Position numbers and translations under genes: made by a program
From: a virus
Taxonomy: Duplodnaviria > Caudoviricetes
Direction: 5' to 3' (one strand)
Virus record (IMG/VR): IMGVR_UViG_3300046167_000270
Coordinates: 1 to 61,974 of that record
Length of the DNA stretch: 61,974 bases
Part shown: in pieces, positions 1-61,974 of the stretch
How the letters are laid out: each line of letters starts with the position of its first letter
Position numbering within the stretch: position 1 is the first letter of the stretch
The notes under the pieces: generated by a model
Seen by the model: the letters and a program-made list of their open reading frames with translations, nothing else
What the model was told of the DNA's origin: nothing
Database searches by the model: none

Positions 1-155
1 ATACCCCCACAATTATATTTTGTATTTTGTTTACAAATCGCATTTTTGTTTTGCGGGTTGGCCGGCTTTTATAGTTTTGTTTTGCATACCTCAACGTTTT
101 CGATGCATTATTGTGTATTTATTTTGACGTTTTACTTTTTACTATTTATATACTA

Positions 156-185
156 CATACTTAATACGATGCGTCATAGATAATA
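156..185 (+). promoter_or_regulatory. Class I phage promoter (variant CATACTTAATACGA-N9-GATAATA)
   Basis: Repeated motif with a fixed 9-nt spacer, upstream of ORF 228. Confidence 0.75.
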
Positions 186-227
186 TAGTATAAACAATAA
201 AACAAATAACAAATTAAATAAATAACT

Positions 228-329
228 ATGAAACTATTAATAATAACTTTAACATCACTAATAACATTGATAACTTATAATGTAATTACTCACGGAATTA
301 TCACTTACATATCATTCAATGGAATTTAA
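228..329 (+). CDS. 33-aa hydrophobic peptide inside the DTR
   Basis: MKLLIITLTSLITLITYNVITHGIITYISFNGI; A-rich leader, downstream of promoter motif. Confidence 0.55.
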   Translation: MKLLIITLTSLITLITYNVITHGIITYISFNGI

Positions 330-400
330 AATGTAAATTACAGAGAATATGTGTAGTACTTCTCTAACTAAAATAACATACAAACAAAGTTACACTTTTA

Positions 401-430
401 CAAACTAAATACGACAGCAACTGGATAATA
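401..430 (+). promoter_or_regulatory. Class I phage promoter
   Basis: CAAACTAAATACGA-cagcaactg-GATAATA. Confidence 0.8.
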
Positions 431-466
431 ATAATAACTAAACTAAATAAATAAATAAATAAAACT

Positions 467-701
467 ATGAAAACTAATAAACTAACTACTAAAAGATTTG
501 TAATAAGAAAATCTTTACTCGGAAATAATACAGTAATCACTTTTACTAACAATAAAAGACGTCACTTTCACTTATGATCATGACGAAATTTATTCAACAT
601 TTCAAAAAAATTTGAAGAATGCCATGTTTCCAACAGTATAATCTTATACAAATAGTAATACTGTTCCAAAATTCTGCAGAGAATTAAGTGAAATATCTTA
701 A
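467..701 (+). pseudogene. Small early gene with apparent frameshifts (MKTNKLTTKRFVIRKSLLG...NTVPKFCRELSEIS)
   Basis: Good start context after a promoter; coding-like sequence continues in shifted frames, likely sequencing indels. Confidence 0.55.
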
Positions 702-769
702 ATAACTAAAGTCTTAGTTCGATAGTAATACTTAGAGACTATAAATATAACGACATATGACTCAGCACA

Positions 770-813
770 TAGCCGAAATGGTTGGAAGTGAGATTCGATT
801 TCTCACTCGGTTA
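770..813 (+). ncRNA. Possible tRNA-like minihelix (acceptor-like stem plus T-arm)
   Basis: TAGCCGA/TCGGTTA stem and GTGAGA-TTCGATT-TCTCAC arm; no anticodon arm. Confidence 0.3.
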
Positions 814-843
814 CAAACTAATTACGACAAAGTGTCGATAATA
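814..843 (+). promoter_or_regulatory. Class I phage promoter
   Basis: CAAACTAATTACGA-caaagtgtc-GATAATA. Confidence 0.8.
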
Positions 844-869
844 TAATAAACTAAATAAAATTAATAACT

Positions 870-1070
870 ATGTATAATCCAAATAATCCTTCAAACTGGT
901 CTTGGTCAAAAGCTTTTGACGAAATGGAAAAGACTGTAAATCAAGCTGAACTTACTCAGCAATGTATAAATCATGTTCTCAATTATCCTGGAGAAGCTAA
1001 CGGTGTCTTCATGACATTAAGTAAATCACAACAAGATGATGTTTATGAACTACTAAATGAAATATTATGA
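870..1070 (+). CDS. Hypothetical early protein
   Basis: ORF after promoter, A-rich start. Confidence 0.8.
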   Translation: MYNPNNPSNWSWSKAFDEMEKTVNQAELTQQCINHVLNYPGEANGVFMTLSKSQQDDVYELLNEIL

Positions 1071-1285
1071 GTAATAATCTAAATACTACAATCGACAAAG
1101 TAGCAATGTCAGAATTTGACATGCACTACTATCAACTTGGTGATAACGAGAAAAAATGGTGTCACGATGAAATGATTAATAACAAAAAATGGTTAGCTCC
1201 ATTTTGGAAACAAGAAGGTTATCAAAGTGAAACTGATAAACTATGTGAAGAACTAGGAATTTTTAACTATAAAACTAATAAATAA
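1067..1285 (+). CDS. Hypothetical early protein
   Basis: ATGA overlap with the previous ORF. Confidence 0.75.
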   Translation: MSNNLNTTIDKVAMSEFDMHYYQLGDNEKKWCHDEMINNKKWLAPFWKQEGYQSETDKLCEELGIFNYKTNK

Positions 1286-1298
1286 TAAATAAATAAAT

Positions 1299-1457
1299 AT
1301 GATAGATAACTATGAATTTGAAATATATTATGGTGAAATAGAAGAACCACTATATTTAACTAACGATAAAAACTATATTTGTGACGACATGAGAGATTTC
1401 ATGGAAGAACTAGGAATAATAATGGAAGAAGTAATATATAAAGTAGAAAAAATATGA
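1299..1457 (+). CDS. Small acidic hypothetical protein (52 aa)
   Basis: Read manually; ATGA overlap with 1454. Confidence 0.6.
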   Translation: MIDNYEFEIYYGEIEEPLYLTNDKNYICDDMRDFMEELGIIMEEVIYKVEKI

Positions 1458-1666
1458 ATAAACTAATAATAGCAGGTATGGTAGCGAGTGGATTACTCGG
1501 TTATAATATCAAAGAAGATGGAACTAAAGTAGAACAAGCTCTTGAAAATGTACAATATGTAAAAAGTTGGGTCTTAGAAGACTTAAACAGTGGAGTGATG
1601 GATAGTGTTTATGCAGAATATTATATAAACACTCTTGATGAAACTGAAAAACTATTAACAAACTAA
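1454..1666 (+). CDS. Hypothetical protein with N-terminal hydrophobic segment
   Basis: ORF track; MNKLIIAGMVASGLLG. Confidence 0.75.
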   Translation: MNKLIIAGMVASGLLGYNIKEDGTKVEQALENVQYVKSWVLEDLNSGVMDSVYAEYYINTLDETEKLLTN

Positions 1667-1688
1667 ATACGACAACTAAAAGATAATA
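1659..1688 (+). promoter_or_regulatory. Class I phage promoter
   Basis: CAAACTAAATACGA-caactaaaa-GATAATA. Confidence 0.8.
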
Positions 1689-1692
1689 CAAT

Positions 1693-1941
1693 ATGAAATA
1701 TATACAAACAGATAACTTAACAGTAATTAACTACGGTGATGGTAGTGGTAAACTACTAATCTACAACAAACATAAGTCTCCTTATGGTTGGTCACCACGT
1801 AGTCTTATTGTATCTCTTTTCGGTAAACAACTCAAAGAAATTACGTACAACTATGTACAAAAAGAAGTAGACAAAGTGTATTCTACTTTCAACTATGATG
1901 AAATACACGAACTAATAACTAAAATAAACAACAATGATTAA
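1693..1941 (+). CDS. Hypothetical early protein
   Basis: ORF immediately after promoter. Confidence 0.8.
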   Translation: MKYIQTDNLTVINYGDGSGKLLIYNKHKSPYGWSPRSLIVSLFGKQLKEITYNYVQKEVDKVYSTFNYDEIHELITKINNND

Positions 1942-2098
1942 AGCAATTAAACTAATAGCGATCAAAGCGGTCGAAGAAAAAATGTTGAAAATATATGCTA
2001 CTATTATGACTACTGTATTCTTAGCAATATGGATACCAACAATGGCTATAGTATTAAAAGATATATTCATGCAAGTAATTTTACCAATATTTAAATAA
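1934..2098 (+). CDS. Small membrane protein (54 aa)
   Basis: Read manually; hydrophobic; fills the gap between ORFs. Confidence 0.6.
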   Translation: MIKAIKLIAIKAVEEKMLKIYATIMTTVFLAIWIPTMAIVLKDIFMQVILPIFK

Positions 2099-2099
2099 T

Positions 2100-2315
2100 A
2101 TGAAGCTAACTAACGAAGAAAAAGACGAGATTACTTGGAGAGTAGTTGACTCACTATACGAAAAACTAGCTAATGAATTAGAATATGAACTACAAGAACA
2201 TGAAAACTTTCCAGAAACTAATGATGCTTATATGAATTTATTCAATGAAATGACAATAAAAATAGTAAAATATATGAGAAGTGAACTATTTTCTCCGGAA
2301 CAAGTGAGGATTTAG
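2100..2315 (+). CDS. Hypothetical early protein
   Basis: ORF track. Confidence 0.75.
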   Translation: MKLTNEEKDEITWRVVDSLYEKLANELEYELQEHENFPETNDAYMNLFNEMTIKIVKYMRSELFSPEQVRI

Positions 2316-2335
2316 AACTTTATAAAAGATAAAAT

Positions 2336-2506
2336 ATGACAGAACAACAAGCAATTGAAGCAATCGCTAATGATATACAGGATGGTATCTACGGTTGGAC
2401 ACAGAAATGTGGAACAGAGTGGCAGAAGTGGACATACTCACTAATGCAAGCAAGAAAAATATATGAAGGTGAACTAATAATAGATTTAGAAAATGGCAGT
2501 AATTAA
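2336..2506 (+). CDS. Hypothetical protein (56 aa)
   Basis: Read manually: MTEQQAIEAIANDIQDGIYGW... Confidence 0.6.
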   Translation: MTEQQAIEAIANDIQDGIYGWTQKCGTEWQKWTYSLMQARKIYEGELIIDLENGSN

Positions 2507-2717
2507 TAGAGGACACGAGTGGGATGCTTTAGACAATATCACTACTAGTGAGTTTGAAGATTCAAAAACATTAAAAGCAATAATGTTCTTAATGATACAA
2601 GAAAATGTAAGAAAAATACCTAACGATCAAGAATTAGGTAGAGAAATAAGAAAAATAGTAAATAATTTTGAAAAAGATGTTAATTCTTCAGAGTATAAAG
2701 ATCTAATGACAAACTAA
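2493..2717 (+). CDS. Hypothetical early protein
   Basis: ORF track; PNDQELGREIR motif. Confidence 0.75.
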   Translation: MAVINRGHEWDALDNITTSEFEDSKTLKAIMFLMIQENVRKIPNDQELGREIRKIVNNFEKDVNSSEYKDLMTN

Positions 2718-2739
2718 ATACGATAACTAAAAGATAATA
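2710..2739 (+). promoter_or_regulatory. Class I phage promoter
   Basis: CAAACTAAATACGA-taactaaaa-GATAATA. Confidence 0.8.
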
Positions 2740-2743
2740 ATAT

Positions 2744-2887
2744 ATGAAAACAATTAAATTTTACCCAAGCGACAGATCACTAATCAGATTAGACGGTCAA
2801 ATGCTAAAAGGCTACACTATTAATAATATACCAGACGAATATACAAGCTGGTTTAACTACAAAGGTCTTACTTACATAACAAGTTGA
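2744..2887 (+). CDS. Hypothetical protein (47 aa)
   Basis: Read manually; starts 4 nt after the promoter motif. Confidence 0.6.
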   Translation: MKTIKFYPSDRSLIRLDGQMLKGYTINNIPDEYTSWFNYKGLTYITS

Positions 2888-2897
2888 CAAACAACTG

Positions 2898-2988
2898 ACG
2901 AAATGTAGTGAACTGGTGAGGGATCGTTATGAACTCAGGATGTACTACAATAGCTCATACTTAACCGGTATGGGCTTTTCGTGGTATG
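2898..2988 (+). ncRNA. Structured 5' leader RNA element, copy 1
   Basis: P1 ACGAAA/TTTCGT, P2 TGTAGTG/TACTACA, P3 AGCTCATAC/GTATGGGCT, then GGT-ATG. Confidence 0.7.
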
Positions 2989-3429
2989 AAATGTAACCAC
3001 AATATTCCACAAGCAAGATTAGATCTCGGATATACTGTCTGTGTCGAGTGTTCAACTGAAGAAAAACTCGGTTGTATTGACACTATCAACCATAAAACTG
3101 GCAATACTGTTCAAGTAATGTCACGTGAAGATGCAGACAAAGCTAGTAAATTAACAAAACGAGCAGGTTTTGGTATACTAAGATCTATGTCTGGTGGTTC
3201 AAGTCAACGTAAAACTAAATATAAATACGATGGATGCTCAACTACTTATGTAGGTAACGACGTTATGTTCGAGCAAGTAGGTAAAACTTACATCGATTTC
3301 TTAGATGTTGACAAAGAAATTGCAGAGCGCTATCTCGATCGAGCGCTAAACAATCTAGAAATATCTCAATTACAATATAATAAGATAAAACTACTTTGTA
3401 ACAGACTAAATACGATCACTATTAGATAA
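2986..3429 (+). CDS. Protein with DksA/TraR-like Zn-finger motif
   Basis: C-x3-IP-x2-RL-x6-CxxC. Confidence 0.7.
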   Translation: MKCNHNIPQARLDLGYTVCVECSTEEKLGCIDTINHKTGNTVQVMSREDADKASKLTKRAGFGILRSMSGGSSQRKTKYKYDGCSTTYVGNDVMFEQVGKTYIDFLDVDKEIAERYLDRALNNLEISQLQYNKIKLLCNRLNTITIR

Positions 3430-3431
3430 TA
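3402..3431 (+). promoter_or_regulatory. Class I phage promoter
   Basis: CAGACTAAATACGA-tcactatta-GATAATA. Confidence 0.8.
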
Positions 3432-3444
3432 TATTAAATAATAT

Positions 3445-3603
3445 ATGAATAAAATAACAAAACAACTCGAAAACTTGTATTCTTGGACAAAATTCTATCA
3501 AGATCGAGGTAATAAAGAACAAATAAGAAAGTGTCAAACTGAAATCGCACAGTTAAAACAAGCGTTTAATCAACTAAAATCTAACAAAAATGGCAAAAAA
3601 TAG
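3445..3603 (+). CDS. Hypothetical protein (52 aa)
   Basis: Read manually; after promoter. Confidence 0.6.
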   Translation: MNKITKQLENLYSWTKFYQDRGNKEQIRKCQTEIAQLKQAFNQLKSNKNGKK

Positions 3604-3985
3604 AACGCTAAACGAAATTAGACAATCAAAAGAGTATCAAACAGCTAGAGAAACAGTAGGTAAATACGAAGATTGTACAGGTGACGTTAAAACTGGCCAC
3701 GCTGCTGTAGCTTTAAAAGAATTAAAAGGTGAAAACTTTTATAAAAATCCTTTTTCTCATGCAGATGTAGACAAAACTGTTGAAACAATAGTAGAAAAGC
3801 TAGATGGTCACATGTATGACTTAATATTTCAAGCAGTTTGTGATGAAATGAATAATCACTATGTGTTTGACTCAACAGAATACTTAACTCAAGCAGGTTT
3901 AGAACTATTTGAAGACGAATGGTTCGAGTTTTATCATGAAAATCATGGTAAAATAATTCATAAACTACTAAAAAACTTAAAATAA
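3590..3985 (+). CDS. Hypothetical early protein
   Basis: ORF track. Confidence 0.8.
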   Translation: MAKNRTLNEIRQSKEYQTARETVGKYEDCTGDVKTGHAAVALKELKGENFYKNPFSHADVDKTVETIVEKLDGHMYDLIFQAVCDEMNNHYVFDSTEYLTQAGLELFEDEWFEFYHENHGKIIHKLLKNLK

Positions 3986-4191
3986 TGAAAAAATTTAACG
4001 GAATGGAGTCAAAACTTATAATTGACGCACTTGACTACTACATAACACAAGTAGAAAAAGATATATTAGAATTAGAAAAAGACGGTAAAAGATCTATATT
4101 TGCACCAGGTTTTTACACTAATATATCAAATGACTTAAAATATAAAGTAAAGTCTATGACTAAAAAAGAAAAATATTTAATTACAGACTAA
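3985..4191 (+). CDS. Hypothetical early protein
   Basis: TAATG coupling with the previous ORF. Confidence 0.75.
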   Translation: MKKFNGMESKLIIDALDYYITQVEKDILELEKDGKRSIFAPGFYTNISNDLKYKVKSMTKKEKYLITD

Positions 4192-4213
4192 ATACGAACA
4201 CTAAAAGATAATA
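4184..4213 (+). promoter_or_regulatory. Class I phage promoter
   Basis: CAGACTAAATACGA-acactaaaa-GATAATA. Confidence 0.8.
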
Positions 4214-4218
4214 TAAAT

Positions 4219-4440
4219 ATGTTATACGATAAATTAAAACCACATATCAAAGATAAGTTGAAAGAAAATGCTGAAGAGTATAAATCTGTACAATGGCTAT
4301 TTGATAAACTAAAACAAAAAGACAATTATTCTGAATTAACTATTGACGACATAAGATCTCTCTGTACATTTGGCGATGTATGGTATCATGATCTTACTCA
4401 GTCACAGATTATATGGGGTGAATGGCTAATAAATAAATAA
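4219..4440 (+). CDS. Hypothetical early protein
   Basis: ORF after promoter. Confidence 0.8.
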   Translation: MLYDKLKPHIKDKLKENAEEYKSVQWLFDKLKQKDNYSELTIDDIRSLCTFGDVWYHDLTQSQIIWGEWLINK

Positions 4441-4442
4441 AT

Positions 4443-4796
4443 ATGAACGAAGAAAAACTAGCAATAGAAACATTAAAAGCACTAGGTGCTAAAGATACAT
4501 CAAGTCCATCTCAAGTAAAAAGAGGTACAACTTGCTTTACATTACCTACAGGTACGTGTATATCTGAACACAGAACAGGTTATATTAGAAAAAATCTACT
4601 AAACAAAAATGGTAGTATTTACACCTGTTATCAACTAAATCCGCAATATAAATCTGCTCACAAAGTAATATCAAGAGAAGGTAAACTATACGAGTGGGAA
4701 CATAATAAAAGAATGTTGATAAATAATAGAGCTGAAAGACTAAAGAGACTTGTATTATATGCAATTAAAGATATAAATCAAGCAAATGGAGAATGA
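4443..4796 (+). CDS. Hypothetical early protein
   Basis: ORF track. Confidence 0.8.
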   Translation: MNEEKLAIETLKALGAKDTSSPSQVKRGTTCFTLPTGTCISEHRTGYIRKNLLNKNGSIYTCYQLNPQYKSAHKVISREGKLYEWEHNKRMLINNRAERLKRLVLYAIKDINQANGE

Positions 4797-4876
4797 TGAA
4801 CGAGACTTAGCGTTAATACTATTTGCATTAGCGCTAATATTTTACATAACTATGCTAACTATAAAATTAATTTAAA

Positions 4877-5326
4877 ATGGAATCAAAAGAACCAACACAA
4901 GAAAAAATAATAGAAGCTGTAAAAAAGTATTACGGCTTAAAAATAGATGAAAACGCTTATCAAAGCGCTGATGTATATGCTTACGAAGAAACAACTGCAG
5001 ATGGATATTCTGTATATGTTGTAACTAATGATATGAATAGTGTATGTATAAACGAAGATGTATATTATTATGAATCTGACATACCTGAAGCTATTATGGA
5101 ACAAATAAATTATTCTAATGGCGAATGCGTGCTATATGCAGATCAATACTTTCTAGATGATATATACTTTGATGATGTATTACTAGAAGCATTTCAAGAC
5201 ATAGCAGATAAGATATATGACGAAATTATGAATGAAGACAGTGATTACAACTTTGACATGGCAGAACTGCAATGGCTAAAAGAAGAATTTACTGAATCAG
5301 AAGAGATTAATCAGACTGTTAGTTAG
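4877..5326 (+). CDS. Highly acidic hypothetical protein
   Basis: ORF track; D/E/Y-rich. Confidence 0.8.
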   Translation: MESKEPTQEKIIEAVKKYYGLKIDENAYQSADVYAYEETTADGYSVYVVTNDMNSVCINEDVYYYESDIPEAIMEQINYSNGECVLYADQYFLDDIYFDDVLLEAFQDIADKIYDEIMNEDSDYNFDMAELQWLKEEFTESEEINQTVS

Positions 5327-5344
5327 TTAATAGTAGTTTAGTTT

Positions 5345-5419
5345 CCACGAAATATATAAAGCGACCAGTGATCTTTTGATCGGCTCGTACCGTAAATGGT
5401 ACGGGCTTTTCGTGGTATG
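5345..5419 (+). ncRNA. Structured 5' leader RNA element, copy 2
   Basis: P1 CCACGAAA/TTTCGTGG, P2 GATC-TTTT-GATC, P3 GGCTCGTACC/GGTACGGGCT, then ATG. Confidence 0.7.
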
Positions 5420-5632
5420 AATAATATAAATATGATGAAAGCGTTTATGTTGCTAGGAGATCTATCAACTAAACAAGGTGAAGAACTGTCAGACATGGCA
5501 GTGAAATACCAAGAAAGAATAGCTTTTGCTACAATGAGAGCTAGCATACCTGATTGGCAACCACCAAGTAACTGGGATGAGTTAAGTAATGCAGAAAAAC
5601 ATAAAAGACTTAAAAAGTTACAATCAGTATAA
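5417..5632 (+). CDS. Hypothetical protein (start placed at the ATG after the RNA element)
   Basis: In frame with ORF 5396..5632. Confidence 0.75.
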   Translation: MNNINMMKAFMLLGDLSTKQGEELSDMAVKYQERIAFATMRASIPDWQPPSNWDELSNAEKHKRLKKLQSV

Positions 5633-5634
5633 TA

Positions 5635-5664
5635 CAAACTAAATACGATAACTAATGGATAATA
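5635..5664 (+). promoter_or_regulatory. Class I phage promoter
   Basis: CAAACTAAATACGA-taactaatg-GATAATA. Confidence 0.8.
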
Positions 5665-5669
5665 TTAAT

Positions 5670-5987
5670 ATGAAAGAAGATGCAATTGAAAAATTAGCTC
5701 AACTGTTATTTGATAAAATAATGGAAAAGCAAGAAGAAGCAGACTTAGAGTATGCTGATCAAATTACAAAACTAGTTAATCAAGGCTACACTATATCTGA
5801 TATTACAAGTAATAAAACAGATGAACTAGGCTTAAATGCTGAAGAAAGACTTGTAGGTGAATTAGCTAGGCTGCAAACTATTATGATGATCTTTGAAGAC
5901 AAAGAAGAATATGAAAAAGCAGCAATGATACAAAAGAAAATAGAAAAAATAAATATTAAATTAAATCATGGAAGTGGAAAATATTAA
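5670..5987 (+). CDS. Protein with C-terminal UVR (UvrB/UvrC-type) coiled-coil motif
   Basis: EDKEEYEKAAMIQKKI. Confidence 0.7.
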   Translation: MKEDAIEKLAQLLFDKIMEKQEEADLEYADQITKLVNQGYTISDITSNKTDELGLNAEERLVGELARLQTIMMIFEDKEEYEKAAMIQKKIEKINIKLNHGSGKY

Positions 5988-6822
5988 AGCAATGCTTGCT
6001 CACAAATACAATGAGGACAAAGCAGATTACCCCGCGTTCATACAACCAAAACTAGATGGCGTACGCTGTCTATTTACTGCCAAAGGCGCGTTCTCTCGTG
6101 CTAATAATCAGTTTATGAATGTAGATCACATAACTAAAGATTTAAAGCCTGTATTCGACAGATACCCTACTTTAATTCTTGATGGCGAACTATATAATCA
6201 CGGTCTAAAAGATGACTTTGAAAAGATTATATCTCTTGTAAAGAAGAAAAAACCAACAGATGCTGACAAAGCAGAAGCTGCAGAACTAGTACAATATCAT
6301 ATATATGATGTAGCTAGTTTTCCTCATGCTACTTATACTTGGCGTATGAATTTTATAAATACTCTTAATCATTCAGCTATGTTTAGAACTAGCAATTGCT
6401 TGTGTATAAGTGATACTCAAGTTGTATTAGACTTTGATGAAGCTCTTAAAATGCATAAGAAAAACCTTAAACTAGGTTATGAAGGCAGTATATACAGATC
6501 TATGGAAGGTAAATACAAAGGTACTAGATCATGGGATCTTATGAAGTTCAAAGACTTTCACGATGCAGAAGCTACAATAATTGACTTTGTTGCAGGTAAA
6601 GGTAAAAGAACAGGTACACTAGGTAAATTTATAATGCAAGATCACGAAGGTGTTGTATTCGGTTGTCCTCCAGGTAAAGGTTACAACTATGATGACCTTG
6701 CTGAAATGCTAGAAAATGCTGCACAATATATAGGTCAATGGGCTACATTTACATACTTCGAGCGTACAAAAGCTGGAAGCTACAGACATCCACATTACAA
6801 ATGCTTACGTAATTATGAATGA
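5968..6822 (+). CDS. lig: ATP-dependent DNA ligase
   Basis: KLDGVR, LDGELY, EGSIYR, LMKFK motifs; OB-fold C-terminus. Confidence 0.95.
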   Translation: MEVENIKAMLAHKYNEDKADYPAFIQPKLDGVRCLFTAKGAFSRANNQFMNVDHITKDLKPVFDRYPTLILDGELYNHGLKDDFEKIISLVKKKKPTDADKAEAAELVQYHIYDVASFPHATYTWRMNFINTLNHSAMFRTSNCLCISDTQVVLDFDEALKMHKKNLKLGYEGSIYRSMEGKYKGTRSWDLMKFKDFHDAEATIIDFVAGKGKRTGTLGKFIMQDHEGVVFGCPPGKGYNYDDLAEMLENAAQYIGQWATFTYFERTKAGSYRHPHYKCLRNYE

Positions 6823-6879
6823 AGAAAAAGATGAATTAGCAGAAAGATATTTTGCTATAATAGAAGAAATGATAAAATA

Positions 6880-7035
6880 ATGAGTGATCCAATAAGCTAT
6901 ATGCCTTGGCTGAAGAAAAATGAATGGCAAAGCGATTTATACTACTGCGAAATGTGCAGTGAATTTATGACAGAAGAACATCACAATTTTTGTGATATAT
7001 GCGACAAATGCAGAGACGAATACCCTGAATTATGA
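6880..7035 (+). CDS. Small Cys-rich (Zn-finger) protein, 51 aa
   Basis: Read manually: CEMC...CDICDKC. Confidence 0.6.
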   Translation: MSDPISYMPWLKKNEWQSDLYYCEMCSEFMTEEHHNFCDICDKCRDEYPEL

Positions 7036-7118
7036 GAAAATTAATATGGCAATTATATAATGACAATATGATCAGCGAAGAAGTTGCTCACATGTTATTA
7101 GACAAACACTACGAATAA
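7032..7118 (+). CDS. 28-aa peptide ending inside RNA element copy 3
   Basis: MRKLIWQLYNDNMISEEVAHMLLDKHYE; ATGA overlap. Confidence 0.5.
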   Translation: MRKLIWQLYNDNMISEEVAHMLLDKHYE

Positions 7119-7180
7119 TGCCTTACAATTTAAAATAAGGTTAGCTCACACTGGAAACGGTGTGGGCTTTCGTAGGTATG
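7109..7180 (+). ncRNA. Structured 5' leader RNA element, copy 3
   Basis: P1 CTACGAA/TTCGTAG, P2 GCCTTA/TAAGGT, P3 AGCTCACACTG-GAAA-CGGTGTGGGCT, then ATG. Confidence 0.7.
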
Positions 7181-7351
7181 ATAGAGAAATTTATGAAAAA
7201 AAGACGATGTTTATCTCATAAAAGATATGTATCGCATAGAATGCAAGAATTGCAAAATGAAATATTCCAAGAAGCAATGGATACTGGTCTTGTAAACTTA
7301 GAAAAAAGAAAACAATTATTAAAATATAAAAACCATTTAAAATTTTTATGA
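7178..7351 (+). CDS. Hypothetical basic protein
   Basis: In frame with ORF 7160..7351. Confidence 0.65.
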   Translation: MIEKFMKKRRCLSHKRYVSHRMQELQNEIFQEAMDTGLVNLEKRKQLLKYKNHLKFL

Positions 7352-7458
7352 AAAATTCAGACTGGATATTAAGAAAAAGCCAAGAATGGCTTGATGAAGA
7401 AATAAACTCAAGAGGTTTAAAAAATGAACATGAGTTATACCTAGCTACATTGCATGGG

Positions 7459-7502
7459 GTGACACATGGTACTAAAGATATAGAGTAAGGGGCAAATGTC
7501 AC
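7459..7502. promoter_or_regulatory. GTGACA-N32-TGTCAC inverted-repeat site overlapping the HTH gene start
   Basis: Same geometry recurs at 61545-61588. Confidence 0.65.
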
Positions 7503-8116
7503 ACCGAGATTTAAGATATTTAAATAATAATAGAATTATATATCGTAGATATTCTTCAGATATACCTACATCTAGCCATAGCTGGGGTTGGTATTATGCT
7601 GATGGTACTTATGGGTACTATGCTCTATTTAATAATAAAGCTAAAATTAATACTATTAGATCGCTTAAATGGCATTTGTTAACTCTTTGGTATTTAAATC
7701 CGGTCTTAGATAAAAATAAATTTAAAGAACTTGCTGAGTATATAATTTATAAACAAAATGGATTTGTTACTTTCAGCATAGGAAATAAACTTATTAAACA
7801 AGTTGTTGAAGATGTATTTAAACAAGATCTTGATGTACCACCTAAAAATAGATTACGTAAACTAGTATTTAAAGACTCTAGTGGATTATCTACAACTGAA
7901 AAATTACAAATTGTAGGAAAAATAATAGGTCAAGCTAAAGGTATTAAACAAGATGATGTTTATGAAGCTATGCTATACATACATGAACAAGGTAAAATAA
8001 CAATACCTAAGATAGCTAAAGCATTGAAATGTACCGAGCGCACTATCTACAGACACATGAGTGAAGAACTCAAAGAAGAAAAAAAACTTTTAAATAAACA
8101 ATATGAAAAAGTATAA
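7496..8116 (+). CDS. DNA-binding protein with C-terminal HTH (Rep/initiator-like)
   Basis: ITIPKIAKALKCTERTIYRHM helix-turn-helix. Confidence 0.8.
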   Translation: MSHRDLRYLNNNRIIYRRYSSDIPTSSHSWGWYYADGTYGYYALFNNKAKINTIRSLKWHLLTLWYLNPVLDKNKFKELAEYIIYKQNGFVTFSIGNKLIKQVVEDVFKQDLDVPPKNRLRKLVFKDSSGLSTTEKLQIVGKIIGQAKGIKQDDVYEAMLYIHEQGKITIPKIAKALKCTERTIYRHMSEELKEEKKLLNKQYEKV

Positions 8117-8858
8117 TATAAAAAACTACATCAGGTATATAGATGATAGAAAAAGATCTATACAAAAACGTAAAAAAGAAAAGATTTGTAGACTACACTC
8201 CAGCAGAACTTAAAGTTATATTTTTACCTTTAGTAGAAAATATATCTAGAAAATTTGCAACTTCACAAGAAGCTTCAGGTGTTATGTCTATTATGGATAT
8301 AATGCAAGAAGGTAAGCTTACAGCTATGTAAAGCAGTAGATAAAATAGATAGAACAAGACTAGTGCAATCTGAAGACGTAGAACAAACTTTAAAATCTTT
8401 TTAGCTAAAAGAATAAGAGGCGGCATACGCAGAGCTATTGACACTAACAGAGGTACAATGCGTATACCAGAACATAAATTAAATGAAATGAGGAAAGATG
8501 GTGGTAAAGATAAAAAATGGTTGCTATGTTTTTTAATAGCATATTTTTAAGTATAGATGCTAATCCATCTGATGAAAATATGGTTTATCAAATACCTGAT
8601 AAATCAGATCCTTACAATGAAACACTGCTTAATGCTTATATAATGAGTTTATTAACTAAACACTTAACTTCTGATGAAGTTTTTGTTTTAAGTAAAAGCT
8701 ATGGCCTTGATGGTAAAAAATGGTCTGCTAATGATATAGCAGCAGGCTTTAGAAATAAAGGTGTATCTGCATATGTAAGAGTATCAGAGTTAAAAAAGCA
8801 AGCAGTAAACAAGTTAATAGATAATGTAGATCACTCGCAAGTGATTGATTATCTGTAA
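8103..8858 (+). CDS. sigma70-family RNA polymerase sigma factor (split by several indels)
   Basis: Across frames: DIMQEG..LCKAVDKID..KRIRGGIRRAI..TMRIPEH (region 2), FLSID, region-4-like VLSKSYGLDG..ANDIA..VRVSELKKQAVNKL. Confidence 0.85.
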
Positions 8859-8870
8859 ATTAACAAATAA

Positions 8871-8889
8871 ATATGTAATTATATATATA
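8871..8889 (+). promoter_or_regulatory. Class II promoter candidate ATATGTAATTATATATATA
   Basis: Identical 19-mer on the - strand at 54252-54270. Confidence 0.55.
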
Positions 8890-9440
8890 TGACAATAAAC
8901 CAAAAATTAACCAAAATTCAAACGAAGTTTAAATCGAAAGAAGAGTAGATTTAACTCATTCGGCAAGTATTATTTCCGATCTGCTGAAGACATCCTAGAA
9001 GCTACAAAACCCTTTTTAAAGGAGTTAGACGTATCAGTTGTAATCAAAGAAGAATTAATTTCTTTGATCCACCTGTTATGCAAGTTACCGCTAGATTATC
9101 TAATGGTAAAGAAGAAACAGGTACAGGTAATACTAAATCTGTTTCAGCTGTAGCTATTGTAGGTGTCGACTTAGATCAGAAAGGCATGCAAATGCCACAA
9201 CGATACGGTGCAGCTAGTTCTTACGGTAAGAAATATGCACTAGGTAATTTGTTTTTAATCGATGATACACAAGACGCTGATGCAACTAATAATCACGGTA
9301 AAAAAGCAGTACAACAAGCTATGAGCTCAGCTCAATTAAAATCTGCTAAAGACTACGTAAAGTCTGGAGGAAAAGTTGACGCAATAAAAGCAAAATATAC
9401 ATTAACAAAAGCTCAAGAGAAAGAATTAGCAACGTTATGA
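8889..9440 (+). CDS. ERF-family ssDNA-annealing protein (frameshifted)
   Basis: KYYFRSAEDILEA and GAASSYGKKYAL..DDTQDAD. Confidence 0.85.
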
Positions 9441-10171
9441 AAAACAAAAAAGAAGTATTAGAGAAGCTGAAGGATGATGAACATTACTATGGCGAATATG
9501 GTAGAAACTTTATATCTAACTCAGATATAAGAACACTAATGACAAATCCGCTTGAGTTCAAAAAGCCAACTCCATCAGCTCCTCACTTTCTTATAGGAGG
9601 CTATTTTCACACTGCTATTCTTGAACCAGATAAGATCAAGAATTTTAAAATAGTAGAAGCTAGCTCACGTAATACAAAAGCATACAAAGAAATAACAGAC
9701 GGAGAAGTTTGTTTGTTACAACATGAGGTTGACAAGATCGAAGCGTTAGTTGAAAAGATGATGAACAATAAAGTTTGTCGTGATCTTATACACGCTGAAG
9801 GTAATGAGTTTGAAGTTCCAGGTGTTGCTGAATTAGCAGGCAACTGGTGGAAAGGTAAAGCTGATATTGTTAACCACAGTGAAAAATTAGTTATTGATTT
9901 AAAGACTACTGCAGACTTAGAAAAGTTTCATTGGTCAGCTAAGAAATATAACTATGATTCACAAGCTTTTGTATATAAGAACTTATTTGGCTATGATATG
10001 TTATTCATGGCTATAGATAAGAATACAGGTCAGATCGGTGTATATGATTGCTCAGATAACTTTTATCAAACAGGTTTTGATAAGGTTGAAAAAGCATCTG
10101 AAATATATGATCTGTTCTTTAACAACAAGGATTTCGATCCTAATAATTACTTTATAAATAAAACCCTATAA
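9437..10171 (+). CDS. PD-(D/E)XK exonuclease, RecE/exonuclease VIII-like
   Basis: ISNS, GGYFHTAILEP, KGKAD, IDLKTT, YDSQAFVY. Confidence 0.85.
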   Translation: MKNKKEVLEKLKDDEHYYGEYGRNFISNSDIRTLMTNPLEFKKPTPSAPHFLIGGYFHTAILEPDKIKNFKIVEASSRNTKAYKEITDGEVCLLQHEVDKIEALVEKMMNNKVCRDLIHAEGNEFEVPGVAELAGNWWKGKADIVNHSEKLVIDLKTTADLEKFHWSAKKYNYDSQAFVYKNLFGYDMLFMAIDKNTGQIGVYDCSDNFYQTGFDKVEKASEIYDLFFNNKDFDPNNYFINKTL

Positions 10172-10172
10172 T

Positions 10173-10496
10173 ATGGCAGGAATAGTAAAAGCAAGTATCA
10201 ATTTAAATGCAATTGATAAAAGTCAAAATAATCGAAGGCAAGAAAGGTAAATACCTACCTATTACGATTACAGTTAATGACGAGCCAGATCAGTTTGGTA
10301 ATCAAGGTCCTGTTTGTATAGAGCAGACTAAAGAAGAAAGAGAAGCTAAAGCTGCTAAGACTTATTTAGGTAATGTTAAAGTCTATGGACTAATGGAACA
10401 TTCCCTGAAAAAGTACCTTACGAAGGTGGAGGACTGCTCCACAGACCACAAAATAAACCACAAGCAGTAGCTGCTGATCCAGATCTACCATTTTAA
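10173..10496 (+). CDS. Single-stranded DNA-binding protein (frameshifted)
   Basis: MAGIVKASINL..GKKGKYL..; acidic C-terminal tail ADPDLPF. Confidence 0.7.
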
Positions 10497-10509
10497 TTAA
10501 ATCAAATAA

Positions 10510-12221
10510 ATGCAAGTCGAAGATAAAGAAATAAATGGTTTCTTAATTGAAACTTTTAATCAGCACGGCTTAGAAGTAGGTAAAACGCAGGGGATTTGTC
10601 CCCTGTGTTCATCTTCTAGGAAACCTGAAAATAAGAAAGCTAAATGCTCTTCTTATGATTGGGAACGTGGTATCGGTACTTGCCATAACTGTGACAAATC
10701 TTTCCAATTACATACGTTTAAACGTAAAGGCAAAGCTGAGCGTGAGTATGTAATGCCTGAAGTAAAACATAAGCCAGTTGAATCTAAAGTTATTGATTGG
10801 TTTAAAACAAGAGGGAATATCTAAACAAACCTTAGATGAGGTTGGTGTAGGTGAAGGTAAAGAGTTTATGCCACAGACCGGTAAACCCGAGAATACTATT
10901 CAGTTTAATTATTATGTAGGTGGAAACCTAACTAATGTTAAATATAGAGATGGTCGTAAAAACTTTAAGCTATATAAAGGAGCTGAAAAAGTATTTTACA
11001 ATATAGACAGTATTGTTGGTCATGATACTTGTGTTATAGTTGAAGGCGAAATGGATGTACTTGCTATACACGAAGCTGGCTACACTCCAGTTGTATCAGT
11101 ACCAAACGGTGCTACGTTAAATACAAACAACCTAGATTATCTAGATAATTGTATTGATTACTTTGAAGATAAGAAAAAGATAATCATTGCAGTTGATGAT
11201 GATCCACCTGGTGTTGCATTGCAACAAGAGCTTATACGTAGGCTTGGTGCTGAGGTTTGTTTTATAACTACGTTTGATGATTGTAAAGATGCTAATGAAT
11301 ACTTAACTAAGCACGGCTCTAAGGAGCTAATGTCACGTATTGAAATAGCACATCCTGTACCTCTTGAAAACGTTACAACATTTAGAGACATCGAAGACGA
11401 AGTTACAGACTTTGTTCGTAATGGTTTTAAACGTGGTTTTCAAATAGGTTTACATAACTTTGATAATATCTTTTCTACTTATACTAAACAGTTTATAACT
11501 GTAACAGGTGTACCTAGTTCAGGTAAATCAGATTTTGTAGATCAAATGTGCGTAGGTTATAATAGAGAGTATGGTTGGAAAACAGCGTTTGCATCTCCTG
11601 AAAACGCGCCTACATATTTACATGCACATAAGTTAATGCGTAAAGTATGGGGTGATATGCCTAATAAAGGCGATATTGGCGGTGATAAATGGAATCAAGT
11701 TGCAAGTCATGTTAATGATAACTTTTTCTTTATTGATATGGAACGTTATACATTAGAGTCAGTATTACGTAAAGGAGCTGAGCTAGTTAAGCGTAAAGGT
11801 ATTAAATGCCTTGTTATTGATCCATATAATAAAGTTAGAGACACTGATTGTCAAACAGAGGATGTTAACCGCTATACAATGGAATACTTAACTAAGATCG
11901 AAACTTTTGCAAAGAAAGTATGATGTATTAGTATTTATTGTTGCACATCCAACTAAGATGTATAAAGGCCAAGATGGTAAAATCGAAGAGCCAACGATGT
12001 ATAATATAAAAGGTGGTGGTGAATGGTATGATGCTAGTTACCACGGCTTATTAGTTCATAGAGACTACGAAAATAAAACAACAAAAGTTAAGGTATTGAA
12101 ATGTAAGTTTCAAAACTTAGGCGAGAACGGAGCTGAAGCCCATTTTACTTGGGAACCAAAGTCTGGTTGCTTTGTTCCACATGAGATGCCTGACTTAGAT
12201 GAAAAAATGCCTTGGGACTAA
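10510..12221 (+). CDS. T7 gp4/Twinkle-like primase-helicase (three frame segments)
   Basis: Zn ribbon CPLC..CHNC; TOPRIM VEGEMD/DDD; Walker A GVPSSGKS; VIDP; VAHP. Confidence 0.92.
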
Positions 12222-12475
12222 AGAAATTTACGTTTGACGAAGTTAAATGGACTAAAGAAGACAAACAAGCTTACAGGTGGTGTGTTAATCACGGAATTAA
12301 AATAGGTGTATTAGCTGCTACACCAGGCTTTGATGTTGGATCTTGGAAAATACGTATCGTTGCAAACAATAAAGAAATGATTAGCCCAGGAGATTATAGT
12401 AGAACAGAAATATATCCTAAAGTATTTGAAATGTATAGACATTATTACAAACTAAATACGAAGGGTAAACGATAA
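12212..12475 (+). CDS. Hypothetical protein
   Basis: ORF track. Confidence 0.75.
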   Translation: MGLKKFTFDEVKWTKEDKQAYRWCVNHGIKIGVLAATPGFDVGSWKIRIVANNKEMISPGDYSRTEIYPKVFEMYRHYYKLNTKGKR

Positions 12476-12477
12476 TA
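12448..12477 (+). promoter_or_regulatory. Class I phage promoter
   Basis: CAAACTAAATACGA-agggtaaac-GATAATA. Confidence 0.8.
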
Positions 12478-12482
12478 AATAT

Positions 12483-13167
12483 ATGAGACAATTAAATTTA
12501 AAAATGCAAATGAAGCTTTTAACTTTTACTATGGTGTTATACCGTATGAAGGTAAAAAGTTTGACAATACAATGGCAATGTTTAATCAAGGCTTTACTAT
12601 TGAAAATCCATTAGATCGTATAATAACCAATGAAGCTAGAAACTTTAATATTGAGTATGCTGAAGCTGAATGGCAATGGTATTTATCAGGTGAGCCTACT
12701 ATAGAAACTCTTGGTAGTATATATGGTAAGATACCTCAGATATGGCAAAAGATGGCTGATGAAAATGGTAAGGTTAACTCTAACTACGGTGCGCAATGGG
12801 AAAGAGGCTGGCAGCTAGATAAAGTTGTAGCTATGTTAAAGAATAATCCTAATACTAGACAAGCTGCAATATCTATATATGATGGCAAAGAAATATCTAG
12901 CTATAAATATGATACGCCTTGTACATACGCTGTACAGTTTACAGTTGTTGATAATAAATTAAATATGTGCGTTACGATGCGATCTAATGATTTGTGGTTT
13001 GGTTTCTGTAATGATCAATATCAATTCAGTAAACTGCAAGAGATGGTCTGTAGACGAACTGATACGAAATGGGTACATACTATCATTTTGCACATAACTT
13101 ACACATATATAATGATAAATTGCCTGAAAAAAATACGTTAACATCAAGAGCTAGAACATATGGATAA
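12483..13167 (+). CDS. Thymidylate-synthase-family enzyme, T4 gp42 (dCMP hydroxymethylase)-like; frameshifted near both ends
   Basis: NSNYG, DTPCT, MRSNDLWFGFCND, and HNLHIY in a shifted frame. Confidence 0.85.
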
Positions 13168-14044
13168 AATTAATTATTATTTATACCATATACCGGGTAA
13201 AAAAATAGGTGTTACACGTGATCTTATATCTAGAGTCGTAGACCAACAAGGCTACAGCTTAGACGAAGTAGAAGTTCTAGAACAAAGTACAGATATTGAT
13301 TATATATCTGACCGCGAGTTAGAACTTCAACAGTCTTACGGCTATCGAGTTGACAGACAAAAATATAAAGATCTATATATTAATAAAATAAAATCTAATA
13401 CAATGCACATAAACGCGACAGAGCAGACTTCTACGTTCCCTTGTCCATCTACCAAACTAAAAGGTAGACTAATGGATAACATGGGTAAATCATGGGATAC
13501 GATGCATGGTGAATTTGAAATCAACATGGATACGATTGCTTGGATAATGGATAATGTTAAGACATCCATGTACACTACAGAAAGATCTTACATATATAAC
13601 AAAGCGTTTGCTAAATACTTTCAAGTTAAAAACCACGCTGAAGAAGCTGAAAGATTTCCATTTGGCAAAGATGCTTACCAAGCTTATTTAGATACTTTAA
13701 CAACTAGATATAATAGTAATGGCAACTGGAGATATGACAGCAATGAAAGCGAAAGGTTTCAAAAGATAAGAGACTGGGCAGGCGAAAGAGGTCTTTATAC
13801 TAAAGGCGATACTAAAACACAGTTTTGTAAGTTAATGGAAGAAGCAGGTGAACTAGGTAGAGCAGTACTAAAAGATGATAAAGAAGAGTTTGTAGATGCT
13901 ATTGGCGATATGGTAGTTGTATTAACTAACATGGCTCATCTTGGCGGTACAACAATTGAAAAGTGTATAGACACTGCATACAAGGTTATTTCTAAACGTA
14001 CTGGTAAAATGGTTAACGGAACATTTGTTAAAGATGAAAAGTAA
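13160..14044 (+). CDS. Fusion: GIY-YIG-like N-terminus plus C-terminal MazG NTP pyrophosphohydrolase
   Basis: YYLY..KIGVT..R..E; KLMEEAGEL..DAIGD. Confidence 0.8.
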   Translation: MDKINYYLYHIPGKKIGVTRDLISRVVDQQGYSLDEVEVLEQSTDIDYISDRELELQQSYGYRVDRQKYKDLYINKIKSNTMHINATEQTSTFPCPSTKLKGRLMDNMGKSWDTMHGEFEINMDTIAWIMDNVKTSMYTTERSYIYNKAFAKYFQVKNHAEEAERFPFGKDAYQAYLDTLTTRYNSNGNWRYDSNESERFQKIRDWAGERGLYTKGDTKTQFCKLMEEAGELGRAVLKDDKEEFVDAIGDMVVVLTNMAHLGGTTIEKCIDTAYKVISKRTGKMVNGTFVKDEK

Positions 14045-14369
14045 AACTATATTATTCAGAGATCCTGTTGTAGAAAGAGTCTGCGATAAGTTCGTTACAA
14101 GATCAGATGTTGGCTATGCTAAGTATGGTAGAACATTGCACGATGAAAGAACTGGTAGACATAAAGATTTAGCTGGTTACTTAAACGATGTACAAGAAGA
14201 GTTAATGGATGCAATACTGTATATTCAAGCTGCTAAAGAAGAATTAAACGACAGCTCAATAGCTAAGGAAGCTATAGCTGAAGCTAATAAAGCTAGCTTT
14301 AGACCTCCACATCCAAGCCACGCTTCATCAGCTCAATTAGACTGGGACGATGCGATCTCGCCGGTATAG
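14034..14369 (+). CDS. All-alpha NTP-PPase (MazG-superfamily)-like protein
   Basis: RSDVGYAKYG..QEELMDAILY. Confidence 0.6.
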   Translation: MKSKTILFRDPVVERVCDKFVTRSDVGYAKYGRTLHDERTGRHKDLAGYLNDVQEELMDAILYIQAAKEELNDSSIAKEAIAEANKASFRPPHPSHASSAQLDWDDAISPV

Positions 14370-14802
14370 TAAAAAGAAAGGTCCGGTAAGATCTAAAAAA
14401 GTTAAACATGATGGCATACAGTTTGCGTCAGGTTTAGAAAAACATATGTACATAGCTTTAAAAAAAGCTAAGATAAAAGCACAATATGAGGGACAAACTT
14501 ACGAGCTTGTCCCTTCTTTTAACTTCGATCAAGAAGCTTATGAAAGACAAAGTAATGGTAAAGGTGAGTTCCGTAATCGAGGTAATAAGAAAATACTTAA
14601 TATTAAGTATACACCAGATTTTGTGGGAGATGGCTTTATCATTGAATGCAAAGGACGTGCTAATGAATCTTTTCCCATACGCTGGAAGTTATTTAAAGCT
14701 TATGTACATAAACACTTACCGAACATTACGTTATACAAACCTCAAAATCAAAAGGAATGCGAAGAAACCGTGAACTTAATTCTTGGGAAAAGAAAGATCT
14801 AG
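14350..14802 (+). CDS. T7 endonuclease I-like Holliday-junction resolvase
   Basis: FASGLE, YTPDF, IECKG. Confidence 0.85.
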   Translation: MRSRRYSKKKGPVRSKKVKHDGIQFASGLEKHMYIALKKAKIKAQYEGQTYELVPSFNFDQEAYERQSNGKGEFRNRGNKKILNIKYTPDFVGDGFIIECKGRANESFPIRWKLFKAYVHKHLPNITLYKPQNQKECEETVNLILGKRKI

Positions 14803-14895
14803 CAAGAAGAAAATATGCTGAACGTCAATTGCAAAAATTTATTGATTGGAGTATAGCATCTAAAGGATATTTAAAATATAAAGAATTAATAGAAT

Positions 14896-15120
14896 ATGAA
14901 AGAAAGTACTCTGCTGGAAATGCAGAATAAATTAAAATCGTTGACCAATGTAGTTCAACATATGATGAATGATAATATGCACTTAAAAGACTTGAGTGTA
15001 GGAACATTAGAAACAGTAAAGCTTATGCCTGGATATGATAAAGCTATAGAATTTCTAAAAAAAGAATTAACAAATAAAAAAGAAAACAAAGATGGAGTTA
15101 AGCAACAAGATACTAAGTGA
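14896..15120 (+). CDS. Hypothetical protein
   Basis: ORF track. Confidence 0.7.
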   Translation: MKESTLLEMQNKLKSLTNVVQHMMNDNMHLKDLSVGTLETVKLMPGYDKAIEFLKKELTNKKENKDGVKQQDTK

Positions 15121-16954
15121 TATAACAGTTTATATGAAGTATGCTAAATTCGTACCTGAGTTAAACCGTAGAGAGACTTGGGCTGAATTAGTTACAAGAA
15201 ATAAAAACATGCATATTAAAAAGTACCCTGCATTAACTGACCAAATTGAAGAAGCTTACAAATTAGTATATGAAAAGAAGATTTTACCGTCTATGCGATC
15301 ACTACAATTTGGAGGTAAGCCTATTGAGATCTCGCCTAATCGAGTCTATAATTGTGCTTATTTACCTATTGATAGCATTGAGTGTTTTCATGAAATAATG
15401 TTTTTATTATTAGGTGGAACCGGAGTAGGTTACTCTGTACAACAGCACCACGTAGCTAAATTACCTATAGTTAATAAACCTTATGTTAAAAGAACTAGAA
15501 GGTTTTTAATTGGTGATAGTATAGAAGGATGGGCTGACGCTATTAAAGTCCTTATGAAGTCTTATATGGGCGATAAGAGATCATCTAGCGTACAGTTTGA
15601 TTTTTCTGATATTAGACCAAAGGGAGCTCAGTTAGTTACATCTGGAGGTAAAGCGCCAGGGCCTCAACCATTAAAAGAGTGTATACTAAAAATTAAAGGT
15701 ATATTTGATGGCAAGGAAGATGGAACACCATTAACAACTTTAGAAGCACACGACATTGTTTGTCATATTGCTGATGCTGTATTAGCAGGTGGTATACGTA
15801 GAGCAGCTTTAATTAGTTTGTTTTCCGCGGGTGACGACGAAATGATAGCAGCTAAATCTGGTAATTGGTGGGAGACAGATCCACAAAGAGGTAGATCAAA
15901 TAATTCTGCTGTTCTTATGAGACATAAAGTTACTAAAGAGTTTTTTATGGATCTATGGAAACGTGTAGAACTATCAGGATCAGGTGAACCAGGTATTTAT
16001 CTTAACAATGATAAAGACTGGGGTACAAATCCTTGTTGTGAAATAGCATTAAGACCTTTTCAGTTTTGTAATTTATGTGAGGTAAATGCTAGTGATCTTG
16101 AATCACAAGAAGATTTTAACGATAGAGTTAAGAAAGCAAGCTTTATAGGTACACTACAAGCGGGTTATACTGACTTTCATTATTTAAGAGACGTATGGAG
16201 AGATACGACAGAGAAGGACGCCCTTATCGGTGTATCAATGACAGGAATAGGGAGTGCCGCTGTGCTGCAGTTGGATATGAAGGCCGCTGCAAGTATAGTA
16301 AAAAGAGAGAATACAAAAACAGCTAAAGCAATTGGTATTAATTCAGCTGCAAGATGTACAACCGTAAAGCCTGCTGGGACGACATCTCTGGCATTAGGAA
16401 CTTCATCTGGTATTCATGCATGGCATAATGATTATTACACGCGTAGAATCAGAGTTGGTAAAAACGAATCTATGTATAAATACTTAGCGGAAAATCACCC
16501 TGAGTTAGTTGAAGATGAATTTTTTAGACCTCACGACACTGCTGTGATTAGTATACCACAGAAAGCACCTAAAGGTTCTATACTAAGAGATGAATCGCCA
16601 TTTGATTTATTTGAAAGAATAAAGAAAGTAGCTCAAGAGTGGATTGTACCTGGTCACAGGAAAGGGTCTAATACTCACAATGTATCTGCAACTGTTAGTT
16701 TAAAGCAAGAAGAGTGGGATGCAGCAGGTAAATGGATGTGGGAGAACAGAGAGCATTATAATGGCTTATCTGTATTACCTTATGACGGAGGTACTTATAC
16801 TCAAGCACCTTTTGAAGATATAAGTAAAGTTAACTATGATATGGCTATGACACATTTAAAAAATGTTGATCTAACTAGAATATCAGAAACTGAAGATGAA
16901 ACAGATCTTTCAGGTGAACTAGCTTGTGCGGGAGGCGCATGTGAAATAACATGA
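15092..16954 (+). CDS. nrdJ: Class II (adenosylcobalamin-dependent) ribonucleotide reductase
   Basis: YNCA, GTGVG, TNPCCEI, TTVKPAGT, C-terminal CAGGACE; no beta-subunit gene. Confidence 0.92.
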   Translation: MELSNKILSDITVYMKYAKFVPELNRRETWAELVTRNKNMHIKKYPALTDQIEEAYKLVYEKKILPSMRSLQFGGKPIEISPNRVYNCAYLPIDSIECFHEIMFLLLGGTGVGYSVQQHHVAKLPIVNKPYVKRTRRFLIGDSIEGWADAIKVLMKSYMGDKRSSSVQFDFSDIRPKGAQLVTSGGKAPGPQPLKECILKIKGIFDGKEDGTPLTTLEAHDIVCHIADAVLAGGIRRAALISLFSAGDDEMIAAKSGNWWETDPQRGRSNNSAVLMRHKVTKEFFMDLWKRVELSGSGEPGIYLNNDKDWGTNPCCEIALRPFQFCNLCEVNASDLESQEDFNDRVKKASFIGTLQAGYTDFHYLRDVWRDTTEKDALIGVSMTGIGSAAVLQLDMKAAASIVKRENTKTAKAIGINSAARCTTVKPAGTTSLALGTSSGIHAWHNDYYTRRIRVGKNESMYKYLAENHPELVEDEFFRPHDTAVISIPQKAPKGSILRDESPFDLFERIKKVAQEWIVPGHRKGSNTHNVSATVSLKQEEWDAAGKWMWENREHYNGLSVLPYDGGTYTQAPFEDISKVNYDMAMTHLKNVDLTRISETEDETDLSGELACAGGACEIT

Positions 16955-17106
16955 AACGACTAGCAATAATAGGAGGTATTGGCATGATGACTATGGCTGG
17001 TACCAATATGATTTGGCATAAGCAAAAGCCAAACTTCAACGCGAACACACTTGCAATAGCAAGCGGCGCTTTTATAGTGTCAATAGGTATAACTATTAAA
17101 ATATAA
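16951..17106 (+). CDS. 51-aa protein with two hydrophobic segments
   Basis: Read manually; ATGA overlap with nrdJ. Confidence 0.6.
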   Translation: MKRLAIIGGIGMMTMAGTNMIWHKQKPNFNANTLAIASGAFIVSIGITIKI

Positions 17107-17109
17107 GTT

Positions 17110-17151
17110 ATGTGTGACGGATGTCCGGGCGGATTTTGCCCATGGTGCTAA
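17110..17151 (+). CDS. 13-aa Cys-rich micropeptide MCDGCPGGFCPWC
   Basis: 3 nt after the previous stop, directly before the terminator. Confidence 0.5.
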   Translation: MCDGCPGGFCPWC

Positions 17152-17155
17152 ATAC

Positions 17156-17189
17156 AAAAAGGGGAGGTCATTACGACTTCCCCTTTTTT
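17156..17189. terminator. Bidirectional rho-independent terminator
   Basis: AAAAA-GGGGAGGTC-ATTAC-GACTTCCCC-TTTTTT between convergent arms. Confidence 0.9.
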
Positions 17190-17237
17190 GGTTACAGGAA
17201 CTTTTGGGTATGGTGCCCAGTTTTATTGTGTTCCTCG

Positions 17238-20200
17238 TTATTTTGGACGACCTTTACCTATAAACTCAAGTGGTTCTTTTTTCTTTGGCTTTGGTTTAGC
17301 CGAATCTTTTCTACCGTCTGGATTTATTTGCCACTCTGGCCAACCAGCTAACATAGCAACAGACTGCCACCATTCAGTCTCTTCGTCCATAGCTGCTTCT
17401 ATATTTTGCATTTTTAACAATACTCTATCTAGCGGGACGTTAGTAACTGCAGAGACAACTTTAGTCGTAGCTTCATAACCTGGATTATCTAATCCAAAAT
17501 CTTCCATAGCTTTTTTCCTACGTTTCTTACTGTCTAAATTCCACGCAGCTTGTCTAAGTTTAGATATTTTAGAACTTATAGGTGGAGAAAACTGTAGTAA
17601 TTTATATATAGAATCAACATATTCAGGTCTGCTTCTTCCAGATCTTTCGTAAATATCTAACAAAAAGTTTTTAGCTACAGCTACTGCAGCACCTCCCATG
17701 CCTAATCCTCTTAATATAGAGTCGGCCATACCATTAGCTACACCTATAGCTTTTTTAACTTCTTGCTCATCATCATCTTCACTGTTAGCAGCTAAAGCAA
17801 ATACCGCTTGTTGAAGCATGTTAAACATTAAGTTTTGAACAACTCCATAATATATTATTTTACTAACGTTTGCTTTGTTATCGCCTCTTCCTGCTGCTAG
17901 ATCTTGAAAAGCTCTTTTCTGCATACGAGCATACTGCATAGGTGTGTTGGCATAAGCTAGTATCAAACGACCAGCATCACTAGATTGTTGCTGAGATATT
18001 CTCATTGGATCAGAAGACTGTTGAGACTCTTCAGCTTTTTCTCTAAACTCTAACATAGCTTGAGCATCTGCTTCTTTCTGTGTCATTTCAGGATTGTTCT
18101 TCATTAGGTCAGCTGATCTATTACGAAAATAAGTAGCACCACCTAAAGCTATAGCAAAGCTATCAGCAAATTGTGTAGGTGCATATCCTTTAGAAAGTAT
18201 ATATGATATAGCTGCTTGAGCTTTATTGCCACTAGTGTTTGCAGCGTTAGCTATTTCATTTTCAGATATATTAATTCTCATACCGTTTCTACGATCAACT
18301 AGAAAATCAGAGTTCATTAACATCATGAAGTCAGACCAATATTGTTTTTGATTAGCAAAAGCTTTACCAGCTTTAATAGGATTATTAAAACTCCAGTTTA
18401 TAAAGTTAGCACTAGATAAAGTTTGAAGCACTGCAGATCTTATGTTTAAGAACATAACAACACCATTAGCATTATTAATATAATCAAGTATTCTGTTGCT
18501 TAATCTATTTCCACTAGCTAACCTGTTTTTACCTTGCTTCATTCTTTCAAGAACATTTTTTAAAGCTTCTACATATTTTGTACCATAAGCAGCTTCTAAT
18601 TTATTTAAATTTTCTTGTGAAAATATTACATCAACATTTCTTTGCCACTCTTCTAAATACTTTCTTCTAACACCTTTATTTACTCCATCTATAAGATCAG
18701 TAGTTATTGTACCAGCTAACCAACTTTCACTTGGAGCGTTATACTCAAATGTTTTGTTTAGTTTCATTATCTCGTCAGCAAATGTCTTAAGATTTTGATT
18801 AGCCTCTATTATATCTAATAGCTCTTTAGTATCTCCTTTAGATAAACCTGGTACAGTCATACCTTGCTTATTCCATATATATACTCTTACAGCTTGCTCG
18901 TTACTAAAGCCAGACTTGTTAGTTTTCTTTAAATCTTTAGGAACATCTAAATCTTCTTTAAGCTTTTTAAAATCTTCAAACATGTTTTTTCTAAAAGTAG
19001 ATAAATTATTTGATGCTCTAGTGTAAGGATCCATTAACCTTTCTTTAAACCACTTCATGGCTGAATTACCTTTAGCACCTTTAGGAAGTATAGGATATAT
19101 AAGACCTAAGAAGTCTTCAGCAGAATAAGGTATAAAGAATTTAAACCTACCTTTCTTAGCTCCAACGATTTTACCTTTAGCCTCTGAATATCTAGACTCA
19201 CTTCTAATACCTGTAGCTTCTTCAACTATTCTATTAAAGTCCTCGTTTATATCAGCTTCTAAACTCATTTTAGCTTGTTGTACTTTAGACTTAACATCTA
19301 ATACAGACATTGCATCTCTCACCGCTTTAACATTTTGCAAAGCATCGTCAGCAAAATAAAAATCATTATAACCTTCTGCTGCTTTATTAACTAGCCAGTT
19401 AGCTTTAGCAGCGCCAGTAGAGTTACCTAATCCTGTTATATTTTTTAAAGGTAAGTTTAATCCTACACTATCTAAAAACTCTTTAATAGCAACTTGAGCT
19501 TCAGGAGCTCTAGCTGTTAATACAAACACGTCCTCTGTACCTCTTGCTGCTTGTATCTTTTTAGCTATATCTAATAATGGACCTGGTTTTCCTTTAGTTA
19601 CTTTATTAAACTCACTAAAATCAAACTTATAACCTTGATCTAATAATGTTTTACCTTGAGTAGCAAACTCTTCTGCATTTAACTTACCTTTAGTACCGTC
19701 AGGTGCTGTAAATAAAACGTCTGACTCTGTAGTAGCTAATGTATCATCAAAATCAAATACTCTAATTTTTCTGACAGGAGCTTTAATATCTCTACCTACA
19801 TTTAAAGCATCATCTACTGTAGCTGCATAACCTATTATATCTTCATTAGTTTCCATAGAAGCTTTAACAACGTTGTTATCTAGCGCAGTTACATTAGCTT
19901 GTTTAGCTTGCTGTATACTATTCCATAATTTAGCAGGACCTACAGACTCTTTAACTATTTTACCTGTTTGTATATTAAACAACTCTGTAACTTCACCACC
20001 AATAGTAAACTCATTAAACCATCTAGTGAGTGGAGTATCACCATATTGATAAGTTAATGGCATAGATGCTTTAAAAAAGTTACCAAAGTTGTCATCAAAA
20101 CCTTTTGATATAACACCCACTTGATAACTGTCTTTTAATTTGCTTAAGCTAATCTCTTTGTTTTTGCCAAATACAGCATCAGCTATCATTAAGTTCATCA

Positions 20201-23200
20201 CAGATGAAGGTATGCCATGCTCATACTCAAATAACTTACCTACGTTATTATTATTGTAACCTTTAGTATCTATGTTTGTTGGCACATAAGTTAATCTACC
20301 AGCAGCTCTCATAGGCCCTTTCATGTTATCATTAAAGCCTTTCATTAACATAGCTGCATTTTCTTTAGTTGCAGTTTTGTCTTTTAACATTTTATCTACA
20401 GTCTTGTAGTAAGTTGTAATAAAATTCCAAGCTCTATCAGAATAATCATTTCTACCATCTACTTCTTTCTGAGACATGTTATTTGTAACCATGTCCATAG
20501 TAGTTTTCTGTGCATATCTTTTAGGTGATAGAACTTCCCTAGTAGTTCCATCTTTCATTTTAAACTCTAAAGTAGTTACTCCAGACTTATTTGTTTTGAA
20601 TTTATAATCTACAATATCAAAATTGTTTTCAATAAGCTCTTTATTAAAAACTTCAACATGTCCACCATTGCCAGACTCATTGCCATAAGTCATATTTCTT
20701 TTTAATCCACCGTCTTCAAAACCTCCTTTAAACAATATAAAATCAGCAGCTAAATCTAGTTTGCTTTTACCTTGCTTAGCATAAGCATTTACTAATTTAG
20801 GTATAGATACGTTTATAAAAGCTTTTTGCCTTTGTCTACCTTCAGGAGTAAATAAATTACCAACACTAATGCTGTTTCCATCTGCATCTTTTAAATTCCA
20901 GAACTTATTTAAAGTAGTACTTTCATCAGCATTTAAACTTCCATCTATATAAGACTTTAAAGGAAAATCAGTTATGCCTTCGTATTCTACTACTTGTTTT
21001 CCAAACTTGTTTATTAATGGAGTGTATAAGTCTACTAACTTAGTTATTTCAGGTCTACTTAGATTATCACTATATATACCTTCTATAATACTTCTAACTT
21101 GTTTTTTAGTTTCTTTAATATCTTTAGCAAATCCAACGTTGTAACCGGTATCAAGCAATAGTTTAATCAACTTGTCTTTGTCTTCCATATATATTCCAAA
21201 GTTGTTAGCTGTTGGATTTTTCATTTCAGAAAACTGTCTCTCTACTTCTTTAGATAACTTAGACTGAACACCTCTATCTATAGCAGAAGCCATTACTTGC
21301 ACAACATCATCAGCTACTAGATAATTTAACTCAGGGTTTCTATTAGTAATTTTATCTATAGTATCTTGCTCTGTCATTACCTGCATAGTACCATCAAAAC
21401 CGTATGTCTTAGCTAAGTTTTTAATTAATGCTTCGTCTCTACCTCTTTTCTTAAAGAAGTCTAAAAAAGCTTGATCACTAGGCATTAATCTTGAGTAAAG
21501 ATTAGGTCCTGACTTTGGATTAGAATATACTAATCTACCTGTGCCTTCATATCTTTTTATATCTTCTGGACTTAAATTTTTACGATCTAATGAAGTAAAT
21601 ATTTTATCTTTAGATAATCTTTCCATGGCTACTAAATCAGCTATAGAAAGTTTATTTACTATAGCGTTTCTAAGATCTAATAATCTTTGATCATAACCAG
21701 GTTTTCCTTTACCTAGTGATTCTTTTATATTATCATAAAGTATAGACTCATACTGAGCAGCTATATTATTTCTAAAATCTTTTATTATTCTTGTATAATC
21801 TAATTCAGCTTGTTGAAACTCTTTTCTACTTATTGAGTCTTTGTTTTTTAATATAGCTCTAACGTCTTTTAAACTAACTAAAACATCTGCTTGGCCTTTC
21901 TTTTTTCTAACATACTCTAGCTTTGGCAATTTAGTACCTAATACTAGCTCGTTAGCTCTAAGTATAGCATTGTACATATCAGAGCCTGGTAAAACGCCTG
22001 ATTCTCTAGTAAAGTTTAATTCTTCTGGTATGTTAACTTCCTCTGCCGCTACTGGATCAAACTGTCTTCTACCTTCTACTTGAGCATCTATGTCTACTGT
22101 ATTTTTTGGAGCAGCACCTTTAGCCATTTGTTTTCTAGCATCACCAACTTTAAATGGCGCATAGTTACCCATGTAAGCAGCTATAGGATTTTTAGCAGTT
22201 AATTGAGTTTCAGGATTCATTGCTAGCAAGTGATTTAAAAAAGGACCTGTTATAGTAGTCATTGCTAATTCTGGATCGAAGCCTGATAATTGCATCACCT
22301 GATCTATCCAGTCTCTACTAATATCTTCAAACAACTGTGCGCCTTCAGGAGTTAAAGTACCTCCATCTCTTAACTTAACACCATCGACTAACATGTATTT
22401 TTCGTAGTCGTCTCTAGTCATTGTTCTAAATGTCTTATCAAATATATCTCTATATTTTATATTTCTATCTTCTTGTTCTTTAGAGGTTTTTGGCTTTTGT
22501 TTTTTTGGACCTTTACTTACTATACTATTAATAGTAGACAATACTGTTGGCGCTAAAGCTTCTGAAGATCTAGCATCTGCAATGTCTTGCTCTGTTAAAG
22601 TACCAGTACCTATTTTCTTAGCTAAGCCAACTAAAAACGAAACAGCGTCAGTTTCTCCTTTAAAATTAACTTCAAAACCTTTTTCTTTTGTAGTATTATT
22701 AGACATAAAACCAAATAAACTAGCTAGCTTTTTATTTTTCTTTTGGTTAAAATCTATATTACCTTGATCTACCTGTTCTAAAAATTCTATTACAAACTCT
22801 TCTGCTTGAATTTTAGTAGTTGCACCGACACTCATTTTTTGTCTTATAACATTTAGCATATCAATATCTTCTTTTCCTAGATAATCTGATATAGCTTGTG
22901 CTAATTGACTAAAATCTCCATCTCCAGTTTGCAATATTTCCTTAAATACAGCATGGCCAGGTTCATGTATGCCTATAGAAGTTCTATCATTTTTAACAGA
23001 GTTTTCTAATATAACAAATTGCTGGCCGTTTATATTATCTAAACCGTTTAGTGTTCCATCTTTTATAGCTTGTATTTGAGCAGCTTTATCTTGTTCTGAT
23101 AGGTTTTCAGCGTTTTTAACTAGATCAATTGCCTCAGCGTTTGTTTTAGCAATTCGTATATCAACACCATAACTATTCTGAGCAGAAGCTACTTTATCTA

Positions 23201-26126
23201 GTATAACTTGTTCTGTGTAAATATCATAAGCAACATCTTGAACTTCTTTAATTTCTGGAGTAAAATCTGGATTTTCATTTTTCTTTATCCTTATCTTCTC
23301 TTTAGCATCAGCCATTATAGAATTATATCTATCAGGATCTGTTTGCTCTAGTAATTTAAAAGTATTTTTAAAAGCTTTATTGTTTCTAAAAAGATCTCTT
23401 GCATATTGTGTAGCATCAAACTTTTCTTTTAAGTCATTTAATAATTCTTGTTTCTTATCTTTGCTAAGTCCTGGATCATTATAAATGTCTTGTGCTTGCT
23501 TTTTTAAAGCCTCTTGTTCTTGAGTAGCTCTATTAAATCTTTTCCACCCATCTTTACCCATGTTATTTTCCATCTCACTAACCATACCTTTCAATATGTC
23601 TTGAGACTTTGCTTCTAAATCTGCTTTCTTTTTTCTAAGTATTTCTTTAGAAGATTCACTTATTAAATCGTTTTTAAGAAGCTTGTTTATACTAGAAACA
23701 TCTTTTATAACATTATTATACTCATCATATTTTTTAGGATCACTAAACTTTTGTAAAGCCATACCATACATTACTGGAGATACTGACATACCAAAACCGA
23801 ACATACCACCAGAAAACATAGCGTGATCAACATTGTCTAGCAAGCCTACGCCGTCTAACATGTTTTGAGTCATCTGAGTTAATCCTTCACCTACAGCTTC
23901 TGATAAAGGATCTTGTATTAAAATTCTTTTACCTTGCTCTTTCCAAGTTTGTTTTATTGCTTGATTAAAGTTTAACAAGCTTTCACCACCCGCAGCACTT
24001 AAATAGCTTTTACCACGCTTAAGTATTTGAACTGTAGTCAATGCTTCAAACACTGCTTCTGCAGCACCATAACCTGCCGATACACCAAACTTAACAAGTT
24101 CATTTCTTTCAAAACCAGATCTTAAATCTTCTTGATCCATTTCCATATACTTCTCTCCAGCAGCATAAGCACCTATTATATATGGTGATGCGGTACCACC
24201 TGAAGCTATTATAGTAGCAAGTATAGGTAATTGTTGCCCCATTTCTTGAGTCATAAACCTACCAAAAGCAGCTGGTCCACTTGTAAAAGCACGATCAAAA
24301 CTTACGTCTTTAGCATACTGATCTCTGCTCATGTTCTTCCAGTCAGTAAATCTAGTAGCTGTTTCATCTAATAAACCACCAATTGATTTAGATACAATAT
24401 TTTCTTCTTCTAAAGTTTTATCACCTGATATTTCTTCAGCTAAATAAGTTCCACCTTGAATAACTTTACCTACTCCATAAGCTAAACCAGCCCCTATAGA
24501 TGCAAATCCTGAACCTACATTATATTGAAACTTACTCCAACTATTATAATCTCTACGTAGTAAATCAAACTGTGCGTCTATGTTTTTTAAGTTGTCTGTT
24601 TCAGCATCAATTCTAGATTGTCTATCTTGCAGTCTAGCATACTTATCTCTTAAATTCTTAGATGATGTAAGGTATTTATCAAAAGCTTCTTTAGAAACAG
24701 TTTTACCATTTCTAAGTTTTATAGCTTCTTGACCTTCTTCAATTATAAATTGCTTACTATTATCTAAATATATTTTTTCAAAGTCTTCTACTATAACTCT
24801 ATCACCTTCTGAAGCTGACGAATTATAATCTGCTAATTCTACTTCTTGAAGCTTTTGTAGTCCAGCGGCTTTTTTAAATGATCGATCTTCTTCAACAGCC
24901 TTATAAGCTTTAAGAATACCTTGCATTTCATCATCATTAGCTTCTAAGTAATCAGTCCACTTATCATCTTGAAGTTTGTTGTATTTTTTATTGTATATTA
25001 TTTTTCTAGCAGCATCTTTTATTTCAGCTTCAGTAGCAGCTGGCAGTTGATCGTCTATAGATCTTTTTTTATTTTCTACTGCTCTAGCGTCATTGAGCAT
25101 TTTCTCAGCGGCATTTAATTCTTTTTCGTATGGATTTACAACAACTTGTTTAGTTTGCTGAACCATAAAATCACCCATAGCTGTTGGACCTCCTCCATAT
25201 ATTGCTACGTCTTCAGTGTAAGGTTCAAATAAATCTATACGTTCAGATTCTTTTTCTATTTCAGCAGCCTCAGCATCTGTAACGTTTACAATGCTATTTA
25301 TTCTTTTGGTTTCCTCTGATATTTTTTTATCTGTTTCATCATATAGTTTTGCATCATAACCGTTAGTATCTACAAATTTTATAATATCACTCTTCATCTT
25401 AGTAACAGATCCAGATCCAATATCGCCATCTACACCGTCTTTTACATCACTTATAAATGTAGTTTCTCCGTTAGGAGCTGTCATTGTTATACCTACGTTT
25501 GTTCCTCCTCCAATGTCAAAACCAAAAAATTTATTTTCATCTGCTATTTCAAAACCATAATCAGGGTACATAGTTTTCAAAGCATCTACTGTAGCACCAT
25601 AATCTCCTCCATTCATTTTCTCATATTGAGAAAAAGTCTCTGTAGTACTTTCATTGTCTAACCAGTCGTGTATACCTCTACCGCTAGATGTTTCAGGATT
25701 TTTACTATTAGCTAATAGCTGTCTATCATTTCTTTTTTGCTCTGCTAAAGCTAGATCTTTTAATCTTTGCTCGTTAAGTTGTTTTGTTTTAGTATCAACT
25801 ACATTTTCATCTACAACATAACTACTATACAGTTCTTTATCAGATTCAGTTACATCTAAATTACTTATTTGCTCATCATAACTTAAATTAATGTTTTTAA
25901 TTTCTGTATCATAATCTGACAAAACGTTTTCCGCAGTTAAGTCTGTGTCCATAGATTCTAAAACAGCTTCGTCTTCTTGCGCTAGATTAATTGCGGTTTC
26001 CTCTGCGGTCTCTTGCTCTTCCACTTGTTCTCCTAAAGTAGCAGTGGGAAATTTTTCAAGAAACTCTTCTTCTCTATTAGGAGCCACATTGTATCTTACT
26101 CCGTCTACAATATAAATTTTATTCAT
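17238..26126 (-). CDS. Giant internal virion/ejection (polyvalent) protein with zincin-like and HAD domains
   Basis: 2962 aa; HEPGH..EEF; DFDDT/TAR/ADD HAD motifs; last gene of the structural module. Confidence 0.85.
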   Translation of the reverse strand: MNKIYIVDGVRYNVAPNREEEFLEKFPTATLGEQVEEQETAEETAINLAQEDEAVLESMDTDLTAENVLSDYDTEIKNINLSYDEQISNLDVTESDKELYSSYVVDENVVDTKTKQLNEQRLKDLALAEQKRNDRQLLANSKNPETSSGRGIHDWLDNESTTETFSQYEKMNGGDYGATVDALKTMYPDYGFEIADENKFFGFDIGGGTNVGITMTAPNGETTFISDVKDGVDGDIGSGSVTKMKSDIIKFVDTNGYDAKLYDETDKKISEETKRINSIVNVTDAEAAEIEKESERIDLFEPYTEDVAIYGGGPTAMGDFMVQQTKQVVVNPYEKELNAAEKMLNDARAVENKKRSIDDQLPAATEAEIKDAARKIIYNKKYNKLQDDKWTDYLEANDDEMQGILKAYKAVEEDRSFKKAAGLQKLQEVELADYNSSASEGDRVIVEDFEKIYLDNSKQFIIEEGQEAIKLRNGKTVSKEAFDKYLTSSKNLRDKYARLQDRQSRIDAETDNLKNIDAQFDLLRRDYNSWSKFQYNVGSGFASIGAGLAYGVGKVIQGGTYLAEEISGDKTLEEENIVSKSIGGLLDETATRFTDWKNMSRDQYAKDVSFDRAFTSGPAAFGRFMTQEMGQQLPILATIIASGGTASPYIIGAYAAGEKYMEMDQEDLRSGFERNELVKFGVSAGYGAAEAVFEALTTVQILKRGKSYLSAAGGESLLNFNQAIKQTWKEQGKRILIQDPLSEAVGEGLTQMTQNMLDGVGLLDNVDHAMFSGGMFGFGMSVSPVMYGMALQKFSDPKKYDEYNNVIKDVSSINKLLKNDLISESSKEILRKKKADLEAKSQDILKGMVSEMENNMGKDGWKRFNRATQEQEALKKQAQDIYNDPGLSKDKKQELLNDLKEKFDATQYARDLFRNNKAFKNTFKLLEQTDPDRYNSIMADAKEKIRIKKNENPDFTPEIKEVQDVAYDIYTEQVILDKVASAQNSYGVDIRIAKTNAEAIDLVKNAENLSEQDKAAQIQAIKDGTLNGLDNINGQQFVILENSVKNDRTSIGIHEPGHAVFKEILQTGDGDFSQLAQAISDYLGKEDIDMLNVIRQKMSVGATTKIQAEEFVIEFLEQVDQGNIDFNQKKNKKLASLFGFMSNNTTKEKGFEVNFKGETDAVSFLVGLAKKIGTGTLTEQDIADARSSEALAPTVLSTINSIVSKGPKKQKPKTSKEQEDRNIKYRDIFDKTFRTMTRDDYEKYMLVDGVKLRDGGTLTPEGAQLFEDISRDWIDQVMQLSGFDPELAMTTITGPFLNHLLAMNPETQLTAKNPIAAYMGNYAPFKVGDARKQMAKGAAPKNTVDIDAQVEGRRQFDPVAAEEVNIPEELNFTRESGVLPGSDMYNAILRANELVLGTKLPKLEYVRKKKGQADVLVSLKDVRAILKNKDSISRKEFQQAELDYTRIIKDFRNNIAAQYESILYDNIKESLGKGKPGYDQRLLDLRNAIVNKLSIADLVAMERLSKDKIFTSLDRKNLSPEDIKRYEGTGRLVYSNPKSGPNLYSRLMPSDQAFLDFFKKRGRDEALIKNLAKTYGFDGTMQVMTEQDTIDKITNRNPELNYLVADDVVQVMASAIDRGVQSKLSKEVERQFSEMKNPTANNFGIYMEDKDKLIKLLLDTGYNVGFAKDIKETKKQVRSIIEGIYSDNLSRPEITKLVDLYTPLINKFGKQVVEYEGITDFPLKSYIDGSLNADESTTLNKFWNLKDADGNSISVGNLFTPEGRQRQKAFINVSIPKLVNAYAKQGKSKLDLAADFILFKGGFEDGGLKRNMTYGNESGNGGHVEVFNKELIENNFDIVDYKFKTNKSGVTTLEFKMKDGTTREVLSPKRYAQKTTMDMVTNNMSQKEVDGRNDYSDRAWNFITTYYKTVDKMLKDKTATKENAAMLMKGFNDNMKGPMRAAGRLTYVPTNIDTKGYNNNNVGKLFEYEHGIPSSVMNLMIADAVFGKNKEISLSKLKDSYQVGVISKGFDDNFGNFFKASMPLTYQYGDTPLTRWFNEFTIGGEVTELFNIQTGKIVKESVGPAKLWNSIQQAKQANVTALDNNVVKASMETNEDIIGYAATVDDALNVGRDIKAPVRKIRVFDFDDTLATTESDVLFTAPDGTKGKLNAEEFATQGKTLLDQGYKFDFSEFNKVTKGKPGPLLDIAKKIQAARGTEDVFVLTARAPEAQVAIKEFLDSVGLNLPLKNITGLGNSTGAAKANWLVNKAAEGYNDFYFADDALQNVKAVRDAMSVLDVKSKVQQAKMSLEADINEDFNRIVEEATGIRSESRYSEAKGKIVGAKKGRFKFFIPYSAEDFLGLIYPILPKGAKGNSAMKWFKERLMDPYTRASNNLSTFRKNMFEDFKKLKEDLDVPKDLKKTNKSGFSNEQAVRVYIWNKQGMTVPGLSKGDTKELLDIIEANQNLKTFADEIMKLNKTFEYNAPSESWLAGTITTDLIDGVNKGVRRKYLEEWQRNVDVIFSQENLNKLEAAYGTKYVEALKNVLERMKQGKNRLASGNRLSNRILDYINNANGVVMFLNIRSAVLQTLSSANFINWSFNNPIKAGKAFANQKQYWSDFMMLMNSDFLVDRRNGMRINISENEIANAANTSGNKAQAAISYILSKGYAPTQFADSFAIALGGATYFRNRSADLMKNNPEMTQKEADAQAMLEFREKAEESQQSSDPMRISQQQSSDAGRLILAYANTPMQYARMQKRAFQDLAAGRGDNKANVSKIIYYGVVQNLMFNMLQQAVFALAANSEDDDEQEVKKAIGVANGMADSILRGLGMGGAAVAVAKNFLLDIYERSGRSRPEYVDSIYKLLQFSPPISSKISKLRQAAWNLDSKKRRKKAMEDFGLDNPGYEATTKVVSAVTNVPLDRVLLKMQNIEAAMDEETEWWQSVAMLAGWPEWQINPDGRKDSAKPKPKKKEPLEFIGKGRPK

Positions 26127-26132
26127 ATATTA

Positions 26133-27845
26133 TTATTTTGCAAAAGAATTGTTTACTGTTTGAGTTTTAAGGTAGTTTTGAGCTTCATCATCTATTCCTA
26201 TAGCACTAGCAACTCTTTCTGTAAGTACATCTGGATTATCAGTCATTACATACTCTTTTGTCATTATTATAACAGGCTTGTATACAATTTCTGGATCTTC
26301 TTTTGTTTTGCCTCTATAAGGAACTAACCTGTAAATAGCTTCACTTTTTAAAGGAGGTTTTGCTTGATCTTGACCGTTTTTATCTAGTAACAACGTGGCG
26401 TCATATCCGTTTATGTAATTATAACCTTTACCTAGATCTTTTTGAGGTATATTACTATTCATTTCTTCAGTAATAGCATCAAGTCTGTTAAAGTACTGTT
26501 TATTATTTACCTCGCCAGTTTTATCATCGTATGTAAGTGGATAATTTTTAATTATCGTAGGAGAGTTATCACTAACAGCATTATAATATCTTTTCTCAGC
26601 TTCATATTTTCTTCTATCAGCATCACTTATTGACGAACCTGTTCCAGGTTTAGTTGTGCCTGCATCAGCTCTAGTAATATTTGTTATTTGATCTTCAGCA
26701 GGTACCATAGTGCCTGAGTAGTAGTTAGCCAAACCTTCTCTAGCTGTAGACATTACTTCCTTTTGTAAAAACTGTTTATCATCGTCATTTACAACACCAT
26801 CTCCAGTTAGATCACCATATGATTCACTAAATTGATCAAATGTCATTGATTTAATTTTTTTAAACTCACCCCAAGACATCTCCGCAGCAGGACTACTTTC
26901 ACCTTCATCGCTTTTTAAATAACCACCTCTCCAAAGTTGATCCCATGTTTTTTCAAATCCAGGACCTTTTATTTCAGAGTCTAATCTATTAGAATATGTA
27001 TTCATTAAAGCGTCTTTAACTTCGTCTCTATCGTAAACTTCTTTTGTTACAGTTTTCCATTTACCAGTTGTAGCATTATAAGTTCTATTAGTTTCAGTTT
27101 TCTTTTTAAAATAAGTATTATATCCAGTATTTTTATCAGTCCAATTAGGATTTAATTTGTTTTCTAATAAATCCTCTTTTTTAATTTGACTATACCACTC
27201 ATTACCAGCTTTGTTGTCTGCTACATCTGCACTTAAATTTCTATTGTCACTAGCTAAAATATTACCATCAGCATCAACATTTTGTGCATTTAATAATACA
27301 TTACCTTTTTCATCTATAGAAAAGTTATACTGACTATACTGATCGTTCTGCATGTTTTGAGAAAAAGAATATTTATCTGTATCGTTGCTTCTTGTCATTC
27401 TACCCAAGTCTATATCTTGCTCATGAGCAGATTGGTTCTCTTGCATTGCTGTGGCGTTGCTATTACTTATAGTTGCCCATGCTCCTACTTGTGATAATAT
27501 TTGTTTGTCTCTTATTTGTCTAAGTCTCCAGTTGTGTTTATCTTCTGCAGTTCCATTAGAACTAAAAGCTTTAGTATATAGCTCTTCTTGCTCACTAGCT
27601 AGTTTACCGACTAACAAGCTAGCACCACTATTCCAAGCTTCAGTACCTGACTTTGTTTGATCTCCATATAGTTTATAAAAATCATCAGTATATTGTTGAC
27701 CTTTTCTAACTATTTCTTCAGCTTTTCTGTTTTTTACTTCTTGCTCTTTAGCAAGCTTTTGAAGCACGTTATTTATCTGTGATGCTGTTGACTGATTTTG
27801 TCTTGCAGCCATCTCAGCTGCTTTAGTTATGTAGGTTAATGCCAT
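26133..27845 (-). CDS. Putative internal virion (ejection) protein
   Basis: Position and helical N-terminus. Confidence 0.7.
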   Translation of the reverse strand: MALTYITKAAEMAARQNQSTASQINNVLQKLAKEQEVKNRKAEEIVRKGQQYTDDFYKLYGDQTKSGTEAWNSGASLLVGKLASEQEELYTKAFSSNGTAEDKHNWRLRQIRDKQILSQVGAWATISNSNATAMQENQSAHEQDIDLGRMTRSNDTDKYSFSQNMQNDQYSQYNFSIDEKGNVLLNAQNVDADGNILASDNRNLSADVADNKAGNEWYSQIKKEDLLENKLNPNWTDKNTGYNTYFKKKTETNRTYNATTGKWKTVTKEVYDRDEVKDALMNTYSNRLDSEIKGPGFEKTWDQLWRGGYLKSDEGESSPAAEMSWGEFKKIKSMTFDQFSESYGDLTGDGVVNDDDKQFLQKEVMSTAREGLANYYSGTMVPAEDQITNITRADAGTTKPGTGSSISDADRRKYEAEKRYYNAVSDNSPTIIKNYPLTYDDKTGEVNNKQYFNRLDAITEEMNSNIPQKDLGKGYNYINGYDATLLLDKNGQDQAKPPLKSEAIYRLVPYRGKTKEDPEIVYKPVIIMTKEYVMTDNPDVLTERVASAIGIDDEAQNYLKTQTVNNSFAK

Positions 27846-27846
27846 T

Positions 27847-28737
27847 TTATATTAGTTCTAGGTTAACGTCAATTTCAGAATAATCAACTAATTCATATCC
27901 AGACTTATCTTTCCATACAGAAGTTTTAGGAAGCATAGGATCAAAAGACATAACTCCTTTAAACTTGCCGTGTCCATATTTAAATTTATTTATATATTCA
28001 AAAGTATATATATTTAAACCGCTACCAGATTTACCTACTAGTTCTATATTTTCTTTTAATCTAATATCACTACCAGCAATTGCCATACCAGCATTAGTTA
28101 TTCCACCTACTAACGCTTCAGTAGCAGCATCTCCGTAAGCTATTTCTTGTTGTTTATAAAAATCTTCTTTTTCTTCTACTCTAGCTAAGTCAGCAGTTGT
28201 TCTATCTTCTTGTCTGCTATACGCGTTTCCTTCTTCAGCAAAAGCAGCTTGTTGTATTGCTATTCTTTGTTTATTAGCGTCTGCTTCGCCTTGAGCTTTT
28301 TGCTTAGCATTAGCGACTTCTTGTTTTTCTATACTAGAAGCAATACCTTTTTTACTTTGTAAGGCAGCTCTAGCTAATGCAGTTGCACCACCAGCAGAAG
28401 CACCGGATGATGTCATAGCATCTAAAGTGTTTGCTAAAGCCATATCTGTTTGCTCGGCTTCAAACTCTGCAGCTGCTGTTGATACTGCTAGGTTTTCGTA
28501 AGGGTTACTTACTTGAGCAGCTAAAGCTCTAATATCATCAGCTTGATTTAAAACTGGCTGTCTATTAGCTCTCATCATTTTAGCTTCAGCTTCTCGCTCT
28601 GCAGACTCCTCAGCTGCGTCTTTCTTTTTTTTATTATTTATTCCAGCAGACACACCACCAGCTACTAAAGCTGTGGCCCCTGCTACAATTGCCGCGACAC
28701 CTACAGTGGCCTGCATATAAACTATTTCTAATATCAT
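27847..28737 (-). CDS. Putative DNA-pilot/ejection protein with C-terminal peptidase S74 domain
   Basis: Ala/Gly hydrophobic N-terminus, coiled coil, SDIRLKENI. Confidence 0.75.
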   Translation of the reverse strand: MILEIVYMQATVGVAAIVAGATALVAGGVSAGINNKKKKDAAEESAEREAEAKMMRANRQPVLNQADDIRALAAQVSNPYENLAVSTAAAEFEAEQTDMALANTLDAMTSSGASAGGATALARAALQSKKGIASSIEKQEVANAKQKAQGEADANKQRIAIQQAAFAEEGNAYSRQEDRTTADLARVEEKEDFYKQQEIAYGDAATEALVGGITNAGMAIAGSDIRLKENIELVGKSGSGLNIYTFEYINKFKYGHGKFKGVMSFDPMLPKTSVWKDKSGYELVDYSEIDVNLELI

Positions 28738-29237
28738 ATTTCTAGTTTTGGATGATTATAATTTTCACTAGTAACATCTTTAATAACATCTTCAACGTTT
28801 GTTTTGTCAGTTGGATGTACTGTTACCCATACACATTCTTCATCAATGTATAAAATTCTTTGTGTTCCTGGCTCTGTCATACCATGATGAGGAGCTTTTA
28901 TTTTAGTTAAACCTTTGTCTGAAACTACGGTGCATTCACCTGACATAACAAAATAAGGATGTCTTACTAAATGTATAGCACTAAGATATATCATACCTTT
29001 AGGCATTGTTATTTTTCTAATATAAGTACCTTCACCAAAATCATGCTCTAGTTTTCCACCATTGAAAGTATCTAATTCATCATTTTCTTTGTAAGACTTT
29101 CTAACTACAGAGCCTTCAAAATCTCTTATATTGTTTTGAAACTCAGTTATTTTTTCTCTAAATCCTATTTTATCAATTTCAAATTTACTTGCTAGTGAAA
29201 TAATGTCAGTAAGATTATCACTTGTTTTTTTATTCAT
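28734..29237 (-). CDS. Cupin-fold protein
   Basis: HDFGEGTYIRKITMPKG..IH..HP..GTQR..WVTVH. Confidence 0.7.
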   Translation of the reverse strand: MNKKTSDNLTDIISLASKFEIDKIGFREKITEFQNNIRDFEGSVVRKSYKENDELDTFNGGKLEHDFGEGTYIRKITMPKGMIYLSAIHLVRHPYFVMSGECTVVSDKGLTKIKAPHHGMTEPGTQRILYIDEECVWVTVHPTDKTNVEDVIKDVTSENYNHPKLEI

Positions 29238-29247
29238 TTAATTATAT

Positions 29248-31023
29248 TTAAGTCGAAGATACTATGTACTCAGATCCAGTAGCCCATAATTCTTTTACAC
29301 CTCCTAGTTCAGTACTATTATCTGTTTCTACAGTTACAGTTGCAAAATAACCTTTTATACCTGTCATATCTGCGCCAAACCTAACTTCACCTGGAGTTAC
29401 CGTAGAACTATTAACTATATTAGCTACATATCTATCTTCTTTTCTATCAAAACCAGCTCTTTGAGGTTGACCAGTAATTAAGTCAGTATAAAGACCTTCA
29501 TCGTAACTGTATATAAAAGAAGATGTATCTTGATCGTTAGAGTATAAACCTGTGTTTATGTTTAAGTTAGGCTCTGTAAAGCTAGAAACAAATGATGTTA
29601 CTTCCCAGCCACTGCTACCTTCATAATCTATTGTTTTAAACACCTTAACTGTAGAAGGTGAAGGATTAAAAACAAAAGTAACATTAGAAGGTTCTCTTAC
29701 ACCATAATATAGACCCCTATTGTTTGAAGTAGTTTCATCATAATGTTCATATAAGTCCGCGTTTGTAAAAGAATAAAAATTATTCTTTAAACTATTCATC
29801 ATTGCTGGTTTAAAAGTTTTAAAACTTACCCAACCTTTTATACTCTCATCAAAAGTTAAAGTTCTATAAGTATTCTTATTGTATGTATCAATTTGAGTAG
29901 GCGTATCTTGCATTGATACTAAATAGTTTTTATTATGTATATCCCAACCTCCAACAACTCTAGTTCTGTATGGATATGAAAACCTAAACTTAACATTGGA
30001 ACCAGCAGCTTGAGACACCCCAAGAGGAGAAGACATATAAACAGTAGAAGTAGTAACATTTATATCACTAACTTGCGTAACGTAACCTGGTAAATTTTGA
30101 AATACAGGATTAGCAACAGTAATATCTGGACAAAAAGAAACTATCATACCAGGTGTGATTGATGTAGATTCAAAAGAAGATGTTAATGAAGCATTAGACA
30201 TTATTATAGTTACATTAGCCGCAACAGTAGCGCTCTTTAAAGAGCCTTCAACAACGAAGTTTCTATTTTCAGATGACATTAAAGCTAGTTGATCTCTAAA
30301 GTAATCTGTCATACCATAAGCACTTATTTCAGTTAAACCGTCGTTTGAGAGTCTCATTATAGCATTTCTATCCTTGTCTGCAAAATATTTTCTATAACCG
30401 TAAACTGCAAAACTTTCTGGATTTTTGCTTATACCGTATTCTCCTTTATAAGGAACTATTTGACCTAAAATTCTTTGACCAGCTTGAGTCTGGGTACCAC
30501 CCTCGGTTGTATATATAGTATCTTTATCTATTAACGCTCTACTTACTTTGTCTTCTTGAAATACTATTAAGTTAGTATCTTCAGCATATATTCTCTGTAT
30601 AGAACCGTTTTGAGGATCTGCTGATCTAACTAAATCTTCAGCTACAGAAAATACATTTGTGTCATTAACACCTGTTCTTGAGTTATAAACACCTGAATAT
30701 ATTAATGAATTAAATCTGTGTTGCTGCTGAGGTTGTGGTTCATTTATATAGGCTTTTACACCTTTATCAGTAGCTTTGTTATTGTAACCACCTCTTATTC
30801 TAGATTCTTCAACGTAATAATTAAAATCAGAGTTAGTTATAGTACCAGGGTAAGCTACACCAGGGGCTAATGGGTAACCATCAGCTGGTATTAACATACC
30901 GCCAGGTACATTTGTTGAATTAGGCAAAGATTGTGGTGTTGTCAAATCTGATGCAAAATTATCATCTACGCCTTTTTTTAATAAATACGTGTTAAACCAA
31001 TCTATTTCTATAACTGTTGCCAT
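29248..31023 (-). CDS. Tail muzzle/stabilisation protein, C-terminal-like part
   Basis: VEESRIRGG, YGISKNPESF, KVFKTIDYEG, GIKGYF. Confidence 0.75.
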   Translation of the reverse strand: MATVIEIDWFNTYLLKKGVDDNFASDLTTPQSLPNSTNVPGGMLIPADGYPLAPGVAYPGTITNSDFNYYVEESRIRGGYNNKATDKGVKAYINEPQPQQQHRFNSLIYSGVYNSRTGVNDTNVFSVAEDLVRSADPQNGSIQRIYAEDTNLIVFQEDKVSRALIDKDTIYTTEGGTQTQAGQRILGQIVPYKGEYGISKNPESFAVYGYRKYFADKDRNAIMRLSNDGLTEISAYGMTDYFRDQLALMSSENRNFVVEGSLKSATVAANVTIIMSNASLTSSFESTSITPGMIVSFCPDITVANPVFQNLPGYVTQVSDINVTTSTVYMSSPLGVSQAAGSNVKFRFSYPYRTRVVGGWDIHNKNYLVSMQDTPTQIDTYNKNTYRTLTFDESIKGWVSFKTFKPAMMNSLKNNFYSFTNADLYEHYDETTSNNRGLYYGVREPSNVTFVFNPSPSTVKVFKTIDYEGSSGWEVTSFVSSFTEPNLNINTGLYSNDQDTSSFIYSYDEGLYTDLITGQPQRAGFDRKEDRYVANIVNSSTVTPGEVRFGADMTGIKGYFATVTVETDNSTELGGVKELWATGSEYIVSST

Positions 31024-31028
31024 ATTAA

Positions 31029-31040
31029 TATTATCACTTG
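31029..31040 (-). promoter_or_regulatory. Class II (late) promoter candidate CAAGTGATAATA
   Basis: Intergenic; related copies at 37944 and 57738. Confidence 0.55.
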
Positions 31041-31052
31041 TTTTTTATACTA

Positions 31053-34000
31053 TTAACCTCCTGGATTATTACCACTTGGGTATGCAACAACTACCGTCAT
31101 TGTTCTTACAGTACTAGTTAAACCATTTCCAGAGCCGTCTGTTACTGATATAGTATTTGTAAAAGTTCCGCTATAACCTGGTGGTACAAATCTTATTCTT
31201 TGCCTACTAAGCATTAAACCTGATGCTCCTCCAACTGTTGCTGTAGAAGTTCCACCAACACCTTCTCTTAAAGACCAAGTTCCACCACTAGGTTCTGCTC
31301 CTAAGTTCCATGAATTTTGTTGATCAGCCACCGTGTCATAAGCGCCATTTCTAGCATACAATGTTATTTCAATAAAGCTACCTTGTGAACTTGCACTTAA
31401 ATCAGAAGATGTAATTGCTGAACCATCAAGTCTAACTATTGTAGGCGTTGCGTTTATAATACTGCCTGTAAAGTTAAATGTGTTTGAATAAGATATACCA
31501 AGACTTATATTAGTAGCTGTAACAAAGAATGTAAACGTGTTTAGATTATTATTATTTTGGAAAAAACTAGCATTGTTGTTATATATATTTCCAGTTCCTG
31601 TTGGATTGTTAGTTAAACCAAAGTCTCCAGACACTATCGTGCCTGCAGCATTTTCAACTTTATCTAAATTAAAAACAACATTACCTAAAGCGCCGTTAAC
31701 ACCATTTAAACATGTAAATTGAGATATAAAAGTAAATGGTTGAACTGTTTCTGGAAAATTTACAGCTCCTTTGCCTATTCCTAACTGAGTAAAAAGTAAT
31801 TCAGTAGGTGCTGATAAAGCTGCGGCTGAGTTTATAGTGTCATTTAAATCTCTAATTAAACCTGATGTAGAAGTCTCCCAATATATATCTAAATTAGAAG
31901 TAGCTGGTTTAATTTCTATAACACTTATAGGCTGGCCAGCTACAGCTTCAGAAGACTCTGGTGTGGCTAAGTGAGCTTCTTGCAACTTAAACTTTAAAGG
32001 ATCAGTCCAAGATGTGCCAGTTCCACTAGTAGATGCTGGTATTGTTATTGTGTCACCTGCTTTATAACCAGTTCCTCTTACTTGAACTCTAACATACAAA
32101 GTAGATGGAGCAGCATATTCATAAGGAGAACTAAAACCACCGTTCGCGTCTGGACCTACTGACATTAATCTAACTCTCATGCCAGTTCCAGCACCATCTG
32201 TTGTTGTACCAACAGAATTAGCAGCGGGAGAAACACTAGAATTATTACTCCAATATCCCCAACCACTACTTGATGCTCCTGAAATTTTACCTACAAAACC
32301 ACTTGCTGATTCGTTTACCCACTCTATGTCTGGTTTTGGATATAAATTACCTTGCAATGGAACACCTCTGTTAGTGCCTGAGCTTCCACTTTGTGCATTT
32401 CCAAAAGTAACATCTACTTGATAAAAATTAACACCAGTTGAAGCCCAGTCAGCTCCAGTTAAATCAGGAACAAATACTGGATTGTTAGCAGGATTATTAA
32501 AAAATCCGCCAAAAGTAGTGCCATAAGTATTAAGTTTAGCTACAGTTGGATTACTAGAAGCATCAAATATACCAGCAGCTTTTATCGCAGCGCCATCAGC
32601 TCCGACACCGCTGTTTGTATTTATACCTAAATCTGATACTTTACCTATAGATTCTACTGTAAAAAATTTACTTCTTGTTATGTTTTCACCTGCTGAAACA
32701 TTTATCTGTCTTGTTTGATTAGTCCAATTTTGTTGAGCTACTCTTGGAAATAAAACCTCATCACTAGTTCTAAACTGAGTTTGCTCAGGTGTAGCGCTAG
32801 TAACATCAGAAGGTATTTTATTTATGTTGTCTGCTAATAGTGTTATATGACTTAAATTAGAGGCAGCTCCAATACTGTATTGAGTAGATCCCGCTAGAGC
32901 ATTAGGTAAATAAGCGTTATAATAATCTTCTTCAGATGCTTTTACTACTATCTTATAGCTGTACCAACCTAAAGGATTAGCATTACCTATTATCTCTATT
33001 GCAGTATTAGCACTAATTACTACATCTTTACTAAGTGTTATTGTTTTAGGGTTAGCAACGCTATCAAGAGCTATTATAGATACTGAAAAACTATTACCTT
33101 GGCTATCAGCACCTTTAACTATGCTACCAACTATTATATTGTTATCCCAAGTTACTAAAGTAAATATATTGTTAGAAGCGCCTTGGTTAACTGTTGCTTT
33201 TACTAAGCCGCTTCTATATAAACCTGGGTAGCCGCTAGCATATGAAACAGTTTCAGGTATAGGATTTTGCCAAAGCATTTTTATACTATCTCCAAACCAG
33301 TTATAAATATTTTCTGAAGACAATCTATAATTATGAAATATAGTTGAACCTGAAAATATAGCACCTCCTGATCCAGCAGGAAATTGTATTGTTTCATCAC
33401 CTAGTGAAGATAAAACTACATCAGATGATCTACCATACTTATCTTGAAGAACAACGCCTACTTGATAAGTTCTATTTTGTTTTACACTATGATTAGGATA
33501 TGCTAAAGCTGCAGATATGTTTGAGAACCCATTATTAGTACCGTTTGTAGAGTCTATTCTAAATTTTTCAGATACACTTACAGCATAGTTAAGAGTTAAA
33601 GGAGGAGTTGGCTTATCATAAAAGTTACCAAAAACTACTCTATTACCTGTTACAGATTGTGTCTTAGCTCTTACTGGAACTTTATCGTAAACCCTAACAA
33701 CCTCAGCATCAGTTAAGTTTCTAAAAGGCTTTCTTGATTGATAATTATAAGTTAATAAGTTAGTACTATTAGAACTTATTATTTCATCTGTGTTAGCAAA
33801 CGTGTCTAAAACTTTAACTTGTAATCCATCAGACTCTTTGTATAATATATCTATTTCAATTACTTTTAATTCAGAGTAAAGTTGATTAATTACATAGTCA
33901 CATGGTACTTGTATATCTACTTCTTGTACTCTATTTTCAAAAAAACTTACAATAGTAGATGTTCCTATTGCTTCTTCTTGAGAAGCAAAATCGCTAAATT

Positions 34001-35609
34001 GAAAAATGTCATAACGTTTATCTCCGTTTTGATAATCACTATCACCTGCATCTTTTTTACGAACAACTCTTTTGTTACCTAGCCCAGTTGTTAAATAACC
34101 ATCTTGTTTAGGTATGAAACAAGGTTGTGTAAATGGAGCTATTAAAGAGTATTCACCATCTTCGTACTTAAATCTATAACTAAATCTTACAAATTTTTCT
34201 TCTAAATAATCAGGATCACCAGGCCAATTTAAGTCGTAGTAAGGATTTGGATCTGAAAGTAATATCTTGTTAAAAGGTCTTAAATCATCTTTGTTAAAGG
34301 TTTTAGAAGTTGTAATACGATAAGCCCCTGTAAAAGGTGCTGGTGAAGTAGCAACTGCAGATACTAAAGTGTCGTCTGCTAAAACACCGTCTAAACCTGA
34401 AGCGGTGCTACCGCCAACGTTACAGCTAATCAACATACCTACTCTAGGTACACCATTAAAATAAGCATCAAATGTATTATTCAGTTGTTGAGGATAAGGA
34501 ATAACACCAGTTGAACTAGCTATATGACCAGCCATAGAAGGTGTTAAATACTTTTTGTTTTTAGTATATGATGTTGGATAATATATTTTTACTGTTTGAC
34601 TACTAAAAGTACTAGCTACAGTTGAAGATAAATTAACAGTAGTATCGTTTACTATATAAGATATTTGTATATTTTGGCTTTGCGTTTGAACTGATGAATC
34701 TAAAACCAAATACATACCAGCTTTTATAAGTGATGCAGAACTTGTTAATTTCCACGTTATAGTGTAATTTGTGCCGGTAGCATCGGCACCTGTTAAAGCG
34801 CTGCTTAAAACTATAGTCGAGCCATCGTAGCTAATTATGGTTGTATTAGAAGGTATATTACCTCCTGATATTGCCATACCTGCAAAAATATTGCCATTAG
34901 TAGTATTCACTTTAATACTAATATCACCGTTAGAACTACCACCGTCATTTTTAGCAGCCCCACCACCTATAGTTGCATCAGCGTTTGATGCATCAAAATT
35001 TAAAACTGTTATATTATCAAATAATATAGGTGTTTTATAAGGATAATACTTTGCTAAAGATATTTGATCTTCATTAAAATAGTGAGGTGAATTACTATCA
35101 GCGTTAGCACTCAAGGCTAGATTAACGTTTATTTTTCTAGGTTGATTACGATCGTCTGTAAAAAATAAAAGATCTTCTATTAGGTTTATATCAAGAATAG
35201 GATTAGTAGTAGAGAAATTTAAAAAATTACCTTTAACTAAATTTGAAGACTGATTATTATTTAAATCATATACAGCTATAGAACAATAAGCCCCAGACGG
35301 AGCGTAATTAACATTGACGGTATTTCCATTAACGTCTGTGTAGTTTGTTATAAAGACAAATATTCTTTCGTTTGTATAATCCATGAAAGAGCCAATTATA
35401 ACAGCACCATCTACTTGAGCTAAGTTCTCAACAGCAAAATTATTAAGTATTTTATTTCCTAAAACATTTTCCATTGCTCCAACGTCAGATCCTTCTGACT
35501 TACTAACGTTGATATTTTGAGCATCTCTATATTCTCCTTTAGACAATATTCTATCATCTAAGTCTTTGTTCATTTTAGACTTAATAAAAGTGTTTTGTAC
35601 TTTTGCCAT
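31053..35609 (-). CDS. Tail muzzle/stabilisation protein with inserted domains
   Basis: MNKDLDDR..GEYRDAQNI, LFFTDDRNQPRKIN, RFSYRFKY, RTYQVGVVL (crAss-type muzzle signatures). Confidence 0.8.
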   Translation of the reverse strand: MAKVQNTFIKSKMNKDLDDRILSKGEYRDAQNINVSKSEGSDVGAMENVLGNKILNNFAVENLAQVDGAVIIGSFMDYTNERIFVFITNYTDVNGNTVNVNYAPSGAYCSIAVYDLNNNQSSNLVKGNFLNFSTTNPILDINLIEDLLFFTDDRNQPRKINVNLALSANADSNSPHYFNEDQISLAKYYPYKTPILFDNITVLNFDASNADATIGGGAAKNDGGSSNGDISIKVNTTNGNIFAGMAISGGNIPSNTTIISYDGSTIVLSSALTGADATGTNYTITWKLTSSASLIKAGMYLVLDSSVQTQSQNIQISYIVNDTTVNLSSTVASTFSSQTVKIYYPTSYTKNKKYLTPSMAGHIASSTGVIPYPQQLNNTFDAYFNGVPRVGMLISCNVGGSTASGLDGVLADDTLVSAVATSPAPFTGAYRITTSKTFNKDDLRPFNKILLSDPNPYYDLNWPGDPDYLEEKFVRFSYRFKYEDGEYSLIAPFTQPCFIPKQDGYLTTGLGNKRVVRKKDAGDSDYQNGDKRYDIFQFSDFASQEEAIGTSTIVSFFENRVQEVDIQVPCDYVINQLYSELKVIEIDILYKESDGLQVKVLDTFANTDEIISSNSTNLLTYNYQSRKPFRNLTDAEVVRVYDKVPVRAKTQSVTGNRVVFGNFYDKPTPPLTLNYAVSVSEKFRIDSTNGTNNGFSNISAALAYPNHSVKQNRTYQVGVVLQDKYGRSSDVVLSSLGDETIQFPAGSGGAIFSGSTIFHNYRLSSENIYNWFGDSIKMLWQNPIPETVSYASGYPGLYRSGLVKATVNQGASNNIFTLVTWDNNIIVGSIVKGADSQGNSFSVSIIALDSVANPKTITLSKDVVISANTAIEIIGNANPLGWYSYKIVVKASEEDYYNAYLPNALAGSTQYSIGAASNLSHITLLADNINKIPSDVTSATPEQTQFRTSDEVLFPRVAQQNWTNQTRQINVSAGENITRSKFFTVESIGKVSDLGINTNSGVGADGAAIKAAGIFDASSNPTVAKLNTYGTTFGGFFNNPANNPVFVPDLTGADWASTGVNFYQVDVTFGNAQSGSSGTNRGVPLQGNLYPKPDIEWVNESASGFVGKISGASSSGWGYWSNNSSVSPAANSVGTTTDGAGTGMRVRLMSVGPDANGGFSSPYEYAAPSTLYVRVQVRGTGYKAGDTITIPASTSGTGTSWTDPLKFKLQEAHLATPESSEAVAGQPISVIEIKPATSNLDIYWETSTSGLIRDLNDTINSAAALSAPTELLFTQLGIGKGAVNFPETVQPFTFISQFTCLNGVNGALGNVVFNLDKVENAAGTIVSGDFGLTNNPTGTGNIYNNNASFFQNNNNLNTFTFFVTATNISLGISYSNTFNFTGSIINATPTIVRLDGSAITSSDLSASSQGSFIEITLYARNGAYDTVADQQNSWNLGAEPSGGTWSLREGVGGTSTATVGGASGLMLSRQRIRFVPPGYSGTFTNTISVTDGSGNGLTSTVRTMTVVVAYPSGNNPGG

Positions 35610-35614
35610 TTAAT

Positions 35615-36835
35615 TTAGTGTTTAATCCATTTAGACTTACCTCTCATAACTTGAGTAAACTCACCTATTTTTATATTACTTAATCTTATTTTAGCATTTC
35701 TAAGTTTAGCTGATTTTTCTTTTTTAAATCTTTGAACTATGTATTCTGGAGTTTTAGGTCTGTAAGCTATTATATTATATACCATGTATGAATATAATGC
35801 ATCCTCGGCCATCTTAGGCACCTTAGAATCAACATCATAAGCTAAGCCGTCTGATATATATTCTAAAGTAATTAATTTACCGTTTAAATCTCCACTAAAA
35901 GCAAAAACACCTCTTCTTTGATCTATTGTGAACCATCCATTTTTTTGAGAAGTAACAGGGTTTAATCCATATCTTTGACCGTAAGCCATCTTCCACCAAG
36001 CCCAATCATAAACGTTTGAACCATTGTTAACTTCATTACTAGTTATATTACCATTTATTAAACGATCATTAGCATCTCTCCATCTTTGATTAACTAATGA
36101 CTGATTAGCTTGTAAAGGATTTCCATATATGTCCTGAGTAGGTATACCGTCAGCATCTTGTATTGGTAAAAAAGTTGGGTTTATAGTTAAGTCAGTAGGA
36201 TATATTATATGCTTAACACCTAAAGAATCTATCCAAGATAGTTGCACATAATTAACATAGTCTTGTGGAAGAACTATAGATAAGTTAGCTGGAACTGTAA
36301 GCTCTTGTGTTTTAACACTTTTCAAAGTGTCATAACTAAACTCTTGTAACCCTCTTTTTGCGTGAAATATAACATCAGATCTTTTAACTCTACTTATAAC
36401 TTTGTCAGTACCTACATAAGCTACCATAAAATTATTAACAATATCTTTTAAAGTTATATATTCATATTCTTTATAGTTATCCCATAATGACTGACTTTTT
36501 AATCTTACAGTTATTAAAGAGCTATTAGGTATTGGAGTTGTTACACCACCAACAGGATTTGGCTGAGATGTTATAGTTAAAGTTTGAGTTTGAACACCAT
36601 TAGTAATAGTAGTAACTAATTCATGAGTTAAAAAATATGGAGATGTAGTAGGTGTTTGCTCTACATTGTCTACGTATATTTTGAAATTATCAAAAGAAGT
36701 TGGAGTAGCGCTTGTATTCCAAATTAATGGTGTCATAGTATCAGGCCAAATAACCGCGTTAGCTACATTGCCAGTAGGTGTATAAACTACTTGACCACTA
36801 TAATATTGTGAAGATGTTTGATCTATTAAACCCAT
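35615..36835 (-). CDS. Head-tail connector/ring (tail tubular) protein
   Basis: LPQDYVNYV, LEYISDG; position. Confidence 0.7.
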   Translation of the reverse strand: MGLIDQTSSQYYSGQVVYTPTGNVANAVIWPDTMTPLIWNTSATPTSFDNFKIYVDNVEQTPTTSPYFLTHELVTTITNGVQTQTLTITSQPNPVGGVTTPIPNSSLITVRLKSQSLWDNYKEYEYITLKDIVNNFMVAYVGTDKVISRVKRSDVIFHAKRGLQEFSYDTLKSVKTQELTVPANLSIVLPQDYVNYVQLSWIDSLGVKHIIYPTDLTINPTFLPIQDADGIPTQDIYGNPLQANQSLVNQRWRDANDRLINGNITSNEVNNGSNVYDWAWWKMAYGQRYGLNPVTSQKNGWFTIDQRRGVFAFSGDLNGKLITLEYISDGLAYDVDSKVPKMAEDALYSYMVYNIIAYRPKTPEYIVQRFKKEKSAKLRNAKIRLSNIKIGEFTQVMRGKSKWIKH

Positions 36836-36838
36836 GTT

Positions 36839-37903
36839 TTATTTTTTTGAATTTTGCTCGTCTAAAGTTTGTAAACCGCTAGCCGCTTGAATTATTTGTG
36901 TATCTTTTATAATTATACCTGCATATTTTAAAATACCTAATACAGCATCTACTTGTTGACTTTCGCTAATTTCAAATTGTATACTACCTTGTCCAGTATT
37001 ATTCATAAAATTTATTGAAGTTAACAAAACAACCACAGTAGTATTTAGACCAGTTATAAAACTATTTGTATTGAAAGTAAATTTATCCCCAACTTGATAG
37101 CCACTTCCTACAGAAGTAACTGATACGCTAGTAGTAGTAGATGACAAACTAACAGTTCCTGTTCCTACTATATTTACTGTAAATGCGGCGCCTGTTCCAC
37201 CAGGTCCAGTTACAGGTGTATATGCAACATTACCTTGTCCAGATCCTTGAGCAGCACTATATGTTCCAGCCGTTGCAGTAGCGCTACCAAAGTCTGTCTG
37301 AGCAGTTACATCTCCAATAGCTAAAGAAGTAGTGTTAAAATCAGTGCTATCATATATATATTGGCCTAAATTACCAACTGTATAGCCCCATCTAACATCT
37401 TTAGGTTTTCTAATATAATTAAAACTAACATCATCTTCTGCTGGTCCACTCAGTGGAGGAAATACTGTAATTTTGTTTTGTTGATATTTTGCTACTGGAA
37501 AAGTTGTACTTGGTTGTAGCAGTGGAGAAAGAACTTGCTCTCTATATTCTCTTGAAGTTAATATTTGTATAGGTGGTTGACCTACAGCTTTGGTGTATGT
37601 AACAGATCCAAATCTATGAAGGTCTGTAGGTTGAGTATAAACATTGTTATTATTTGCAGATGCAGGGTTTGTTTGTTCAAACACTTGAAATTCTTCTAAT
37701 ACATGATCTACTCTAGATGCAAATTCTTCATCTGTTTTAGGCATGCGTAAAAACTGGTTATAGTCTTCAAAAAACTTCTCAAATATTTCTAATTGAACTT
37801 GAGTAGCTAATTTATTAAACTCATCTGGAGTTAAATAGCCACGCTGTTCTTTATTGATAATGCTTAATACTGTTGTATATACCGTGTTTACGTTTATTGC
37901 CAT
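36839..37903 (-). CDS. Head-tail connector/ring protein with Gly/Thr-rich insertion
   Basis: NKEQRGYLTPDEFN, YIRKPKDVRWGY; start taken as MAINVN. Confidence 0.75.
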   Translation of the reverse strand: MAINVNTVYTTVLSIINKEQRGYLTPDEFNKLATQVQLEIFEKFFEDYNQFLRMPKTDEEFASRVDHVLEEFQVFEQTNPASANNNNVYTQPTDLHRFGSVTYTKAVGQPPIQILTSREYREQVLSPLLQPSTTFPVAKYQQNKITVFPPLSGPAEDDVSFNYIRKPKDVRWGYTVGNLGQYIYDSTDFNTTSLAIGDVTAQTDFGSATATAGTYSAAQGSGQGNVAYTPVTGPGGTGAAFTVNIVGTGTVSLSSTTTSVSVTSVGSGYQVGDKFTFNTNSFITGLNTTVVVLLTSINFMNNTGQGSIQFEISESQQVDAVLGILKYAGIIIKDTQIIQAASGLQTLDEQNSKK

Positions 37904-37915
37904 TTTAATATTTTT

Positions 37916-37940
37916 AAAAAAGGGTGGCATTAACCACCCT
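37916..37940 (-). terminator. Rho-independent terminator
   Basis: AGGGTGG-TTAATG-CCACCCT-TTTTT on the - strand. Confidence 0.65.
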
Positions 37941-37943
37941 ATT

Positions 37944-37955
37944 TATAATCACTTG
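37944..37955 (-). promoter_or_regulatory. Class II promoter candidate CAAGTGATTATA
   Basis: Intergenic motif repeat. Confidence 0.5.
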
Positions 37956-38738
37956 TTATTTAAGTTTTTTCTCTATAGACTTGTAAACTTGAAGTCCTTC
38001 ATCTGTTTTAAACCAAGCAGCCATAGCTGAGTAAGGGCTTTCGTCAAAAGGTACTGTCATTAATTTACGACCATTAGAAGCCCATGTAAATGTTCTTTGA
38101 TCGCTAGCTAAAGATATAATGTTTCTTTCTGTAGCAACAATAGCAAAGTTTCTTAACACTACATTTTCATCTTGAGCTAAATCTATAAATAATTGAGGAT
38201 TGTTTTTAGCAAACAATAATAAATCTCTTTTTATTTCTTTAGAACTTAAGTCTCTAACACTAGAACCTTGCTCAACTCTTAGTATAGCTTCAGCTTGATC
38301 TACATCTGTTTCATAAGCCATATTCATAGCTGCTAATTCCATCTCTAAATAGTCATGATGGCTTTCAGCAACTTTTACATTATCGTGTTCTTCAAATATC
38401 ATTCCTTTGTGAGGGTGATGAAGTAAAAACTCTTGTAAATTTCTTTTTTCTTTTGGGACCATTAAATGTCCTTTTTCAAAAACAATATGCTTTAATGTTA
38501 CTGCGCCTTTTTGTTCATCTACAAATATGCTTTTATGATTAGTAGCATATCTAAGTTCTCTTTCAAAACCTTGTTTTTTGTCAAACCATACCAAAGGGTA
38601 TTTTTGAGAATGTCTAGATGGCAAAGTATGTGTTAAAGGCATTTTGTTTCTAAGTAGATAATAGTTTCTATCTTTATATTCCCAAGTATCTTTTTTAATC
38701 TCTTGCTTGGGAGCAGGAGCTTTCTTTGTTTTTTCCAT
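37956..38738 (-). CDS. Structural-module protein of unknown function
   Basis: ORF between capsid and ring genes. Confidence 0.75.
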   Translation of the reverse strand: MEKTKKAPAPKQEIKKDTWEYKDRNYYLLRNKMPLTHTLPSRHSQKYPLVWFDKKQGFERELRYATNHKSIFVDEQKGAVTLKHIVFEKGHLMVPKEKRNLQEFLLHHPHKGMIFEEHDNVKVAESHHDYLEMELAAMNMAYETDVDQAEAILRVEQGSSVRDLSSKEIKRDLLLFAKNNPQLFIDLAQDENVVLRNFAIVATERNIISLASDQRTFTWASNGRKLMTVPFDESPYSAMAAWFKTDEGLQVYKSIEKKLK

Positions 38739-38760
38739 AATATAATATAATATAATAATT

Positions 38761-38790
38761 AAAAAGACCCCGCCGAAGCGGGATCTTATT
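38761..38790 (-). terminator. Rho-independent terminator after the capsid genes
   Basis: AAGATCCCGC-TTCG-GCGGGGTCTTTTT (cUUCGg loop). Confidence 0.85.
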
Positions 38791-38799
38791 ATTTTTTAC

Positions 38800-39213
38800 T
38801 TAGGTAAAAGCGTAGTCTGTAGGACCAGCACTTGCTACAAAAGTTTCATTAGCAACGATAGGTACATACCCAGCGTCTGAAAGTAAACCACCAAAATCTA
38901 CTTCAACAACTTTACCTTCAGCTTGAGCAGCTATAACGATAGCATCGTTAACCGCATTTTGCATTGTAGTAGCTGCAGTAGTAGTAGCAACGTCTTGATT
39001 GTTACTACCAAGAATAACCTTAGTAGCAACTAAATCTAAACCATCAGAAGAGTTTATAGGCATACCATAAACTAACTGCACAAATGGAGAATTTCCATCT
39101 AATGCACCAGCGCCACTTTCAGCAGCACCTTCTGTTCCGTCAACATATATAATGTTGTCACATGGTACTAAATCAAAAGCACCATTTTGTTTTTTTAGTT
39201 TTAAATAACTCAT
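38800..39213 (-). CDS. Putative auxiliary capsid/decoration protein
   Basis: Follows the MCP gene, precedes the terminator. Confidence 0.6.
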   Translation of the reverse strand: MSYLKLKKQNGAFDLVPCDNIIYVDGTEGAAESGAGALDGNSPFVQLVYGMPINSSDGLDLVATKVILGSNNQDVATTTAATTMQNAVNDAIVIAAQAEGKVVEVDFGGLLSDAGYVPIVANETFVASAGPTDYAFT

Positions 39214-39243
39214 TTTCTTATTTTTTTAAATGTTAATAATTAA

Positions 39244-40746
39244 TTAAGCTCCTTTGAATAACACGAAGTTATTAGCAGCTTGAGTTACTAAACATCTTTC
39301 AGATAAGAAACTTACAGTCATAGCATCTAAAGTGTCAGTGTAAGCACCACCTACAGATCCAGTTACCCAAGACTTCATTCTTCTGTCTTCAGTTTCAGAA
39401 GCTCTATATCTTACATGTAAGAAAGGACGTCTGATGTTAGATCCTAACATTTGATCGTATACTGTAGTAGTTCCAGCAGGGATCATTACACCATCAATCT
39501 CTTTAGATAATCCTCTTAATGAAGCATCATTTAAGTATTTCCAGTCAGTTTTGTAGAAGTCATAAGAACCTCTTCTGAATCCAGAAAATCCAAAGTTAAG
39601 AGCCATGTCACCATCGTTCTCGAATAAACCATAAGAAGCAGCTTGAGTAGAAGCAAATCCACCGTTAACAGCAGCAATCATATCGTCAAAATCAAGAGCA
39701 GTAGATCTAGATAAGAAAAGCATGTTTTCTTCAATAGCACCTTGCTTGTCTAAGTTTTTAAGGATTTCATCAAAATCACCTAAAGCACCTGAACCAGGAG
39801 CAGCAGCACCAGCAAAACCAGAGTATGTATTACCTCTTGCTTCGATAGCAGCAAATAAACCTTCAGAACCTTCAATGTCAGTTGTTAAAGCAGCGTTAGA
39901 AGCTCCACCAAATTGATACTGGCTTTTAGCAGTATAAGCAGTGTTGTTCATATCTTCAGCTTCAACCATAGCCATTTCTAAAGTATCTTCAAATCTTAGT
40001 CTTGTTTCAGACTCAGACTTTAAATACCATAAATAACCTGACTGTCCATCTTCAGTAGCAACTTCTACCCAACCAATTTGAGCAGTATCAGATCCGTTAA
40101 TTTGAAAGTTATCTTTCAATATCATTGGTCTGTTAGCATACTGAGTAAAACCTGGCTCAATAGAACCTTCCATTCCGATAGATCCTTTTCCAAACTCAGA
40201 TCCATAAACGTATAAGTTTATACCAGCAGTAGTAGTTGGAAGAGCATTAGTAGCTGTACCGTAAAGTTTAACTTCTAATTCATCTTGCTTAGTACCAGCA
40301 GAATTTGTAACTTTTTGCACTAAACCTTTTTGTACTATAAGACCAGTAGCATTATCCGCCATTAAGACAGTTTGACCTACTCTTATAGCACCGTTAGCAG
40401 ATTCAGCAGCAGTTAAATCTAATACAACTTTAATATCAGCATCAGCTAAACCACCAGGAACACTTACAGTTGCTTTTTTATAAGCAACGTGCAATCTGTT
40501 TTGTTCAGACCAAATTACTTGATCAGATGTCATAGGCATTTCAGCTCCTACCATTCTCAAGAAACCACCAATAGTTCGGTTTCCGTATCTTTCTATCTCA
40601 GCTTCATAAAGCTCAGGTAGATATTGTTGTGCGAAAGTTCCTCCACCAGCAGCATCATCAAATGATAAATAGTTAGTGTTTAAAGCTAATCTATTCTGAG
40701 CAGGAACTAAACTTGCAGGGAAAGACCCTGTATTTGAAAAACTCAT
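39244..40746 (-). CDS. Major capsid protein
   Basis: After portal and scaffold; WSEQNRLH, GLFAAIEARG, LSERCL; biased codon usage. Confidence 0.85.
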   Translation of the reverse strand: MSFSNTGSFPASLVPAQNRLALNTNYLSFDDAAGGGTFAQQYLPELYEAEIERYGNRTIGGFLRMVGAEMPMTSDQVIWSEQNRLHVAYKKATVSVPGGLADADIKVVLDLTAAESANGAIRVGQTVLMADNATGLIVQKGLVQKVTNSAGTKQDELEVKLYGTATNALPTTTAGINLYVYGSEFGKGSIGMEGSIEPGFTQYANRPMILKDNFQINGSDTAQIGWVEVATEDGQSGYLWYLKSESETRLRFEDTLEMAMVEAEDMNNTAYTAKSQYQFGGASNAALTTDIEGSEGLFAAIEARGNTYSGFAGAAAPGSGALGDFDEILKNLDKQGAIEENMLFLSRSTALDFDDMIAAVNGGFASTQAASYGLFENDGDMALNFGFSGFRRGSYDFYKTDWKYLNDASLRGLSKEIDGVMIPAGTTTVYDQMLGSNIRRPFLHVRYRASETEDRRMKSWVTGSVGGAYTDTLDAMTVSFLSERCLVTQAANNFVLFKGA

Positions 40747-40767
40747 GTTTTTATTTTTTAGTTTTTA

Positions 40768-41928
40768 TTAATTGTTCTTTTTTCTTGTTTTAAATTTCAA
40801 CTTAGAACTATCAACCCCATTAACCGCTTTTACTTTTAAACCACCTATAAAAACATCACCATTAGAACTAGGTCTAGGTTCTGCATTTATATTGTTAGAT
40901 TTAGCAACCATATCTTTTACAGCATCGGCTTTGCCTTGCTCGTAGAAATGATTGGCTATTGTATCAGCATTTCTAGCTGCATATACAGCTTTATGGTAGC
41001 CAACAGTATCACTAATCTCACCTTCTTTGTTTAAGAACTTCTTAACAAATGTACTTAAGCTTGATTGCTTTTCAACAACTTCATCTGGGTTTGAAACATT
41101 ATATCTAAAAGTTTTTTCACCAACGTTAAAATCGAAACCTTCAAAATCTTCATTTAGTAACTCTTTAGTATTGTTTTCAAACTTGTCACGAATTTGTTTT
41201 ACTTTCTCTTGTTCTTTGTTGTATCTATTGAAAAAGTCCAGTGCTTTTTTAGACTCATTACTTACGGTCGGCCTCAACTTGATTTCGTCGTAATACTTGT
41301 TTTTAGTGTCTTCTAAAAAACTCTTGGCTTTAGCAATTTCTTCTTTGAATGCGAGTTTCTTTTTTCTTACATCTCGCTCTTCATCCACTTCTTCATCATA
41401 TTTAAAAGTATCTTCCATTATAAAAGATATTTCATCATGATCAAGATGTGGTTTAGTATTTTTGTAATATTCTCTTAGTAGTGCCGTTTCATCTAACTGA
41501 CTATAATCTCTATTTAGTCTAGTATAGTCTTCTATAGTACCACCTGTTTCCTTCATAAAATTAACAAGCTTCTGTATATTTTCAGGCATAACAGGAGCTG
41601 GAGCTACTGGTTCTTCAATTACTGGTTGTTCTACAGGTTCTACACGTTCTACTTCTTTTATAGGAGATTCAGCTACTTTTTCGGTGGACCGTACTTCTTC
41701 AGCCACTGTTTCGCTACTTTCTTTGTTTCCTTTTTCTTTGACAACAACATCGCTATCATTTGTTTTTTGTTCTTGAACGGCATTTTCTTTTAACTCTACT
41801 TTATTTACTTCTGGTTCTGGTTTTTTATCTAAATTAACTTTAACAGTTTCTTCTATTTTTTTAGTTAATTTTTTAGGCTTTTTAATTTTAAGAGGTGCCT
41901 TCTCTTTATCTTGAATTGTTTCTGACAT
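40768..41928 (-). CDS. Capsid scaffolding protein
   Basis: E/K-rich disordered N-terminus, coiled coil, YEQGKADA; between portal and MCP. Confidence 0.75.
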   Translation of the reverse strand: MSETIQDKEKAPLKIKKPKKLTKKIEETVKVNLDKKPEPEVNKVELKENAVQEQKTNDSDVVVKEKGNKESSETVAEEVRSTEKVAESPIKEVERVEPVEQPVIEEPVAPAPVMPENIQKLVNFMKETGGTIEDYTRLNRDYSQLDETALLREYYKNTKPHLDHDEISFIMEDTFKYDEEVDEERDVRKKKLAFKEEIAKAKSFLEDTKNKYYDEIKLRPTVSNESKKALDFFNRYNKEQEKVKQIRDKFENNTKELLNEDFEGFDFNVGEKTFRYNVSNPDEVVEKQSSLSTFVKKFLNKEGEISDTVGYHKAVYAARNADTIANHFYEQGKADAVKDMVAKSNNINAEPRPSSNGDVFIGGLKVKAVNGVDSSKLKFKTRKKNN

Positions 41929-41952
41929 AATATAATATAATAATTAATAGTT

Positions 41953-44367
41953 TTAAGACATATTAAATGCACTTAAATCTAGACCTTCTGGATTTTCAGT
42001 TTCTGTAAAATTAGTAGGCGCCATATCATTTTTACGTTGACTAATCATTTCACTTTGCTGAGTACCTGATATTCTAGTTCTTTGATCTTTACGATCTTCT
42101 ATAAACGATTCTTTCTCTTTGTCTCTACCAATTTTCAATTTTTCTAATTGAACACTGTGGCCAAATTGAAACTCCGCTAATTCTTTTTTAAGTTGAGACT
42201 CTGTTTGCATTCTTTGTATTTCAAACTGAGATTTTGCTTGTTCTATTTGAATTTGAGTCTCTGCTAAAGCTTGTTGTTTTTGCATTTCTGCTAATGCTGC
42301 TTTTTCAGCTGTTTGTTGGTTAGCTTGCGCTTGCGCTTGTATATTAGCTTGTGCAGCTTTTTGTGCAGCTTCAGCTTTCTTTTTTCTTCTATATTTTAAA
42401 AACTTATTAGCTAGTTGTATATTTCTAACTTCTCTAATATCTATAGCATCTTCTAAGTCAATACCCCCAGACTTTAATGCTACTTGAATATTCTCTTCTA
42501 GCTTAGCTTTTTCTTCTTCATCTGGCTCTAAGTCTAAAAATATACCAAAGTCGTGTATGTTTAATTCGGTTAATTCATCTAGAGTTCCTACATTATATTG
42601 AGATATGCTATTTTCTAAAGAAGCTCTTGTTAATGGAAATTTTAAAGAATCAGCTATTCTTAAAGATATATTTTCACAAGCTCTTAATGTTAAAAATAAT
42701 TGACCTTCTAATATATGTCTTGTAGCAACATTTGAATTAGCTGCTGCAAGTTTTTGTAAACCTACTAAAGACTGCTTATCTGGTAGTGATCCATCTCTAG
42801 CTTCATTAAGTCCGGTTACATCTCTTATCATCTGTAGATAGTATTGATAAGTTTGTATAAGACTTTGTATTTTAGCACCACCTGATCCTGATTGTAGTTC
42901 TTGTATTGGAACTTTACCTCTATTAGCATCTCCATCAATAGTTGAAGATCTACCTACTACACTACCAGTTTGAAAATACATGTTTAAAGCTTCTCTAGGA
43001 TTATAATTAGTACCATTACCTAGATCAACTTCCGCTAATCCATCTACGTCTAAGAAAACACCATCTGGAACTACTCTTGACAACACTTGTTGTATTTTAA
43101 GATGAGTTAATTGAATCATATCAGCAAAACCGGTAGATCTTGAAACTAAAGATTCTATTCTACCTTTATACATCCTAGGTGCGCATATAGCGTAATTTAA
43201 AAATACTCTATTAGTATCAGCGTTAGGCCTTGTCATGTTCTCAGCTAACTTCCACTGCAACATCATAGGATGTCCTAATATTTTAGCTCCACTATACAAT
43301 GTCTCTATAGTTCTAGATACTCTTTCAAAATTATCATTTGGATCTGGATTAAAAGTATCAGGTTTTTCTAAAGCTTTTTCAAGACCAAAAGTATTTTTCT
43401 TAATTTTAAACACCTGATCTGAATATGTTTTATATTCAAAGTATAATACTTGAACTGTTAAATCATCTGATCTACCGTTCCAGTTTCTTAAGTACTCTGC
43501 ATTTCCTGGATATTTTTGTATAGTTTCCATTTCTTCGTTAGTTAAATTTGGAAACTGAGTTTTTAAATCCTGTAAAGAAACAGACTTAACTTCACCAGCA
43601 TAATATAAATCTTCAAAATTAGGATCTTCAGTATAAGAGTAAACTAACCTTGCTGGATCAACATATTCTACGCACACGCCTCTAGCTCTATCCCATCTAG
43701 TTTTTACAGCGCCAATGCCAAGAACTGTTAAATCATAACAAATCCTTTGTCTTGTTAAGTTATACTTATTTTGATCTAATACTTGGTTTATAACTTCTTC
43801 TTCAGCTACTTCTACACTTTGTTTAAAATCCATTTGTAAGTGCACTGCTAGCTCTTCTTTGTCTTGAGGTGCAGCATCAGGATCTACAGAATTAAAACCA
43901 TCAACATTTAAAACAGCTTTAGCTTCATTTAAAAAATCTTTAGCTACTATATCCGTCATTAATCCTTGAGCGTATTTAGTTCTTCTTTGAGCACATACTG
44001 GATCTTGAGCAAAAGCATTTATTTCGTAACTTCTATCAGCAATGCCGTTTACTACAATGTCTACAAATTTAGATAATACAGGCACTGGTTTCCAGTCTAA
44101 ATTTAAATATGATAAATCACCATCTATAGCTAGTTCATCTTTATATTTTTGAACAGGTTGCTCTCCTCTGGCATAGAGTCTTAATGTATGATAATGATTG
44201 TAATTAACAGCGTAACCAGACATACCAGCTCCACCTCTGTAGTTTCTAAACCATTCACCCTCTATTGCTCTACCCACAGCTAAACCATACTCTTCTGTTG
44301 CTTTTTCAGCATCAGGAACAACTTGATTTGGAAATGAACTATTATTACTAGTATAAATTTGCGCCAT
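41953..44367 (-). CDS. Portal protein
   Basis: After TerL; VTGLNEARDG; Gln/Ala C-terminal barrel. Confidence 0.88.
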   Translation of the reverse strand: MAQIYTSNNSSFPNQVVPDAEKATEEYGLAVGRAIEGEWFRNYRGGAGMSGYAVNYNHYHTLRLYARGEQPVQKYKDELAIDGDLSYLNLDWKPVPVLSKFVDIVVNGIADRSYEINAFAQDPVCAQRRTKYAQGLMTDIVAKDFLNEAKAVLNVDGFNSVDPDAAPQDKEELAVHLQMDFKQSVEVAEEEVINQVLDQNKYNLTRQRICYDLTVLGIGAVKTRWDRARGVCVEYVDPARLVYSYTEDPNFEDLYYAGEVKSVSLQDLKTQFPNLTNEEMETIQKYPGNAEYLRNWNGRSDDLTVQVLYFEYKTYSDQVFKIKKNTFGLEKALEKPDTFNPDPNDNFERVSRTIETLYSGAKILGHPMMLQWKLAENMTRPNADTNRVFLNYAICAPRMYKGRIESLVSRSTGFADMIQLTHLKIQQVLSRVVPDGVFLDVDGLAEVDLGNGTNYNPREALNMYFQTGSVVGRSSTIDGDANRGKVPIQELQSGSGGAKIQSLIQTYQYYLQMIRDVTGLNEARDGSLPDKQSLVGLQKLAAANSNVATRHILEGQLFLTLRACENISLRIADSLKFPLTRASLENSISQYNVGTLDELTELNIHDFGIFLDLEPDEEEKAKLEENIQVALKSGGIDLEDAIDIREVRNIQLANKFLKYRRKKKAEAAQKAAQANIQAQAQANQQTAEKAALAEMQKQQALAETQIQIEQAKSQFEIQRMQTESQLKKELAEFQFGHSVQLEKLKIGRDKEKESFIEDRKDQRTRISGTQQSEMISQRKNDMAPTNFTETENPEGLDLSAFNMS

Positions 44368-44369
44368 AT

Positions 44370-46595
44370 TTATTTTATAATTTTTGAAATGCTTCCCTTA
44401 TTGTCATATCTTTTAATTCCAAGATATATAGGTTGTCTTTTTAGATCGGGTACAGGTTTATACCTGTTTTTATTACAAGCCATAATAGCTAAACCAGAAC
44501 TTATAGTAGCATCATGCTTTGTTCTGTTGTTTATATTAAAAACTGCCCAATCTTCTAATGTTTTTTGAAGATACATATCACCATATTCTTCATTGTTTAA
44601 TCCTACATATTCTTCGATATAAGATTCTATAGCAGCCGCGTGAGCTTGCTTAATGTCTTCACTTGAGTTAGGTATTCCACCTATTTCTCTTTCAGTGGTA
44701 GATAACTTATTCCAGACTTTGTCAGGTCTATTCATTGAATAACCTCTATAACCTCTTCTTTTTAAATGATACAAAAGTCTAGGTTTGTTATTTTCACATA
44801 GTATTGGCATACCATAAAATATCATAGCCATCAATACATCTTCAAAAAATATTTCAGCTGTTTGTGGTCTAGCTACATATTCTAAGAAAAAATGATTAGG
44901 TGGTGCGTCTTCCATTGAAAACTTAGTTAAACCATGTAAAGCTCCGTTAGATCCTTTACCATCAACTGTACCTGATATATCATAACTATCACAACCAAAA
45001 GCTCCAAGGTGTTCATTTCCAGGGTATTTAACTCCACTCTTTACTATCACTCGATTTTGCAAGTTTTTAGGCGGCACCCAAGTTATTAAAAATCTACCAG
45101 TATTATCTGGTATAAAATCTACAATAGTATCTTTAATACCATTTTGCCAAATAAACTTACCTTTAGTAACATTAGCTCTATTGTTAAATTCTTCGTTATA
45201 ATCTATTTGTTGATATATTCTAGTTAGATTAAATAAACTTTGTTTAGACTCATCTCTAAAAGCGTGCTGCTCTGTTCTTGGAAATTGTCTGTAATATTCA
45301 TTTAAACTGTCTTGATCATTTTTTAATCCTTCAACTTCATTTTCCCAGTGCTCGATAACTCCTGTTGTAATTTCAAAACCGTCAACTCCTTTGACTGTAT
45401 CTTCACCTCTAACGAAGACAGGTAATCCATAAGTATCGATGAATCCTTCGTAGTTCCACTCCATAGGAACGAACAAGCTATAGAGTCCAGAAGATGTTTG
45501 TCCGTTTCTATTTCTTTTAGTAACGTCTGAATTGTAGTAAAGTTTTTTAAAATTGTTTCCACCTTTATCTAAAGCATTTGAAGTTGAGCCCATCATGCAC
45601 TTACCTACTATTCTTGAACCAAGACGTAGTGTAGTTTTTGTAACTCTCCAGTTGTTTAATATGTTGTCAGGTCTTTCCCATTTACCACTTTCATCATGAG
45701 CTAATAGTTTTAGCTTTTCACCATCGTAAGAGTTATCACCAGTATTTTTCCAGTCAATAGTTGTATCAAGTCCGTCTAGTTCTCTAAGCTGTTCATTCGA
45801 CTCAAGCTTTCTTCTAGTAAGTTTCGATGCTGGAACTCTATAAGCCAATTCAGTTTTTGGCCTGTCCATACCATCTTGAATGGGTTTAAAAAAGAACGGG
45901 TAGTTAACTGATATGGGTACAACTTTATCCGTGAACATTTTTTTGGCATCTGCTCCAGACTTGGACAGTATACCGAATCTAGCATCGGAAGATATTGTAG
46001 CTTGGTTAACAAGTTCTGCGCTCGACATAAAAGAGAATCCAGATCGTCTGTTTTTGAGATAGCACATACCGTAACATCTTGTATCGGCTTTACATGCTTC
46101 CCAAAATATAAAGAAGAGTCTGTTTGCTTCTCTAAAGTCTGGTGCTCCAACGTCAATCTTTGACCATTGCAAGTACATGTAATGAGTGCCAGTAATGTAA
46201 GTATTAACACCATTGTTATAAAACCAAAATCCTTTTTCTCGTCTAGTAAATTCATTGTCTATATAGTCGTACCATTTCTCTTTAAAATCTGTAGGATATT
46301 CTTCCCAATCAAATCTTGTTTTTATTCTTTGTAATTCTTTTGGATATTCAAACTTTTCCCAATATTGTTCCGCTTTGTTCTTGCTTCGTTTAAACGATTC
46401 ATCTGCTGTTGGTAAAGCAATCCGGAGATTTTGTATTTCAATGATTTGTCCAATTTTACCTGTTTTACTTATTACTATAAAATCATAATCAGAGTTATAG
46501 CCATACTCCCATTTTTTAAACCTGTTGTTTTTAGCTAATATTTTAGGATTTACAACGTCCTTAATCTCTTTCCAAAGTGTTTGATTATAACTCAC
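44370..46595 (-). CDS. terL: Terminase large subunit
   Basis: KNRRSGFS (Walker A), LAHDESGK (Walker B), GCDSYD, ENNK, HDATIS. Confidence 0.92.
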   Translation of the reverse strand: MSYNQTLWKEIKDVVNPKILAKNNRFKKWEYGYNSDYDFIVISKTGKIGQIIEIQNLRIALPTADESFKRSKNKAEQYWEKFEYPKELQRIKTRFDWEEYPTDFKEKWYDYIDNEFTRREKGFWFYNNGVNTYITGTHYMYLQWSKIDVGAPDFREANRLFFIFWEACKADTRCYGMCYLKNRRSGFSFMSSAELVNQATISSDARFGILSKSGADAKKMFTDKVVPISVNYPFFFKPIQDGMDRPKTELAYRVPASKLTRRKLESNEQLRELDGLDTTIDWKNTGDNSYDGEKLKLLAHDESGKWERPDNILNNWRVTKTTLRLGSRIVGKCMMGSTSNALDKGGNNFKKLYYNSDVTKRNRNGQTSSGLYSLFVPMEWNYEGFIDTYGLPVFVRGEDTVKGVDGFEITTGVIEHWENEVEGLKNDQDSLNEYYRQFPRTEQHAFRDESKQSLFNLTRIYQQIDYNEEFNNRANVTKGKFIWQNGIKDTIVDFIPDNTGRFLITWVPPKNLQNRVIVKSGVKYPGNEHLGAFGCDSYDISGTVDGKGSNGALHGLTKFSMEDAPPNHFFLEYVARPQTAEIFFEDVLMAMIFYGMPILCENNKPRLLYHLKRRGYRGYSMNRPDKVWNKLSTTEREIGGIPNSSEDIKQAHAAAIESYIEEYVGLNNEEYGDMYLQKTLEDWAVFNINNRTKHDATISSGLAIMACNKNRYKPVPDLKRQPIYLGIKRYDNKGSISKIIK

Positions 46596-46867
46596 TTACT
46601 TCTCCCTTCCGCGAAACCTTTAAAAGCTTTTTGTTCTTTAACTTCTTTAGGTTTATTGTTTAGCATGTCTTCTTCTTCTTGTATTCTAGTTAATATTTCA
46701 AAAGCATCCATTATAGCTAGCTTTTTAGTAGCGGCAGCATTTTTAAGTCTGTCAGCACTTACATCATCGTCTGAGTCTACGATCTTTTCTTTTGCCACCT
46801 TAATTAACTCCTCAATTGCCTTTTGCCCAGCTTGGATTATTTTCTTTTTCGTTTCCTTGGTATTCAT
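46592..46867 (-). CDS. Putative terminase small subunit
   Basis: Small helical protein coupled to TerL. Confidence 0.55.
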   Translation of the reverse strand: MNTKETKKKIIQAGQKAIEELIKVAKEKIVDSDDDVSADRLKNAAATKKLAIMDAFEILTRIQEEEDMLNNKPKEVKEQKAFKGFAEGRSK

Positions 46868-47405
46868 GCGTTAAAGCTATATCATTTAATTTCATACAAT
46901 AAAGTCGTTCACCTTCTATAATAAACTCAAATTCAGAGTTTGGTGTAAACGTTACAAGTGTCCCAGGTGTTATTCCTATGGCTTCTAAGGCGCTATTAGT
47001 ATATTTCATTATACCAACATTAGGTTGTTCTTTCCTGTTTTCTAAAATGCTTTTATTTTTAATTGGCTTAACAAAGCAATAATCTAAATGAGTATTTAGA
47101 TTATACATATATATTTGTTGTGGAGATACAAAGTATAAGTTATCTTTAAAGAAAGTAGAGCTATTACGCTCTCTGCCTTTTTGATCGTACCATCTTCTAA
47201 ATATATTGTGATGAACATATAATTCATCACCTATATTTATTTTAGTAGCATAAGCTGCAGGAGTTGAAACTACTACAGCTTTTTTACTAATAAATCTATG
47301 GTTTTCAATGCTAGTATTGATAATAAGGTTAGTATCATCAACTCTTCGTATATTGTCATACCTGTCATTTAGTGGTTTAACAATGAAGTTATATAAGCTT
47401 TGCAT
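46812..47405 (-). CDS. Tandem GroES-like protein
   Basis: Two segments of F(I)VKP..G/A-VV..G(D/T)-V; C-terminal YCMKLNDI. Confidence 0.6.
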   Translation of the reverse strand: MQSLYNFIVKPLNDRYDNIRRVDDTNLIINTSIENHRFISKKAVVVSTPAAYATKINIGDELYVHHNIFRRWYDQKGRERNSSTFFKDNLYFVSPQQIYMYNLNTHLDYCFVKPIKNKSILENRKEQPNVGIMKYTNSALEAIGITPGTLVTFTPNSEFEFIIEGERLYCMKLNDIALTHEYQGNEKENNPSWAKGN

Positions 47406-47629
47406 TAATACTTAAGATCATACTCTACTGATACAGCCATATTAGAATTAAACTTTTTCCAAGGTAAGACTTCATTATTTTTAGTTATAAAAATATTATA
47501 TGACTGGTCTTGATCTTCAAAAAGAATATCACTAATTGTATGTCCACCATATACTTCCTGACCAGTTGAATAATGCATTGCATCATTTTTATAGTCAGAA
47601 CCTATACTAATCTTTCTTATCTTCGACAT
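47405..47629 (-). CDS. Hypothetical protein
   Basis: IRKISIGSDYKNDAMHY; start taken as MSKIRK. Confidence 0.75.
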   Translation of the reverse strand: MSKIRKISIGSDYKNDAMHYSTGQEVYGGHTISDILFEDQDQSYNIFITKNNEVLPWKKFNSNMAVSVEYDLKY

Positions 47630-47858
47630 CTGACTTAGTGTAAGATCCATCTTTTAAATCTACATTAATACTTCCATATTTCTCTTGTAGATCTTTTTTA
47701 ACTTGCTCAACGTTAGCTCTTGATTTAGCAGCTTGCATAGTTAAATCTTGCATAGTCACCTGTACTCCTCCCATTTGCATTAATATCTCATTGTACTGTG
47801 TTGCAGAATTAAGAACTAATTCTAACTCGTCTTTAGTTAATTTATTTTTCTTTGCCAT
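47607..47858 (-). CDS. Coiled-coil protein
   Basis: ORF track; LQEKYGSINVDLKDG. Confidence 0.75.
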   Translation of the reverse strand: MAKKNKLTKDELELVLNSATQYNEILMQMGGVQVTMQDLTMQAAKSRANVEQVKKDLQEKYGSINVDLKDGSYTKSDVEDKKD

Positions 47859-47898
47859 TTTATTTGATTTTATTTGATTGTTTGTTTGTTTTGTTGTT

Positions 47899-48474
47899 TT
47901 AATATATAGCTACACAGTCTGTACCGGCGACTAATTTCTTTGCTAACATAGGAGCTTTATGTCCTACTACTGTACCTGGTTGACAACTTTTAAATTCAAC
48001 TGGATTACCAGCTTCAGTAACTATTGTAATGTCTTGCGCTGAAGATTTACCATTGTATACAACAGCTCCTCTTTTACCTGTATTAGGTATATTTGCTCCA
48101 GTTGCACTAACCGTGATTTGACAACCACTACCACCTGAATTAGCTGCAGCTAAAGTTACTACCATACCTGCCACATATCCAGTTCCACCTGTCGCACTAC
48201 TAGTAAGTTCAACTCCAGTTACAGCACCACCTGTTACTTCTGTTATGTTAAATGAAGCACCAGTTCCACCTGAAGGGGCACTAGCTCCTGATTGAGCTAC
48301 AGTATCACCAACATCGCTCGAATCAAAACCACTACCACCATTTGTTATAGTAAGTGCTCCTTGAAGCGACCCAGCAGATATAGCTACAGCGTCGTGACCA
48401 AAAACTCTAGGTTCTTGTTGCATTAATCCATTTACGGGATCCAACACAGGTTCCCATTCGTTATATTCAGCCAT
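47899..48474 (-). CDS. Gly-rich virion decoration/fibre-like protein
   Basis: GGSGF..GD, GGTGY motifs. Confidence 0.65.
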   Translation of the reverse strand: MAEYNEWEPVLDPVNGLMQQEPRVFGHDAVAISAGSLQGALTITNGGSGFDSSDVGDTVAQSGASAPSGGTGASFNITEVTGGAVTGVELTSSATGGTGYVAGMVVTLAAANSGGSGCQITVSATGANIPNTGKRGAVVYNGKSSAQDITIVTEAGNPVEFKSCQPGTVVGHKAPMLAKKLVAGTDCVAIY

Positions 48475-48476
48475 TT

Positions 48477-48929
48477 TTATTTATTTATTTTTGTTATTTT
48501 TTCAGCACCACGACTTCCGAAGTATGCTACGTAAACTGTTACCAGTAATGTTTTTAATAAGTTTATCCAAGCATCATCAACTTGAAACTGTAAATGAAAA
48601 GAATCTACAGCCATCATGAACACAGCTGATGCTGTTAAAAATATAAGAGCTAAAGGTCTCGTGTTTTTACTTAACCAAGAGTCTGATTTCATATCAGCTC
48701 TCCATCTACTTGAAACTTCTTTTAATTCTTGTAAATCTTGCTCTATAAGCTTCATAGCATGCTCTTTATCAACAGCCTTAATCTTATTATCACTTGATAT
48801 AAGATTTTTTACTACGCCAAGAGTTCCTTGGTTAGGTAATATATCTCCTATAGCATCTAAAACTTTAGGAGCTTTACTAGCTAGAAAAGCCCCTACTTTA
48901 GTTTCTTTAAATGATTTTTTTTCAGCCAT
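48477..48929 (-). CDS. Putative holin (GTA-type 3TM holin-like)
   Basis: RWRADM..WLSKNTRP, TM segments, YFGSRGAEK. Confidence 0.75.
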   Translation of the reverse strand: MAEKKSFKETKVGAFLASKAPKVLDAIGDILPNQGTLGVVKNLISSDNKIKAVDKEHAMKLIEQDLQELKEVSSRWRADMKSDSWLSKNTRPLALIFLTASAVFMMAVDSFHLQFQVDDAWINLLKTLLVTVYVAYFGSRGAEKITKINK

Positions 48930-49762
48930 TACGATTTATCAACAGTTTTACCTTGTTTTTTCTGAGCCTCTAATTGTTCATCTACAGCTTGCTGAACTTG
49001 GTCTTTGTCACCTTGACTACTAATTACCACGTTTTGATCTAAGTCTTTACTTGCTTTATCACCTTTAGTAGTTGCTACAGCTTCTCTGTTTTGCTGTTCA
49101 GTTTTCACTTTCTTATTTTCTACTTTCTTATAAACGGTTCTTGTTTTCTTAATTTTACCTCTCTTACCAGTAACTGGATCATAACCTGTTTCATAATAAA
49201 CTTCTTCTACAGGTTGCATACCTCCTTGCATTTGATCACCTTTATCAACTTCTTGTGTAGTAAGCTTAGTTCCGATAGTTTTATCTTTAACATCAGCCTT
49301 TTTTAATACATTTCTAGGATTTACTTCTGGCCCTGGTTTTTTTCCAGTTGTTTTAGAATCAGTAGTGGTCTTATAAAGATTTTTTTCTTTCCATAACTCA
49401 CCTGCCTTTTGAAAATCTTCTAAACTAGAATATTTATCTTTAACACCATCTTTATTTTGGTTCCATAGATCTGCATAACTGCCTTCAGCTTCAAAGTGTT
49501 TTTTCCAGTTTGTAGTGGTATCTGTTGTTTCAGTACCATCTGGATTTTGCGTTATAGATGATGATACGTCAACTGCATTCCAGTTTTCGTTTTCAACTCC
49601 ATCTTCTACTTTTTTATCCAATTTTTGCTGAGCTTCTTCTTTTGTTTTTGGTTCACCGTTATTGTAAGCCATAGTGTTACCATTAGCTTTAAAAGGGCTC
49701 TGATTAAGGAACCCTTTGCTTTTTAATGGATTTACTCTTTTGTCTCCTAGTTTAAAAGCCAT
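48929..49762 (-). CDS. Lys-rich late protein
   Basis: MAFKLG..SPFK. Confidence 0.75.
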   Translation of the reverse strand: MAFKLGDKRVNPLKSKGFLNQSPFKANGNTMAYNNGEPKTKEEAQQKLDKKVEDGVENENWNAVDVSSSITQNPDGTETTDTTTNWKKHFEAEGSYADLWNQNKDGVKDKYSSLEDFQKAGELWKEKNLYKTTTDSKTTGKKPGPEVNPRNVLKKADVKDKTIGTKLTTQEVDKGDQMQGGMQPVEEVYYETGYDPVTGKRGKIKKTRTVYKKVENKKVKTEQQNREAVATTKGDKASKDLDQNVVISSQGDKDQVQQAVDEQLEAQKKQGKTVDKS

Positions 49763-49763
49763 A

Positions 49764-50927
49764 TTAATTAGATTTCATGTGTTTAGAAATTATAGAACCT
49801 TTTTTAGATTTTCCCATATAATCAGCTTTTGAAGCAGACTGATCACCATGAGAAGCACCTGTTTTACCGTGATAACTTTTATCAGTTCCTTTATAATTAG
49901 CATAGTCAATTCTAGAAGCAGATTGATCACCTTTCATAGCACCATGTTTGTAAGCCATAGTTTTATCCATTTTACCCATAGACTTCATATCATGTTGAGC
50001 ATTTTCAGCATAGTGCTTTCTTGCACTTGAGCTTAAACTAGGATTAGAAGCTTCTCTAACGTTATACTTAATAGATTGTTTGAAATACTTGATAGGACCA
50101 TCTGAATACATAGTAGACATAGAATCTTCACCAGCAGTTTTCTTAGCGTTTTTAGAATCCATTTGATCAAAATCTTTAAATGTTGTAGGTGAATCTGAAG
50201 CTGTAAGAATTATATCTTTCAATTGCTGCTTTGATTTTTTTCTTTCATTTTTAGTATCTACCATAGAAGCTTTTTTGTTAAGCTTGTCAGCTTTTGCAAA
50301 ACCTTTTTCAGTCGATAAATCTACTTTTGACATTTTCTTTGCAATCTTTTCTGACTTTCTGCCTCCAGTAATAAGTTTATTCTGTTTTTTACCAGCTCTG
50401 TTAGCCTTTCTTTTAAGACCACCTTTTAATCCTGCTTTTTTACCAGCTTTTTTATCACCAGCTTCAATTCTTTCTTTTAGTACTTTTTGTCTTTCTGTAC
50501 TAGTAGCTTTTTCATCTACTTTCATGTCAGAAGGTTTTACTGAAGAAGAAGAAGACTTAGATTTTTTCTGTACTCTTGGATTTTCTGCTTTTTTATTATC
50601 AACACTACCTCTCATAGTATTTTCAACTTTCTTTTCGTTTTTCTTATTAACCTCTGCTTTAGTCTCTGCTTTAGTTTTTACTGGCCTGTTAGTAGGACCT
50701 TTTCCATAAGCTTTGTTAATTTTATTTTGAGCAGCGTTTTGAGCTGACTTATCGCCAGATTTTTTAGCTGCAGCTCTATCTTTAATATAAGAATCTAATT
50801 TAGGATCATTTTTCTTAGCGCTTGCGTAAGTTCCTGCTTCTAGTTGTTTTTCCATTTTTGGATATACTTTTGTCCCTCCTTGCTTAGGTGGGAGTGAGTA
50901 ATATTGTTCTGCTGTTTGAGTTGGCAT
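49764..50927 (-). CDS. Very basic low-complexity late protein
   Basis: K-rich; start taken as MPTQ. Confidence 0.75.
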   Translation of the reverse strand: MPTQTAEQYYSLPPKQGGTKVYPKMEKQLEAGTYASAKKNDPKLDSYIKDRAAAKKSGDKSAQNAAQNKINKAYGKGPTNRPVKTKAETKAEVNKKNEKKVENTMRGSVDNKKAENPRVQKKSKSSSSSVKPSDMKVDEKATSTERQKVLKERIEAGDKKAGKKAGLKGGLKRKANRAGKKQNKLITGGRKSEKIAKKMSKVDLSTEKGFAKADKLNKKASMVDTKNERKKSKQQLKDIILTASDSPTTFKDFDQMDSKNAKKTAGEDSMSTMYSDGPIKYFKQSIKYNVREASNPSLSSSARKHYAENAQHDMKSMGKMDKTMAYKHGAMKGDQSASRIDYANYKGTDKSYHGKTGASHGDQSASKADYMGKSKKGSIISKHMKSN

Positions 50928-50931
50928 TTTT

Positions 50932-51294
50932 TTATTTTTTATTTGTTTTATATGCTTCTTGTTCCCAAGGGAAGCTAGGATGTCCTTCAACTTTCCAAGT
51001 TCCTTTGTATTTTATTTTTCCATTTTTTCTTGGATAAGTTTCCCCTTGCCAAGTAACACTATCATTAGTGTAGTTTAGTCCTTTGTTTCCATCAGACTTT
51101 TCAAAATCTTTAAATTGTTCAACATGTACCATTTCATGATCATCAACTTCTTTTCTTTGTTTAGGATCTGTAATGTCCATGTTCATAACTATGGTGCCGT
51201 TTTTATTAGCTCTACCTAAAACTCCTGGTTCTTCCTTTTTTTCATATCTAGGAGTATTATCTATTTTATAAGGTGGTTTTATTCTAAATGCCAT
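50932..51294 (-). CDS. Zincin-like metallopeptidase
   Basis: HEMVH plus downstream PWEQEAY. Confidence 0.75.
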   Translation of the reverse strand: MAFRIKPPYKIDNTPRYEKKEEPGVLGRANKNGTIVMNMDITDPKQRKEVDDHEMVHVEQFKDFEKSDGNKGLNYTNDSVTWQGETYPRKNGKIKYKGTWKVEGHPSFPWEQEAYKTNKK

Positions 51295-51303
51295 AATATG
51301 TTA

Positions 51304-51969
51304 TTAACAATTCCATCTACGTCTAGCAGCTAAACCTCTTTTGCTTTTCCAAGATTTAGATCTTGCGCAAAAAGCTTTTCTACGTTTAGCAGACTTACTT
51401 CCAGGTTTTAATTTTTTAGGATCAGTAGTTACAGCAGTTTTTAGCTTGCTACCTGGGTTTTTTCTTTTATATTCATTAACACCTTTCTGTGTCATACCGC
51501 CACCAGCCGCACCACCAGTACCAGTAGATTTAGCTTTATTAAAGTTTTTACCTTTACCAATAGTTCTTCTTACATCACCTTTTTTGTCTACAGGAGATTT
51601 TTTACAACTACCTTTTGAACCTTTAACGGTTCCAGGAACTCTACTATAACCTTCCCAACATTTAGCTATTGACTTTTTTTCTTCAGGAGATTTTTCACCA
51701 CACTTTAAGCTAGGATTAGCAACTTGTCTCCAATCTTGATCAAGCCATTTTTTTAAACTACCACCGCTACTAGTTCCTTTTACATTACTTTTAGAACTTC
51801 TTTTATAATCACCTTTAGCACCTGCAGATCTTTTAGCACGAACAACAGCGTTTTTATCAGAGTTGCTCATGCTTCTTATTTTAGCAAGAGGCAAGCAAAC
51901 TTTCTTAGTTCCTCCTCCTTTTGCTTTAATTTTTTTTACTTTTAAAAATGGAGATTCCATATTTAACAA
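51304..51969 (-). CDS. Basic modular late protein
   Basis: CWEGY and RRKAFCAR..RRWNC modules separated by SPxxK. Confidence 0.75.
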   Translation of the reverse strand: MLNMESPFLKVKKIKAKGGGTKKVCLPLAKIRSMSNSDKNAVVRAKRSAGAKGDYKRSSKSNVKGTSSGGSLKKWLDQDWRQVANPSLKCGEKSPEEKKSIAKCWEGYSRVPGTVKGSKGSCKKSPVDKKGDVRRTIGKGKNFNKAKSTGTGGAAGGGMTQKGVNEYKRKNPGSKLKTAVTTDPKKLKPGSKSAKRRKAFCARSKSWKSKRGLAARRRWNC

Positions 51970-52289
51970 CCTCCAGCTTTTTGTTTTTTAGACGCCCATA
52001 TATTAGCATAAGCTGAAGGATATACATCAAACTTAGCTCTTGCTGCAGCTTTACAAGATGCTGATAGTTTTACCAATGCAGGTGAATTTACTGATGTGTC
52101 ATACTTATTAGGTGATTTATCTTCCATTTTATCTATATGTTTTTGGACTGTAGCAGCTTGAGCACCATGAGCTTTTACAGCTCCTTTGAGTTGCTTAACA
52201 ACTTTTTTTAAACCCTCAACCTTAGCTGGTGATTTTTCATCTTTACTAGCCCATATAGCTTTTCTCTGTGCGTCGTTTGCAAATCCCAT
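51963..52289 (-). CDS. Basic modular late protein
   Basis: YPSAYAN module; SPAK/SPNK linkers. Confidence 0.75.
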   Translation of the reverse strand: MGFANDAQRKAIWASKDEKSPAKVEGLKKVVKQLKGAVKAHGAQAATVQKHIDKMEDKSPNKYDTSVNSPALVKLSASCKAAARAKFDVYPSAYANIWASKKQKAGGC

Positions 52290-52292
52290 AAT

Positions 52293-52706
52293 TTATAATT
52301 TTCTACCTTTTTTATCTACCTTTATTTCTTTCACTATAACTCTAGTGCTAGGCTTTTTGTTTTGTAATTCTTCTAACTGCCTGTTAAGCTCTTCTAATTT
52401 ACCATCAGCTTCTGTGCCATCTTTAATCATGCTAGCAGTTATACTAATTTCTTCTTTTAATATATCTTGCGTCTGCTCAAGCATATCTACTTGATCTTTT
52501 AATTGCATGATCATTTTTTCATTCCACTCTTCTTTTAATTCATACTCTAAACGAGTAACTTCTATAGGTGGTAGTTTTTTAGCTTCTTCAATATCTGCTT
52601 GCAATGTGTAATACATACCTACGAAAGAGGCTGTAACCATTATTATTGCTACTACAGTTTTTAAGTCAAGTTGTATATTAGTGTTCTCAGAGATCTTTGT
52701 ACTCAT
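52293..52706 (-). CDS. Single-TM coiled-coil protein (spanin-like candidate)
   Basis: TM segment then coiled coil; overlaps the endolysin end. Confidence 0.6.
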   Translation of the reverse strand: MSTKISENTNIQLDLKTVVAIIMVTASFVGMYYTLQADIEEAKKLPPIEVTRLEYELKEEWNEKMIMQLKDQVDMLEQTQDILKEEISITASMIKDGTEADGKLEELNRQLEELQNKKPSTRVIVKEIKVDKKGRKL

Positions 52707-53100
52707 TAGTTGCGTCAAATGATGGGCATGCTTTATTAGCAAACTCATTGTGTGAATATATAGTAGCAAGCGGAAACATAGCCATTAATGTTTTCAACAC
52801 GTGTAATAGACTTTCTTTCTGCGCTTCTGTTCTTGTGTCTTTTGGTGTTTTACCATCAGCTTCTACGCCTCCGCAATAACACACCCCTATTGAATTTCTA
52901 TTGTGATTTTTACAATGAGCTCCTGATCTATCTATATCTCTACCTTTCCATATTTTACCATTTATGTCAATATAGAAATGGTAGCCAATGTCTGACCAAC
53001 CACGACCTTCTACGTGCCATTTTTTTATGGTATCAACTGATATATCTTGTCCTTCTCTAGTAGCAGAGCAATGTATTATAATTTCACTTATACTTCTCAT
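52687..53100 (-). CDS. Endolysin, T7-lysozyme-like N-acetylmuramoyl-L-alanine amidase
   Basis: IIIHCSAT, GWSDIGYH, GAHC, KACPSFD. Confidence 0.93.
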   Translation of the reverse strand: MRSISEIIIHCSATREGQDISVDTIKKWHVEGRGWSDIGYHFYIDINGKIWKGRDIDRSGAHCKNHNRNSIGVCYCGGVEADGKTPKDTRTEAQKESLLHVLKTLMAMFPLATIYSHNEFANKACPSFDATNEYKDL

Positions 53101-53882
53101 ACTTTTTTCATATATTTTCTTTCAAGTTTTCCTCTTTGTCTTTCAGGTCTATATTCTTCATTACGGTTTATAGCATCTTGACGGAATTGATGGTCTGATT
53201 TAAGATTTGCTTTTGGGTGTCTTTTTTTAAATGAAGCTCTCATTTCTTTGCTTACTTGCAGATCTTCTTTAACATACTCATCTCCTTTAGACCCTGTTTT
53301 TGGAATTGAACCTGTTATAGCTTTTTTAGGTTTCATTTTTTCTGGAGATTCAGGGTTTTTCATTGCAACAGGAGCAGCATTGTTCAGTGCATCAACTTTA
53401 GCCGCACCTGACTTTGAAGCGTCATTAATAGTATTTAAAGTTACTTCTTTATCTGTAGGTACTTCTTTACCATCTTTATTTTTAGGATCTTTGTTTTCTT
53501 CTTCTACTGTTGAATTTTTAGGAGTAGGCTTAGTATCTAAATGTTGATTTAAGTTTTTAGGTTGAAAAACTAAAGCTTTACTAGGTGAGCCACAATTAGA
53601 ATTTTTCATTTTCTTAATCATTTTAGCTATGCTCTGATTGTCTTTTCGATCTAATTGATAATCTGCGTATTTATTCATTTCTACCCTAGTTCCATCAGCT
53701 TTCATTTCATTAGCTGTTGGCTTTTTTCTAGGATTAGGCTTTGGCTTATTAGGCTTTGGCTTAGGACTAGGACTTGGACTTGGACTTTTCTTTTCTCTGC
53801 TGGGCGGGCTAATTCTTGAATATTTGAGTTTTGTCGCCTTGTCAGCTGTTGTGTTTATTTTTTTAGGTATATCAGCCATCAT
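53097..53882 (-). CDS. Lys/Pro-rich late protein
   Basis: SPSPSP, GSPSK, ESPEK. Confidence 0.75.
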   Translation of the reverse strand: MMADIPKKINTTADKATKLKYSRISPPSREKKSPSPSPSPKPKPNKPKPNPRKKPTANEMKADGTRVEMNKYADYQLDRKDNQSIAKMIKKMKNSNCGSPSKALVFQPKNLNQHLDTKPTPKNSTVEEENKDPKNKDGKEVPTDKEVTLNTINDASKSGAAKVDALNNAAPVAMKNPESPEKMKPKKAITGSIPKTGSKGDEYVKEDLQVSKEMRASFKKRHPKANLKSDHQFRQDAINRNEEYRPERQRGKLERKYMKKV

Positions 53883-54036
53883 TTCTTTTTTTCATCAAGT
53901 ACCACTTATGTGCTGTGTAACCTAATGTTGTTAATAATAATAAGATAGACAAGACAGGCTCTAACCATCCTAAGCTAACAACTGTAGCAGATGTTATATT
54001 TAAACAATATAATTTTAAATCTTCCACAGTATTCAT
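53872..54036 (-). CDS. Small holin-like membrane protein (54 aa)
   Basis: Read manually: ..WLEPVLSILLLLTTLGYTAHKWYLMKKR. Confidence 0.6.
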   Translation of the reverse strand: MNTVEDLKLYCLNITSATVVSLGWLEPVLSILLLLTTLGYTAHKWYLMKKRNDG

Positions 54037-54218
54037 TATTTTTGAGCATTTAAAACAGCGTTGCCTTTGTATTCAATGCTATCTATTCTTAACGTTGGCT
54101 CTATAGCCATATTGTTAGACATCATCGTTCTGTCTTTTTCTTTTGTGCATCCGCACTTAACTGCAAATCCAGCAGTATACGTGCTAGGATCTACTTTTTT
54201 TCCACTATAACTTGGCAT
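54036..54218 (-). CDS. Hypothetical late protein
   Basis: ORF downstream of the class II motif. Confidence 0.65.
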   Translation of the reverse strand: MPSYSGKKVDPSTYTAGFAVKCGCTKEKDRTMMSNNMAIEPTLRIDSIEYKGNAVLNAQK

Positions 54219-54251
54219 AATTTTTTTATTTTTGGTTTATATTTGGTGTTG

Positions 54252-54270
54252 TATATATATAATTACATAT
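54252..54270 (-). promoter_or_regulatory. Class II promoter candidate
   Basis: 19-bp identity with 8871-8889. Confidence 0.55.
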
Positions 54271-54293
54271 ATAATTTACACCTTTACAATATT

Positions 54294-55145
54294 TTAAAAT
54301 GAAGCTTGTATTGTTCCTTCTGCTTTTTTACCTTTGTAAGTGTCTACTGAAGTTTTTGTTCCGTCTTTGTTAATTCTACTATTAGTTGTTTGACCATCTG
54401 TTTTTCCTTTTCCAGATCTATCACCTTTTTCTTTTGTAAAATTAACTTCAAAAGTATCAAGCGTTGTTCCTTCGCCAGGTTTTCCCTTAGCTTTTGCAGC
54501 AGACTTTAAAGCTCCAATAGCTTGTACACCTTTAATTATAGCCCCAACAGGTATTGCTTTTATTGGTGCAGCATCAACTTTAGCTTTAAAATTAGGGTTA
54601 GAGTCTAGTTCGCCTGCAGCAGAAGCTTTTCTTAAACCTTTATTAAATTGACTTGGTGAGGGAACTGGATTAGGTACATTGCCAAACATTCTAGCAGCAT
54701 AAGCCATTGAATCGTTTTTAAAGTTACCTTTCATTGTCATAGGCGTTTGGCTTATTGAGCTAGCGCTACGATCTGGTGTTCCAGCTCTATTAGCTTTTAC
54801 AGCAGCTTGATCTGCTTGAGCTTGTAATGTTTGAGCTGTATTAGCGTTGCCTACGTTTGTTGGGCCTTGACCCATGCCAGTTGGTAGCACTTGCCCTGTA
54901 GTTGGATCTACAGTGTCCATTTTTGCTGGTGAGCCGTACATCTTTGTCGCTGTAACTTCAAACTCTGGTAACATTGAAGTATAATTAGTATTTTTAGGTT
55001 GTTTATTTGTACCTTTATTACCTTCTAATTCTTGCGCGTTATCTCTTCTCTGTTTTGAAATGTTATTTTCAAGAGTTCCAATACCTCCTTTTGACTGACT
55101 TACGTCACCGGCGTATAATTTTTCTTTTTTTGTTTTATCTGGCAT
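54294..55145 (-). CDS. Low-complexity late protein
   Basis: GSPAK, TPMTMK, APIK motifs. Confidence 0.75.
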   Translation of the reverse strand: MPDKTKKEKLYAGDVSQSKGGIGTLENNISKQRRDNAQELEGNKGTNKQPKNTNYTSMLPEFEVTATKMYGSPAKMDTVDPTTGQVLPTGMGQGPTNVGNANTAQTLQAQADQAAVKANRAGTPDRSASSISQTPMTMKGNFKNDSMAYAARMFGNVPNPVPSPSQFNKGLRKASAAGELDSNPNFKAKVDAAPIKAIPVGAIIKGVQAIGALKSAAKAKGKPGEGTTLDTFEVNFTKEKGDRSGKGKTDGQTTNSRINKDGTKTSVDTYKGKKAEGTIQASF

Positions 55146-55146
55146 T

Positions 55147-55581
55147 TTATCTTGTTTTGTCTTTGTTAACGTATTTTATTGATTTAGTTATTACTTTAAA
55201 ACTATATCTATTTATATTTTCTAATTTAGTTGTAGGCATGTCTTCTTCACCTAGCATAATTCGGTACATGCGACTTATCAGCTGTTTGCACTTTACGGAA
55301 ACTTTATATATATGATATTTTTGAGTTGTGTGGTTTCTTTTTCTCCACACTGTAATCCACCCTTGTTTCAATAATCTGTTCCAGCGCCTGTTATCCCAGC
55401 TGAATGAGTACGTACCTTTTTTAAAATCATCTTTAGTAAAAAAATCTATAGCATCTAAATAGATTAGTAATTCTAAATCTGCATCGTTTAATTCGTTTAT
55501 TTTACAAGCCCATTTACGTATTATTCTATAGTGTTTAAGTAAACCTAGTTCTTTTAAATCACTAGACGTTAACTTTCTCAT
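55147..55581 (-). CDS. Winged-helix (MarR-like) DNA-binding protein candidate
   Basis: LNDADLELLIYL..RLLKQGWI..YKVSVKCK. Confidence 0.6.
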   Translation of the reverse strand: MRKLTSSDLKELGLLKHYRIIRKWACKINELNDADLELLIYLDAIDFFTKDDFKKGTYSFSWDNRRWNRLLKQGWITVWRKRNHTTQKYHIYKVSVKCKQLISRMYRIMLGEEDMPTTKLENINRYSFKVITKSIKYVNKDKTR

Positions 55582-55838
55582 AGAACAATAACTATATCAT
55601 GCTCTTTAATAACTTTGTATTCTTCTTTTTCTAACTCTATATTAAACCCAGCTGACTTGTCATAATAGACTTCATCACCTTTTTTTATTGCTTGTACATC
55701 AGAGCCAGGTTCTATAACCTTAGCTCTTCTGTATCTTACATCTTCTCTTTGCTTTTCAGCTAGAATTAAACCTCCTTTTGTAGTTGTGTCAACTTCCTTG
55801 ATAGGATCTATAACTATATACTTGCCTATCGCTCTCAT
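55578..55838 (-). CDS. groES: Co-chaperonin GroES
   Basis: TTKGGLIL, KKGDEVYY, IKEHDI. Confidence 0.9.
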   Translation of the reverse strand: MRAIGKYIVIDPIKEVDTTTKGGLILAEKQREDVRYRRAKVIEPGSDVQAIKKGDEVYYDKSAGFNIELEKEEYKVIKEHDIVIVL

Positions 55839-57379
55839 ACTCTTACATTGTTGATTACACAATCAGTTGACAATATAGTTGTAGCTACTGAAGCTGCGTT
55901 AATTAATGCACTTTTAGTAACTAACAAAGGATCTATAATTCCGGCTTTTACCATATCAACCGTATTTCCTGTAACCACATCTAATCCTTTACCATCTTCA
56001 AGTTTGTTTAACTTTTCTATACCAGCATTTTTTAATATTAATTCATGAGGTCTTCTTATAGCTTGGTATAATACTTCCTCACCTATACAACTTGGTTTCA
56101 AGTTAAAACTAGCATTTAATAAAGCTATACCACCACCTGGTACTATACCTTCTTTAATTGCAGCTTTAGTAGCACAAATAGCGTCTTCAACTCTATCTCT
56201 CTTCTCTTTTAATTCTATCTCTGAGTTAGCCCCAACTTTAACTGTAGCAACTTTAGCTTTTAACTTAGCTAATCGTTTCTCTAGTCTAATTATAATATTA
56301 GGGTTTTTAGTTTCTTTTATATTTTTTTCTAACAAAGCAATAGTTTCTTTAACTTTTATATTATCGGTTAAATCAACTTGTAGTATTGTTTCCTCATGGT
56401 TAGTTACAGATTTTATACATTTACCTAAATGTTCTGGTTGTATTATATCCATATCATCACCAAGGTCTTCGTTAATAAGTGTAGCACCAGTCACAGCACA
56501 TAGATCGCTTAACACGTCTTTTTTGCTGATTCCGTATACTGGTGCATCTATAATGTTGACTTTTATATTACCCTTCTTTTTGTTCATGGCCAGCGCGGAA
56601 ACTACTTGTTGGTCAACATCAGCAATAATAAGTAAACTCTTACCATGCTTTATAATATATTCAAGAACCGACTGAATCTTCCTCACGTTGGGTATTACTG
56701 ACTCTACAATTAGAACCAAAGGATTTTCAAGTTCAGCTGTTCCTTTTTCTATGTTAGTAATAAAGTGATTGTTCTTTAACGCTTGGTCATATTGAACACC
56801 CTCTATTAATTCTACTACAGTTTCAGGTTGGTCATTTGTTTCCATCATAACAACACCTGTTTCATCTACTAATCTAAATGCTTCACCTATAACTTTACCT
56901 AACTCTTTATCATTGTTAGCAGATATAGTAGCTACTTGGTCAATCTTCTTACCAGTAACCTTTTTAGATTTTTTATTTAAATACTTTATAACTTTTTCAA
57001 CACCTGATTCAACACCTTGTTTCATAGCTCTTGGATCATCTAAAAGCGAGTGCTCTGTAGCTTGGTCTAATATAGCTTTAGCTAATACTGTTGCGGTAGT
57101 TGTACCATCACCAGCATCTGATACTGTTCTTTGAGCTGCTTGTTTAATTAGCGTAGCTCCGATGTTTTCTAATGGATCTTGTAATGTGATGCTATTAGCA
57201 ACTGTTACTCCATCTTTTGTTATTTGTGGTGCGCCATTACCATCTTCTAGTATAACACATTTTCCACTTGCTCCTAAGGTTGATCCTACTGCATTAGTAA
57301 GTTTTTCAACCCCAGTTAATACCTGACTTCTAGCAGTATCGCCAAAAGTCAGGTTTTTAACTAACTTTAATTCTTGCAT
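55835..57379 (-). CDS. groEL: Chaperonin GroEL
   Basis: TKDGVTVA, GDGTTTATVLA, GIVPGGG, GIIDP. Confidence 0.97.
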   Translation of the reverse strand: MQELKLVKNLTFGDTARSQVLTGVEKLTNAVGSTLGASGKCVILEDGNGAPQITKDGVTVANSITLQDPLENIGATLIKQAAQRTVSDAGDGTTTATVLAKAILDQATEHSLLDDPRAMKQGVESGVEKVIKYLNKKSKKVTGKKIDQVATISANNDKELGKVIGEAFRLVDETGVVMMETNDQPETVVELIEGVQYDQALKNNHFITNIEKGTAELENPLVLIVESVIPNVRKIQSVLEYIIKHGKSLLIIADVDQQVVSALAMNKKKGNIKVNIIDAPVYGISKKDVLSDLCAVTGATLINEDLGDDMDIIQPEHLGKCIKSVTNHEETILQVDLTDNIKVKETIALLEKNIKETKNPNIIIRLEKRLAKLKAKVATVKVGANSEIELKEKRDRVEDAICATKAAIKEGIVPGGGIALLNASFNLKPSCIGEEVLYQAIRRPHELILKNAGIEKLNKLEDGKGLDVVTGNTVDMVKAGIIDPLLVTKSALINAASVATTILSTDCVINNVRV

Positions 57380-57411
57380 TTAATTTAATTTAATATAATT
57401 GTGTTTGAATA

Positions 57412-57702
57412 TTACTCGAAGGTTTTAACTACTTTCGGTCCTTTGGTAAACTCTAGCTTTTTAGCATAATGTTCAATAGAAGCATCTATTGCTTGTTCTG
57501 CTCCAGCTATTGTTTCTCTTCTGGTAACATCGATCCAATCATCTGAATCGATAGATTTATATTCGGTTTGTAAAAATCCATTTGGTAATTGAACTATTCT
57601 CCAGTTTTTCTTCTGTGAAATATGTTTCCAGTACTTAATGGTTTCTTCTGTTGGTTGTGGTGCACTAGACCACGTATTGGTGCGGGTATATAAAAACGTC
57701 AT
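57412..57702 (-). CDS. Hypothetical protein
   Basis: ORF track. Confidence 0.75.
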   Translation of the reverse strand: MTFLYTRTNTWSSAPQPTEETIKYWKHISQKKNWRIVQLPNGFLQTEYKSIDSDDWIDVTRRETIAGAEQAIDASIEHYAKKLEFTKGPKVVKTFE

Positions 57703-57737
57703 TGTATTTGGTTTTAAGTTAAACGTTGGTTATTATA

Positions 57738-57749
57738 TACTATCACTTG
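57738..57749 (-). promoter_or_regulatory. Class II promoter candidate CAAGTGATAGTA
   Basis: Intergenic motif repeat. Confidence 0.5.
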
Positions 57750-57762
57750 ATAGTTCGGTTAT

Positions 57763-58185
57763 TTAATATTTTTTCTTTTTAAAAGCTTTAGTTTCCTCTA
57801 TATTACCTGGATAATACTTGTTTGTTATTAAAGAATATTTCGGTAAATCATATGTTTCTCCAAATTGACTCCAGTTGCCATTGTCTAAATCTTTAGCAGT
57901 GTAATAAGTTATATCCATTATAAAAAAGTTGCCTAATTCATTTTCAGGTCTATATATACCATTTACATAACTTGTAATCTCTCTTGGATGTAGTTGACAA
58001 CATGGACATCTTTTTATTTCATTTACATAAATACCTACGTCTAAGTCTGAATCAACTTTAAAATCACCACTTACTCTACTGCCGTAAACTACTATATCTA
58101 AATACTCTTTATCACCTACTATTTCTATTATTCTATTTAGAAGTTTAGCTTTGTCTTGATCATCCCAGTGTTGTATTAATTTCAT
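57763..58185 (-). CDS. Minimal nucleotidyltransferase (Pol beta superfamily)
   Basis: VVYGSRVSGDFKVDSDLDV plus a later MDI Asp. Confidence 0.85.
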   Translation of the reverse strand: MKLIQHWDDQDKAKLLNRIIEIVGDKEYLDIVVYGSRVSGDFKVDSDLDVGIYVNEIKRCPCCQLHPREITSYVNGIYRPENELGNFFIMDITYYTAKDLDNGNWSQFGETYDLPKYSLITNKYYPGNIEETKAFKKKKY

Positions 58186-58186
58186 G

Positions 58187-59359
58187 CTATAACTGCTTAA
58201 ACTCTACGTCTATCATGCTATAGTCTACCATGTCATAACCACCTTTATCTACACTAACAGCTCTCCATGGAACTTCGTCTGACATAACACCTTGAAACTT
58301 ACCTGTACCGTAGTTCTTAGCATATTTGACTTTATATTGAAACTCGTATATGTTAATTCCACTTGGTGATTGACCTATAAGTTTGATGTTTTTCTTTAAT
58401 CTTCTATCACTACTAGTAACTGATGTAACAACACCGTCTTTTATTACAAATGTTAAAGAAGCAGAGTTGTTACCATTTCTAACTGTAAAGGTAGATGTTA
58501 TACCTGCTGAATTATCAGAAGATTTATACTTAGCTCTTATTGATCCTGTACCAACACTAGTGCCATCGTCTACAGTTACAGACGATCCATCTATTACTAT
58601 TTGAGGAGAAGAATCATTTGCTGGTCCTCTTAGTTTTAAAGAGCCACCTGTTCCGCCTCCTACAAAAGTAGTTTGACCATCTGATATTAAACAATATTCT
58701 GACCCTGTCATGCCTTGTGTTCCTAAAAAGCCATAATTACTTGACCCTGCCCAAATTCCTACTTCCATACCACCATCACTACCAGGAAACACTGTATTAC
58801 TACTAAATGTTTTAATACCTGCTACTGTTTGATTACCTGAAGTAAGAACCGCGTTTGTAGGTATTGAAGTGCTATTAAAAGCATTAGTACCTAAATCTTT
58901 TTTCTTAACTACTCCAGACTCTTCAAACAGAGCACTTACTGTTTCTTCACCTGCTGTTGCAATACTGCTTAATGTTAAAGTATTAACGTAAGAACCTGTT
59001 GAATAAATATCACCCCATGGCCTAGTTGATGATCCTAAATCTAATTTGTTATTGTTTGTACCTACACTGTGAAAGTTAGTACCTTCTATTTTTACACCAT
59101 CATAATTATTACCATTAACATATATTTGACCATCTTCGTCTAAAGTTAATTTAGTGTTACTTGTATCTGCTCTAACAACAATTTTTGCTGTTGAAGCTCT
59201 AGATGCAATTGTCAGTGTTGGATCTCCATTAGTGTAATCGAATACAAGCCTACCTGGTTGATCTTTATCTGGTTCGTTAATTGTAAAGGCATCGCCACTA
59301 TCTAAGTTTATAGTGGCGGCACCGTTAATTGATATTCCATCTAAAAATGTTACTGCCAT
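58187..59359 (-). CDS. Tail fibre/spike with C-terminal intramolecular chaperone (peptidase S74)
   Basis: GNQTVAGIKTF, SDRRLKKNI. Confidence 0.85.
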   Translation of the reverse strand: MAVTFLDGISINGAATINLDSGDAFTINEPDKDQPGRLVFDYTNGDPTLTIASRASTAKIVVRADTSNTKLTLDEDGQIYVNGNNYDGVKIEGTNFHSVGTNNNKLDLGSSTRPWGDIYSTGSYVNTLTLSSIATAGEETVSALFEESGVVKKKDLGTNAFNSTSIPTNAVLTSGNQTVAGIKTFSSNTVFPGSDGGMEVGIWAGSSNYGFLGTQGMTGSEYCLISDGQTTFVGGGTGGSLKLRGPANDSSPQIVIDGSSVTVDDGTSVGTGSIRAKYKSSDNSAGITSTFTVRNGNNSASLTFVIKDGVVTSVTSSDRRLKKNIKLIGQSPSGINIYEFQYKVKYAKNYGTGKFQGVMSDEVPWRAVSVDKGGYDMVDYSMIDVEFKQL

Positions 59360-59385
59360 TTAATTTAATTTTATTTTATTTTATT

Positions 59386-61083
59386 TTATCCTACGTTGTT
59401 AATTAAGCATCTTATATTAGCTGAAGCAGCTGTTGTAACTACTACTTGATTAACACTTGTTCTATCTACAGAAGCATATACTGTTTCGTAGTTTGAAGCA
59501 TCGTATACTTGAACTATAACATCGTAAGTATTAAGGTTATGGTTAAAAGTATGGGTAGTTCCAGAAGAACTAGTACCTGCAAAGCCTTGTGAAAGACCGG
59601 CTTGGAAGTAAGTTTTTAACGTGCTTAACTCAATAGATTTTTGCTCAAAGCCCGTCATATCTAGTATGGCCATTCTATCCGCGTCTACTATAGCGTTGCT
59701 TATTAAGCTTAAATTCTTTATAGACCAACCTATTGTCGCTGTACCAGCAGAGTAAGCAACAGCCATACCCGCTGTGGATGCAGAGTTATTAGCCGCAACA
59801 TTACCAATACCAACTGTAGTAGCAGTTGCTAAACCAACATTATTTTGAACAGTTACCCAATCAGCTAAAGTTGTTGGAGCATCGCTTTGGGCAAATAAGA
59901 AATCACCAACTTCAACAGTTTCAGTAAAGAAACTACCAGCAGCTGTTACAACATATGCCCAACCTTTTTTAATACTTGATGATGGACTTGAGTCAAGATC
60001 TGGTGTATTAGTAGCAGCGTCATAACCGCCTTGAAATACTAAGTTACCAACTACAGCATTGTCAACATATGTTTTATTTACTGCATCTGTACCAGCTGAA
60101 ACTGTGTCTATGCCTTGAATACGACCTGTACCACCTAAAGTTATATCACCACCACTAACAGTTAAGTCTCCAGCTAAAGTTACATTATCTGGTAAACCTA
60201 TTGCTAAAACACCACTAGTTGGTTGGGTAATTTGAACTTCATTAGTTGTTCCTGCAAAGTTTACAGCATCAGTAGAACCATCACTACCAGTAAGTGTTAT
60301 GGCACCGGTGTTTGCAGCTACCAACGACGTAGGTAAAGTATAAGTAGTATTAGTATCTGAACCACTAGAAGCAGAAGTTATTAGACCTTTTGCATTAACT
60401 GTAATACTTGCATTAGTATAAGAAGCTGCTGTAACACCACTATCAGCAATACCAATAGTATAGTTAGCAGCATCATTACTTCCAGCTAATGAAATATCCA
60501 TATTACTACCTGGCTTTATTGTTAAATCACCACCTTGACCTATAGTAAATGGCCCTGTGGCTCCGCCAAATATATTAGCGTTCCAGCTAGTCATACCAGA
60601 AGTATCGGTCCAAGGTACATTAACCACACCTTGGCCAGCGGAGTTTAATTGTAAACCATAAGTTCTACTAGCTGTAGTTGTTACTGAATTAGCTGCTACT
60701 GATTGATCTGTGTCAGAGAATAATTCTATACCACCTCTCGCTGTTGCGGTTGCTTCAGCTACGTTAAAAGTCATTGTTCTGGTTCCTACTCCAGCTGCTA
60801 AAGATGTGCTTAGTCCAGTACCACCAGCAAAGTCAACTGTCTCGCCATTTGAAACTGTTAGTGAGCTTGAGCCGCCATCTCCTACTATTGACCAACTTGT
60901 ATAACTACCAGCTGATGGATCTACCCAATCTGAACCGTTATAGAACTTAAATACGTTCGATGATGAGTTATATATAATATCTCCTGCTACTGCAGAGCCA
61001 GGATCTGATGCTAAAACCTGTAATCTAGCGTTTAATAACTGATTGCCGTTAAGGTCTAAGTTGTTTAAAAAATTTACTGCCAT
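59386..61083 (-). CDS. Tail fibre protein
   Basis: G/S/T-rich; DAVNKTYVD; FQGGYDAATNTP. Confidence 0.85.
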   Translation of the reverse strand: MAVNFLNNLDLNGNQLLNARLQVLASDPGSAVAGDIIYNSSSNVFKFYNGSDWVDPSAGSYTSWSIVGDGGSSSLTVSNGETVDFAGGTGLSTSLAAGVGTRTMTFNVAEATATARGGIELFSDTDQSVAANSVTTTASRTYGLQLNSAGQGVVNVPWTDTSGMTSWNANIFGGATGPFTIGQGGDLTIKPGSNMDISLAGSNDAANYTIGIADSGVTAASYTNASITVNAKGLITSASSGSDTNTTYTLPTSLVAANTGAITLTGSDGSTDAVNFAGTTNEVQITQPTSGVLAIGLPDNVTLAGDLTVSGGDITLGGTGRIQGIDTVSAGTDAVNKTYVDNAVVGNLVFQGGYDAATNTPDLDSSPSSSIKKGWAYVVTAAGSFFTETVEVGDFLFAQSDAPTTLADWVTVQNNVGLATATTVGIGNVAANNSASTAGMAVAYSAGTATIGWSIKNLSLISNAIVDADRMAILDMTGFEQKSIELSTLKTYFQAGLSQGFAGTSSSGTTHTFNHNLNTYDVIVQVYDASNYETVYASVDRTSVNQVVVTTAASANIRCLINNVG

Positions 61084-61087
61084 GTTG

Positions 61088-61426
61088 TTAGTTTAAAAAT
61101 GCTTTCCCTGAAAAAGGAGCGCTAAATCGTATTGTTATTTGGTTTTTTGAATCGTAAGTTATATCTCCTATGTTAACATTTAGTCCAGAATCAACAACTG
61201 TTGCGCTAGGATATTTGTCTAAGTTGTGTGGTATCACCCAAGTGTCAGATACGGAATCTTGTACCCAAACATAAGTACCTTGAGCTACCACAAAATCTGA
61301 TATAAACCCTACTGTAGTTCGTTTTGTCTTAAAATTTGGATTATTACTTTCTGCATCCGAAATTATGATCTCATCATTTTTGTTTAATGGTTTATCTTTT
61401 AACGGATATGTAGTAATTATCGCCAT
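61088..61426 (-). CDS. Fibre-associated structural protein
   Basis: WVIPHNLDKYP module resembling the C-terminus of 59386..61083. Confidence 0.7.
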   Translation of the reverse strand: MAIITTYPLKDKPLNKNDEIIISDAESNNPNFKTKRTTVGFISDFVVAQGTYVWVQDSVSDTWVIPHNLDKYPSATVVDSGLNVNIGDITYDSKNQITIRFSAPFSGKAFLN

Positions 61427-61544
61427 TTATAGTATTTTTTTAGTATTTTATGCCATTATGGCCTTATTTATAAGAGATTACAGAATATTACTCATTTTTA
61501 CCTGTATTTACATTGTATATTTACAGGCTAATTGTAGACTAAGG

Positions 61545-61588
61545 GTGACAAATGCCCTTTATTAGTAGCTTTAATAGGCTAATGTCAC
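61545..61588. promoter_or_regulatory. GTGACA-N32-TGTCAC site beside the right DTR
   Basis: Same geometry as 7459-7502. Confidence 0.65.
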
Positions 61589-61619
61589 TGTTTTATTAAA
61601 AATATAGGAGTAAAGTACT

Positions 61620-61974
61620 ATACCCCCACAATTATATTTTGTATTTTGTTTACAAATCGCATTTTTGTTTTGCGGGTTGGCCGGCTTTTATAGTTTTGTT
61701 TTGCATACCTCAACGTTTTCAATGCATTATTGTGTATTTATTTTGACGTTTTACTTTTTACTATTTATATACTACATACTTAATACGATGCGTCATAGAT
61801 AATATAGTATAAACAATAAAACAAATAACAAATTAAATAAATAACTATGAAACTATTAATAATAACTTTAACATCACTAATAACATTGATAACTTATAAT
61901 GTAATTACTCACGGAATTATCACTTACATATCATTCAATGGAATTTAAAATGTAAATTACAGAGAATTCATGTG
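61620..61974. repeat. Right direct terminal repeat
   Basis: Copy of 1-353, including the class I promoter at 61775-61804. Confidence 0.95.

Follow-up and report, generated by a model that had tools for sequence, protein, structure and literature searches.

A repeated, covarying hairpin with a fixed-length tail in the early gene block of a phage clade

An element consisting of a conserved hairpin and a 10-nt tail occurs exactly three times in the window, a complete 62-kb record (61,974 nt) of an uncultured marine phage, at 2953-2985, 5383-5416 and 7144-7177, always on the + strand and within the early block. The hairpin, P3, combines an invariant base, GCUC..GGGC with a U·G wobble, and a covarying upper stem, and an invariant GGUA closes the tail. 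Structurally it is a two-part hairpin that can carry inserts, not a fixed three-way junction. The observation made in the original prediction is confirmed in part, and its functional interpretation is partly supported. The reading that we tentatively prefer, although its probability falls clearly short of even, is that of a cis-acting RNA 'punctuation' in the early polycistronic message of this phage clade. The upstream message would be terminated or attenuated there, at a hairpin that protects it, and the downstream message, leaderless or with a short leader, would have its 5' end defined by the element.

Re-reading the sequence bore out the three sites originally claimed (2898-2988, 5345-5419 and 7109-7180), which also take in an outer helix (P1) and a variable insert (P2). 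Their parts are as follows, with bit scores from the covariance model R1.
2898-2903, + strand: copy 1, P1 5' strand ACGAAA, pairing with 2977-2982 in the fold
2904-2951, + strand: copy 1, variable insert P2, not conserved (relatives have other sequence or none)
2953-2975, + strand: copy 1, conserved hairpin P3, GCTCATAC..GTATGGGC (60.7 bits; -11.8 kcal/mol)
2976-2988, + strand: copy 1, 10-nt tail TTTTCGTGGT and ATG of a 147-aa gene (2986-3429)
5345-5352, + strand: copy 2, P1 5' strand CCACGAAA, pairing with 5408-5415 in the fold
5353-5382, + strand: copy 2, variable insert with a small hairpin, GATC-TTTT-GATC (P2), in the fold
5383-5406, + strand: copy 2, conserved hairpin P3, GCTCGTAC..GTACGGGC (59.3 bits; -16.1 kcal/mol)
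5407-5419, + strand: copy 2, tail TTTTCGTGGT and ATG of a 71-aa gene (5417-5632)
7109-7115, + strand: copy 3, P1 5' strand CTACGAA in the fold, the final codons of a small ORF (7032-7118)
7119-7142, + strand: copy 3, insert P2 in the fold, the GCCTTACAATTTAAAATAAGGT module
7144-7167, + strand: copy 3, conserved hairpin P3, GCTCACAC..GTGTGGGC, GAAA loop (49.3 bits; -17.6 kcal/mol)
7168-7180, + strand: copy 3, tail TTTCGTAGGT and ATG of a 57-aa gene (7178-7351)

The pattern GCTC-N-GGGCTTT matches the window three times, on the + strand only, a number reached in none of 100 shuffles of the window, and the 17-mer GGGCTTTTCGTGGTATG is identical in copies 1 and 2, two occurrences likewise being reached in 0/100 shuffles. 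With filters off, R1 gives three hits in the window (E 4e-10 to 6e-13), the next having E 0.11. Beyond the window, 32 out of 36 related IMG/VR records contain R1 matches, between one and six each, and the pattern scan yields at least 133 distinct instances in at least 117 metagenome stretches. The covariance model has no match in three named or isolate relatives. No match was found in real bacterial genomes either (just three of the 32 genome_contigs stretches are real, all three being contigs of 627-2018 bp); the element is not a host signal. A search of Rfam returned nothing that passed the gathering threshold and, up to E 10, nothing overlapping the elements, and no description of this element was found in the literature searched. 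The suggestion of a possibly undescribed RNA therefore stands as regards families and published descriptions, but its layout is already known from the ESAS/SAS of Cluster K mycobacteriophages.

Hairpin P3 carries the strongest evidence. The covariation claimed for its middle pairs in the three copies (AT/AT, GT/AC and AC/GT) recurs in relatives: in an alignment of 28 sequences 96.7% of cells are paired, four pairs have both sides changed, and the covariation score was reached in 0/500 shuffles. The U·G wobble retained in all three copies and the GAAA loop of copy 3 are likewise as first described. Stems are 9-10 bp long and loops approximately 4-8 nt, with inserts of 28-49 nt within the loop in some variants among the relatives; insertions in this loop and at the junction are characteristic of RNA elements whose recognition site is the helix base. 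When 54 distinct P3 sequences were scored by a strand-neutral rule, the non-Watson-Crick cells comprised seven G·U, one A·C (in a doubtful row) and three others, the invariant U·G being additional. These G·U cells would read as A·C mismatches on the opposite strand, so that folding of the + strand is favoured, and the wobbles point to the sense strand, i.e. RNA, as the probable folded form. The tail keeps its 10 nt while its letters shift (TTTTCGTGGT, TTTCGTAGGT, TTTGTGTGGT, TTTTGGTGGT and ATTTGTAGGT); that of copy 3 has one T fewer and one A more than those of copies 1 and 2.

The outer parts are more variable. On the + strand, all three copies have the P1/P2/P3 junction originally proposed as their minimum free-energy fold (z = -2.1, -4.7 and -6.9), but this junction is not a conserved unit. 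By manual count, about 17 of the 49 distinct upstream contexts lack P2, and P2 sequences are mutually unrelated or shuffled among copies; because P2 is optional, the conserved core is a two-helix hairpin. In one public contig the copy 1 P2 region is replaced, 2887 being joined to 2949 via 22 different letters, and the GCCTTACAATTTAAAATAAGGT module of copy 3 also lies within copy-1-type elements (L121, L123, L140 and L143) and 3' of elements (L148, L158 and L170). P1 is a flanking helix formed by the tail with upstream sequence, and its support is weaker than that for P3. The claimed compensatory change is present, CCACGAAA/TTTCGTGG in copy 2 against CTACGAA/TTCGTAG in copy 3, which swaps C-G for U-A between the two types; single P1 helices, however, are no better than those of shuffled upstream sequence. 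In 13 P2-less rows selected by hand by the authors, 98.5% of P1 cells are paired and the innermost pair is GC in nine, CG in two, AU in one and other in one, and P1 is absent or doubtful in several contexts (L158:1627, L135, L189 and L191). The P1 wobble changes of copy-3-type elements fall at third codon positions of the upstream ORF, where they are synonymous, and need not reflect selection on pairing.

The start codon had been placed exactly 9 nt after P3 in every copy. This distance holds in all three window copies (9 nt past GGGCT, 10 past GGGC), but across the set of 149 distinct downstream contexts an ATG begins at the A of GGUA, with an ORF of at least 35 codons, in 102. Those 102 show 48 different six-residue N-termini, falling into approximately 12-15 dissimilar types when grouped by eye. 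The remaining 47 have an A-rich leader, a promoter-like motif (next in about ten) or a further copy (next in a few) instead, the next start lying 16-46 nt beyond or behind another signal. As claimed, the element-linked starts lack the A-rich leader, with one A in positions -20 to -1 at each of the three against 3-16 at the 32 other listed + strand starts; their paired, G+C-rich context is the opposite of the other window starts and of the start context of F. johnsoniae in the part of that study drawn on here (PMC6847099). Nine promoter-like motifs occur in the genome, and at five of them the ATG is phased 5-7 nt behind GATAAT, a layout of the leaderless kind.

On its own, a 9-10-bp G+C-rich hairpin with UUU(U) behind it resembles a terminator. 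It is possible, if doubtful, that the element is a leaky intrinsic terminator (attenuator) in which P3 and the U run halt part of early transcription, so that the 147-aa gene, the 71-aa gene and the replication and recombination block at 7178-12440 are expressed weakly or late, perhaps after phage-induced antitermination. The hairpins are stable (-11.8 to -17.6 kcal/mol) with T3-4 next to them, an upstream A-rich partner can extend the stem as in Rho-independent terminators, and a terminator scan detects copy 2. The copies are intergenic on one strand, downstream of promoter-like motifs at 2709, 4183 and 5634, with none between 5634 and 12447. A promoter-like motif directly follows the element in L130, L132 and L165, L181/G035 has three copies in about 320 nt, and for the 47 contexts without ATG at the A, some with a promoter-like motif or further copy, a plain terminator fits at least equally well. 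However, the U run is only 3-4 long, beginning with A in one lineage (ATTTGTAGG), whereas the clear terminator of the same genome (17157-17199) has six T and an unrelated stem; the element is not employed where the + strand block ends; and 28-49-nt loops are unusual for terminators. Termination also leaves unexplained the invariant stem base and GGTA, the fixed 10-nt tail, P1 and the 102/149 starts at the A, and a gene beginning 10 nt past an efficient terminator would be without a promoter of its own.

Under this alternative, sequence conservation would arise from recombination between copies, as in the PeSL (promoter-early stem-loop) cassettes of T4-type phages (Comeau et al., 2014, PMC4122927; Arbiol et al., 2010, PMC2839356). 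In the portions of that work used here, PeSLs are repeated stem-loops at gene boundaries in variable early regions, end at the next start codon, are conserved in the stem within one genome and are tied to gene replacement and inter-copy deletion (PMC4122927). Unlike the element, they have both a sigma70-like promoter and a Shine-Dalgarno site in the interval from stem-loop to ATG (PMC4122927), for which a hairpin-ATG gap of just 10 nt leaves no room here; in this phage the promoter-like motif forms a repeat of its own.

An unlikely alternative is a translational operator or enhancer, in which a phage protein, or the ribosome itself, would recognise the P3 base together with the tail, and initiation at the AUG lying 10 nt further on would thus be set or repressed; P1 would be the closed conformation, which ribosomes translating the upstream ORF would open. 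Such a device would suit a host not using Shine-Dalgarno pairing, and is consistent with the fixed spacing, the fusion to many dissimilar genes and the invariant, wobble-bearing helix base. For copy 3 and related elements, the preceding ORF terminates within or just past the P1 5' strand; as had been claimed, the 28-codon ORF 7032-7118 of copy 3 has its TAA immediately after that strand. In copy 1 the strand starts 11 nt past the TGA of ORF 2744-2887. The stop upstream of copy 2, however, lies 19 nt before P1, which is beyond what a terminating ribosome opens. The AUG is elsewhere in 47/149 contexts, and no binding protein was identified. A translation-initiation role has also been suggested for ESAS/SAS, a short asymmetric conserved sequence of unknown function directly at the start codons of a gene subset (Pope et al., 2011, PMC3203893). 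As far as the excerpted account goes, an imperfect inverted repeat with a variable spacer precedes the start-linked sequence there too, in a single orientation, in the non-structural genome half and ahead of unrelated genes, but SAS (GGGATAGGAGCCC, Shine-Dalgarno-like in our reading) has no sequence likeness to the element and 11-19 copies per genome against one to six matches per record (PMC3203893). The inferred Flavobacteriia host lacks Shine-Dalgarno pairing, and base-pair covariation, sense-strand wobbles, the outer helix, the strictly fixed distance and the ATG fused to the motif set the element apart from SAS as described in that excerpt.

Early promoters of phage N4 use the template strand and have hairpins with a 5-7-bp stem and a 3-nt loop. 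It is improbable that the element is a DNA-hairpin promoter of this style, extruded, recognised by an injected or phage-modified polymerase and starting at the A of GGTA. Three conserved early-region hairpins in a podovirus-like genome with a giant (2962-aa) virion-type protein are shared with the N4 system, whose hairpin promoters serve a virion RNA polymerase (PMC4496689), conservation ends at the A where many genes start, and the promoter-like motifs are phased to ATG too. Against this, the wobbles lie on the coding strand, the stems of 9-10 bp and loops of approximately 4-8 nt or with 28-49-nt inserts are unlike those of N4, and P1 pairing spans up to about 100 nt, which double-stranded DNA disallows. 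The search for a polymerase gave no PDB relative up to E 1, only a polynucleotide-kinase hit, and DxDxD is absent from both giant proteins. Least probable of all is that the hairpin has no regulatory role and is kept as a recombination site or selfish mini-element shuffling early gene cassettes: public contigs do join 5351 to 7119 (linking copy 2 with copy 3 at the cost of 1767 nt) and 2986 to 3445 (gene removed), downstream genes vary against a constant upstream context and P3 type, and hairpin modules relocate among the P2 position, P3 loop and downstream leader, but the copies are strictly oriented and confined to the early block, none of the scanned ORFs looked like an integrase-type recombinase, and the tail and P3 base are invariant across records with ligases only 60-97% identical, which argues for selection on a function.

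In the punctuation model, P3 with its short U run would terminate or attenuate the upstream message and leave a protective 3' hairpin. The downstream 5' end would be created sequence-specifically at GGU^A, most likely through endonucleolytic cleavage at a distance gauged from P3. Neither a nuclease nor an RNA-binding protein was identified among the early genes. The downstream message would then begin at the AUG itself or with a short A-rich leader, and P1 would hold the start region closed in unprocessed read-through RNA. A contig assembled from an RNA library, of a kind that shows no RNA ends, runs from about 2740 through a P2-less form of copy 1 to 3137, so that uncut read-through RNA, or DNA in the library, exists. 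RNase III sites of phage T7 are irregular hairpins with a lower stem, internal loop and upper stem. As excerpted, the T7 account has several related hairpins between genes of one early transcript, where cutting one strand can provide the upstream message with a stabilising 3' hairpin and release the downstream start region (Nicholson, 2014, PMC3867540). There is no sequence likeness to that described part, cleavage here is only proposed, and the end predicted at GGU^A falls beyond the helix, not in an internal loop; the strict sequence conservation of the element suggests a factor more specific than RNase III. Together with ESAS/SAS and PeSLs, the T7 signals are the closest known analogues. 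The acting factor would probably be phage-encoded, given that bacterial genomes lack the motif, and homology between copies would also make the element a crossover point for exchanging gene cassettes.

The element recurs three times in the window, with its conserved hairpin P3 at 2953-2975, 5383-5406 and 7144-7167 (copies 1, 2 and 3), exactly where the original prediction had placed it. In each copy P3 has the form GCTC-xx-AC ... GT-xx-GGGC; its stem is followed by TTTT or TTT (ATTT in one lineage) and then CGT(G/A)GG, and a tail of 10 nt leads to the ATG (TTTTCGTGGT in copies 1 and 2, TTTCGTAGGT in copy 3). The hairpin pattern matches the window three times, and three or more matches were reached in none of 100 shuffles; two exact matches to a 17-mer were likewise never equalled or exceeded (0/100 shuffles). 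A covariance model of P3 and the tail (R1), run on the window with its filters off, recovers the three copies at E < 1e-9, the next match having an E value of 0.11, and all three lie on the + strand within 2.9-7.2 kb. The + strand of each copy folds into a junction of an outer helix (P1), an insert or hairpin (P2) and P3 (z = -2.1, -4.7 and -6.9), the - strand folds being weaker, and the P3 fold energies range from -11.8 to -17.6 kcal/mol with loops of 4-6 nt. The starts behind the copies are indeed poor in adenine, with one A in positions -20 to -1 at all three against 3-16 at 32 other listed + strand starts, and the ORF upstream of copy 3 (7032-7118) does end in a TAA immediately 3' of the P1 5' strand. 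Upstream of copy 2, at 5320-5344, the stretch TAGTTAGTTAATAGTAGTTTAG has stops in every frame and is kept in relatives along with the P1 5' strand of that copy.

Several other identities were considered for the element and rejected. A hammerhead-like core is limited to CTGACGA in copy-1 types, with no stem II and with unconserved junction letters; an ARAGORN search for a tRNA-like fold or RNase Z substrate was empty; a T-box-like reading (UGGU) found no Rfam match; an ECF-sigma or Bacteroidota -7 promoter in the tail fits poorly by eye; and no integrase to accompany an integron attC-like site was seen among the ORFs scanned. The tail and start have no good antisense match that could act in trans; the search gave 19 matches where 16 were expected.

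The window is a complete IMG/VR virus record (61,974 bp, G+C about 32%, estimated completeness 98%). Its portal protein shares 42-50% identity with the portal proteins of Flavobacterium phage elemo, Maribacter phage Panino, Cellulophaga phages and an uncultured podovirus record, and its host is therefore probably a member of the Flavobacteriia. The features to which the following paragraphs refer are listed here.

Features of the window (coordinates, strand where assigned, description)
1-17 kb, + strand: block of small early ORFs, ligase, HTH protein, Erf, PDDEXK nuclease, primase-helicase, ThyA-like enzyme, MazG and ribonucleotide reductase
155-184, 400-429, 813-842, 1658-1687, 2709-2738, 3401-3430, 4183-4212, 5634-5663 and 12447-12476, + strand: promoter-like repeat ACAAACTAAATACGA-N9-GATAAT
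61774-61803, + strand: the same repeat, within the terminal repeat
2986-3429: gene for a 147-aa protein, behind copy 1
7119-7142: hairpin module GCCTTACAATTTAAAATAAGG, P2 of copy 3; also P2 of copy-1-type elements elsewhere, and found downstream in L148, L158 and L170 (related IMG/VR loci)
17157-17199: bidirectional intrinsic terminator where the + and - strand blocks converge, AAAA GGGGAGGTC .. GACTTCCCC TTTTTT
17.2-61.4 kb, - strand: block of the 2962-aa protein, structural genes, portal, terminase and GroEL
17238-26126 and 31053-35609, - strand: 2962-aa and 1518-aa virion-type proteins

Neither virion-type protein contains a DxDxD motif, and a sequence search of PDB found no relative of the 2962-aa protein, whose sole PHROG match is a polynucleotide-kinase-like stretch (residues 2118-2296). 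The 147-aa protein has an N-terminal C..H/CxxC cysteine pattern (MKCNHNIPQARLDLGYTVCVEC), which is reminiscent of zinc fingers of the DksA/TraR type; it has no match in Pfam or PHROGs, even at E values up to 10, and a DksA/TraR-like identity was set aside.

All ten matches to the promoter-like repeat are on the + strand, a number reached in none of 100 shuffles. An ATG lies 5-7 nt past GATAAT at five of the nine unique sites, so that leaderless messages seem to be routine for this phage. The interval from 5634 to 12447 is free of the motif, so that the replication block (7178-12440) lies behind copy 3 only. Within copy 3 itself, ACAAAC-ACT-ACGA-N9-TACAAT (7104-7129) comes near to the geometry of the repeat, two letters shorter; as a candidate promoter it could start a transcript inside P2, in which case the replication block would gain a promoter and P3 would lie near the 5' end of that message.

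The structure of the element was assessed in relatives, which were collected through a ligase search (24 IMG/VR loci) and an exact-pattern scan (37 further stretches). A whole-element MAFFT alignment misplaced the P1 5' strand, owing to inserts of differing length; P3 and the tail were therefore modelled alone (R1) and P1 was examined separately. The covariation claimed for P3 holds in the relatives: in 28 sequences 96.7% of the cells are paired and four pairs are changed on both sides (one of them A-U in 15 sequences and G-C in 10), the covariation score was reached in 0 of 500 shuffles, and sliding the partner by one column reduces pairing to 32-49%. The foot of the helix (G-C, C-G, U.G, C-G) is invariant in 52 distinct P3s save for one change of G-C to C-G. 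P3 is a solid helix. Its arms measure 9-10 nt and its spacers about 4-8 nt, and at least five records have 28-49 nt inserted into the loop. Its strand can be judged from 54 distinct P3 sequences whose hairpins were picked by Watson-Crick pairs only, a strand-neutral choice: apart from the invariant U.G, the non-Watson-Crick cells comprise seven G.U, one A.C (in a doubtful row) and three others. Sense-strand G.U cells would be A.C mismatches on the opposite strand, and P1 spans up to about 100 nt; both observations point to single-stranded sense RNA as the folding molecule, and speak against either a DNA palindrome bound by protein or a hairpin of the template strand.

The outer parts of the element fared less well. 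P1 shows compensatory changes (CCACG/CGTGG, CTACG/CGTAG, CTACA/TGTGG and CTGCC/GGTGG), but taken singly its helices are no better than those of shuffled upstream sequence, the difference failing to reach significance for most copies. Where P2 is missing, a 5-7-bp complement of the tail directly adjoins P3 in about nine distinct upstream contexts, and P1 (5-8 bp) then stacks on P3 (9-10 bp) across a junction of 0-6 / 1-4 nt to make a single hairpin; an alignment of 13 P2-less rows gives 98.5% pairing in P1, a figure biased by the hand-picking of those rows for geometry. P1 is absent from several contexts (L158:1627, L135, L189 and L191), and it is real but less secure than P3. P2 is not a conserved part of the element, since in about 17 of 49 distinct upstream contexts only 0-6 nt separate the P1 5' strand from P3. 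The three-way junction of the original prediction thus describes the fold of each window copy and is incidental to the family. P2 sequences are mutually unrelated, and individual small hairpin modules are found again at other positions: they serve as P2 in L121, L123, L140, L143 and L187 (for example ATAGTGCCTTACAATTTAAAATAAGG and ACTGTCGT..ACAGG), and another module forms P2 in L123 and lies within the P3 loop in L187. These modules resemble mobile mini-inserts or the leftovers of deletion between tandem copies. L181 / L188 (record G035, about 950-1270) has three tandem copies of the element in about 320 nt, uninterrupted by any ORF.

In relatives the tail is always 10 nt long and always ends in GGTA despite shifting letters: copy-3 types have lost one T and gained one A, and L148, L192 and L189 show other variants. 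The fixed position of the ATG, seen in all three window copies, is only partly general: in 102 of the 149 distinct downstream contexts listed an ATG with an ORF of at least 35 codons begins at the A of GGTA, but the other 47 have no ATG there. The N-termini of the 102 fused ORFs take 48 different six-residue forms, which fall by eye into some 12-15 dissimilar types. The 47 contexts without a fused ATG mostly place an A-rich leader of 16-46 nt ahead of the next start, and contain a promoter-like motif in about ten cases and a second copy of the element in a few; the core function is therefore independent of the AUG, although the A of GGTA is a favoured and precise site for it. According to PMC6847099, structure near the start reduces initiation in F. 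johnsoniae and upstream adenines increase it, and 87% of predicted transcripts have leaders longer than 10 nt. The paired, A-poor context of the fused starts should block ordinary initiation in such hosts.

Of 36 related records, 32 contain one to six R1 matches each; the four that lack a match comprise two fragments and the most distant pair of records (ligase 54-56% identical). Two distant relatives without the element, L137 and L139, have promoter-like repeats ending in GATAATAT and no repeated hairpin analogous to the element. At E values up to 0.01, R1 has no match in MW202828, Flavobacterium phage elemo or Maribacter phage Panino, and no isolate phage matches window positions 2700-7700 at the nucleotide level. 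In 185,579 species genomes the pattern matched 32 stretches, three of which score as real (59-62 bits), all on contigs of 627-2018 bp in metagenome bins. The JGI, ENA and TARA metagenomes contain at least 117 stretches with the pattern, holding at least 133 distinct instances, and the element is, by contig names, common in marine samples; a looser IMG/VR pattern with 14 specified bases gave 117 single, unrelated matches (L004-L120), which were set aside. The element corresponds to no Rfam family: the whole window has no match to Rfam 15 at the gathering score, none of the four weak matches in 2850-7250 at E values up to 10 falls at an element, and a literature search found no description of it. 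By this distribution the element is specific to one clade of uncultured phages, and is no host signal.

Exchange at the element is visible in contigs assembled from four RNA-library runs (two oligo-dT), which were used for bridges and joints only. In one public run (X16), a joint 5351>7119 fuses copies 2 and 3 with the loss of 1767 nt including the ligase, a joint 2986>3445 removes the 147-aa gene exactly from its ATG, and a joint 2887>2949 leaves copy 1 without P2; two contigs end at 5335, which is uninformative because the insert region varies between strains. In relatives the P3 type travels with its upstream context and the gene behind it varies. The first two joints and the varied genes recall the gene replacement and deletion at PeSLs of T4-type phages, with which the element shares a stem-loop-to-ATG layout and cassette shuffling; according to PMC4122927, however, a PeSL carries a sigma70-like promoter and a Shine-Dalgarno site between stem-loop and ATG, inside the cassette, whereas the element has 10 nt there and its promoter-like motif is a separate repeat. 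The nearest described feature is the ESAS/SAS of Cluster K mycobacteriophages (PMC3203893). This asymmetric repeat of 13 bp lies at the starts of some non-structural genes; half of its copies follow imperfect inverted repeats of 17 bp whose spacer varies, and its function is given as unknown. It and the element are both short asymmetric repeats at some start codons, in one orientation and in the non-structural half, with an inverted repeat of variable spacer just upstream (P3 in the element). The SAS sequence GGGATAGGAGCCC and the element tail TTTTCGTGGTA indicate analogy only and no common descent.

Any reading of the element has to explain a sense-strand structure with an invariant foot and tail, the 10-nt ruler, the tolerance of inserts, the fusion to many paired, A-poor starts and the lack of an AUG in a third of cases. 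The reading that accounts for more of these facts than any other, and that we prefer tentatively, is an RNA punctuation signal. The structure and the start-codon phasing are observed; at the RNA ends, we infer that P3 would end or attenuate the upstream message, or shield it after a cut, and that GGU^A would be the 5' end given to the downstream message, which would then be leaderless or have a short A-rich leader. The irregular-hairpin anatomy of the T7 RNase III signals (lower stem, internal loop, upper stem), likewise placed between early genes, is shared by the P2-less forms of the element, whose flanking genes presumably lie on one transcript. The element is best regarded as an analogue, and not a member, of the ESAS/SAS, the PeSLs and the T7 RNase III signals, to which it is unrelated in sequence.

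An attenuator or plain terminator is possible, if doubtful. It accounts for the hairpin and the U run, and P3 in the window copies is stable, G+C-rich and short-looped; GGUA, the 10-nt ruler, P1 and the start-codon fusion are left unaccounted for, and such a terminator would deprive the fused genes of a promoter. In relatives the loop can hold inserts of 28-49 nt, and a terminator scan (5 T in 8) detects copy 2 alone, via a partial stem. The terminator at 17157-17199 is of textbook form, unrelated to the element in stem and sequence, and has six T where the element has TTTT/TTT or ATTT.

Rather less probable is a start signal based on structure, formed by the hairpin with its 10-nt tail and serving a host without Shine-Dalgarno pairing. 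A phage-specific cut at GGU^A might turn the internal genes of a polycistronic message into leaderless messages, or the helix base might dock on the small ribosomal subunit, with the AUG 10 nt on in the decoding site; if true, such a mode of intra-operon translation start would be undescribed in bacteria and in their phages. A translational operator or enhancer, which would act at the same fused starts, is unlikely. A DNA-hairpin promoter is improbable, as the wobbles lie on the coding strand and P1 pairs over up to about 100 nt. Promoters of phage N4 are small template-strand hairpins with stems of 5-7 bp and 3-nt loops, unlike the 9-10 bp stems, the loops of about 4-8 nt or longer and the coding-strand wobbles seen here; the 2962-aa protein offers no sign of an N4-type virion RNA polymerase, though a very divergent enzyme could escape. 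A site serving recombination only, as the contig joints might suggest, is the least probable reading.

The element is a real, conserved and covarying RNA motif family, new to the catalogues, with a quantified link to start codons. To our knowledge, the control of early gene expression in phages of Bacteroidota is almost unknown, as is translation without Shine-Dalgarno pairing in Bacteroidota. Even if merely a conserved attenuator, the element would still be a new RNA family suited to Rfam. Annotators of this phage clade can use it to mark genuine start codons and the boundaries of cassettes, and it poses a testable question, namely whether leaderless messages arise by processing or ribosomes are recruited by structure.

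Follow-up and report, generated by a model that had tools for sequence, protein, structure and literature searches.

What is the role of a long inverted repeat that straddles the start codon of a putative phage regulatory gene, and why does a second copy lie ahead of the late genes, close to the right end of the same record? The window in which this question arises is a whole phage record of 61,974 bp. Its plus strand carries the early and replication genes (1-17.4 kb), encoding an ATP-dependent ligase, Erf, an exonuclease, a primase-helicase, a thymidylate synthase, MazG and a ribonucleotide reductase, and its minus-strand arm (17.2-61.4 kb) encodes TerL, the portal, virion proteins, a GroEL-like chaperonin and a 2962-aa protein. 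An earlier note on this DNA had pointed to inverted GTGACA and TGTCAC hexamers 32 bp apart at 7459 and at 61545, and had proposed that the helix-turn-helix (HTH) protein encoded at the first site, here called P0001, binds both. The features at issue are as follows.

718-762, plus strand: decayed remnant of a third, early-region site (E), recognized by alignment and intact at the homologous place in relatives L035 and L043
7348-7488, plus strand: 46-aa upstream ORF, with its last codons in the left half of site S1 and its TAA inside the site
7459-7502, minus strand: site S1, a 44-bp imperfect palindrome (nhmmer 7504-7459, E 9.8e-7)
7496-8116, plus strand: P0001, 206 aa, with an N-domain (residues 1-147) and a predicted three-helix HTH (residues 148-206)
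61088-61426, minus strand: first late-arm gene, 112 aa, with its ATG 118 nt from site T
61545-61588, plus strand: site T, a 44-bp palindrome (61537-61596 with flanks; nhmmer 61540-61594, E 2.7e-9)

Within the window, GTGACA-N32-TGTCAC occurs exactly twice, at 7459-7502 (GTGACACATGGTACTAAAGATATAGAGTAAGGGGCAAATGTCAC) and at 61545-61588 (GTGACAAATGCCCTTTATTAGTAGCTTTAATAGGCTAATGTCAC), as the earlier note had stated. When the spacer is allowed to range from 20 to 45 nt there are still two matches, both with N32, compared with a mean of 0.01 in shuffled sequence; none of 100 shuffles reached two. The GTGACA hexamer on its own shows no enrichment (14 copies over the two strands versus 20.1 expected), and four of the 14 copies lie within the two pairs. 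The extended half-site GTGACAwwwGCCY, of which three examples had been reported, is indeed exact at 7490-7502 (minus), 61545-61557 (plus) and 61576-61588 (minus), and five matches with at most one mismatch are found versus 0.66 expected. The claimed overlap with the start of the 206-aa HTH protein is likewise correct, the ATG of P0001 (7496-7498) lying within the right arm of S1. Site T begins 118 nt from the ATG (61426, minus strand) of the first late-arm gene, in agreement with its description as upstream of the late arm, and its right end is 31 nt short of the terminal redundancy (61620); the distance of about 30 bp given for the latter stands, whereas the direct terminal repeat (DTR) to which it was measured may be an assembly overlap.

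A nhmmer profile built from 48 upstream sites of relatives, with the window excluded, recognizes exactly two full sites in the window, S1 and T. Two marginal half-site matches, at 11320-11341 and 9593-9615 (E 0.05-0.08), both fall inside genes and are treated as chance. No profile match was obtained at the remnant at 718-762, and the window is taken as one without an E site. Between site T and the first late ATG (61426-61545, minus strand) there is a short stem, GCCA-TAA-TGGC, with a counterpart, GCC-TAAAAA-GGC, in relative L012; this may represent a small, conserved hairpin of the late leader.

A scan of IMG/VR with a ten-member alignment confirmed 510 stretches, of which the best 80 (50-87% protein identity) were kept as loci. 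Using the profile made from upstream sites only, the gene-start copy was found on the HTH start codon in 79 of the 80 loci; a dyad-symmetric site overlapping the start of the putative regulator's gene is, in other words, conserved together with that gene. The motif search in relatives, which had been suggested as a check, thus recovers the start-codon site, and the copy at the head of the late arm recurs as well. On direct reading, the start codon carries GGCTAATGTCAC in nearly all 80 loci, with a GYGACR hexamer lying 31-34 nt upstream. Two relatives, L001 and L002, have an upstream gene with no relation to that of the window, and there the alignment is near-identical from the left hexamer onward. 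An upstream frame with 35 or more open codons ends no more than 30 nt before the ATG in 59 of 81 loci, its stop codon most commonly starting 10 nt (26 loci) and next most commonly 13 nt (11 loci) before it. Some relatives translate the hexamer as V-T, others as C-D, S-D or Y-D; because it is read in two frames, it is conserved as DNA or RNA and not as protein.

Of the 46 loci in which 5 kb or more of sequence is available upstream, 42 keep at least one upstream site (22 have one, 19 two, one three and four none), at distances of 4.3-9.9 kb from the gene. Through a degenerate regular expression, 122 curated sites (127 raw matches) were collected from the 80 loci, versus five raw matches on the same sequences read backwards. 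For 30 of 38 upstream-most sites found in this way, a minus-strand ORF of 60 codons or more begins 36-276 nt to the left of the site, marking the head of the late arm. The second upstream sites (E) lie a few bases past the stop codon of a plus-strand early ORF and, where this is readable, 0-90 nt ahead of the early-type promoter motif described below (2 of 13 by a strict regular expression); a third site is present in about two fifths of the relatives. Twelve IMG/VR contigs match the pattern of the clade to which the window belongs, with a spacer of 32 nt in three and 33 nt in nine. All three records examined that CheckV rates as at least 98% complete (G000, G003 and G009) carry both the gene-start and an upstream site, and the other records, in which the HTH gene is missing, are fragments ending before the gene could appear. 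A chance origin of S1 and T is rejected on the strength of these counts: two pairs stand against 0.01 expected, the window-free profile finds both, and the forward matches far outnumber the reversed ones.

The copies within one genome also tend to share their variants. The GCGAC form of the hexamer is present in both site classes in 11 genomes, in neither in 22 and in one class in four (n = 37, uncorrected for ancestry), a concordance of 33/37 across sites within a genome. In a distant subfamily (28 loci, 428 kb, 22-28% identity to P0001), the profile gave zero matches and no start-codon palindrome was seen; a shared palindrome of another kind was likewise not found in these 28 loci, which thus act as a negative control. 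Metagenome runs from 13 studies contain a stretch of the window. Among the contigs of four runs over 61200-61974, depth on 61538-61589 reaches 317 versus approximately 31-40 alongside in run X12, 18-22 versus approximately 4.5 in X5, and 29 versus 15.5 in X7, while X4 has no peak at site T; loose contig ends occur at 61542 and at 61588/61599. The jump in depth arises because contigs of divergent relatives match only there.

Comparison of 49 distinct upstream and 60 distinct gene-start sites gives the half-site consensus GYGACR-wTAGCC-yn-TTACT, approximately 19-25 nt long. Each site is a 44-56-bp asymmetric, imperfect palindrome with an A+T-rich centre: one half fits the consensus well, and the other retains GYGACR-wTAG and TTA but not the rest. 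The outer hexamers and wTAGSC blocks of both halves are conserved. Information content amounts to 0.7-1.6 bits per column over site positions 7-22 versus 0.15-0.58 in the flanks, a comparison from which the outer hexamers were left out because the regular expression fixes them. The earlier note's 32-bp geometry does not hold exactly in relatives. At the gene start (n = 71) the spacer is 31 (7 sites), 32 (37), 33 (21) or 34 bp (6), and upstream (n = 51) it is 31 (1), 32 (10), 33 (21), 34 (18) or 35 bp (1); thus, 32 bp is the modal spacer at the gene start only. Orientation is strict. Relative to the upstream-site profile, 79 of 79 gene-start sites are on the minus strand and 61 of 64 upstream sites on the plus strand, the three exceptions scoring 16-17 bits. 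Because orientation is fixed, the strong half always adjoins the start of the neighbouring gene, namely P0001 at S1 and the late arm at T. The length of the half-sites, the asymmetric element with its fixed orientation and the third, early-region copy in many relatives all go beyond what had been noticed before.

The protein encoded at S1 is a credible partner for such an element. An AlphaFold2 model of P0001, built from 32 diverse members of the family, has a pLDDT of 95 and places helices at residues 152-165, 170-177 and 181-187. Residues 148-206 superpose on TetR-type HTH domains (Z 5.0-6.2, rmsd 1.0-6.4 Å over 39-62 residues), a generic match; on the basis of the model, we are confident that this segment adopts a helix-turn-helix fold. 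In Pfam, HTH_7 (23.4 bits, gathering cut-off 23.8) and HTH_11 (22.8 versus 25) both score below threshold, and some relatives bear precomputed PF02796 or PF08279 labels. Modelled alone, the N-domain (1-147) has a pLDDT of 89.6. Foldseek returned nothing for it at E ≤ 0.001, and the best VIA-align Z score was 5.3, under the tool's noise guide of 7-8; likenesses to the primase helix-bundle and to ColE2 Rep (Z 4.1-4.4) are noise-level leads. A Foldseek search with the whole protein gave nothing significant (sigma-factor and mariner rows had E values of 0.7-3), and the ESM Atlas yielded viral 'hypothetical protein' clusters only. Across the 32 diverse members, N68, F125 and K136 are invariant, and R121, I139, T183 and N200 nearly so; as judged from the alignment, these residues give no hint of an enzyme or of catalysis. 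Taken together with the modelled fold, P0001 is a plausible sequence-specific DNA binder.

Several more familiar identities were considered for P0001 and rejected. A serine recombinase is contradicted by Pfam, which lists only HTH families, and by the alignment, in which no serine is invariant among the 32 members; a single complex in Foldseek had an E value of 3.2. A TetR repressor is contradicted by the C-terminal location of the HTH (148-206) and by the lack of TetR_N and TetR_C matches in Pfam, and a small terminase subunit by the lack of a PHROG match and by a distance of 36 kb from TerL. The family comprises 1708 proteins at E ≤ 0.001 among 1854 candidates, forming 212 clusters at 50% identity. 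A tblastn search of 50,697 deposited phage records returned no P0001, and no close relative was confirmed in species-representative bacterial genomes by a method suited to close relatives.

The genomic setting of P0001 is a replication and recombination block, and the packaging genes lie elsewhere, as revealed by a PHROG/Pfam-type scan of the ORFs.

5968-6822, near P0001: ligase
9078-9440, near P0001: Erf
9437-10171, near P0001: exonuclease
10778-12221, near P0001: primase-helicase (two ORFs)
44373-46595, minus-strand arm: TerL

The primase-helicase is divided between two overlapping ORFs (10778-11923 and 11907-12221), the second of which aligns with the C-terminal end of the PHROG families that the first also matches; a frameshift, a sequencing error or a true split could each account for this. 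In the virion-gene arm, the 2962-aa protein (17241-26126, minus strand) has just a weak polynucleotide kinase-like stretch at residues 2118-2296, and the phage encodes both a GroEL-like chaperonin (55838-57379, minus strand, E 3.5e-129) and a GroES-annotated PHROG member (46815-47405, minus strand, E 3.1e-20). TerL is 45% identical to that of Flavobacterium phage vB_FspP_elemo, which offers a rough placement only; other TerL matches below 60% include Cellulophaga phages, and one uncultured record reaches 64%. Based on this comparison, the hosts of the relatives are Flavobacteriia. No DNA similarity to deposited phages was found for 7000-9000 or for 60900-61974.

Two further sequence motifs punctuate the early region. 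The motif ACAAACTAAATACGA-N9-GATAATA lies on the plus strand a few bases before early-gene ATGs, at 155-185 (= 61774-61804), 400-430, 813-843, 1658-1688, 2709-2739, 3401, 4183, 5634-5664 and 12447-12477. Five exact copies are present versus zero expected, and 18 versus 5.6 expected when up to three mismatches are allowed. It is probably a phage-specific early promoter giving almost leaderless messages, and we take it to be unlike Bacteroidota host-type motifs. In addition, a 29-nt repeat containing GGTATGGGCTTTTCGTGGTATGA leads into the ATG of the next ORF at 2962-2990, 5393-5421 and 7154-7182; it looks like the 3' half of a terminator stem followed by a T run and seems to lie where early operons end. 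Its third copy is 300 nt before S1, which accordingly lies downstream of a terminator-like repeat, and the block 7178-12440 contains no early-type promoter motif.

At the other end of the window, site T adjoins the terminal redundancy.

61603-61630: boundary motif with a small inverted repeat, TATAGGAGTA..TACCCCCACA, spanning the start of the terminal redundancy
61620-61967: right copy of the terminal redundancy, equal to 1-348 with one mismatch (102/61721)

Past a 2-nt insertion, the identity between the two copies runs on to the last base of the record, and the right limit of the redundancy is therefore set by the end of the record. It may be a true DTR or have arisen as an overlap during assembly. 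In runs X4 and X7, contigs extend past the end of the window, as expected under either, and no contig starting at the homologous terminal base was seen among the loci sampled. The boundary motif is conserved in relatives at a variable distance of 17-32 nt from site T. In the window its sequence, AAATATAGGAGTAAAGTACT followed by ATACCCCC, contains the first base of the redundancy, and a regular expression for ATA..GGRR matches within 70 nt downstream of 22 of 38 upstream-most sites versus none of 38 left flanks. The inverted repeat at 61603-61630 was called terminator-like on the minus strand by a terminator scan. A second peak in metagenome contig depth covers the right part of the redundancy (61850-61950 = 231-331; 133-255 versus approximately 40 in X12), a block that is likewise common to divergent relatives. 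The similar words AAATTACAGAGAAT (334-347) and AAATTCTGCAGAGAAT (668-683) were also noted.

We tentatively propose, at slightly less than an even chance, that P0001 binds S1 and T, regulates its own gene and controls the late arm as a transcriptional switch. The proposal is built on sequence comparison, from which we infer P0001 as the binder, the sign of the regulation and transcription as its level. S1 and T would be double-stranded operators of P0001-family HTH proteins, in which two half-sites face each other across an A+T-rich centre with their outer hexamers 31-35 bp apart. Expressed from the replication/recombination block, P0001 would occlude its own gene start when bound to S1, resulting in negative feedback, and on T it would switch the late arm, the simplest version being that it activates, or relieves repression of, a promoter overlapping or adjoining that site. 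In approximately two fifths of the relatives, it would also bind a third site, between the stop codon of an early ORF and the next early-type promoter motif. Some observations sit less comfortably with this scheme. Another protein of these phages could be the binder, and the 31-35-bp range of spacers is not easily accommodated by a single rigid dimer in contact with both outer hexamers. The strong half of the E site points away from the next early promoter, and its terminator-like position fits better with a roadblock or some other role. Finally, the location of T beside the redundancy-edge motif is matched equally well by a role at the genome end.

Among the rival explanations, a function at the RNA or single-strand level is the least probable, and we regard it as very remote. 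Here, the element would be a terminator, a processing site or a stem sequestering the start codon, the last coupling translation of P0001 to that of the upstream ORF. The AUG in the right arm and the upstream stop codon in the loop region would suit such a stem, as would the AAAAGT...ACTTTT that flanks many upstream sites, after a stop codon. The pairing itself argues the other way: over 23 pairs in 48 distinct upstream sites, 69.2% of cells are paired versus 69.9 ± 0.8 when shuffled (412 of 500 shuffles do as well or better), and the covariation score is 0.090 versus 0.098 in shuffles. The halves pair because each is conserved on its own, not through selection for pairing. Indeed, hexamer positions 2 and 6 show uncompensated T-to-C and A-to-G changes on either arm, leaving C-A mismatches on either strand, and the sequence, beyond mere pairing, is kept at 50% protein divergence. 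Single-strand folds of S1 and T are weak (-2.8 to -7.8 kcal/mol, z -0.2 to -2.6), the terminator scan flagged neither site, and a search of Rfam with the sites gave no match; a hairpin, a terminator or a known RNA is rejected on these grounds. Pairing without covariation, together with a hexamer read in two frames, favours a protein-bound double-stranded DNA site. Such a site could also be a phage-specific middle or late promoter that fires towards its strong half, from S1 into P0001 and the replication block and from T and E into the late arm; a modified or phage-directed RNA polymerase would read the element, and the dyad symmetry would be secondary. Fixed orientation to the adjacent gene speaks for this reading, as do the 36-43 nt between T and the first late ATG in several relatives, too little for a separate promoter, and the lack of an early-type motif of its own in 7178-12440. 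A sigma-70 scan flags only GTGACA-N16-TAGAGT in S1, which has 9 of 12 positions in common with the sigma-70 consensus; T is left unflagged, and inspection by eye recognized no host-type (Bacteroidota) promoter beside T or S1. The main sigma factor of Flavobacteriia, the hosts of the relatives, is known to use motifs other than the sigma-70 consensus. Moreover, a one-way promoter has no need of both hexamers and both wTAGSC blocks, and a leftward-firing E site would be antisense to the early genes. We consider the promoter reading quite unlikely as a separate explanation; it overlaps with the proposed P0001 switch if P0001 is an activator.

The other two rivals assign the sites to DNA replication or to the genome ends. 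P0001 might be an origin-binding initiator that recruits the phage primase-helicase, with S1, T and, where present, E as origins. The location of its gene amid ligase, Erf, exonuclease and primase-helicase genes is consistent with this, as are the A+T-rich centres of all the sites and the A/T run of 17-32 nt that follows T. Among the 46 ORFs scanned, no DNA or RNA polymerase and no rival candidate for the initiator was recognized, and some protein must therefore mark an origin. Lambda O and SPP1 G38P are initiators that bind sites in their own genes. Two or three origins would nonetheless be unusual for a 62-kb genome, the sites are single palindromes and not iteron arrays, and the resemblance of the N-domain to primase helix-bundle and Rep DNA-binding domains is at noise level. 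The strict orientation to the adjacent gene start would have no obvious meaning at an origin and fits less well, and an origin role is on the whole unlikely. A role at the genome ends, with T setting where the left edge of the terminal repeat is cut or nicked, or priming duplication of the repeat, while S1 is autoregulatory only, is more doubtful still. It would explain why T lies so near the start of the redundancy in the window and why, in the relatives, it is always 17-32 nt from the ATATAGGGGTA..GTG.TACCCCC motif that contains the boundary. The concatemer junction of T7 provides a proposed precedent for duplication of the repeat, and no small terminase subunit was recognized beside TerL. 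Set against these points, the redundancy continues up to the final base of the record and may be an assembly overlap, the spacing between T and the motif varies, and no sampled contig starts at the homologous base. Furthermore, S1 and the E sites are far from any end, and P0001 is encoded in the early/replication arm, away from the packaging genes.

A more ambitious version of the P0001 switch is conceivable, in which the protein, with a new N-terminal fold, acts as a master timer for a very abundant lineage of uncultured podophages of marine flavobacteria. Through one class of long, oriented palindromes it would shut itself off, fire the 44-kb late arm and mark the place of genome-end formation, thereby coupling late transcription to end formation or packaging. 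The marking of genome ends is suggested because the late-arm site is always 17-32 bp from the redundancy-edge motif. We regard this version as speculative and rather improbable.

Known phage systems offer partial parallels to the proposed regulator and its sites. In phi29, the small DNA-binding protein p4 recognizes inverted-repeat sites between divergent early and late genes, turning late transcription on and early promoters down. The present system would be alike in pairing a small, putatively DNA-binding phage protein with inverted-repeat sites at an early/late control region; however, p4 is not an HTH protein and its short inverted repeats are clustered in one region, whereas the sites in the window are 44-56 bp long and kilobases apart, with one over the start codon of the regulator. 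Mor and C of phage Mu are small phage proteins with a C-terminal HTH whose dyad site is upstream of, or overlaps, middle or late promoters. P0001 resembles them in size, in its C-terminal HTH and in the dyad symmetry of its putative site, but has no sequence or fold match to them; its 147-aa N-domain is without counterpart, its half-sites are far longer, and there are two to three sites per genome.

Replication initiators invite a similar comparison. Lambda O and SPP1 G38P are replication-module proteins with sites at or in their own genes, and G38P has a second, distant site beside A+T-rich DNA. Their sites are iteron arrays bound by an N-terminal domain, in contrast to the single long palindrome and C-terminal HTH seen here, and Pfam and PHROG searches detected no homology of P0001 to either protein. 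With TetR and resolvase (HTH_7) domains, P0001 shares the three-helix fold noted above, the HTH_7 score being below cut-off and the superposition on TetR within the range that the tool calls a common arrangement; unlike those proteins, it has neither a TetR ligand domain nor a resolvase catalytic domain, and its HTH is C-terminal. The T7 concatemer junction likewise has, at the right genome end, an inverted repeat in the unique DNA to the left of the terminal repeat, but the element described here is also found over an internal gene start and within the early region, and shows no selection for pairing.

In kind, then, the proposed arrangement is familiar, being that of a phage HTH regulator with palindromic operators, one of them at its own gene. 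What is new is an unannotated family with an unmatched N-domain; a very long, oriented element that tolerates spacers of 31-35 bp; and the placement of that element at genome class boundaries near the redundancy edge, kept through a large uncultured marine lineage. The abstracts returned by a full-text literature search contained nothing on the element. For a lineage without a genetic system, the analysis offers a testable regulator-operator pair with a defined motif and an orientation rule, in which two to three sites per genome stand at the boundaries between expression classes. The P0001 family is unannotated yet common in marine metagenomes. Should binding be confirmed, the middle/late switch, and perhaps also the genome ends, could be annotated from these sites in hundreds of genomes of uncultured phages.

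Follow-up and report, generated by a model that had tools for sequence, protein, structure and literature searches.

Polyvalent proteins are predicted to be processed into functional units by an MPTase (Iyer, 2017, J Bacteriol; PMC5512222). MPTase processing of these proteins is already in print, and no cleavage site for it is proposed in the main text of that paper (PMC5512222) or was found by a literature search. The same source describes N4 vRNAP, which has a zincin-like domain, as packaged unprocessed. Proteomics finds the 2,811-aa gp47 of Stx phage phi24B in virions, and the cryo-EM density does not show it; the authors of that work propose an ejection role for it and assign its metallopeptidase to peptidoglycan degradation, not to self-processing (10.64898/2026.04.10.717836). 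In PhicrAss001, the genes for cargo proteins gp45-gp50 follow the muzzle gene; these proteins were detected in virions by mass spectrometry and are thought to exit partially unfolded, as whole chains (Bayfield, 2023; PMC10172136).

The window (the whole stretch of DNA that was analysed, 61,974 nucleotides, positions 1 to 61,974 of IMG/VR record IMGVR_UViG_3300046167_000270) would derive from an uncultured marine podophage of Bacteroidota, probably related to Elemovirus and the Cellulophaga podophages and equipped with a crassvirus-type muzzle domain. Its minus strand carries a giant ORF (17238..26126, 2,962 aa), the last gene of a virion operon that also encodes TerL (44370-46595), the portal (41953-44367), an MCP-like protein (39244-40746) and a 591-aa neighbour (29248-31023) with a crassvirus muzzle C-terminal domain (Pfam, 48.5 bits versus a cut-off of 27). 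A 386-aa ORF between the portal and MCP-like genes gave no match. The giant ORF is convergent with a plus-strand ribonucleotide reductase gene ending at 16954, and a terminator-like hairpin (17204-17220) lies in the gap between the two. Relatives have giant genes at the same position, namely Elemovirus gp21 (3,694 aa, annotated 'structural protein') and the giant gene of MW202828 (3,859 aa). The operon-end position and these syntenic 'structural protein' genes suggest that the product may be packaged in the virion and delivered to the host. A preliminary description of this DNA had called it an ejection protein, and the gene is indeed located where virion cargo and ejection proteins are encoded.

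The family to which the giant protein belongs forms at least 2,270 clusters when grouped at 50% identity, and it is widespread in metagenomes and viromes from the sea. In a search for cultured relatives, tblastn with the whole protein and with its C-terminal domain gave no match among 50,697 phage records. No Pfam match to LPD or MPTase-PolyVal models was obtained at E<=1 for the whole protein and eight segments, and the only Pfam match among 16 diverse members was a kinase in one of them. As leads only, Atlas places LPD23 on 18%, LPD39 on 28% and LPD38 on 88% of cluster members, and Foldseek against BFVD matches LPD-containing proteins with probabilities of 0.47-0.89. We conclude that the giant protein is a phage polyvalent cargo protein. 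The preliminary description had noted that polyvalent proteins combine zincin-like metallopeptidases with diverse effector domains, and the giant protein fits that class as set out by Iyer (2017; PMC5512222).

The giant protein is strongly modular, with several unrelated domains in one chain, all encoded on the minus strand. The N-terminal region (24567..26126, aa 1-520) is acidic and variable, and includes a KISEE at aa 268 (25311-25325). It precedes a glycine-rich hydrophobic module (23727..24539, aa ~530-800), which contains the strongest hydrophobic 19-mer of the protein (aa 633-651) and, alone among the regions, resembles Elemovirus gp21 by BLAST (24.6% over 370 aa, E=1e-6). The zincin-like domain (22752..23174, aa ~985-1125) is followed by junction candidate 1213 (KTSKE, 22476..22490), which closes a low-confidence linker (aa 1189-1213) on its C-terminal side, and by an unassigned helical module (21261..22487, aa 1214-1622). 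Junction A (KLSKE, 21246..21260, aa 1623-1627) lies where a coil (aa 1616-1626) passes directly into a helix. The module between junctions A and B (19866..21245, aa 1628-2087) has a conserved E-x-E-H-x-x-P motif (EYEHGIP, aa 1967-1973; 20208-20228), which we take to resemble an HNH nuclease motif. Junction B (KASME, 19851..19865, aa 2088-2092) is at the C-terminal end of a linker (aa 2058-2091) and opens onto a HAD-superfamily phosphatase (19272..19850, aa 2093-2285); junction C (KMSLE, 19257..19271, aa 2286-2290) lies directly past a dip in pLDDT at aa 2279-2283. The C-terminal domain (17241..19256, aa 2291-2962) is the most conserved part, with 50-69% identity across the family; its place is always C-terminal, and it consists of helices throughout, an acidic stretch separating hydrophobic ones. 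Relatives vary in having an added P-loop kinase, DUF6934 cassettes, or other N-terminal or middle modules. The HEPGH of the zincin-like domain and four of the five KxSxE matches were found at exactly the coordinates given in the preliminary description, and the fifth match, KISEE, in the N-terminal part as stated there.

The HEPGH motif (aa 1054-1058, 22953-22967) is inside a helix (aa 1051-1065) of a protein with only 7 His. Of 120 homologues, 109 have one HExxH and no more, which is far beyond chance, and so do 110 of the 118 representatives of at least 2,000 aa. A second helix (aa 1104-1120) after that of the HExxH carries E1110 (22797-22799), and this Glu, like the H, E and H of the motif, is near-invariant in homologues. 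In the AF2 model (pLDDT 83-91), strands at aa 990-993, 1028-1032 and 1035-1039 are succeeded by the HExxH helix and then the Glu helix; the assignment of a zincin core rests on this order of secondary structure, and the strand-helix-helix core is that described for the MPTases of polyvalent proteins (Iyer, 2017; PMC5512222). A conserved zincin-type HExxH...E on the expected core is supported, and the domain is a predicted metallopeptidase. Profile comparison (hhalign) of the family zincin with the first HEFGH domain of the MW202828 giant gave a probability of 95% (E=1.8e-8). It gave no significant match to N4 gp50 residues 2080-2420 (E=0.18, probability 0.3%) and a probability of 5.8% for the Elemovirus gp21 zincin. 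No zincin was matched in Pfam at E<=1 for the giant protein, nor in a sequence profile search of the PDB. Foldseek of the whole 1,161-residue model against the PDB, which was swamped by helical-repeat proteins, returned no zincin at E<=0.001; a multi-domain query of this kind may mask a domain-level match.

The module at aa 2093-2285 is a HAD phosphatase of the polynucleotide-phosphatase / acid-phosphatase type. Its motif I is DFDDT (2125), motif II VLTAR (2202) and motif IV FADDA (2258), and the HAD Lys is found in GAAKANW (2238-2244). PHROG 415 'polynucleotide kinase' matches aa 2118-2296 (E=3.5e-6) and Pfam DUF2608 scores 23.5 bits versus a cut-off of 22.6. The AF2 fold (~2094-2277, pLDDT 65-84) alternates strands and helices in a Rossmann-like manner, and Foldseek retrieves class C acid phosphatases and AphA with probabilities of 0.80-0.94 and weak E-values (0.087 or higher). 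The PHROG and AF2 limits bear out the earlier proposal that the last two KxSxE matches bracket the HAD domain. Nine homologues have a P-loop kinase (PF13671/PF06414) set into the HAD cap, resulting in a kinase-phosphatase pair.

KxSxE occurs five times in the giant protein against 1.2 expected, and five or more occurrences arise in 0.6% of 2,000 shuffles. Among all a.b.c patterns it ranks 26th, shuffled sequence giving a mean of 17.8 patterns at least as extreme; family-wide, K.S.E is seen 206 times against 178 +/- 13 expected and is not enriched. We rejected KxSxE enrichment as evidence, the count being significant neither after multiple testing nor family-wide. These figures would suit a motif with no function, whose occurrences are coincidences of composition in a Lys/Ser/Glu-rich protein and whose conservation at three sites merely mirrors the surrounding sequence. 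Also consistent with this are the site at 268, kept in 11 of 49 aligned homologues (only the closest) and apparently a chance match, the site at 1213, which is clade-specific (16/49), and the location of site C within the most conserved stretch of the protein. Absence of function is nevertheless very improbable, given what is seen at the three remaining sites. K1623 and S1625 of site A are near-invariant amid surroundings otherwise 17-40% identical; aa 800-1960 contain only 13 such residues, and the invariance of these two roughly matches that of the HExxH...E zinc ligands. The non-randomness lies in position and conservation, and only for sites 1623, 2088 and 2286 of the five.

A pattern of [KRQ]-hydrophobic-S is present in 44 of the 49 aligned homologues at site A, in 26 at B and in 46 at C. 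Across 120 proteins there are 249 occurrences of [KR][FLM]S[KE], where 82.5 +/- 7.7 would be expected. The family-wide junction core is [K/R]-hydrophobic-S-[K/E] ("KFSK"), in the form [K/R]-[F/L/M]-S-[K/E] at sites A, B and C, and KxSxE is the variant of the query clade, its Glu not being conserved in the family. At site C the family consensus reads DVKSKVQQA[KR]-x(1-3)-S-[KE]; in the broad family only the Ser followed by K/E is general there, and the narrower regular expression recovers the site in only 44 of 118 representatives. The KxSxE linker of the preliminary description accordingly stands in part: sites 1623, 2088 and 2286 are conserved, while the Glu belongs to a clade variant and neither 268 nor 1213 is kept across the family. 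Members of the family also have KFSK-type sites at non-homologous positions (six in L014, four in L018), a recurrence that a functionless motif would not predict. Nor would it predict that sites co-vary within proteins, as B and C do: of 74 distinct combinations, 37 have one and the same residue at both sites in the hydrophobic position, 30 at S+1 and 23 at S+2, compared to shuffled means of 27.1, 17.6 and 12.2, respectively, and the observed values are reached in 0, 0 and 4 of 5,000 shuffles. The window contains no DNA repeat linking the junctions, which places their similarity at the protein level, and DNA recombination scars were rejected as its source.

Alignment of orthologues, which the preliminary description had suggested as a way of finding cassette swaps at the motif, revealed insertions and swaps at the conserved inter-module junctions. 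Among 30 insertions of at least 60 aa, site B accounts for 6 and site C for 15; in all 21 of these the local junction element is copied on both sides, again at odds with an absence of function. At site B, a DUF6934 cassette is inserted in six close homologues with the junction on both sides; in L015 two cassettes stand in tandem, and K[LF]SKQSK closes both of them. At site C the duplicated stretch is ~20 residues long (VLDVVDVKSKVQQAKxKFS) and includes the last HAD helix. Its length exceeds that of a typical protease recognition site. Breakpoints of HSPs cluster at q1170-1229, 1620-1679, 2070-2099 and 2280-2309, with 14 HSP ends in the first cluster (site 1213) and 28 HSP starts at site B. Together, these data support the junctions as real module boundaries and cassette insertion points for the three conserved motif sites.

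Of 101 viral loci, 91 have the giant ORF in one piece, and none shows a natural division of the gene at a junction; the apparent splits are frameshift or assembly artefacts. P0170 and similar proteins of ~880 aa begin exactly after site B. They were rejected as natural splits, copies of 88% identity being present inside intact ORFs of ~3,250 aa in viral contigs. The split ORFs of L051 and L087 were likewise set aside as duplication or frameshift artefacts that are not at junctions.

The preliminary description had proposed a comparison of AlphaFold boundaries with motif positions. AF2 models, from residue 800 onward, cover sites 1213, 1623, 2088 and 2286. The outcomes that the preliminary description had named as fatal to its proposal, such as motifs buried within folded domains, are largely not seen in these models and alignments. 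At sites 1213, 1623 and 2088 a coil run of at least eight residues ends and a helix begins directly after, and the fourth, site C, is predicted to be helical and lies just past the pLDDT dip at the boundary between the HAD and C-terminal domains. The chance of at least three of four modelled sites being at a coil-to-helix transition is 0.05; pLDDT at site A is moderate (64-73). These positions also suit junctions that are conserved and yet uncut, acting as structural connectors, helix caps, hinge or docking segments, or unfolding-refolding signals for tail passage. Each module would then need an N-terminal junction, so that an inserted cassette carries or duplicates one, and the zincin would target peptidoglycan or host proteins. 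We regard uncut connectors as a serious possibility that falls short of probable. They are favoured by the placement of the motif, which at all four modelled sites directly precedes the opening helix of the following module or lies within it, and not in mid-linker, by the ~20-residue site C duplication that takes in a HAD helix, and by the prevalence of intact ORFs. Published systems offer parallels in the unprocessed packaging of N4 vRNAP (PMC5512222), the peptidoglycan role proposed for the phi24B gp47 metallopeptidase (10.64898/2026.04.10.717836) and the whole-chain, partially unfolded ejection envisaged for crAss001 cargo (PMC10172136). Capping or a hinge does not obviously explain why the Lys and Ser of site A are as invariant as metal ligands, nor the concerted change of flanking residues across the junctions of one protein, and the motif is missing from no fewer than four further predicted linkers (aa 1129-1160, 1336-1369, 1729-1736 and 1948-1979).

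HExxH is absent from eight full-length homologues and from 4 of the 91 giant ORFs in viral contigs, and these proteins keep two to four KFSK sites. At the equivalent place they have EEL[FY]H, and hhalign weakly matches the Glu helix (probability 40%, E=3e-4). An intact zincin in cis may therefore not be required for conservation of the motif, as uncut connectors would predict. The same persistence, with EExxH in place of HExxH, would fit cleavage of the junctions by another phage or host protease, during head maturation or after ejection, or by an N-to-O acyl shift at the Ser. In an acyl shift the bond between the hydrophobic residue and the Ser would be broken, as happens at HFS in Nup98 and PIDD, and the Ser is the most conserved junction residue and comes after an aromatic or hydrophobic residue. 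Prohead proteases cut at L/I-x-E (T4 gp21) and S/A/G-x-E (phiKZ gp175), which the S-x-E of the query-clade junctions resembles. The P1 Glu that enzymes of the T4 and phiKZ type need is, however, not conserved outside the close clade. Scans of other ORFs of the window with PHROGs and Pfam detected no protease family, and a separate prohead protease was rejected on the same searches. KxSxE is found 4 times in the 6,739 aa of 13 other virion ORFs and is not enriched there, unlike in T4 and phiKZ, where many head proteins bear sites; such a distribution suits a protease devoted to this one protein better than one acting throughout the head. For an acyl shift to cut a chain, a specialised fold is normally needed around the site, whereas the contexts upstream of the junctions are unrelated modules. 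Cutting by anything other than the zincin is distinctly improbable.

We tentatively propose, with somewhat less than even confidence, that the junctions are proteolytic processing sites cut by the protein's own zincin, which would release the modules. The architecture, the conservation of the zincin motif and of the junction Lys and Ser, the agreement of junctions with module boundaries and cassette insertions, and the concerted variation of junctions are observed; virion packaging and everything about the cutting (that it occurs, by which protease, at which bond and when) is inferred. The giant protein, arranged as a variable N-terminus, a glycine-rich module, the zincin-like domain, two unassigned helical modules, the HAD and the conserved C-terminal domain, would be made and packaged as a single chain, with one targeting signal and fixed stoichiometry. 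Its zincin would then cut at the junctions and set the modules free; the hydrophobic residue before the junction Ser would be a plausible P1' for a thermolysin-like zincin. Of the self-processing polyprotein first suggested for this gene, whose protease would free effector cassettes after injection, the recurrent motif at module boundaries holds for three sites; its KxSxE form is only a clade variant, and the motif persists without HExxH. A further extension, in which a K-hydrophobic-Ser cleavage code read by the zincin makes the family a true bacteriophage polyprotein that releases exchangeable effector cassettes, seems unlikely. It is similarly doubtful that cassettes travel with their cleavage sites while protease and sites co-evolve by clade (KxSxE here, KFSK/KFSE elsewhere), and we would name a HAD/kinase end-healing module, DUF6934 and an HNH-like module as the cassettes only with low confidence. 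If true, such a code would turn a family of at least 2,270 clusters, widespread in the sea, into true bacteriophage polyproteins. The Lys-hydrophobic-Ser junction is a concrete, mutable candidate site and makes the processing hypothesis experimentally simple. The family is large and has neither a Pfam model nor a match in phage records, and a functional assignment would annotate a sizeable part of marine viral dark matter and reveal enzymes injected first by these Bacteroidota phages.

Compared to known enzymes, the HAD module shares DxDxT, T, K and DD with T4 polynucleotide kinase/phosphatase and the class B/C acid phosphatases (HAD 'DDDD'). It differs from the T4 enzyme in being one module of a predicted virion protein and, in the query, in having no kinase. 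As in PhicrAss001, where cargo genes are directly downstream of the muzzle and tail genes (PMC10172136), the giant gene follows the muzzle-domain gene and tail genes; PhicrAss001 as described there has a genome of about 100 kb and five cargo proteins, compared to about 62 kb and one giant protein here. N4 gp50, as described in PMC13434306, is likewise a giant protein that is ejected and in which a conserved HExxH domain precedes an extensive helical C-terminal region; it differs in its RNAP module. An RNA polymerase as in crAss or N4 was considered for the giant protein and rejected, no such fold being detected by Foldseek. Stx phage phi24B gp47 is likened by description, as a giant podophage polyvalent protein with a metallopeptidase domain, and contains the Pfam domains LPD5, LPD1, LPD38 and MuF-C (10.64898/2026.04.10.717836), none of which is detected by Pfam here. 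The polyvalent proteins of PMC5512222 resemble the giant protein in being single chains of unrelated enzymatic modules with one HExxH...E zincin-like domain, in their extensive module shuffling and in their predicted virion delivery. The modules themselves differ: that paper stresses ART, SNF2, methylase and ArdC, and the present family has a HAD phosphatase, DUF6934 and a P-loop kinase in the HAD cap. A recurrent junction motif does not appear in the main text of PMC5512222 (where the word 'linker' occurs 0 times), whereas such a motif is present in the giant-protein family.

The giant gene (17238-26126, minus strand) has an uninterrupted reading frame of 2,962 codons and is the last gene of a long minus-strand operon. 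The large terminase gene (44370-46595, minus strand) comes first, followed by the portal (41953-44367, minus strand), a 386-aa ORF (40768-41928, minus strand), an MCP-like virion protein (39244-40746, minus strand), an adaptor-like protein and a virion protein of 1,518 aa. The operon also encodes a 591-aa virion protein with a crassvirus muzzle C-terminal domain (48.5 bits, cut-off 27); between it and the giant lie a short fibre-like protein and two proteins without assignment. A plus-strand class II (B12-dependent) ribonucleotide reductase gene (15092-16954) is convergent with the giant gene, with a terminator-like hairpin in the gap, and forms a replication/nucleotide-metabolism module with a MazG-like pyrophosphatase (13160-14044, plus strand) and a primase/helicase (10778-11923, plus strand). 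No tRNA genes were found in the window. The giant ORF matches nothing but itself within the 61,974-base virus record, for which completeness is estimated at 98%, and its product contains no Cys and only seven His, of which HEPGH accounts for two. The phage also encodes a GroEL-like chaperonin (55835-57379, minus strand; phrog_5725, E=3.5e-129), which could help to fold the giant virion proteins, and a GroES-like co-chaperonin (46812-47405, minus strand; phrog_13932, E=3e-20), whose gene adjoins the terminase gene in Elemovirus too.

The terminase shares 64% identity with that of MW202828.1, a complete podophage genome of 60.9 kb, and 45% with that of Flavobacterium phage Elemovirus (NC_055852.1); Cellulophaga, Tenacibaculum and Maribacter phages match as well. 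At the same position, MW202828.1 carries a gene for a 3,859-aa protein in which HEFGH occurs twice (741-12320), and Elemovirus carries gp21, a 'structural protein' of 3,694 aa with one HExxH (20564-31648). Both giants are nearly without sequence similarity to the query, the sole BLAST match being 24.6% over 370 aa in a glycine-rich hydrophobic module (E=1e-6). A giant gene closing the virion operon is thus conserved across the phage group and, a few modules apart, evolves extremely fast. The MW202828 giant is annotated 'reticulocyte binding/rhoptry protein', surely a spurious transfer. In crAss001, cargo proteins encoded after the muzzle gene were found in virions by mass spectrometry and are described as probably leaving the particle partly unfolded (PMC10172136). 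From this gene position we reasonably infer that the giant is likewise an ejection or cargo protein.

A Pfam search with the whole giant returned zero matches at E<=1, and the sole PHROGs match was phrog_415 'polynucleotide kinase' (aa 2118-2296). Neither the whole giant nor its C-terminal 662 aa found a match by tblastn among 50,697 phage records. In metagenomic protein collections the family is very large: a word-indexed search yielded 1,682 matches to the giant, and phmmer, searching 1.84 billion representatives with its C-terminal 672 aa, recovered 2,270 clusters (50% identity) at E<=0.001, including 1,545 at E<=1e-30. Among matches of at least 2,000 aa, the C-terminal domain (aa 2291-2962; 17241-19256), for which there is no Pfam model, forms the C-terminus of giant proteins. 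BLAST maps demonstrated that the C-terminal ~870 aa, comprising the HAD phosphatase module and this domain, are 50-69% identical throughout the family and that upstream parts are swapped wholesale, a strongly modular pattern. The AlphaFold2 (AF2) model of the C-terminal domain is all-helical, and poor past about aa 2740; numerous polar residues are invariant. ESM Atlas gave leads only, with LPD39 on 28% and LPD38 on 88% of cluster members. Capsid-targeting, channel-forming or enzymatic roles would each fit as predictions. Its pattern of hydrophobic helix, acidic stretch (DDDE) and helix is also seen in the MW202828 and Elemovirus giants, whose C-termini are otherwise dissimilar.

The preliminary description proposed that the giant is cut by its own zincin at a shared KxSxE motif, releasing effector cassettes after injection. 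The motifs lie exactly where it placed them: HEPGH at aa 1054, and KISEE, KTSKE, KLSKE, KASME and KMSLE at aa 268, 1213, 1623, 2088 and 2286. The KxSxE count itself is not beyond chance. Five are seen against 1.2 expected, which 0.6% of shuffles attain, and the pattern ranks just 26th among those of like form, where a shuffled sequence averages 17.8 patterns equally or more extreme; across 120 homologues, K.S.E occurs 206 times against 178 +/- 13. Two sites are kept by few homologues, the motif being retained at aa 268 by only the 11 closest homologues (11/49) and at aa 1213 in 16/49, with S-x-S-E-T/A-E-E in remoter members. What does hold is the conservation of aa 1623, 2088 and 2286 (sites A, B and C) as [K/R/Q]-hydrophobic-Ser, in 44/49, 26/49 and 46/49 homologues, respectively. 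In homologues from beyond the query's clade, these sites carry KFSK, KFSE, KFSS or KFSG. Sampled most widely, site C reads DVKSKVQQA[KR]-x(1-3)-S-[KE], of which only the Ser and the next Lys/Glu are general, and a narrower expression picks it up in 44/118 representatives. The form [KR][FLM]S[KE] is enriched in 120 mutually related proteins (249 against 82.5 +/- 7.7), and K1623 and S1625 are among just 13 near-invariant residues in aa 800-1960, beside the metal ligands.

Internal ends of BLAST HSPs cluster at seven places in the giant: residues 1170-1229 (14 ends), 1350-1379, 1620-1679, 1950-1979 (20 starts), 2070-2099 (28 starts, 6 ends), 2130-2159 and 2280-2309. The four C-terminal motif sites coincide with four of these. 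In the AF2 model, site 1213 ends a low-confidence linker (aa 1189-1213), site A ends a coil (aa 1616-1626, pLDDT 64-73) and site B ends a linker (aa 2058-2091). At each of these three the motif marks the coil-to-helix transition. Site C lies directly past a pLDDT dip (aa 2279-2283), but inside a predicted helix. By strict DSSP, three of four sites touch a coil run of at least 8 residues, as do 24.8% of positions (P for at least three of four, 0.05). Other predicted linkers (aa 1129-1160, 1336-1369, 1729-1736 and 1948-1979) have no such motif, so it is not a universal linker.

Comparison of all fetched proteins with the query revealed 30 insertions of at least 60 aa within the C-terminal third, nine of which are a P-loop kinase (PF13671/PF06414) within the HAD cap, six at site B and 15 at site C. 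In 21/21 site B and site C insertions a copy of the local junction element flanks the insert on each side; site B has, for example, ...NNVVK-x-SMES-x-ED-L [cassette] ...P-V-KASMETNEDII, and site C has ...QQAK-x-KFS [cassette] ...VLDVVDVKSKVQQAK-x-KFS. One cassette of ~135 aa is identified as Pfam DUF6934 (in viral locus L015 it scores 34.4 bits, above the cut-off of 27), found in 25/367 fetched proteins at site B, site C or elsewhere, sometimes twice. This cassette is mobile (L015, 10604-11821; metagenomic homologue P0002, aa ~2097-2243; two copies in P0196). In locus L015, K[LF]SKQSK closes each of two cassettes in tandem; L014 has six KFSK[SN] sites and L018 four [IV]KFSE[ST] sites. The motif variant is thus uniform inside one protein and differs from clade to clade. 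Among 74 distinct combinations, sites B and C carry the same residue 37 times at the hydrophobic position, 30 times at S+1 and 23 times at S+2 (shuffled means 27.1, 17.6 and 12.2; observed values reached in 0, 0 and 4 of 5,000 shuffles). Shared phylogeny among the rows and noise in detecting site B make this apparent concordance supportive rather than decisive. No DNA repeat linking junction sites was found in the window.

The HAD assignment, between sites B and C, is sound. HAD motifs I to IV are all present, Pfam DUF2608 scores marginally over its cut-off on the isolated segment, and Foldseek matches class C acid phosphatases and AphA with probability 0.80-0.94, but with E of at least 0.087. 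The kinase in the HAD cap (~200 aa; PF13671 AAA_33, PF06414 Zeta_toxin or PF07931) enters at residues 2143-2146 in homologues P0049, P0056, P0057, P0134, P0139, P0141, P0144, P0150 and P0196. Such homologues recall the kinase-phosphatase pair of T4 Pnk, which hints that the HAD module may act in nucleic-acid end healing. A module at aa ~1955-2085, common to many relatives from about residue 1955, contains a conserved E-x-E-H-x-x-P (EYEHGIP, aa 1967-1973; 20208-20228) with near-invariant E, H and P; Pfam returned nothing for it. It looks like the motif of an HNH nuclease or of another metal-dependent nuclease. Some relatives have H-x-H upstream (HWHKLGAQ or HPHRMGAE).

A single HExxH occurs in 109/120 homologues and in 110/118 representatives of at least 2,000 aa. 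H1054, E1055, H1058 and E1110 are near-invariant in two alignments, in a region otherwise 17-40% identical. The AF2 model (aa 800-1960; mean pLDDT 75, and 83-91 around HExxH) places three strands before the HExxH helix, which is followed by a helix with E1110, a strand-helix-helix core of the kind given for the MPTase of polyvalent proteins (Iyer et al., 2017; PMC5512222). The zincin proposal fits motif and core order. Its membership is without support from any database match: Pfam profiles, PDB sequence profiles and a Foldseek search of PDB using the entire multi-domain model each returned no zincin. By hhalign, the family zincin profile matches the first MW202828 zincin (probability 95%, E=1.8e-8), and N4 gp50 C1 gives no support (E=0.18). 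Foldseek against BFVD gave weak matches (best E 1.2e-3), among them the Elemovirus 'structural protein' (probability 1.00, 237 columns) and several 'Large polyvalent protein associated domain-containing' proteins (0.47-0.89). LPD23, on 18% of one ESM Atlas cluster's members, is a lead only.

We consider it probable that the junction element is functional, and give even chances to its being cut by something. Cleavage by the embedded zincin is a tentative reading. Eight full-length homologues, and 4/91 giant ORFs in viral contigs, have no HExxH and keep 2-4 KFSK sites. They carry EEL[FY]H at the equivalent place, and a match to the Glu helix by hhalign is weak (probability 40%, E=3e-4); either a modified zincin suffices or the junction motif is independent of the zincin. 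The site C duplication spans ~20 residues, last HAD helix included, which exceeds the need of a protease site and counts against self-processing. Cleavage by any other enzyme is unlikely, including a separate head-maturation protease, for which the 386-aa ORF bears consideration: it has no PHROG or Pfam match and by position could be a scaffolding protein or a protease-scaffold fusion. The other scanned ORFs gave no match to a protease family, and 13 other virion ORFs show no enrichment of KxSxE (four in 6,739 aa). T4- and phiKZ-type prohead enzymes need a Glu in the cleavage site, and this Glu is not conserved at the junctions. Also against self-processing, the giant ORF is intact in 91/101 viral loci. 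Candidate natural gene splits were internal-start calls or frameshift/assembly artefacts, none at a junction. The gene lies in 2-3 ORFs in two IMG/VR contigs (L051, ~9700-9730; L087, ~7050-7090 and ~10000-10190); in L051 one ~35-aa stretch is encoded twice, finishing one ORF and opening the following one, indicating an assembly or frameshift artefact rather than a real split gene.

Published work on zincin-like domains elsewhere weighs against self-processing too. N4 vRNAP, with a similar domain, is packaged unprocessed (Iyer et al., 2017; PMC5512222), and the peptidase of phi24B gp47 is proposed to act on peptidoglycan (bioRxiv 10.64898/2026.04.10.717836). Processing of polyvalent proteins into functional units by a zincin MPTase has already been proposed (Iyer et al., 2017); the main text of that paper contains 'linker' 0 times and does not mention a junction motif, and our literature searches on polyvalent proteins found none. 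The novelty lies in the junction motif, which recurs and goes with the cassette boundaries. The giant has no match to the curated polyvalent domain models and is therefore not filed as a recognised member. By architecture it can be grouped with the polyvalent proteins of phage type that Iyer et al. (2017) described, and would work like them.
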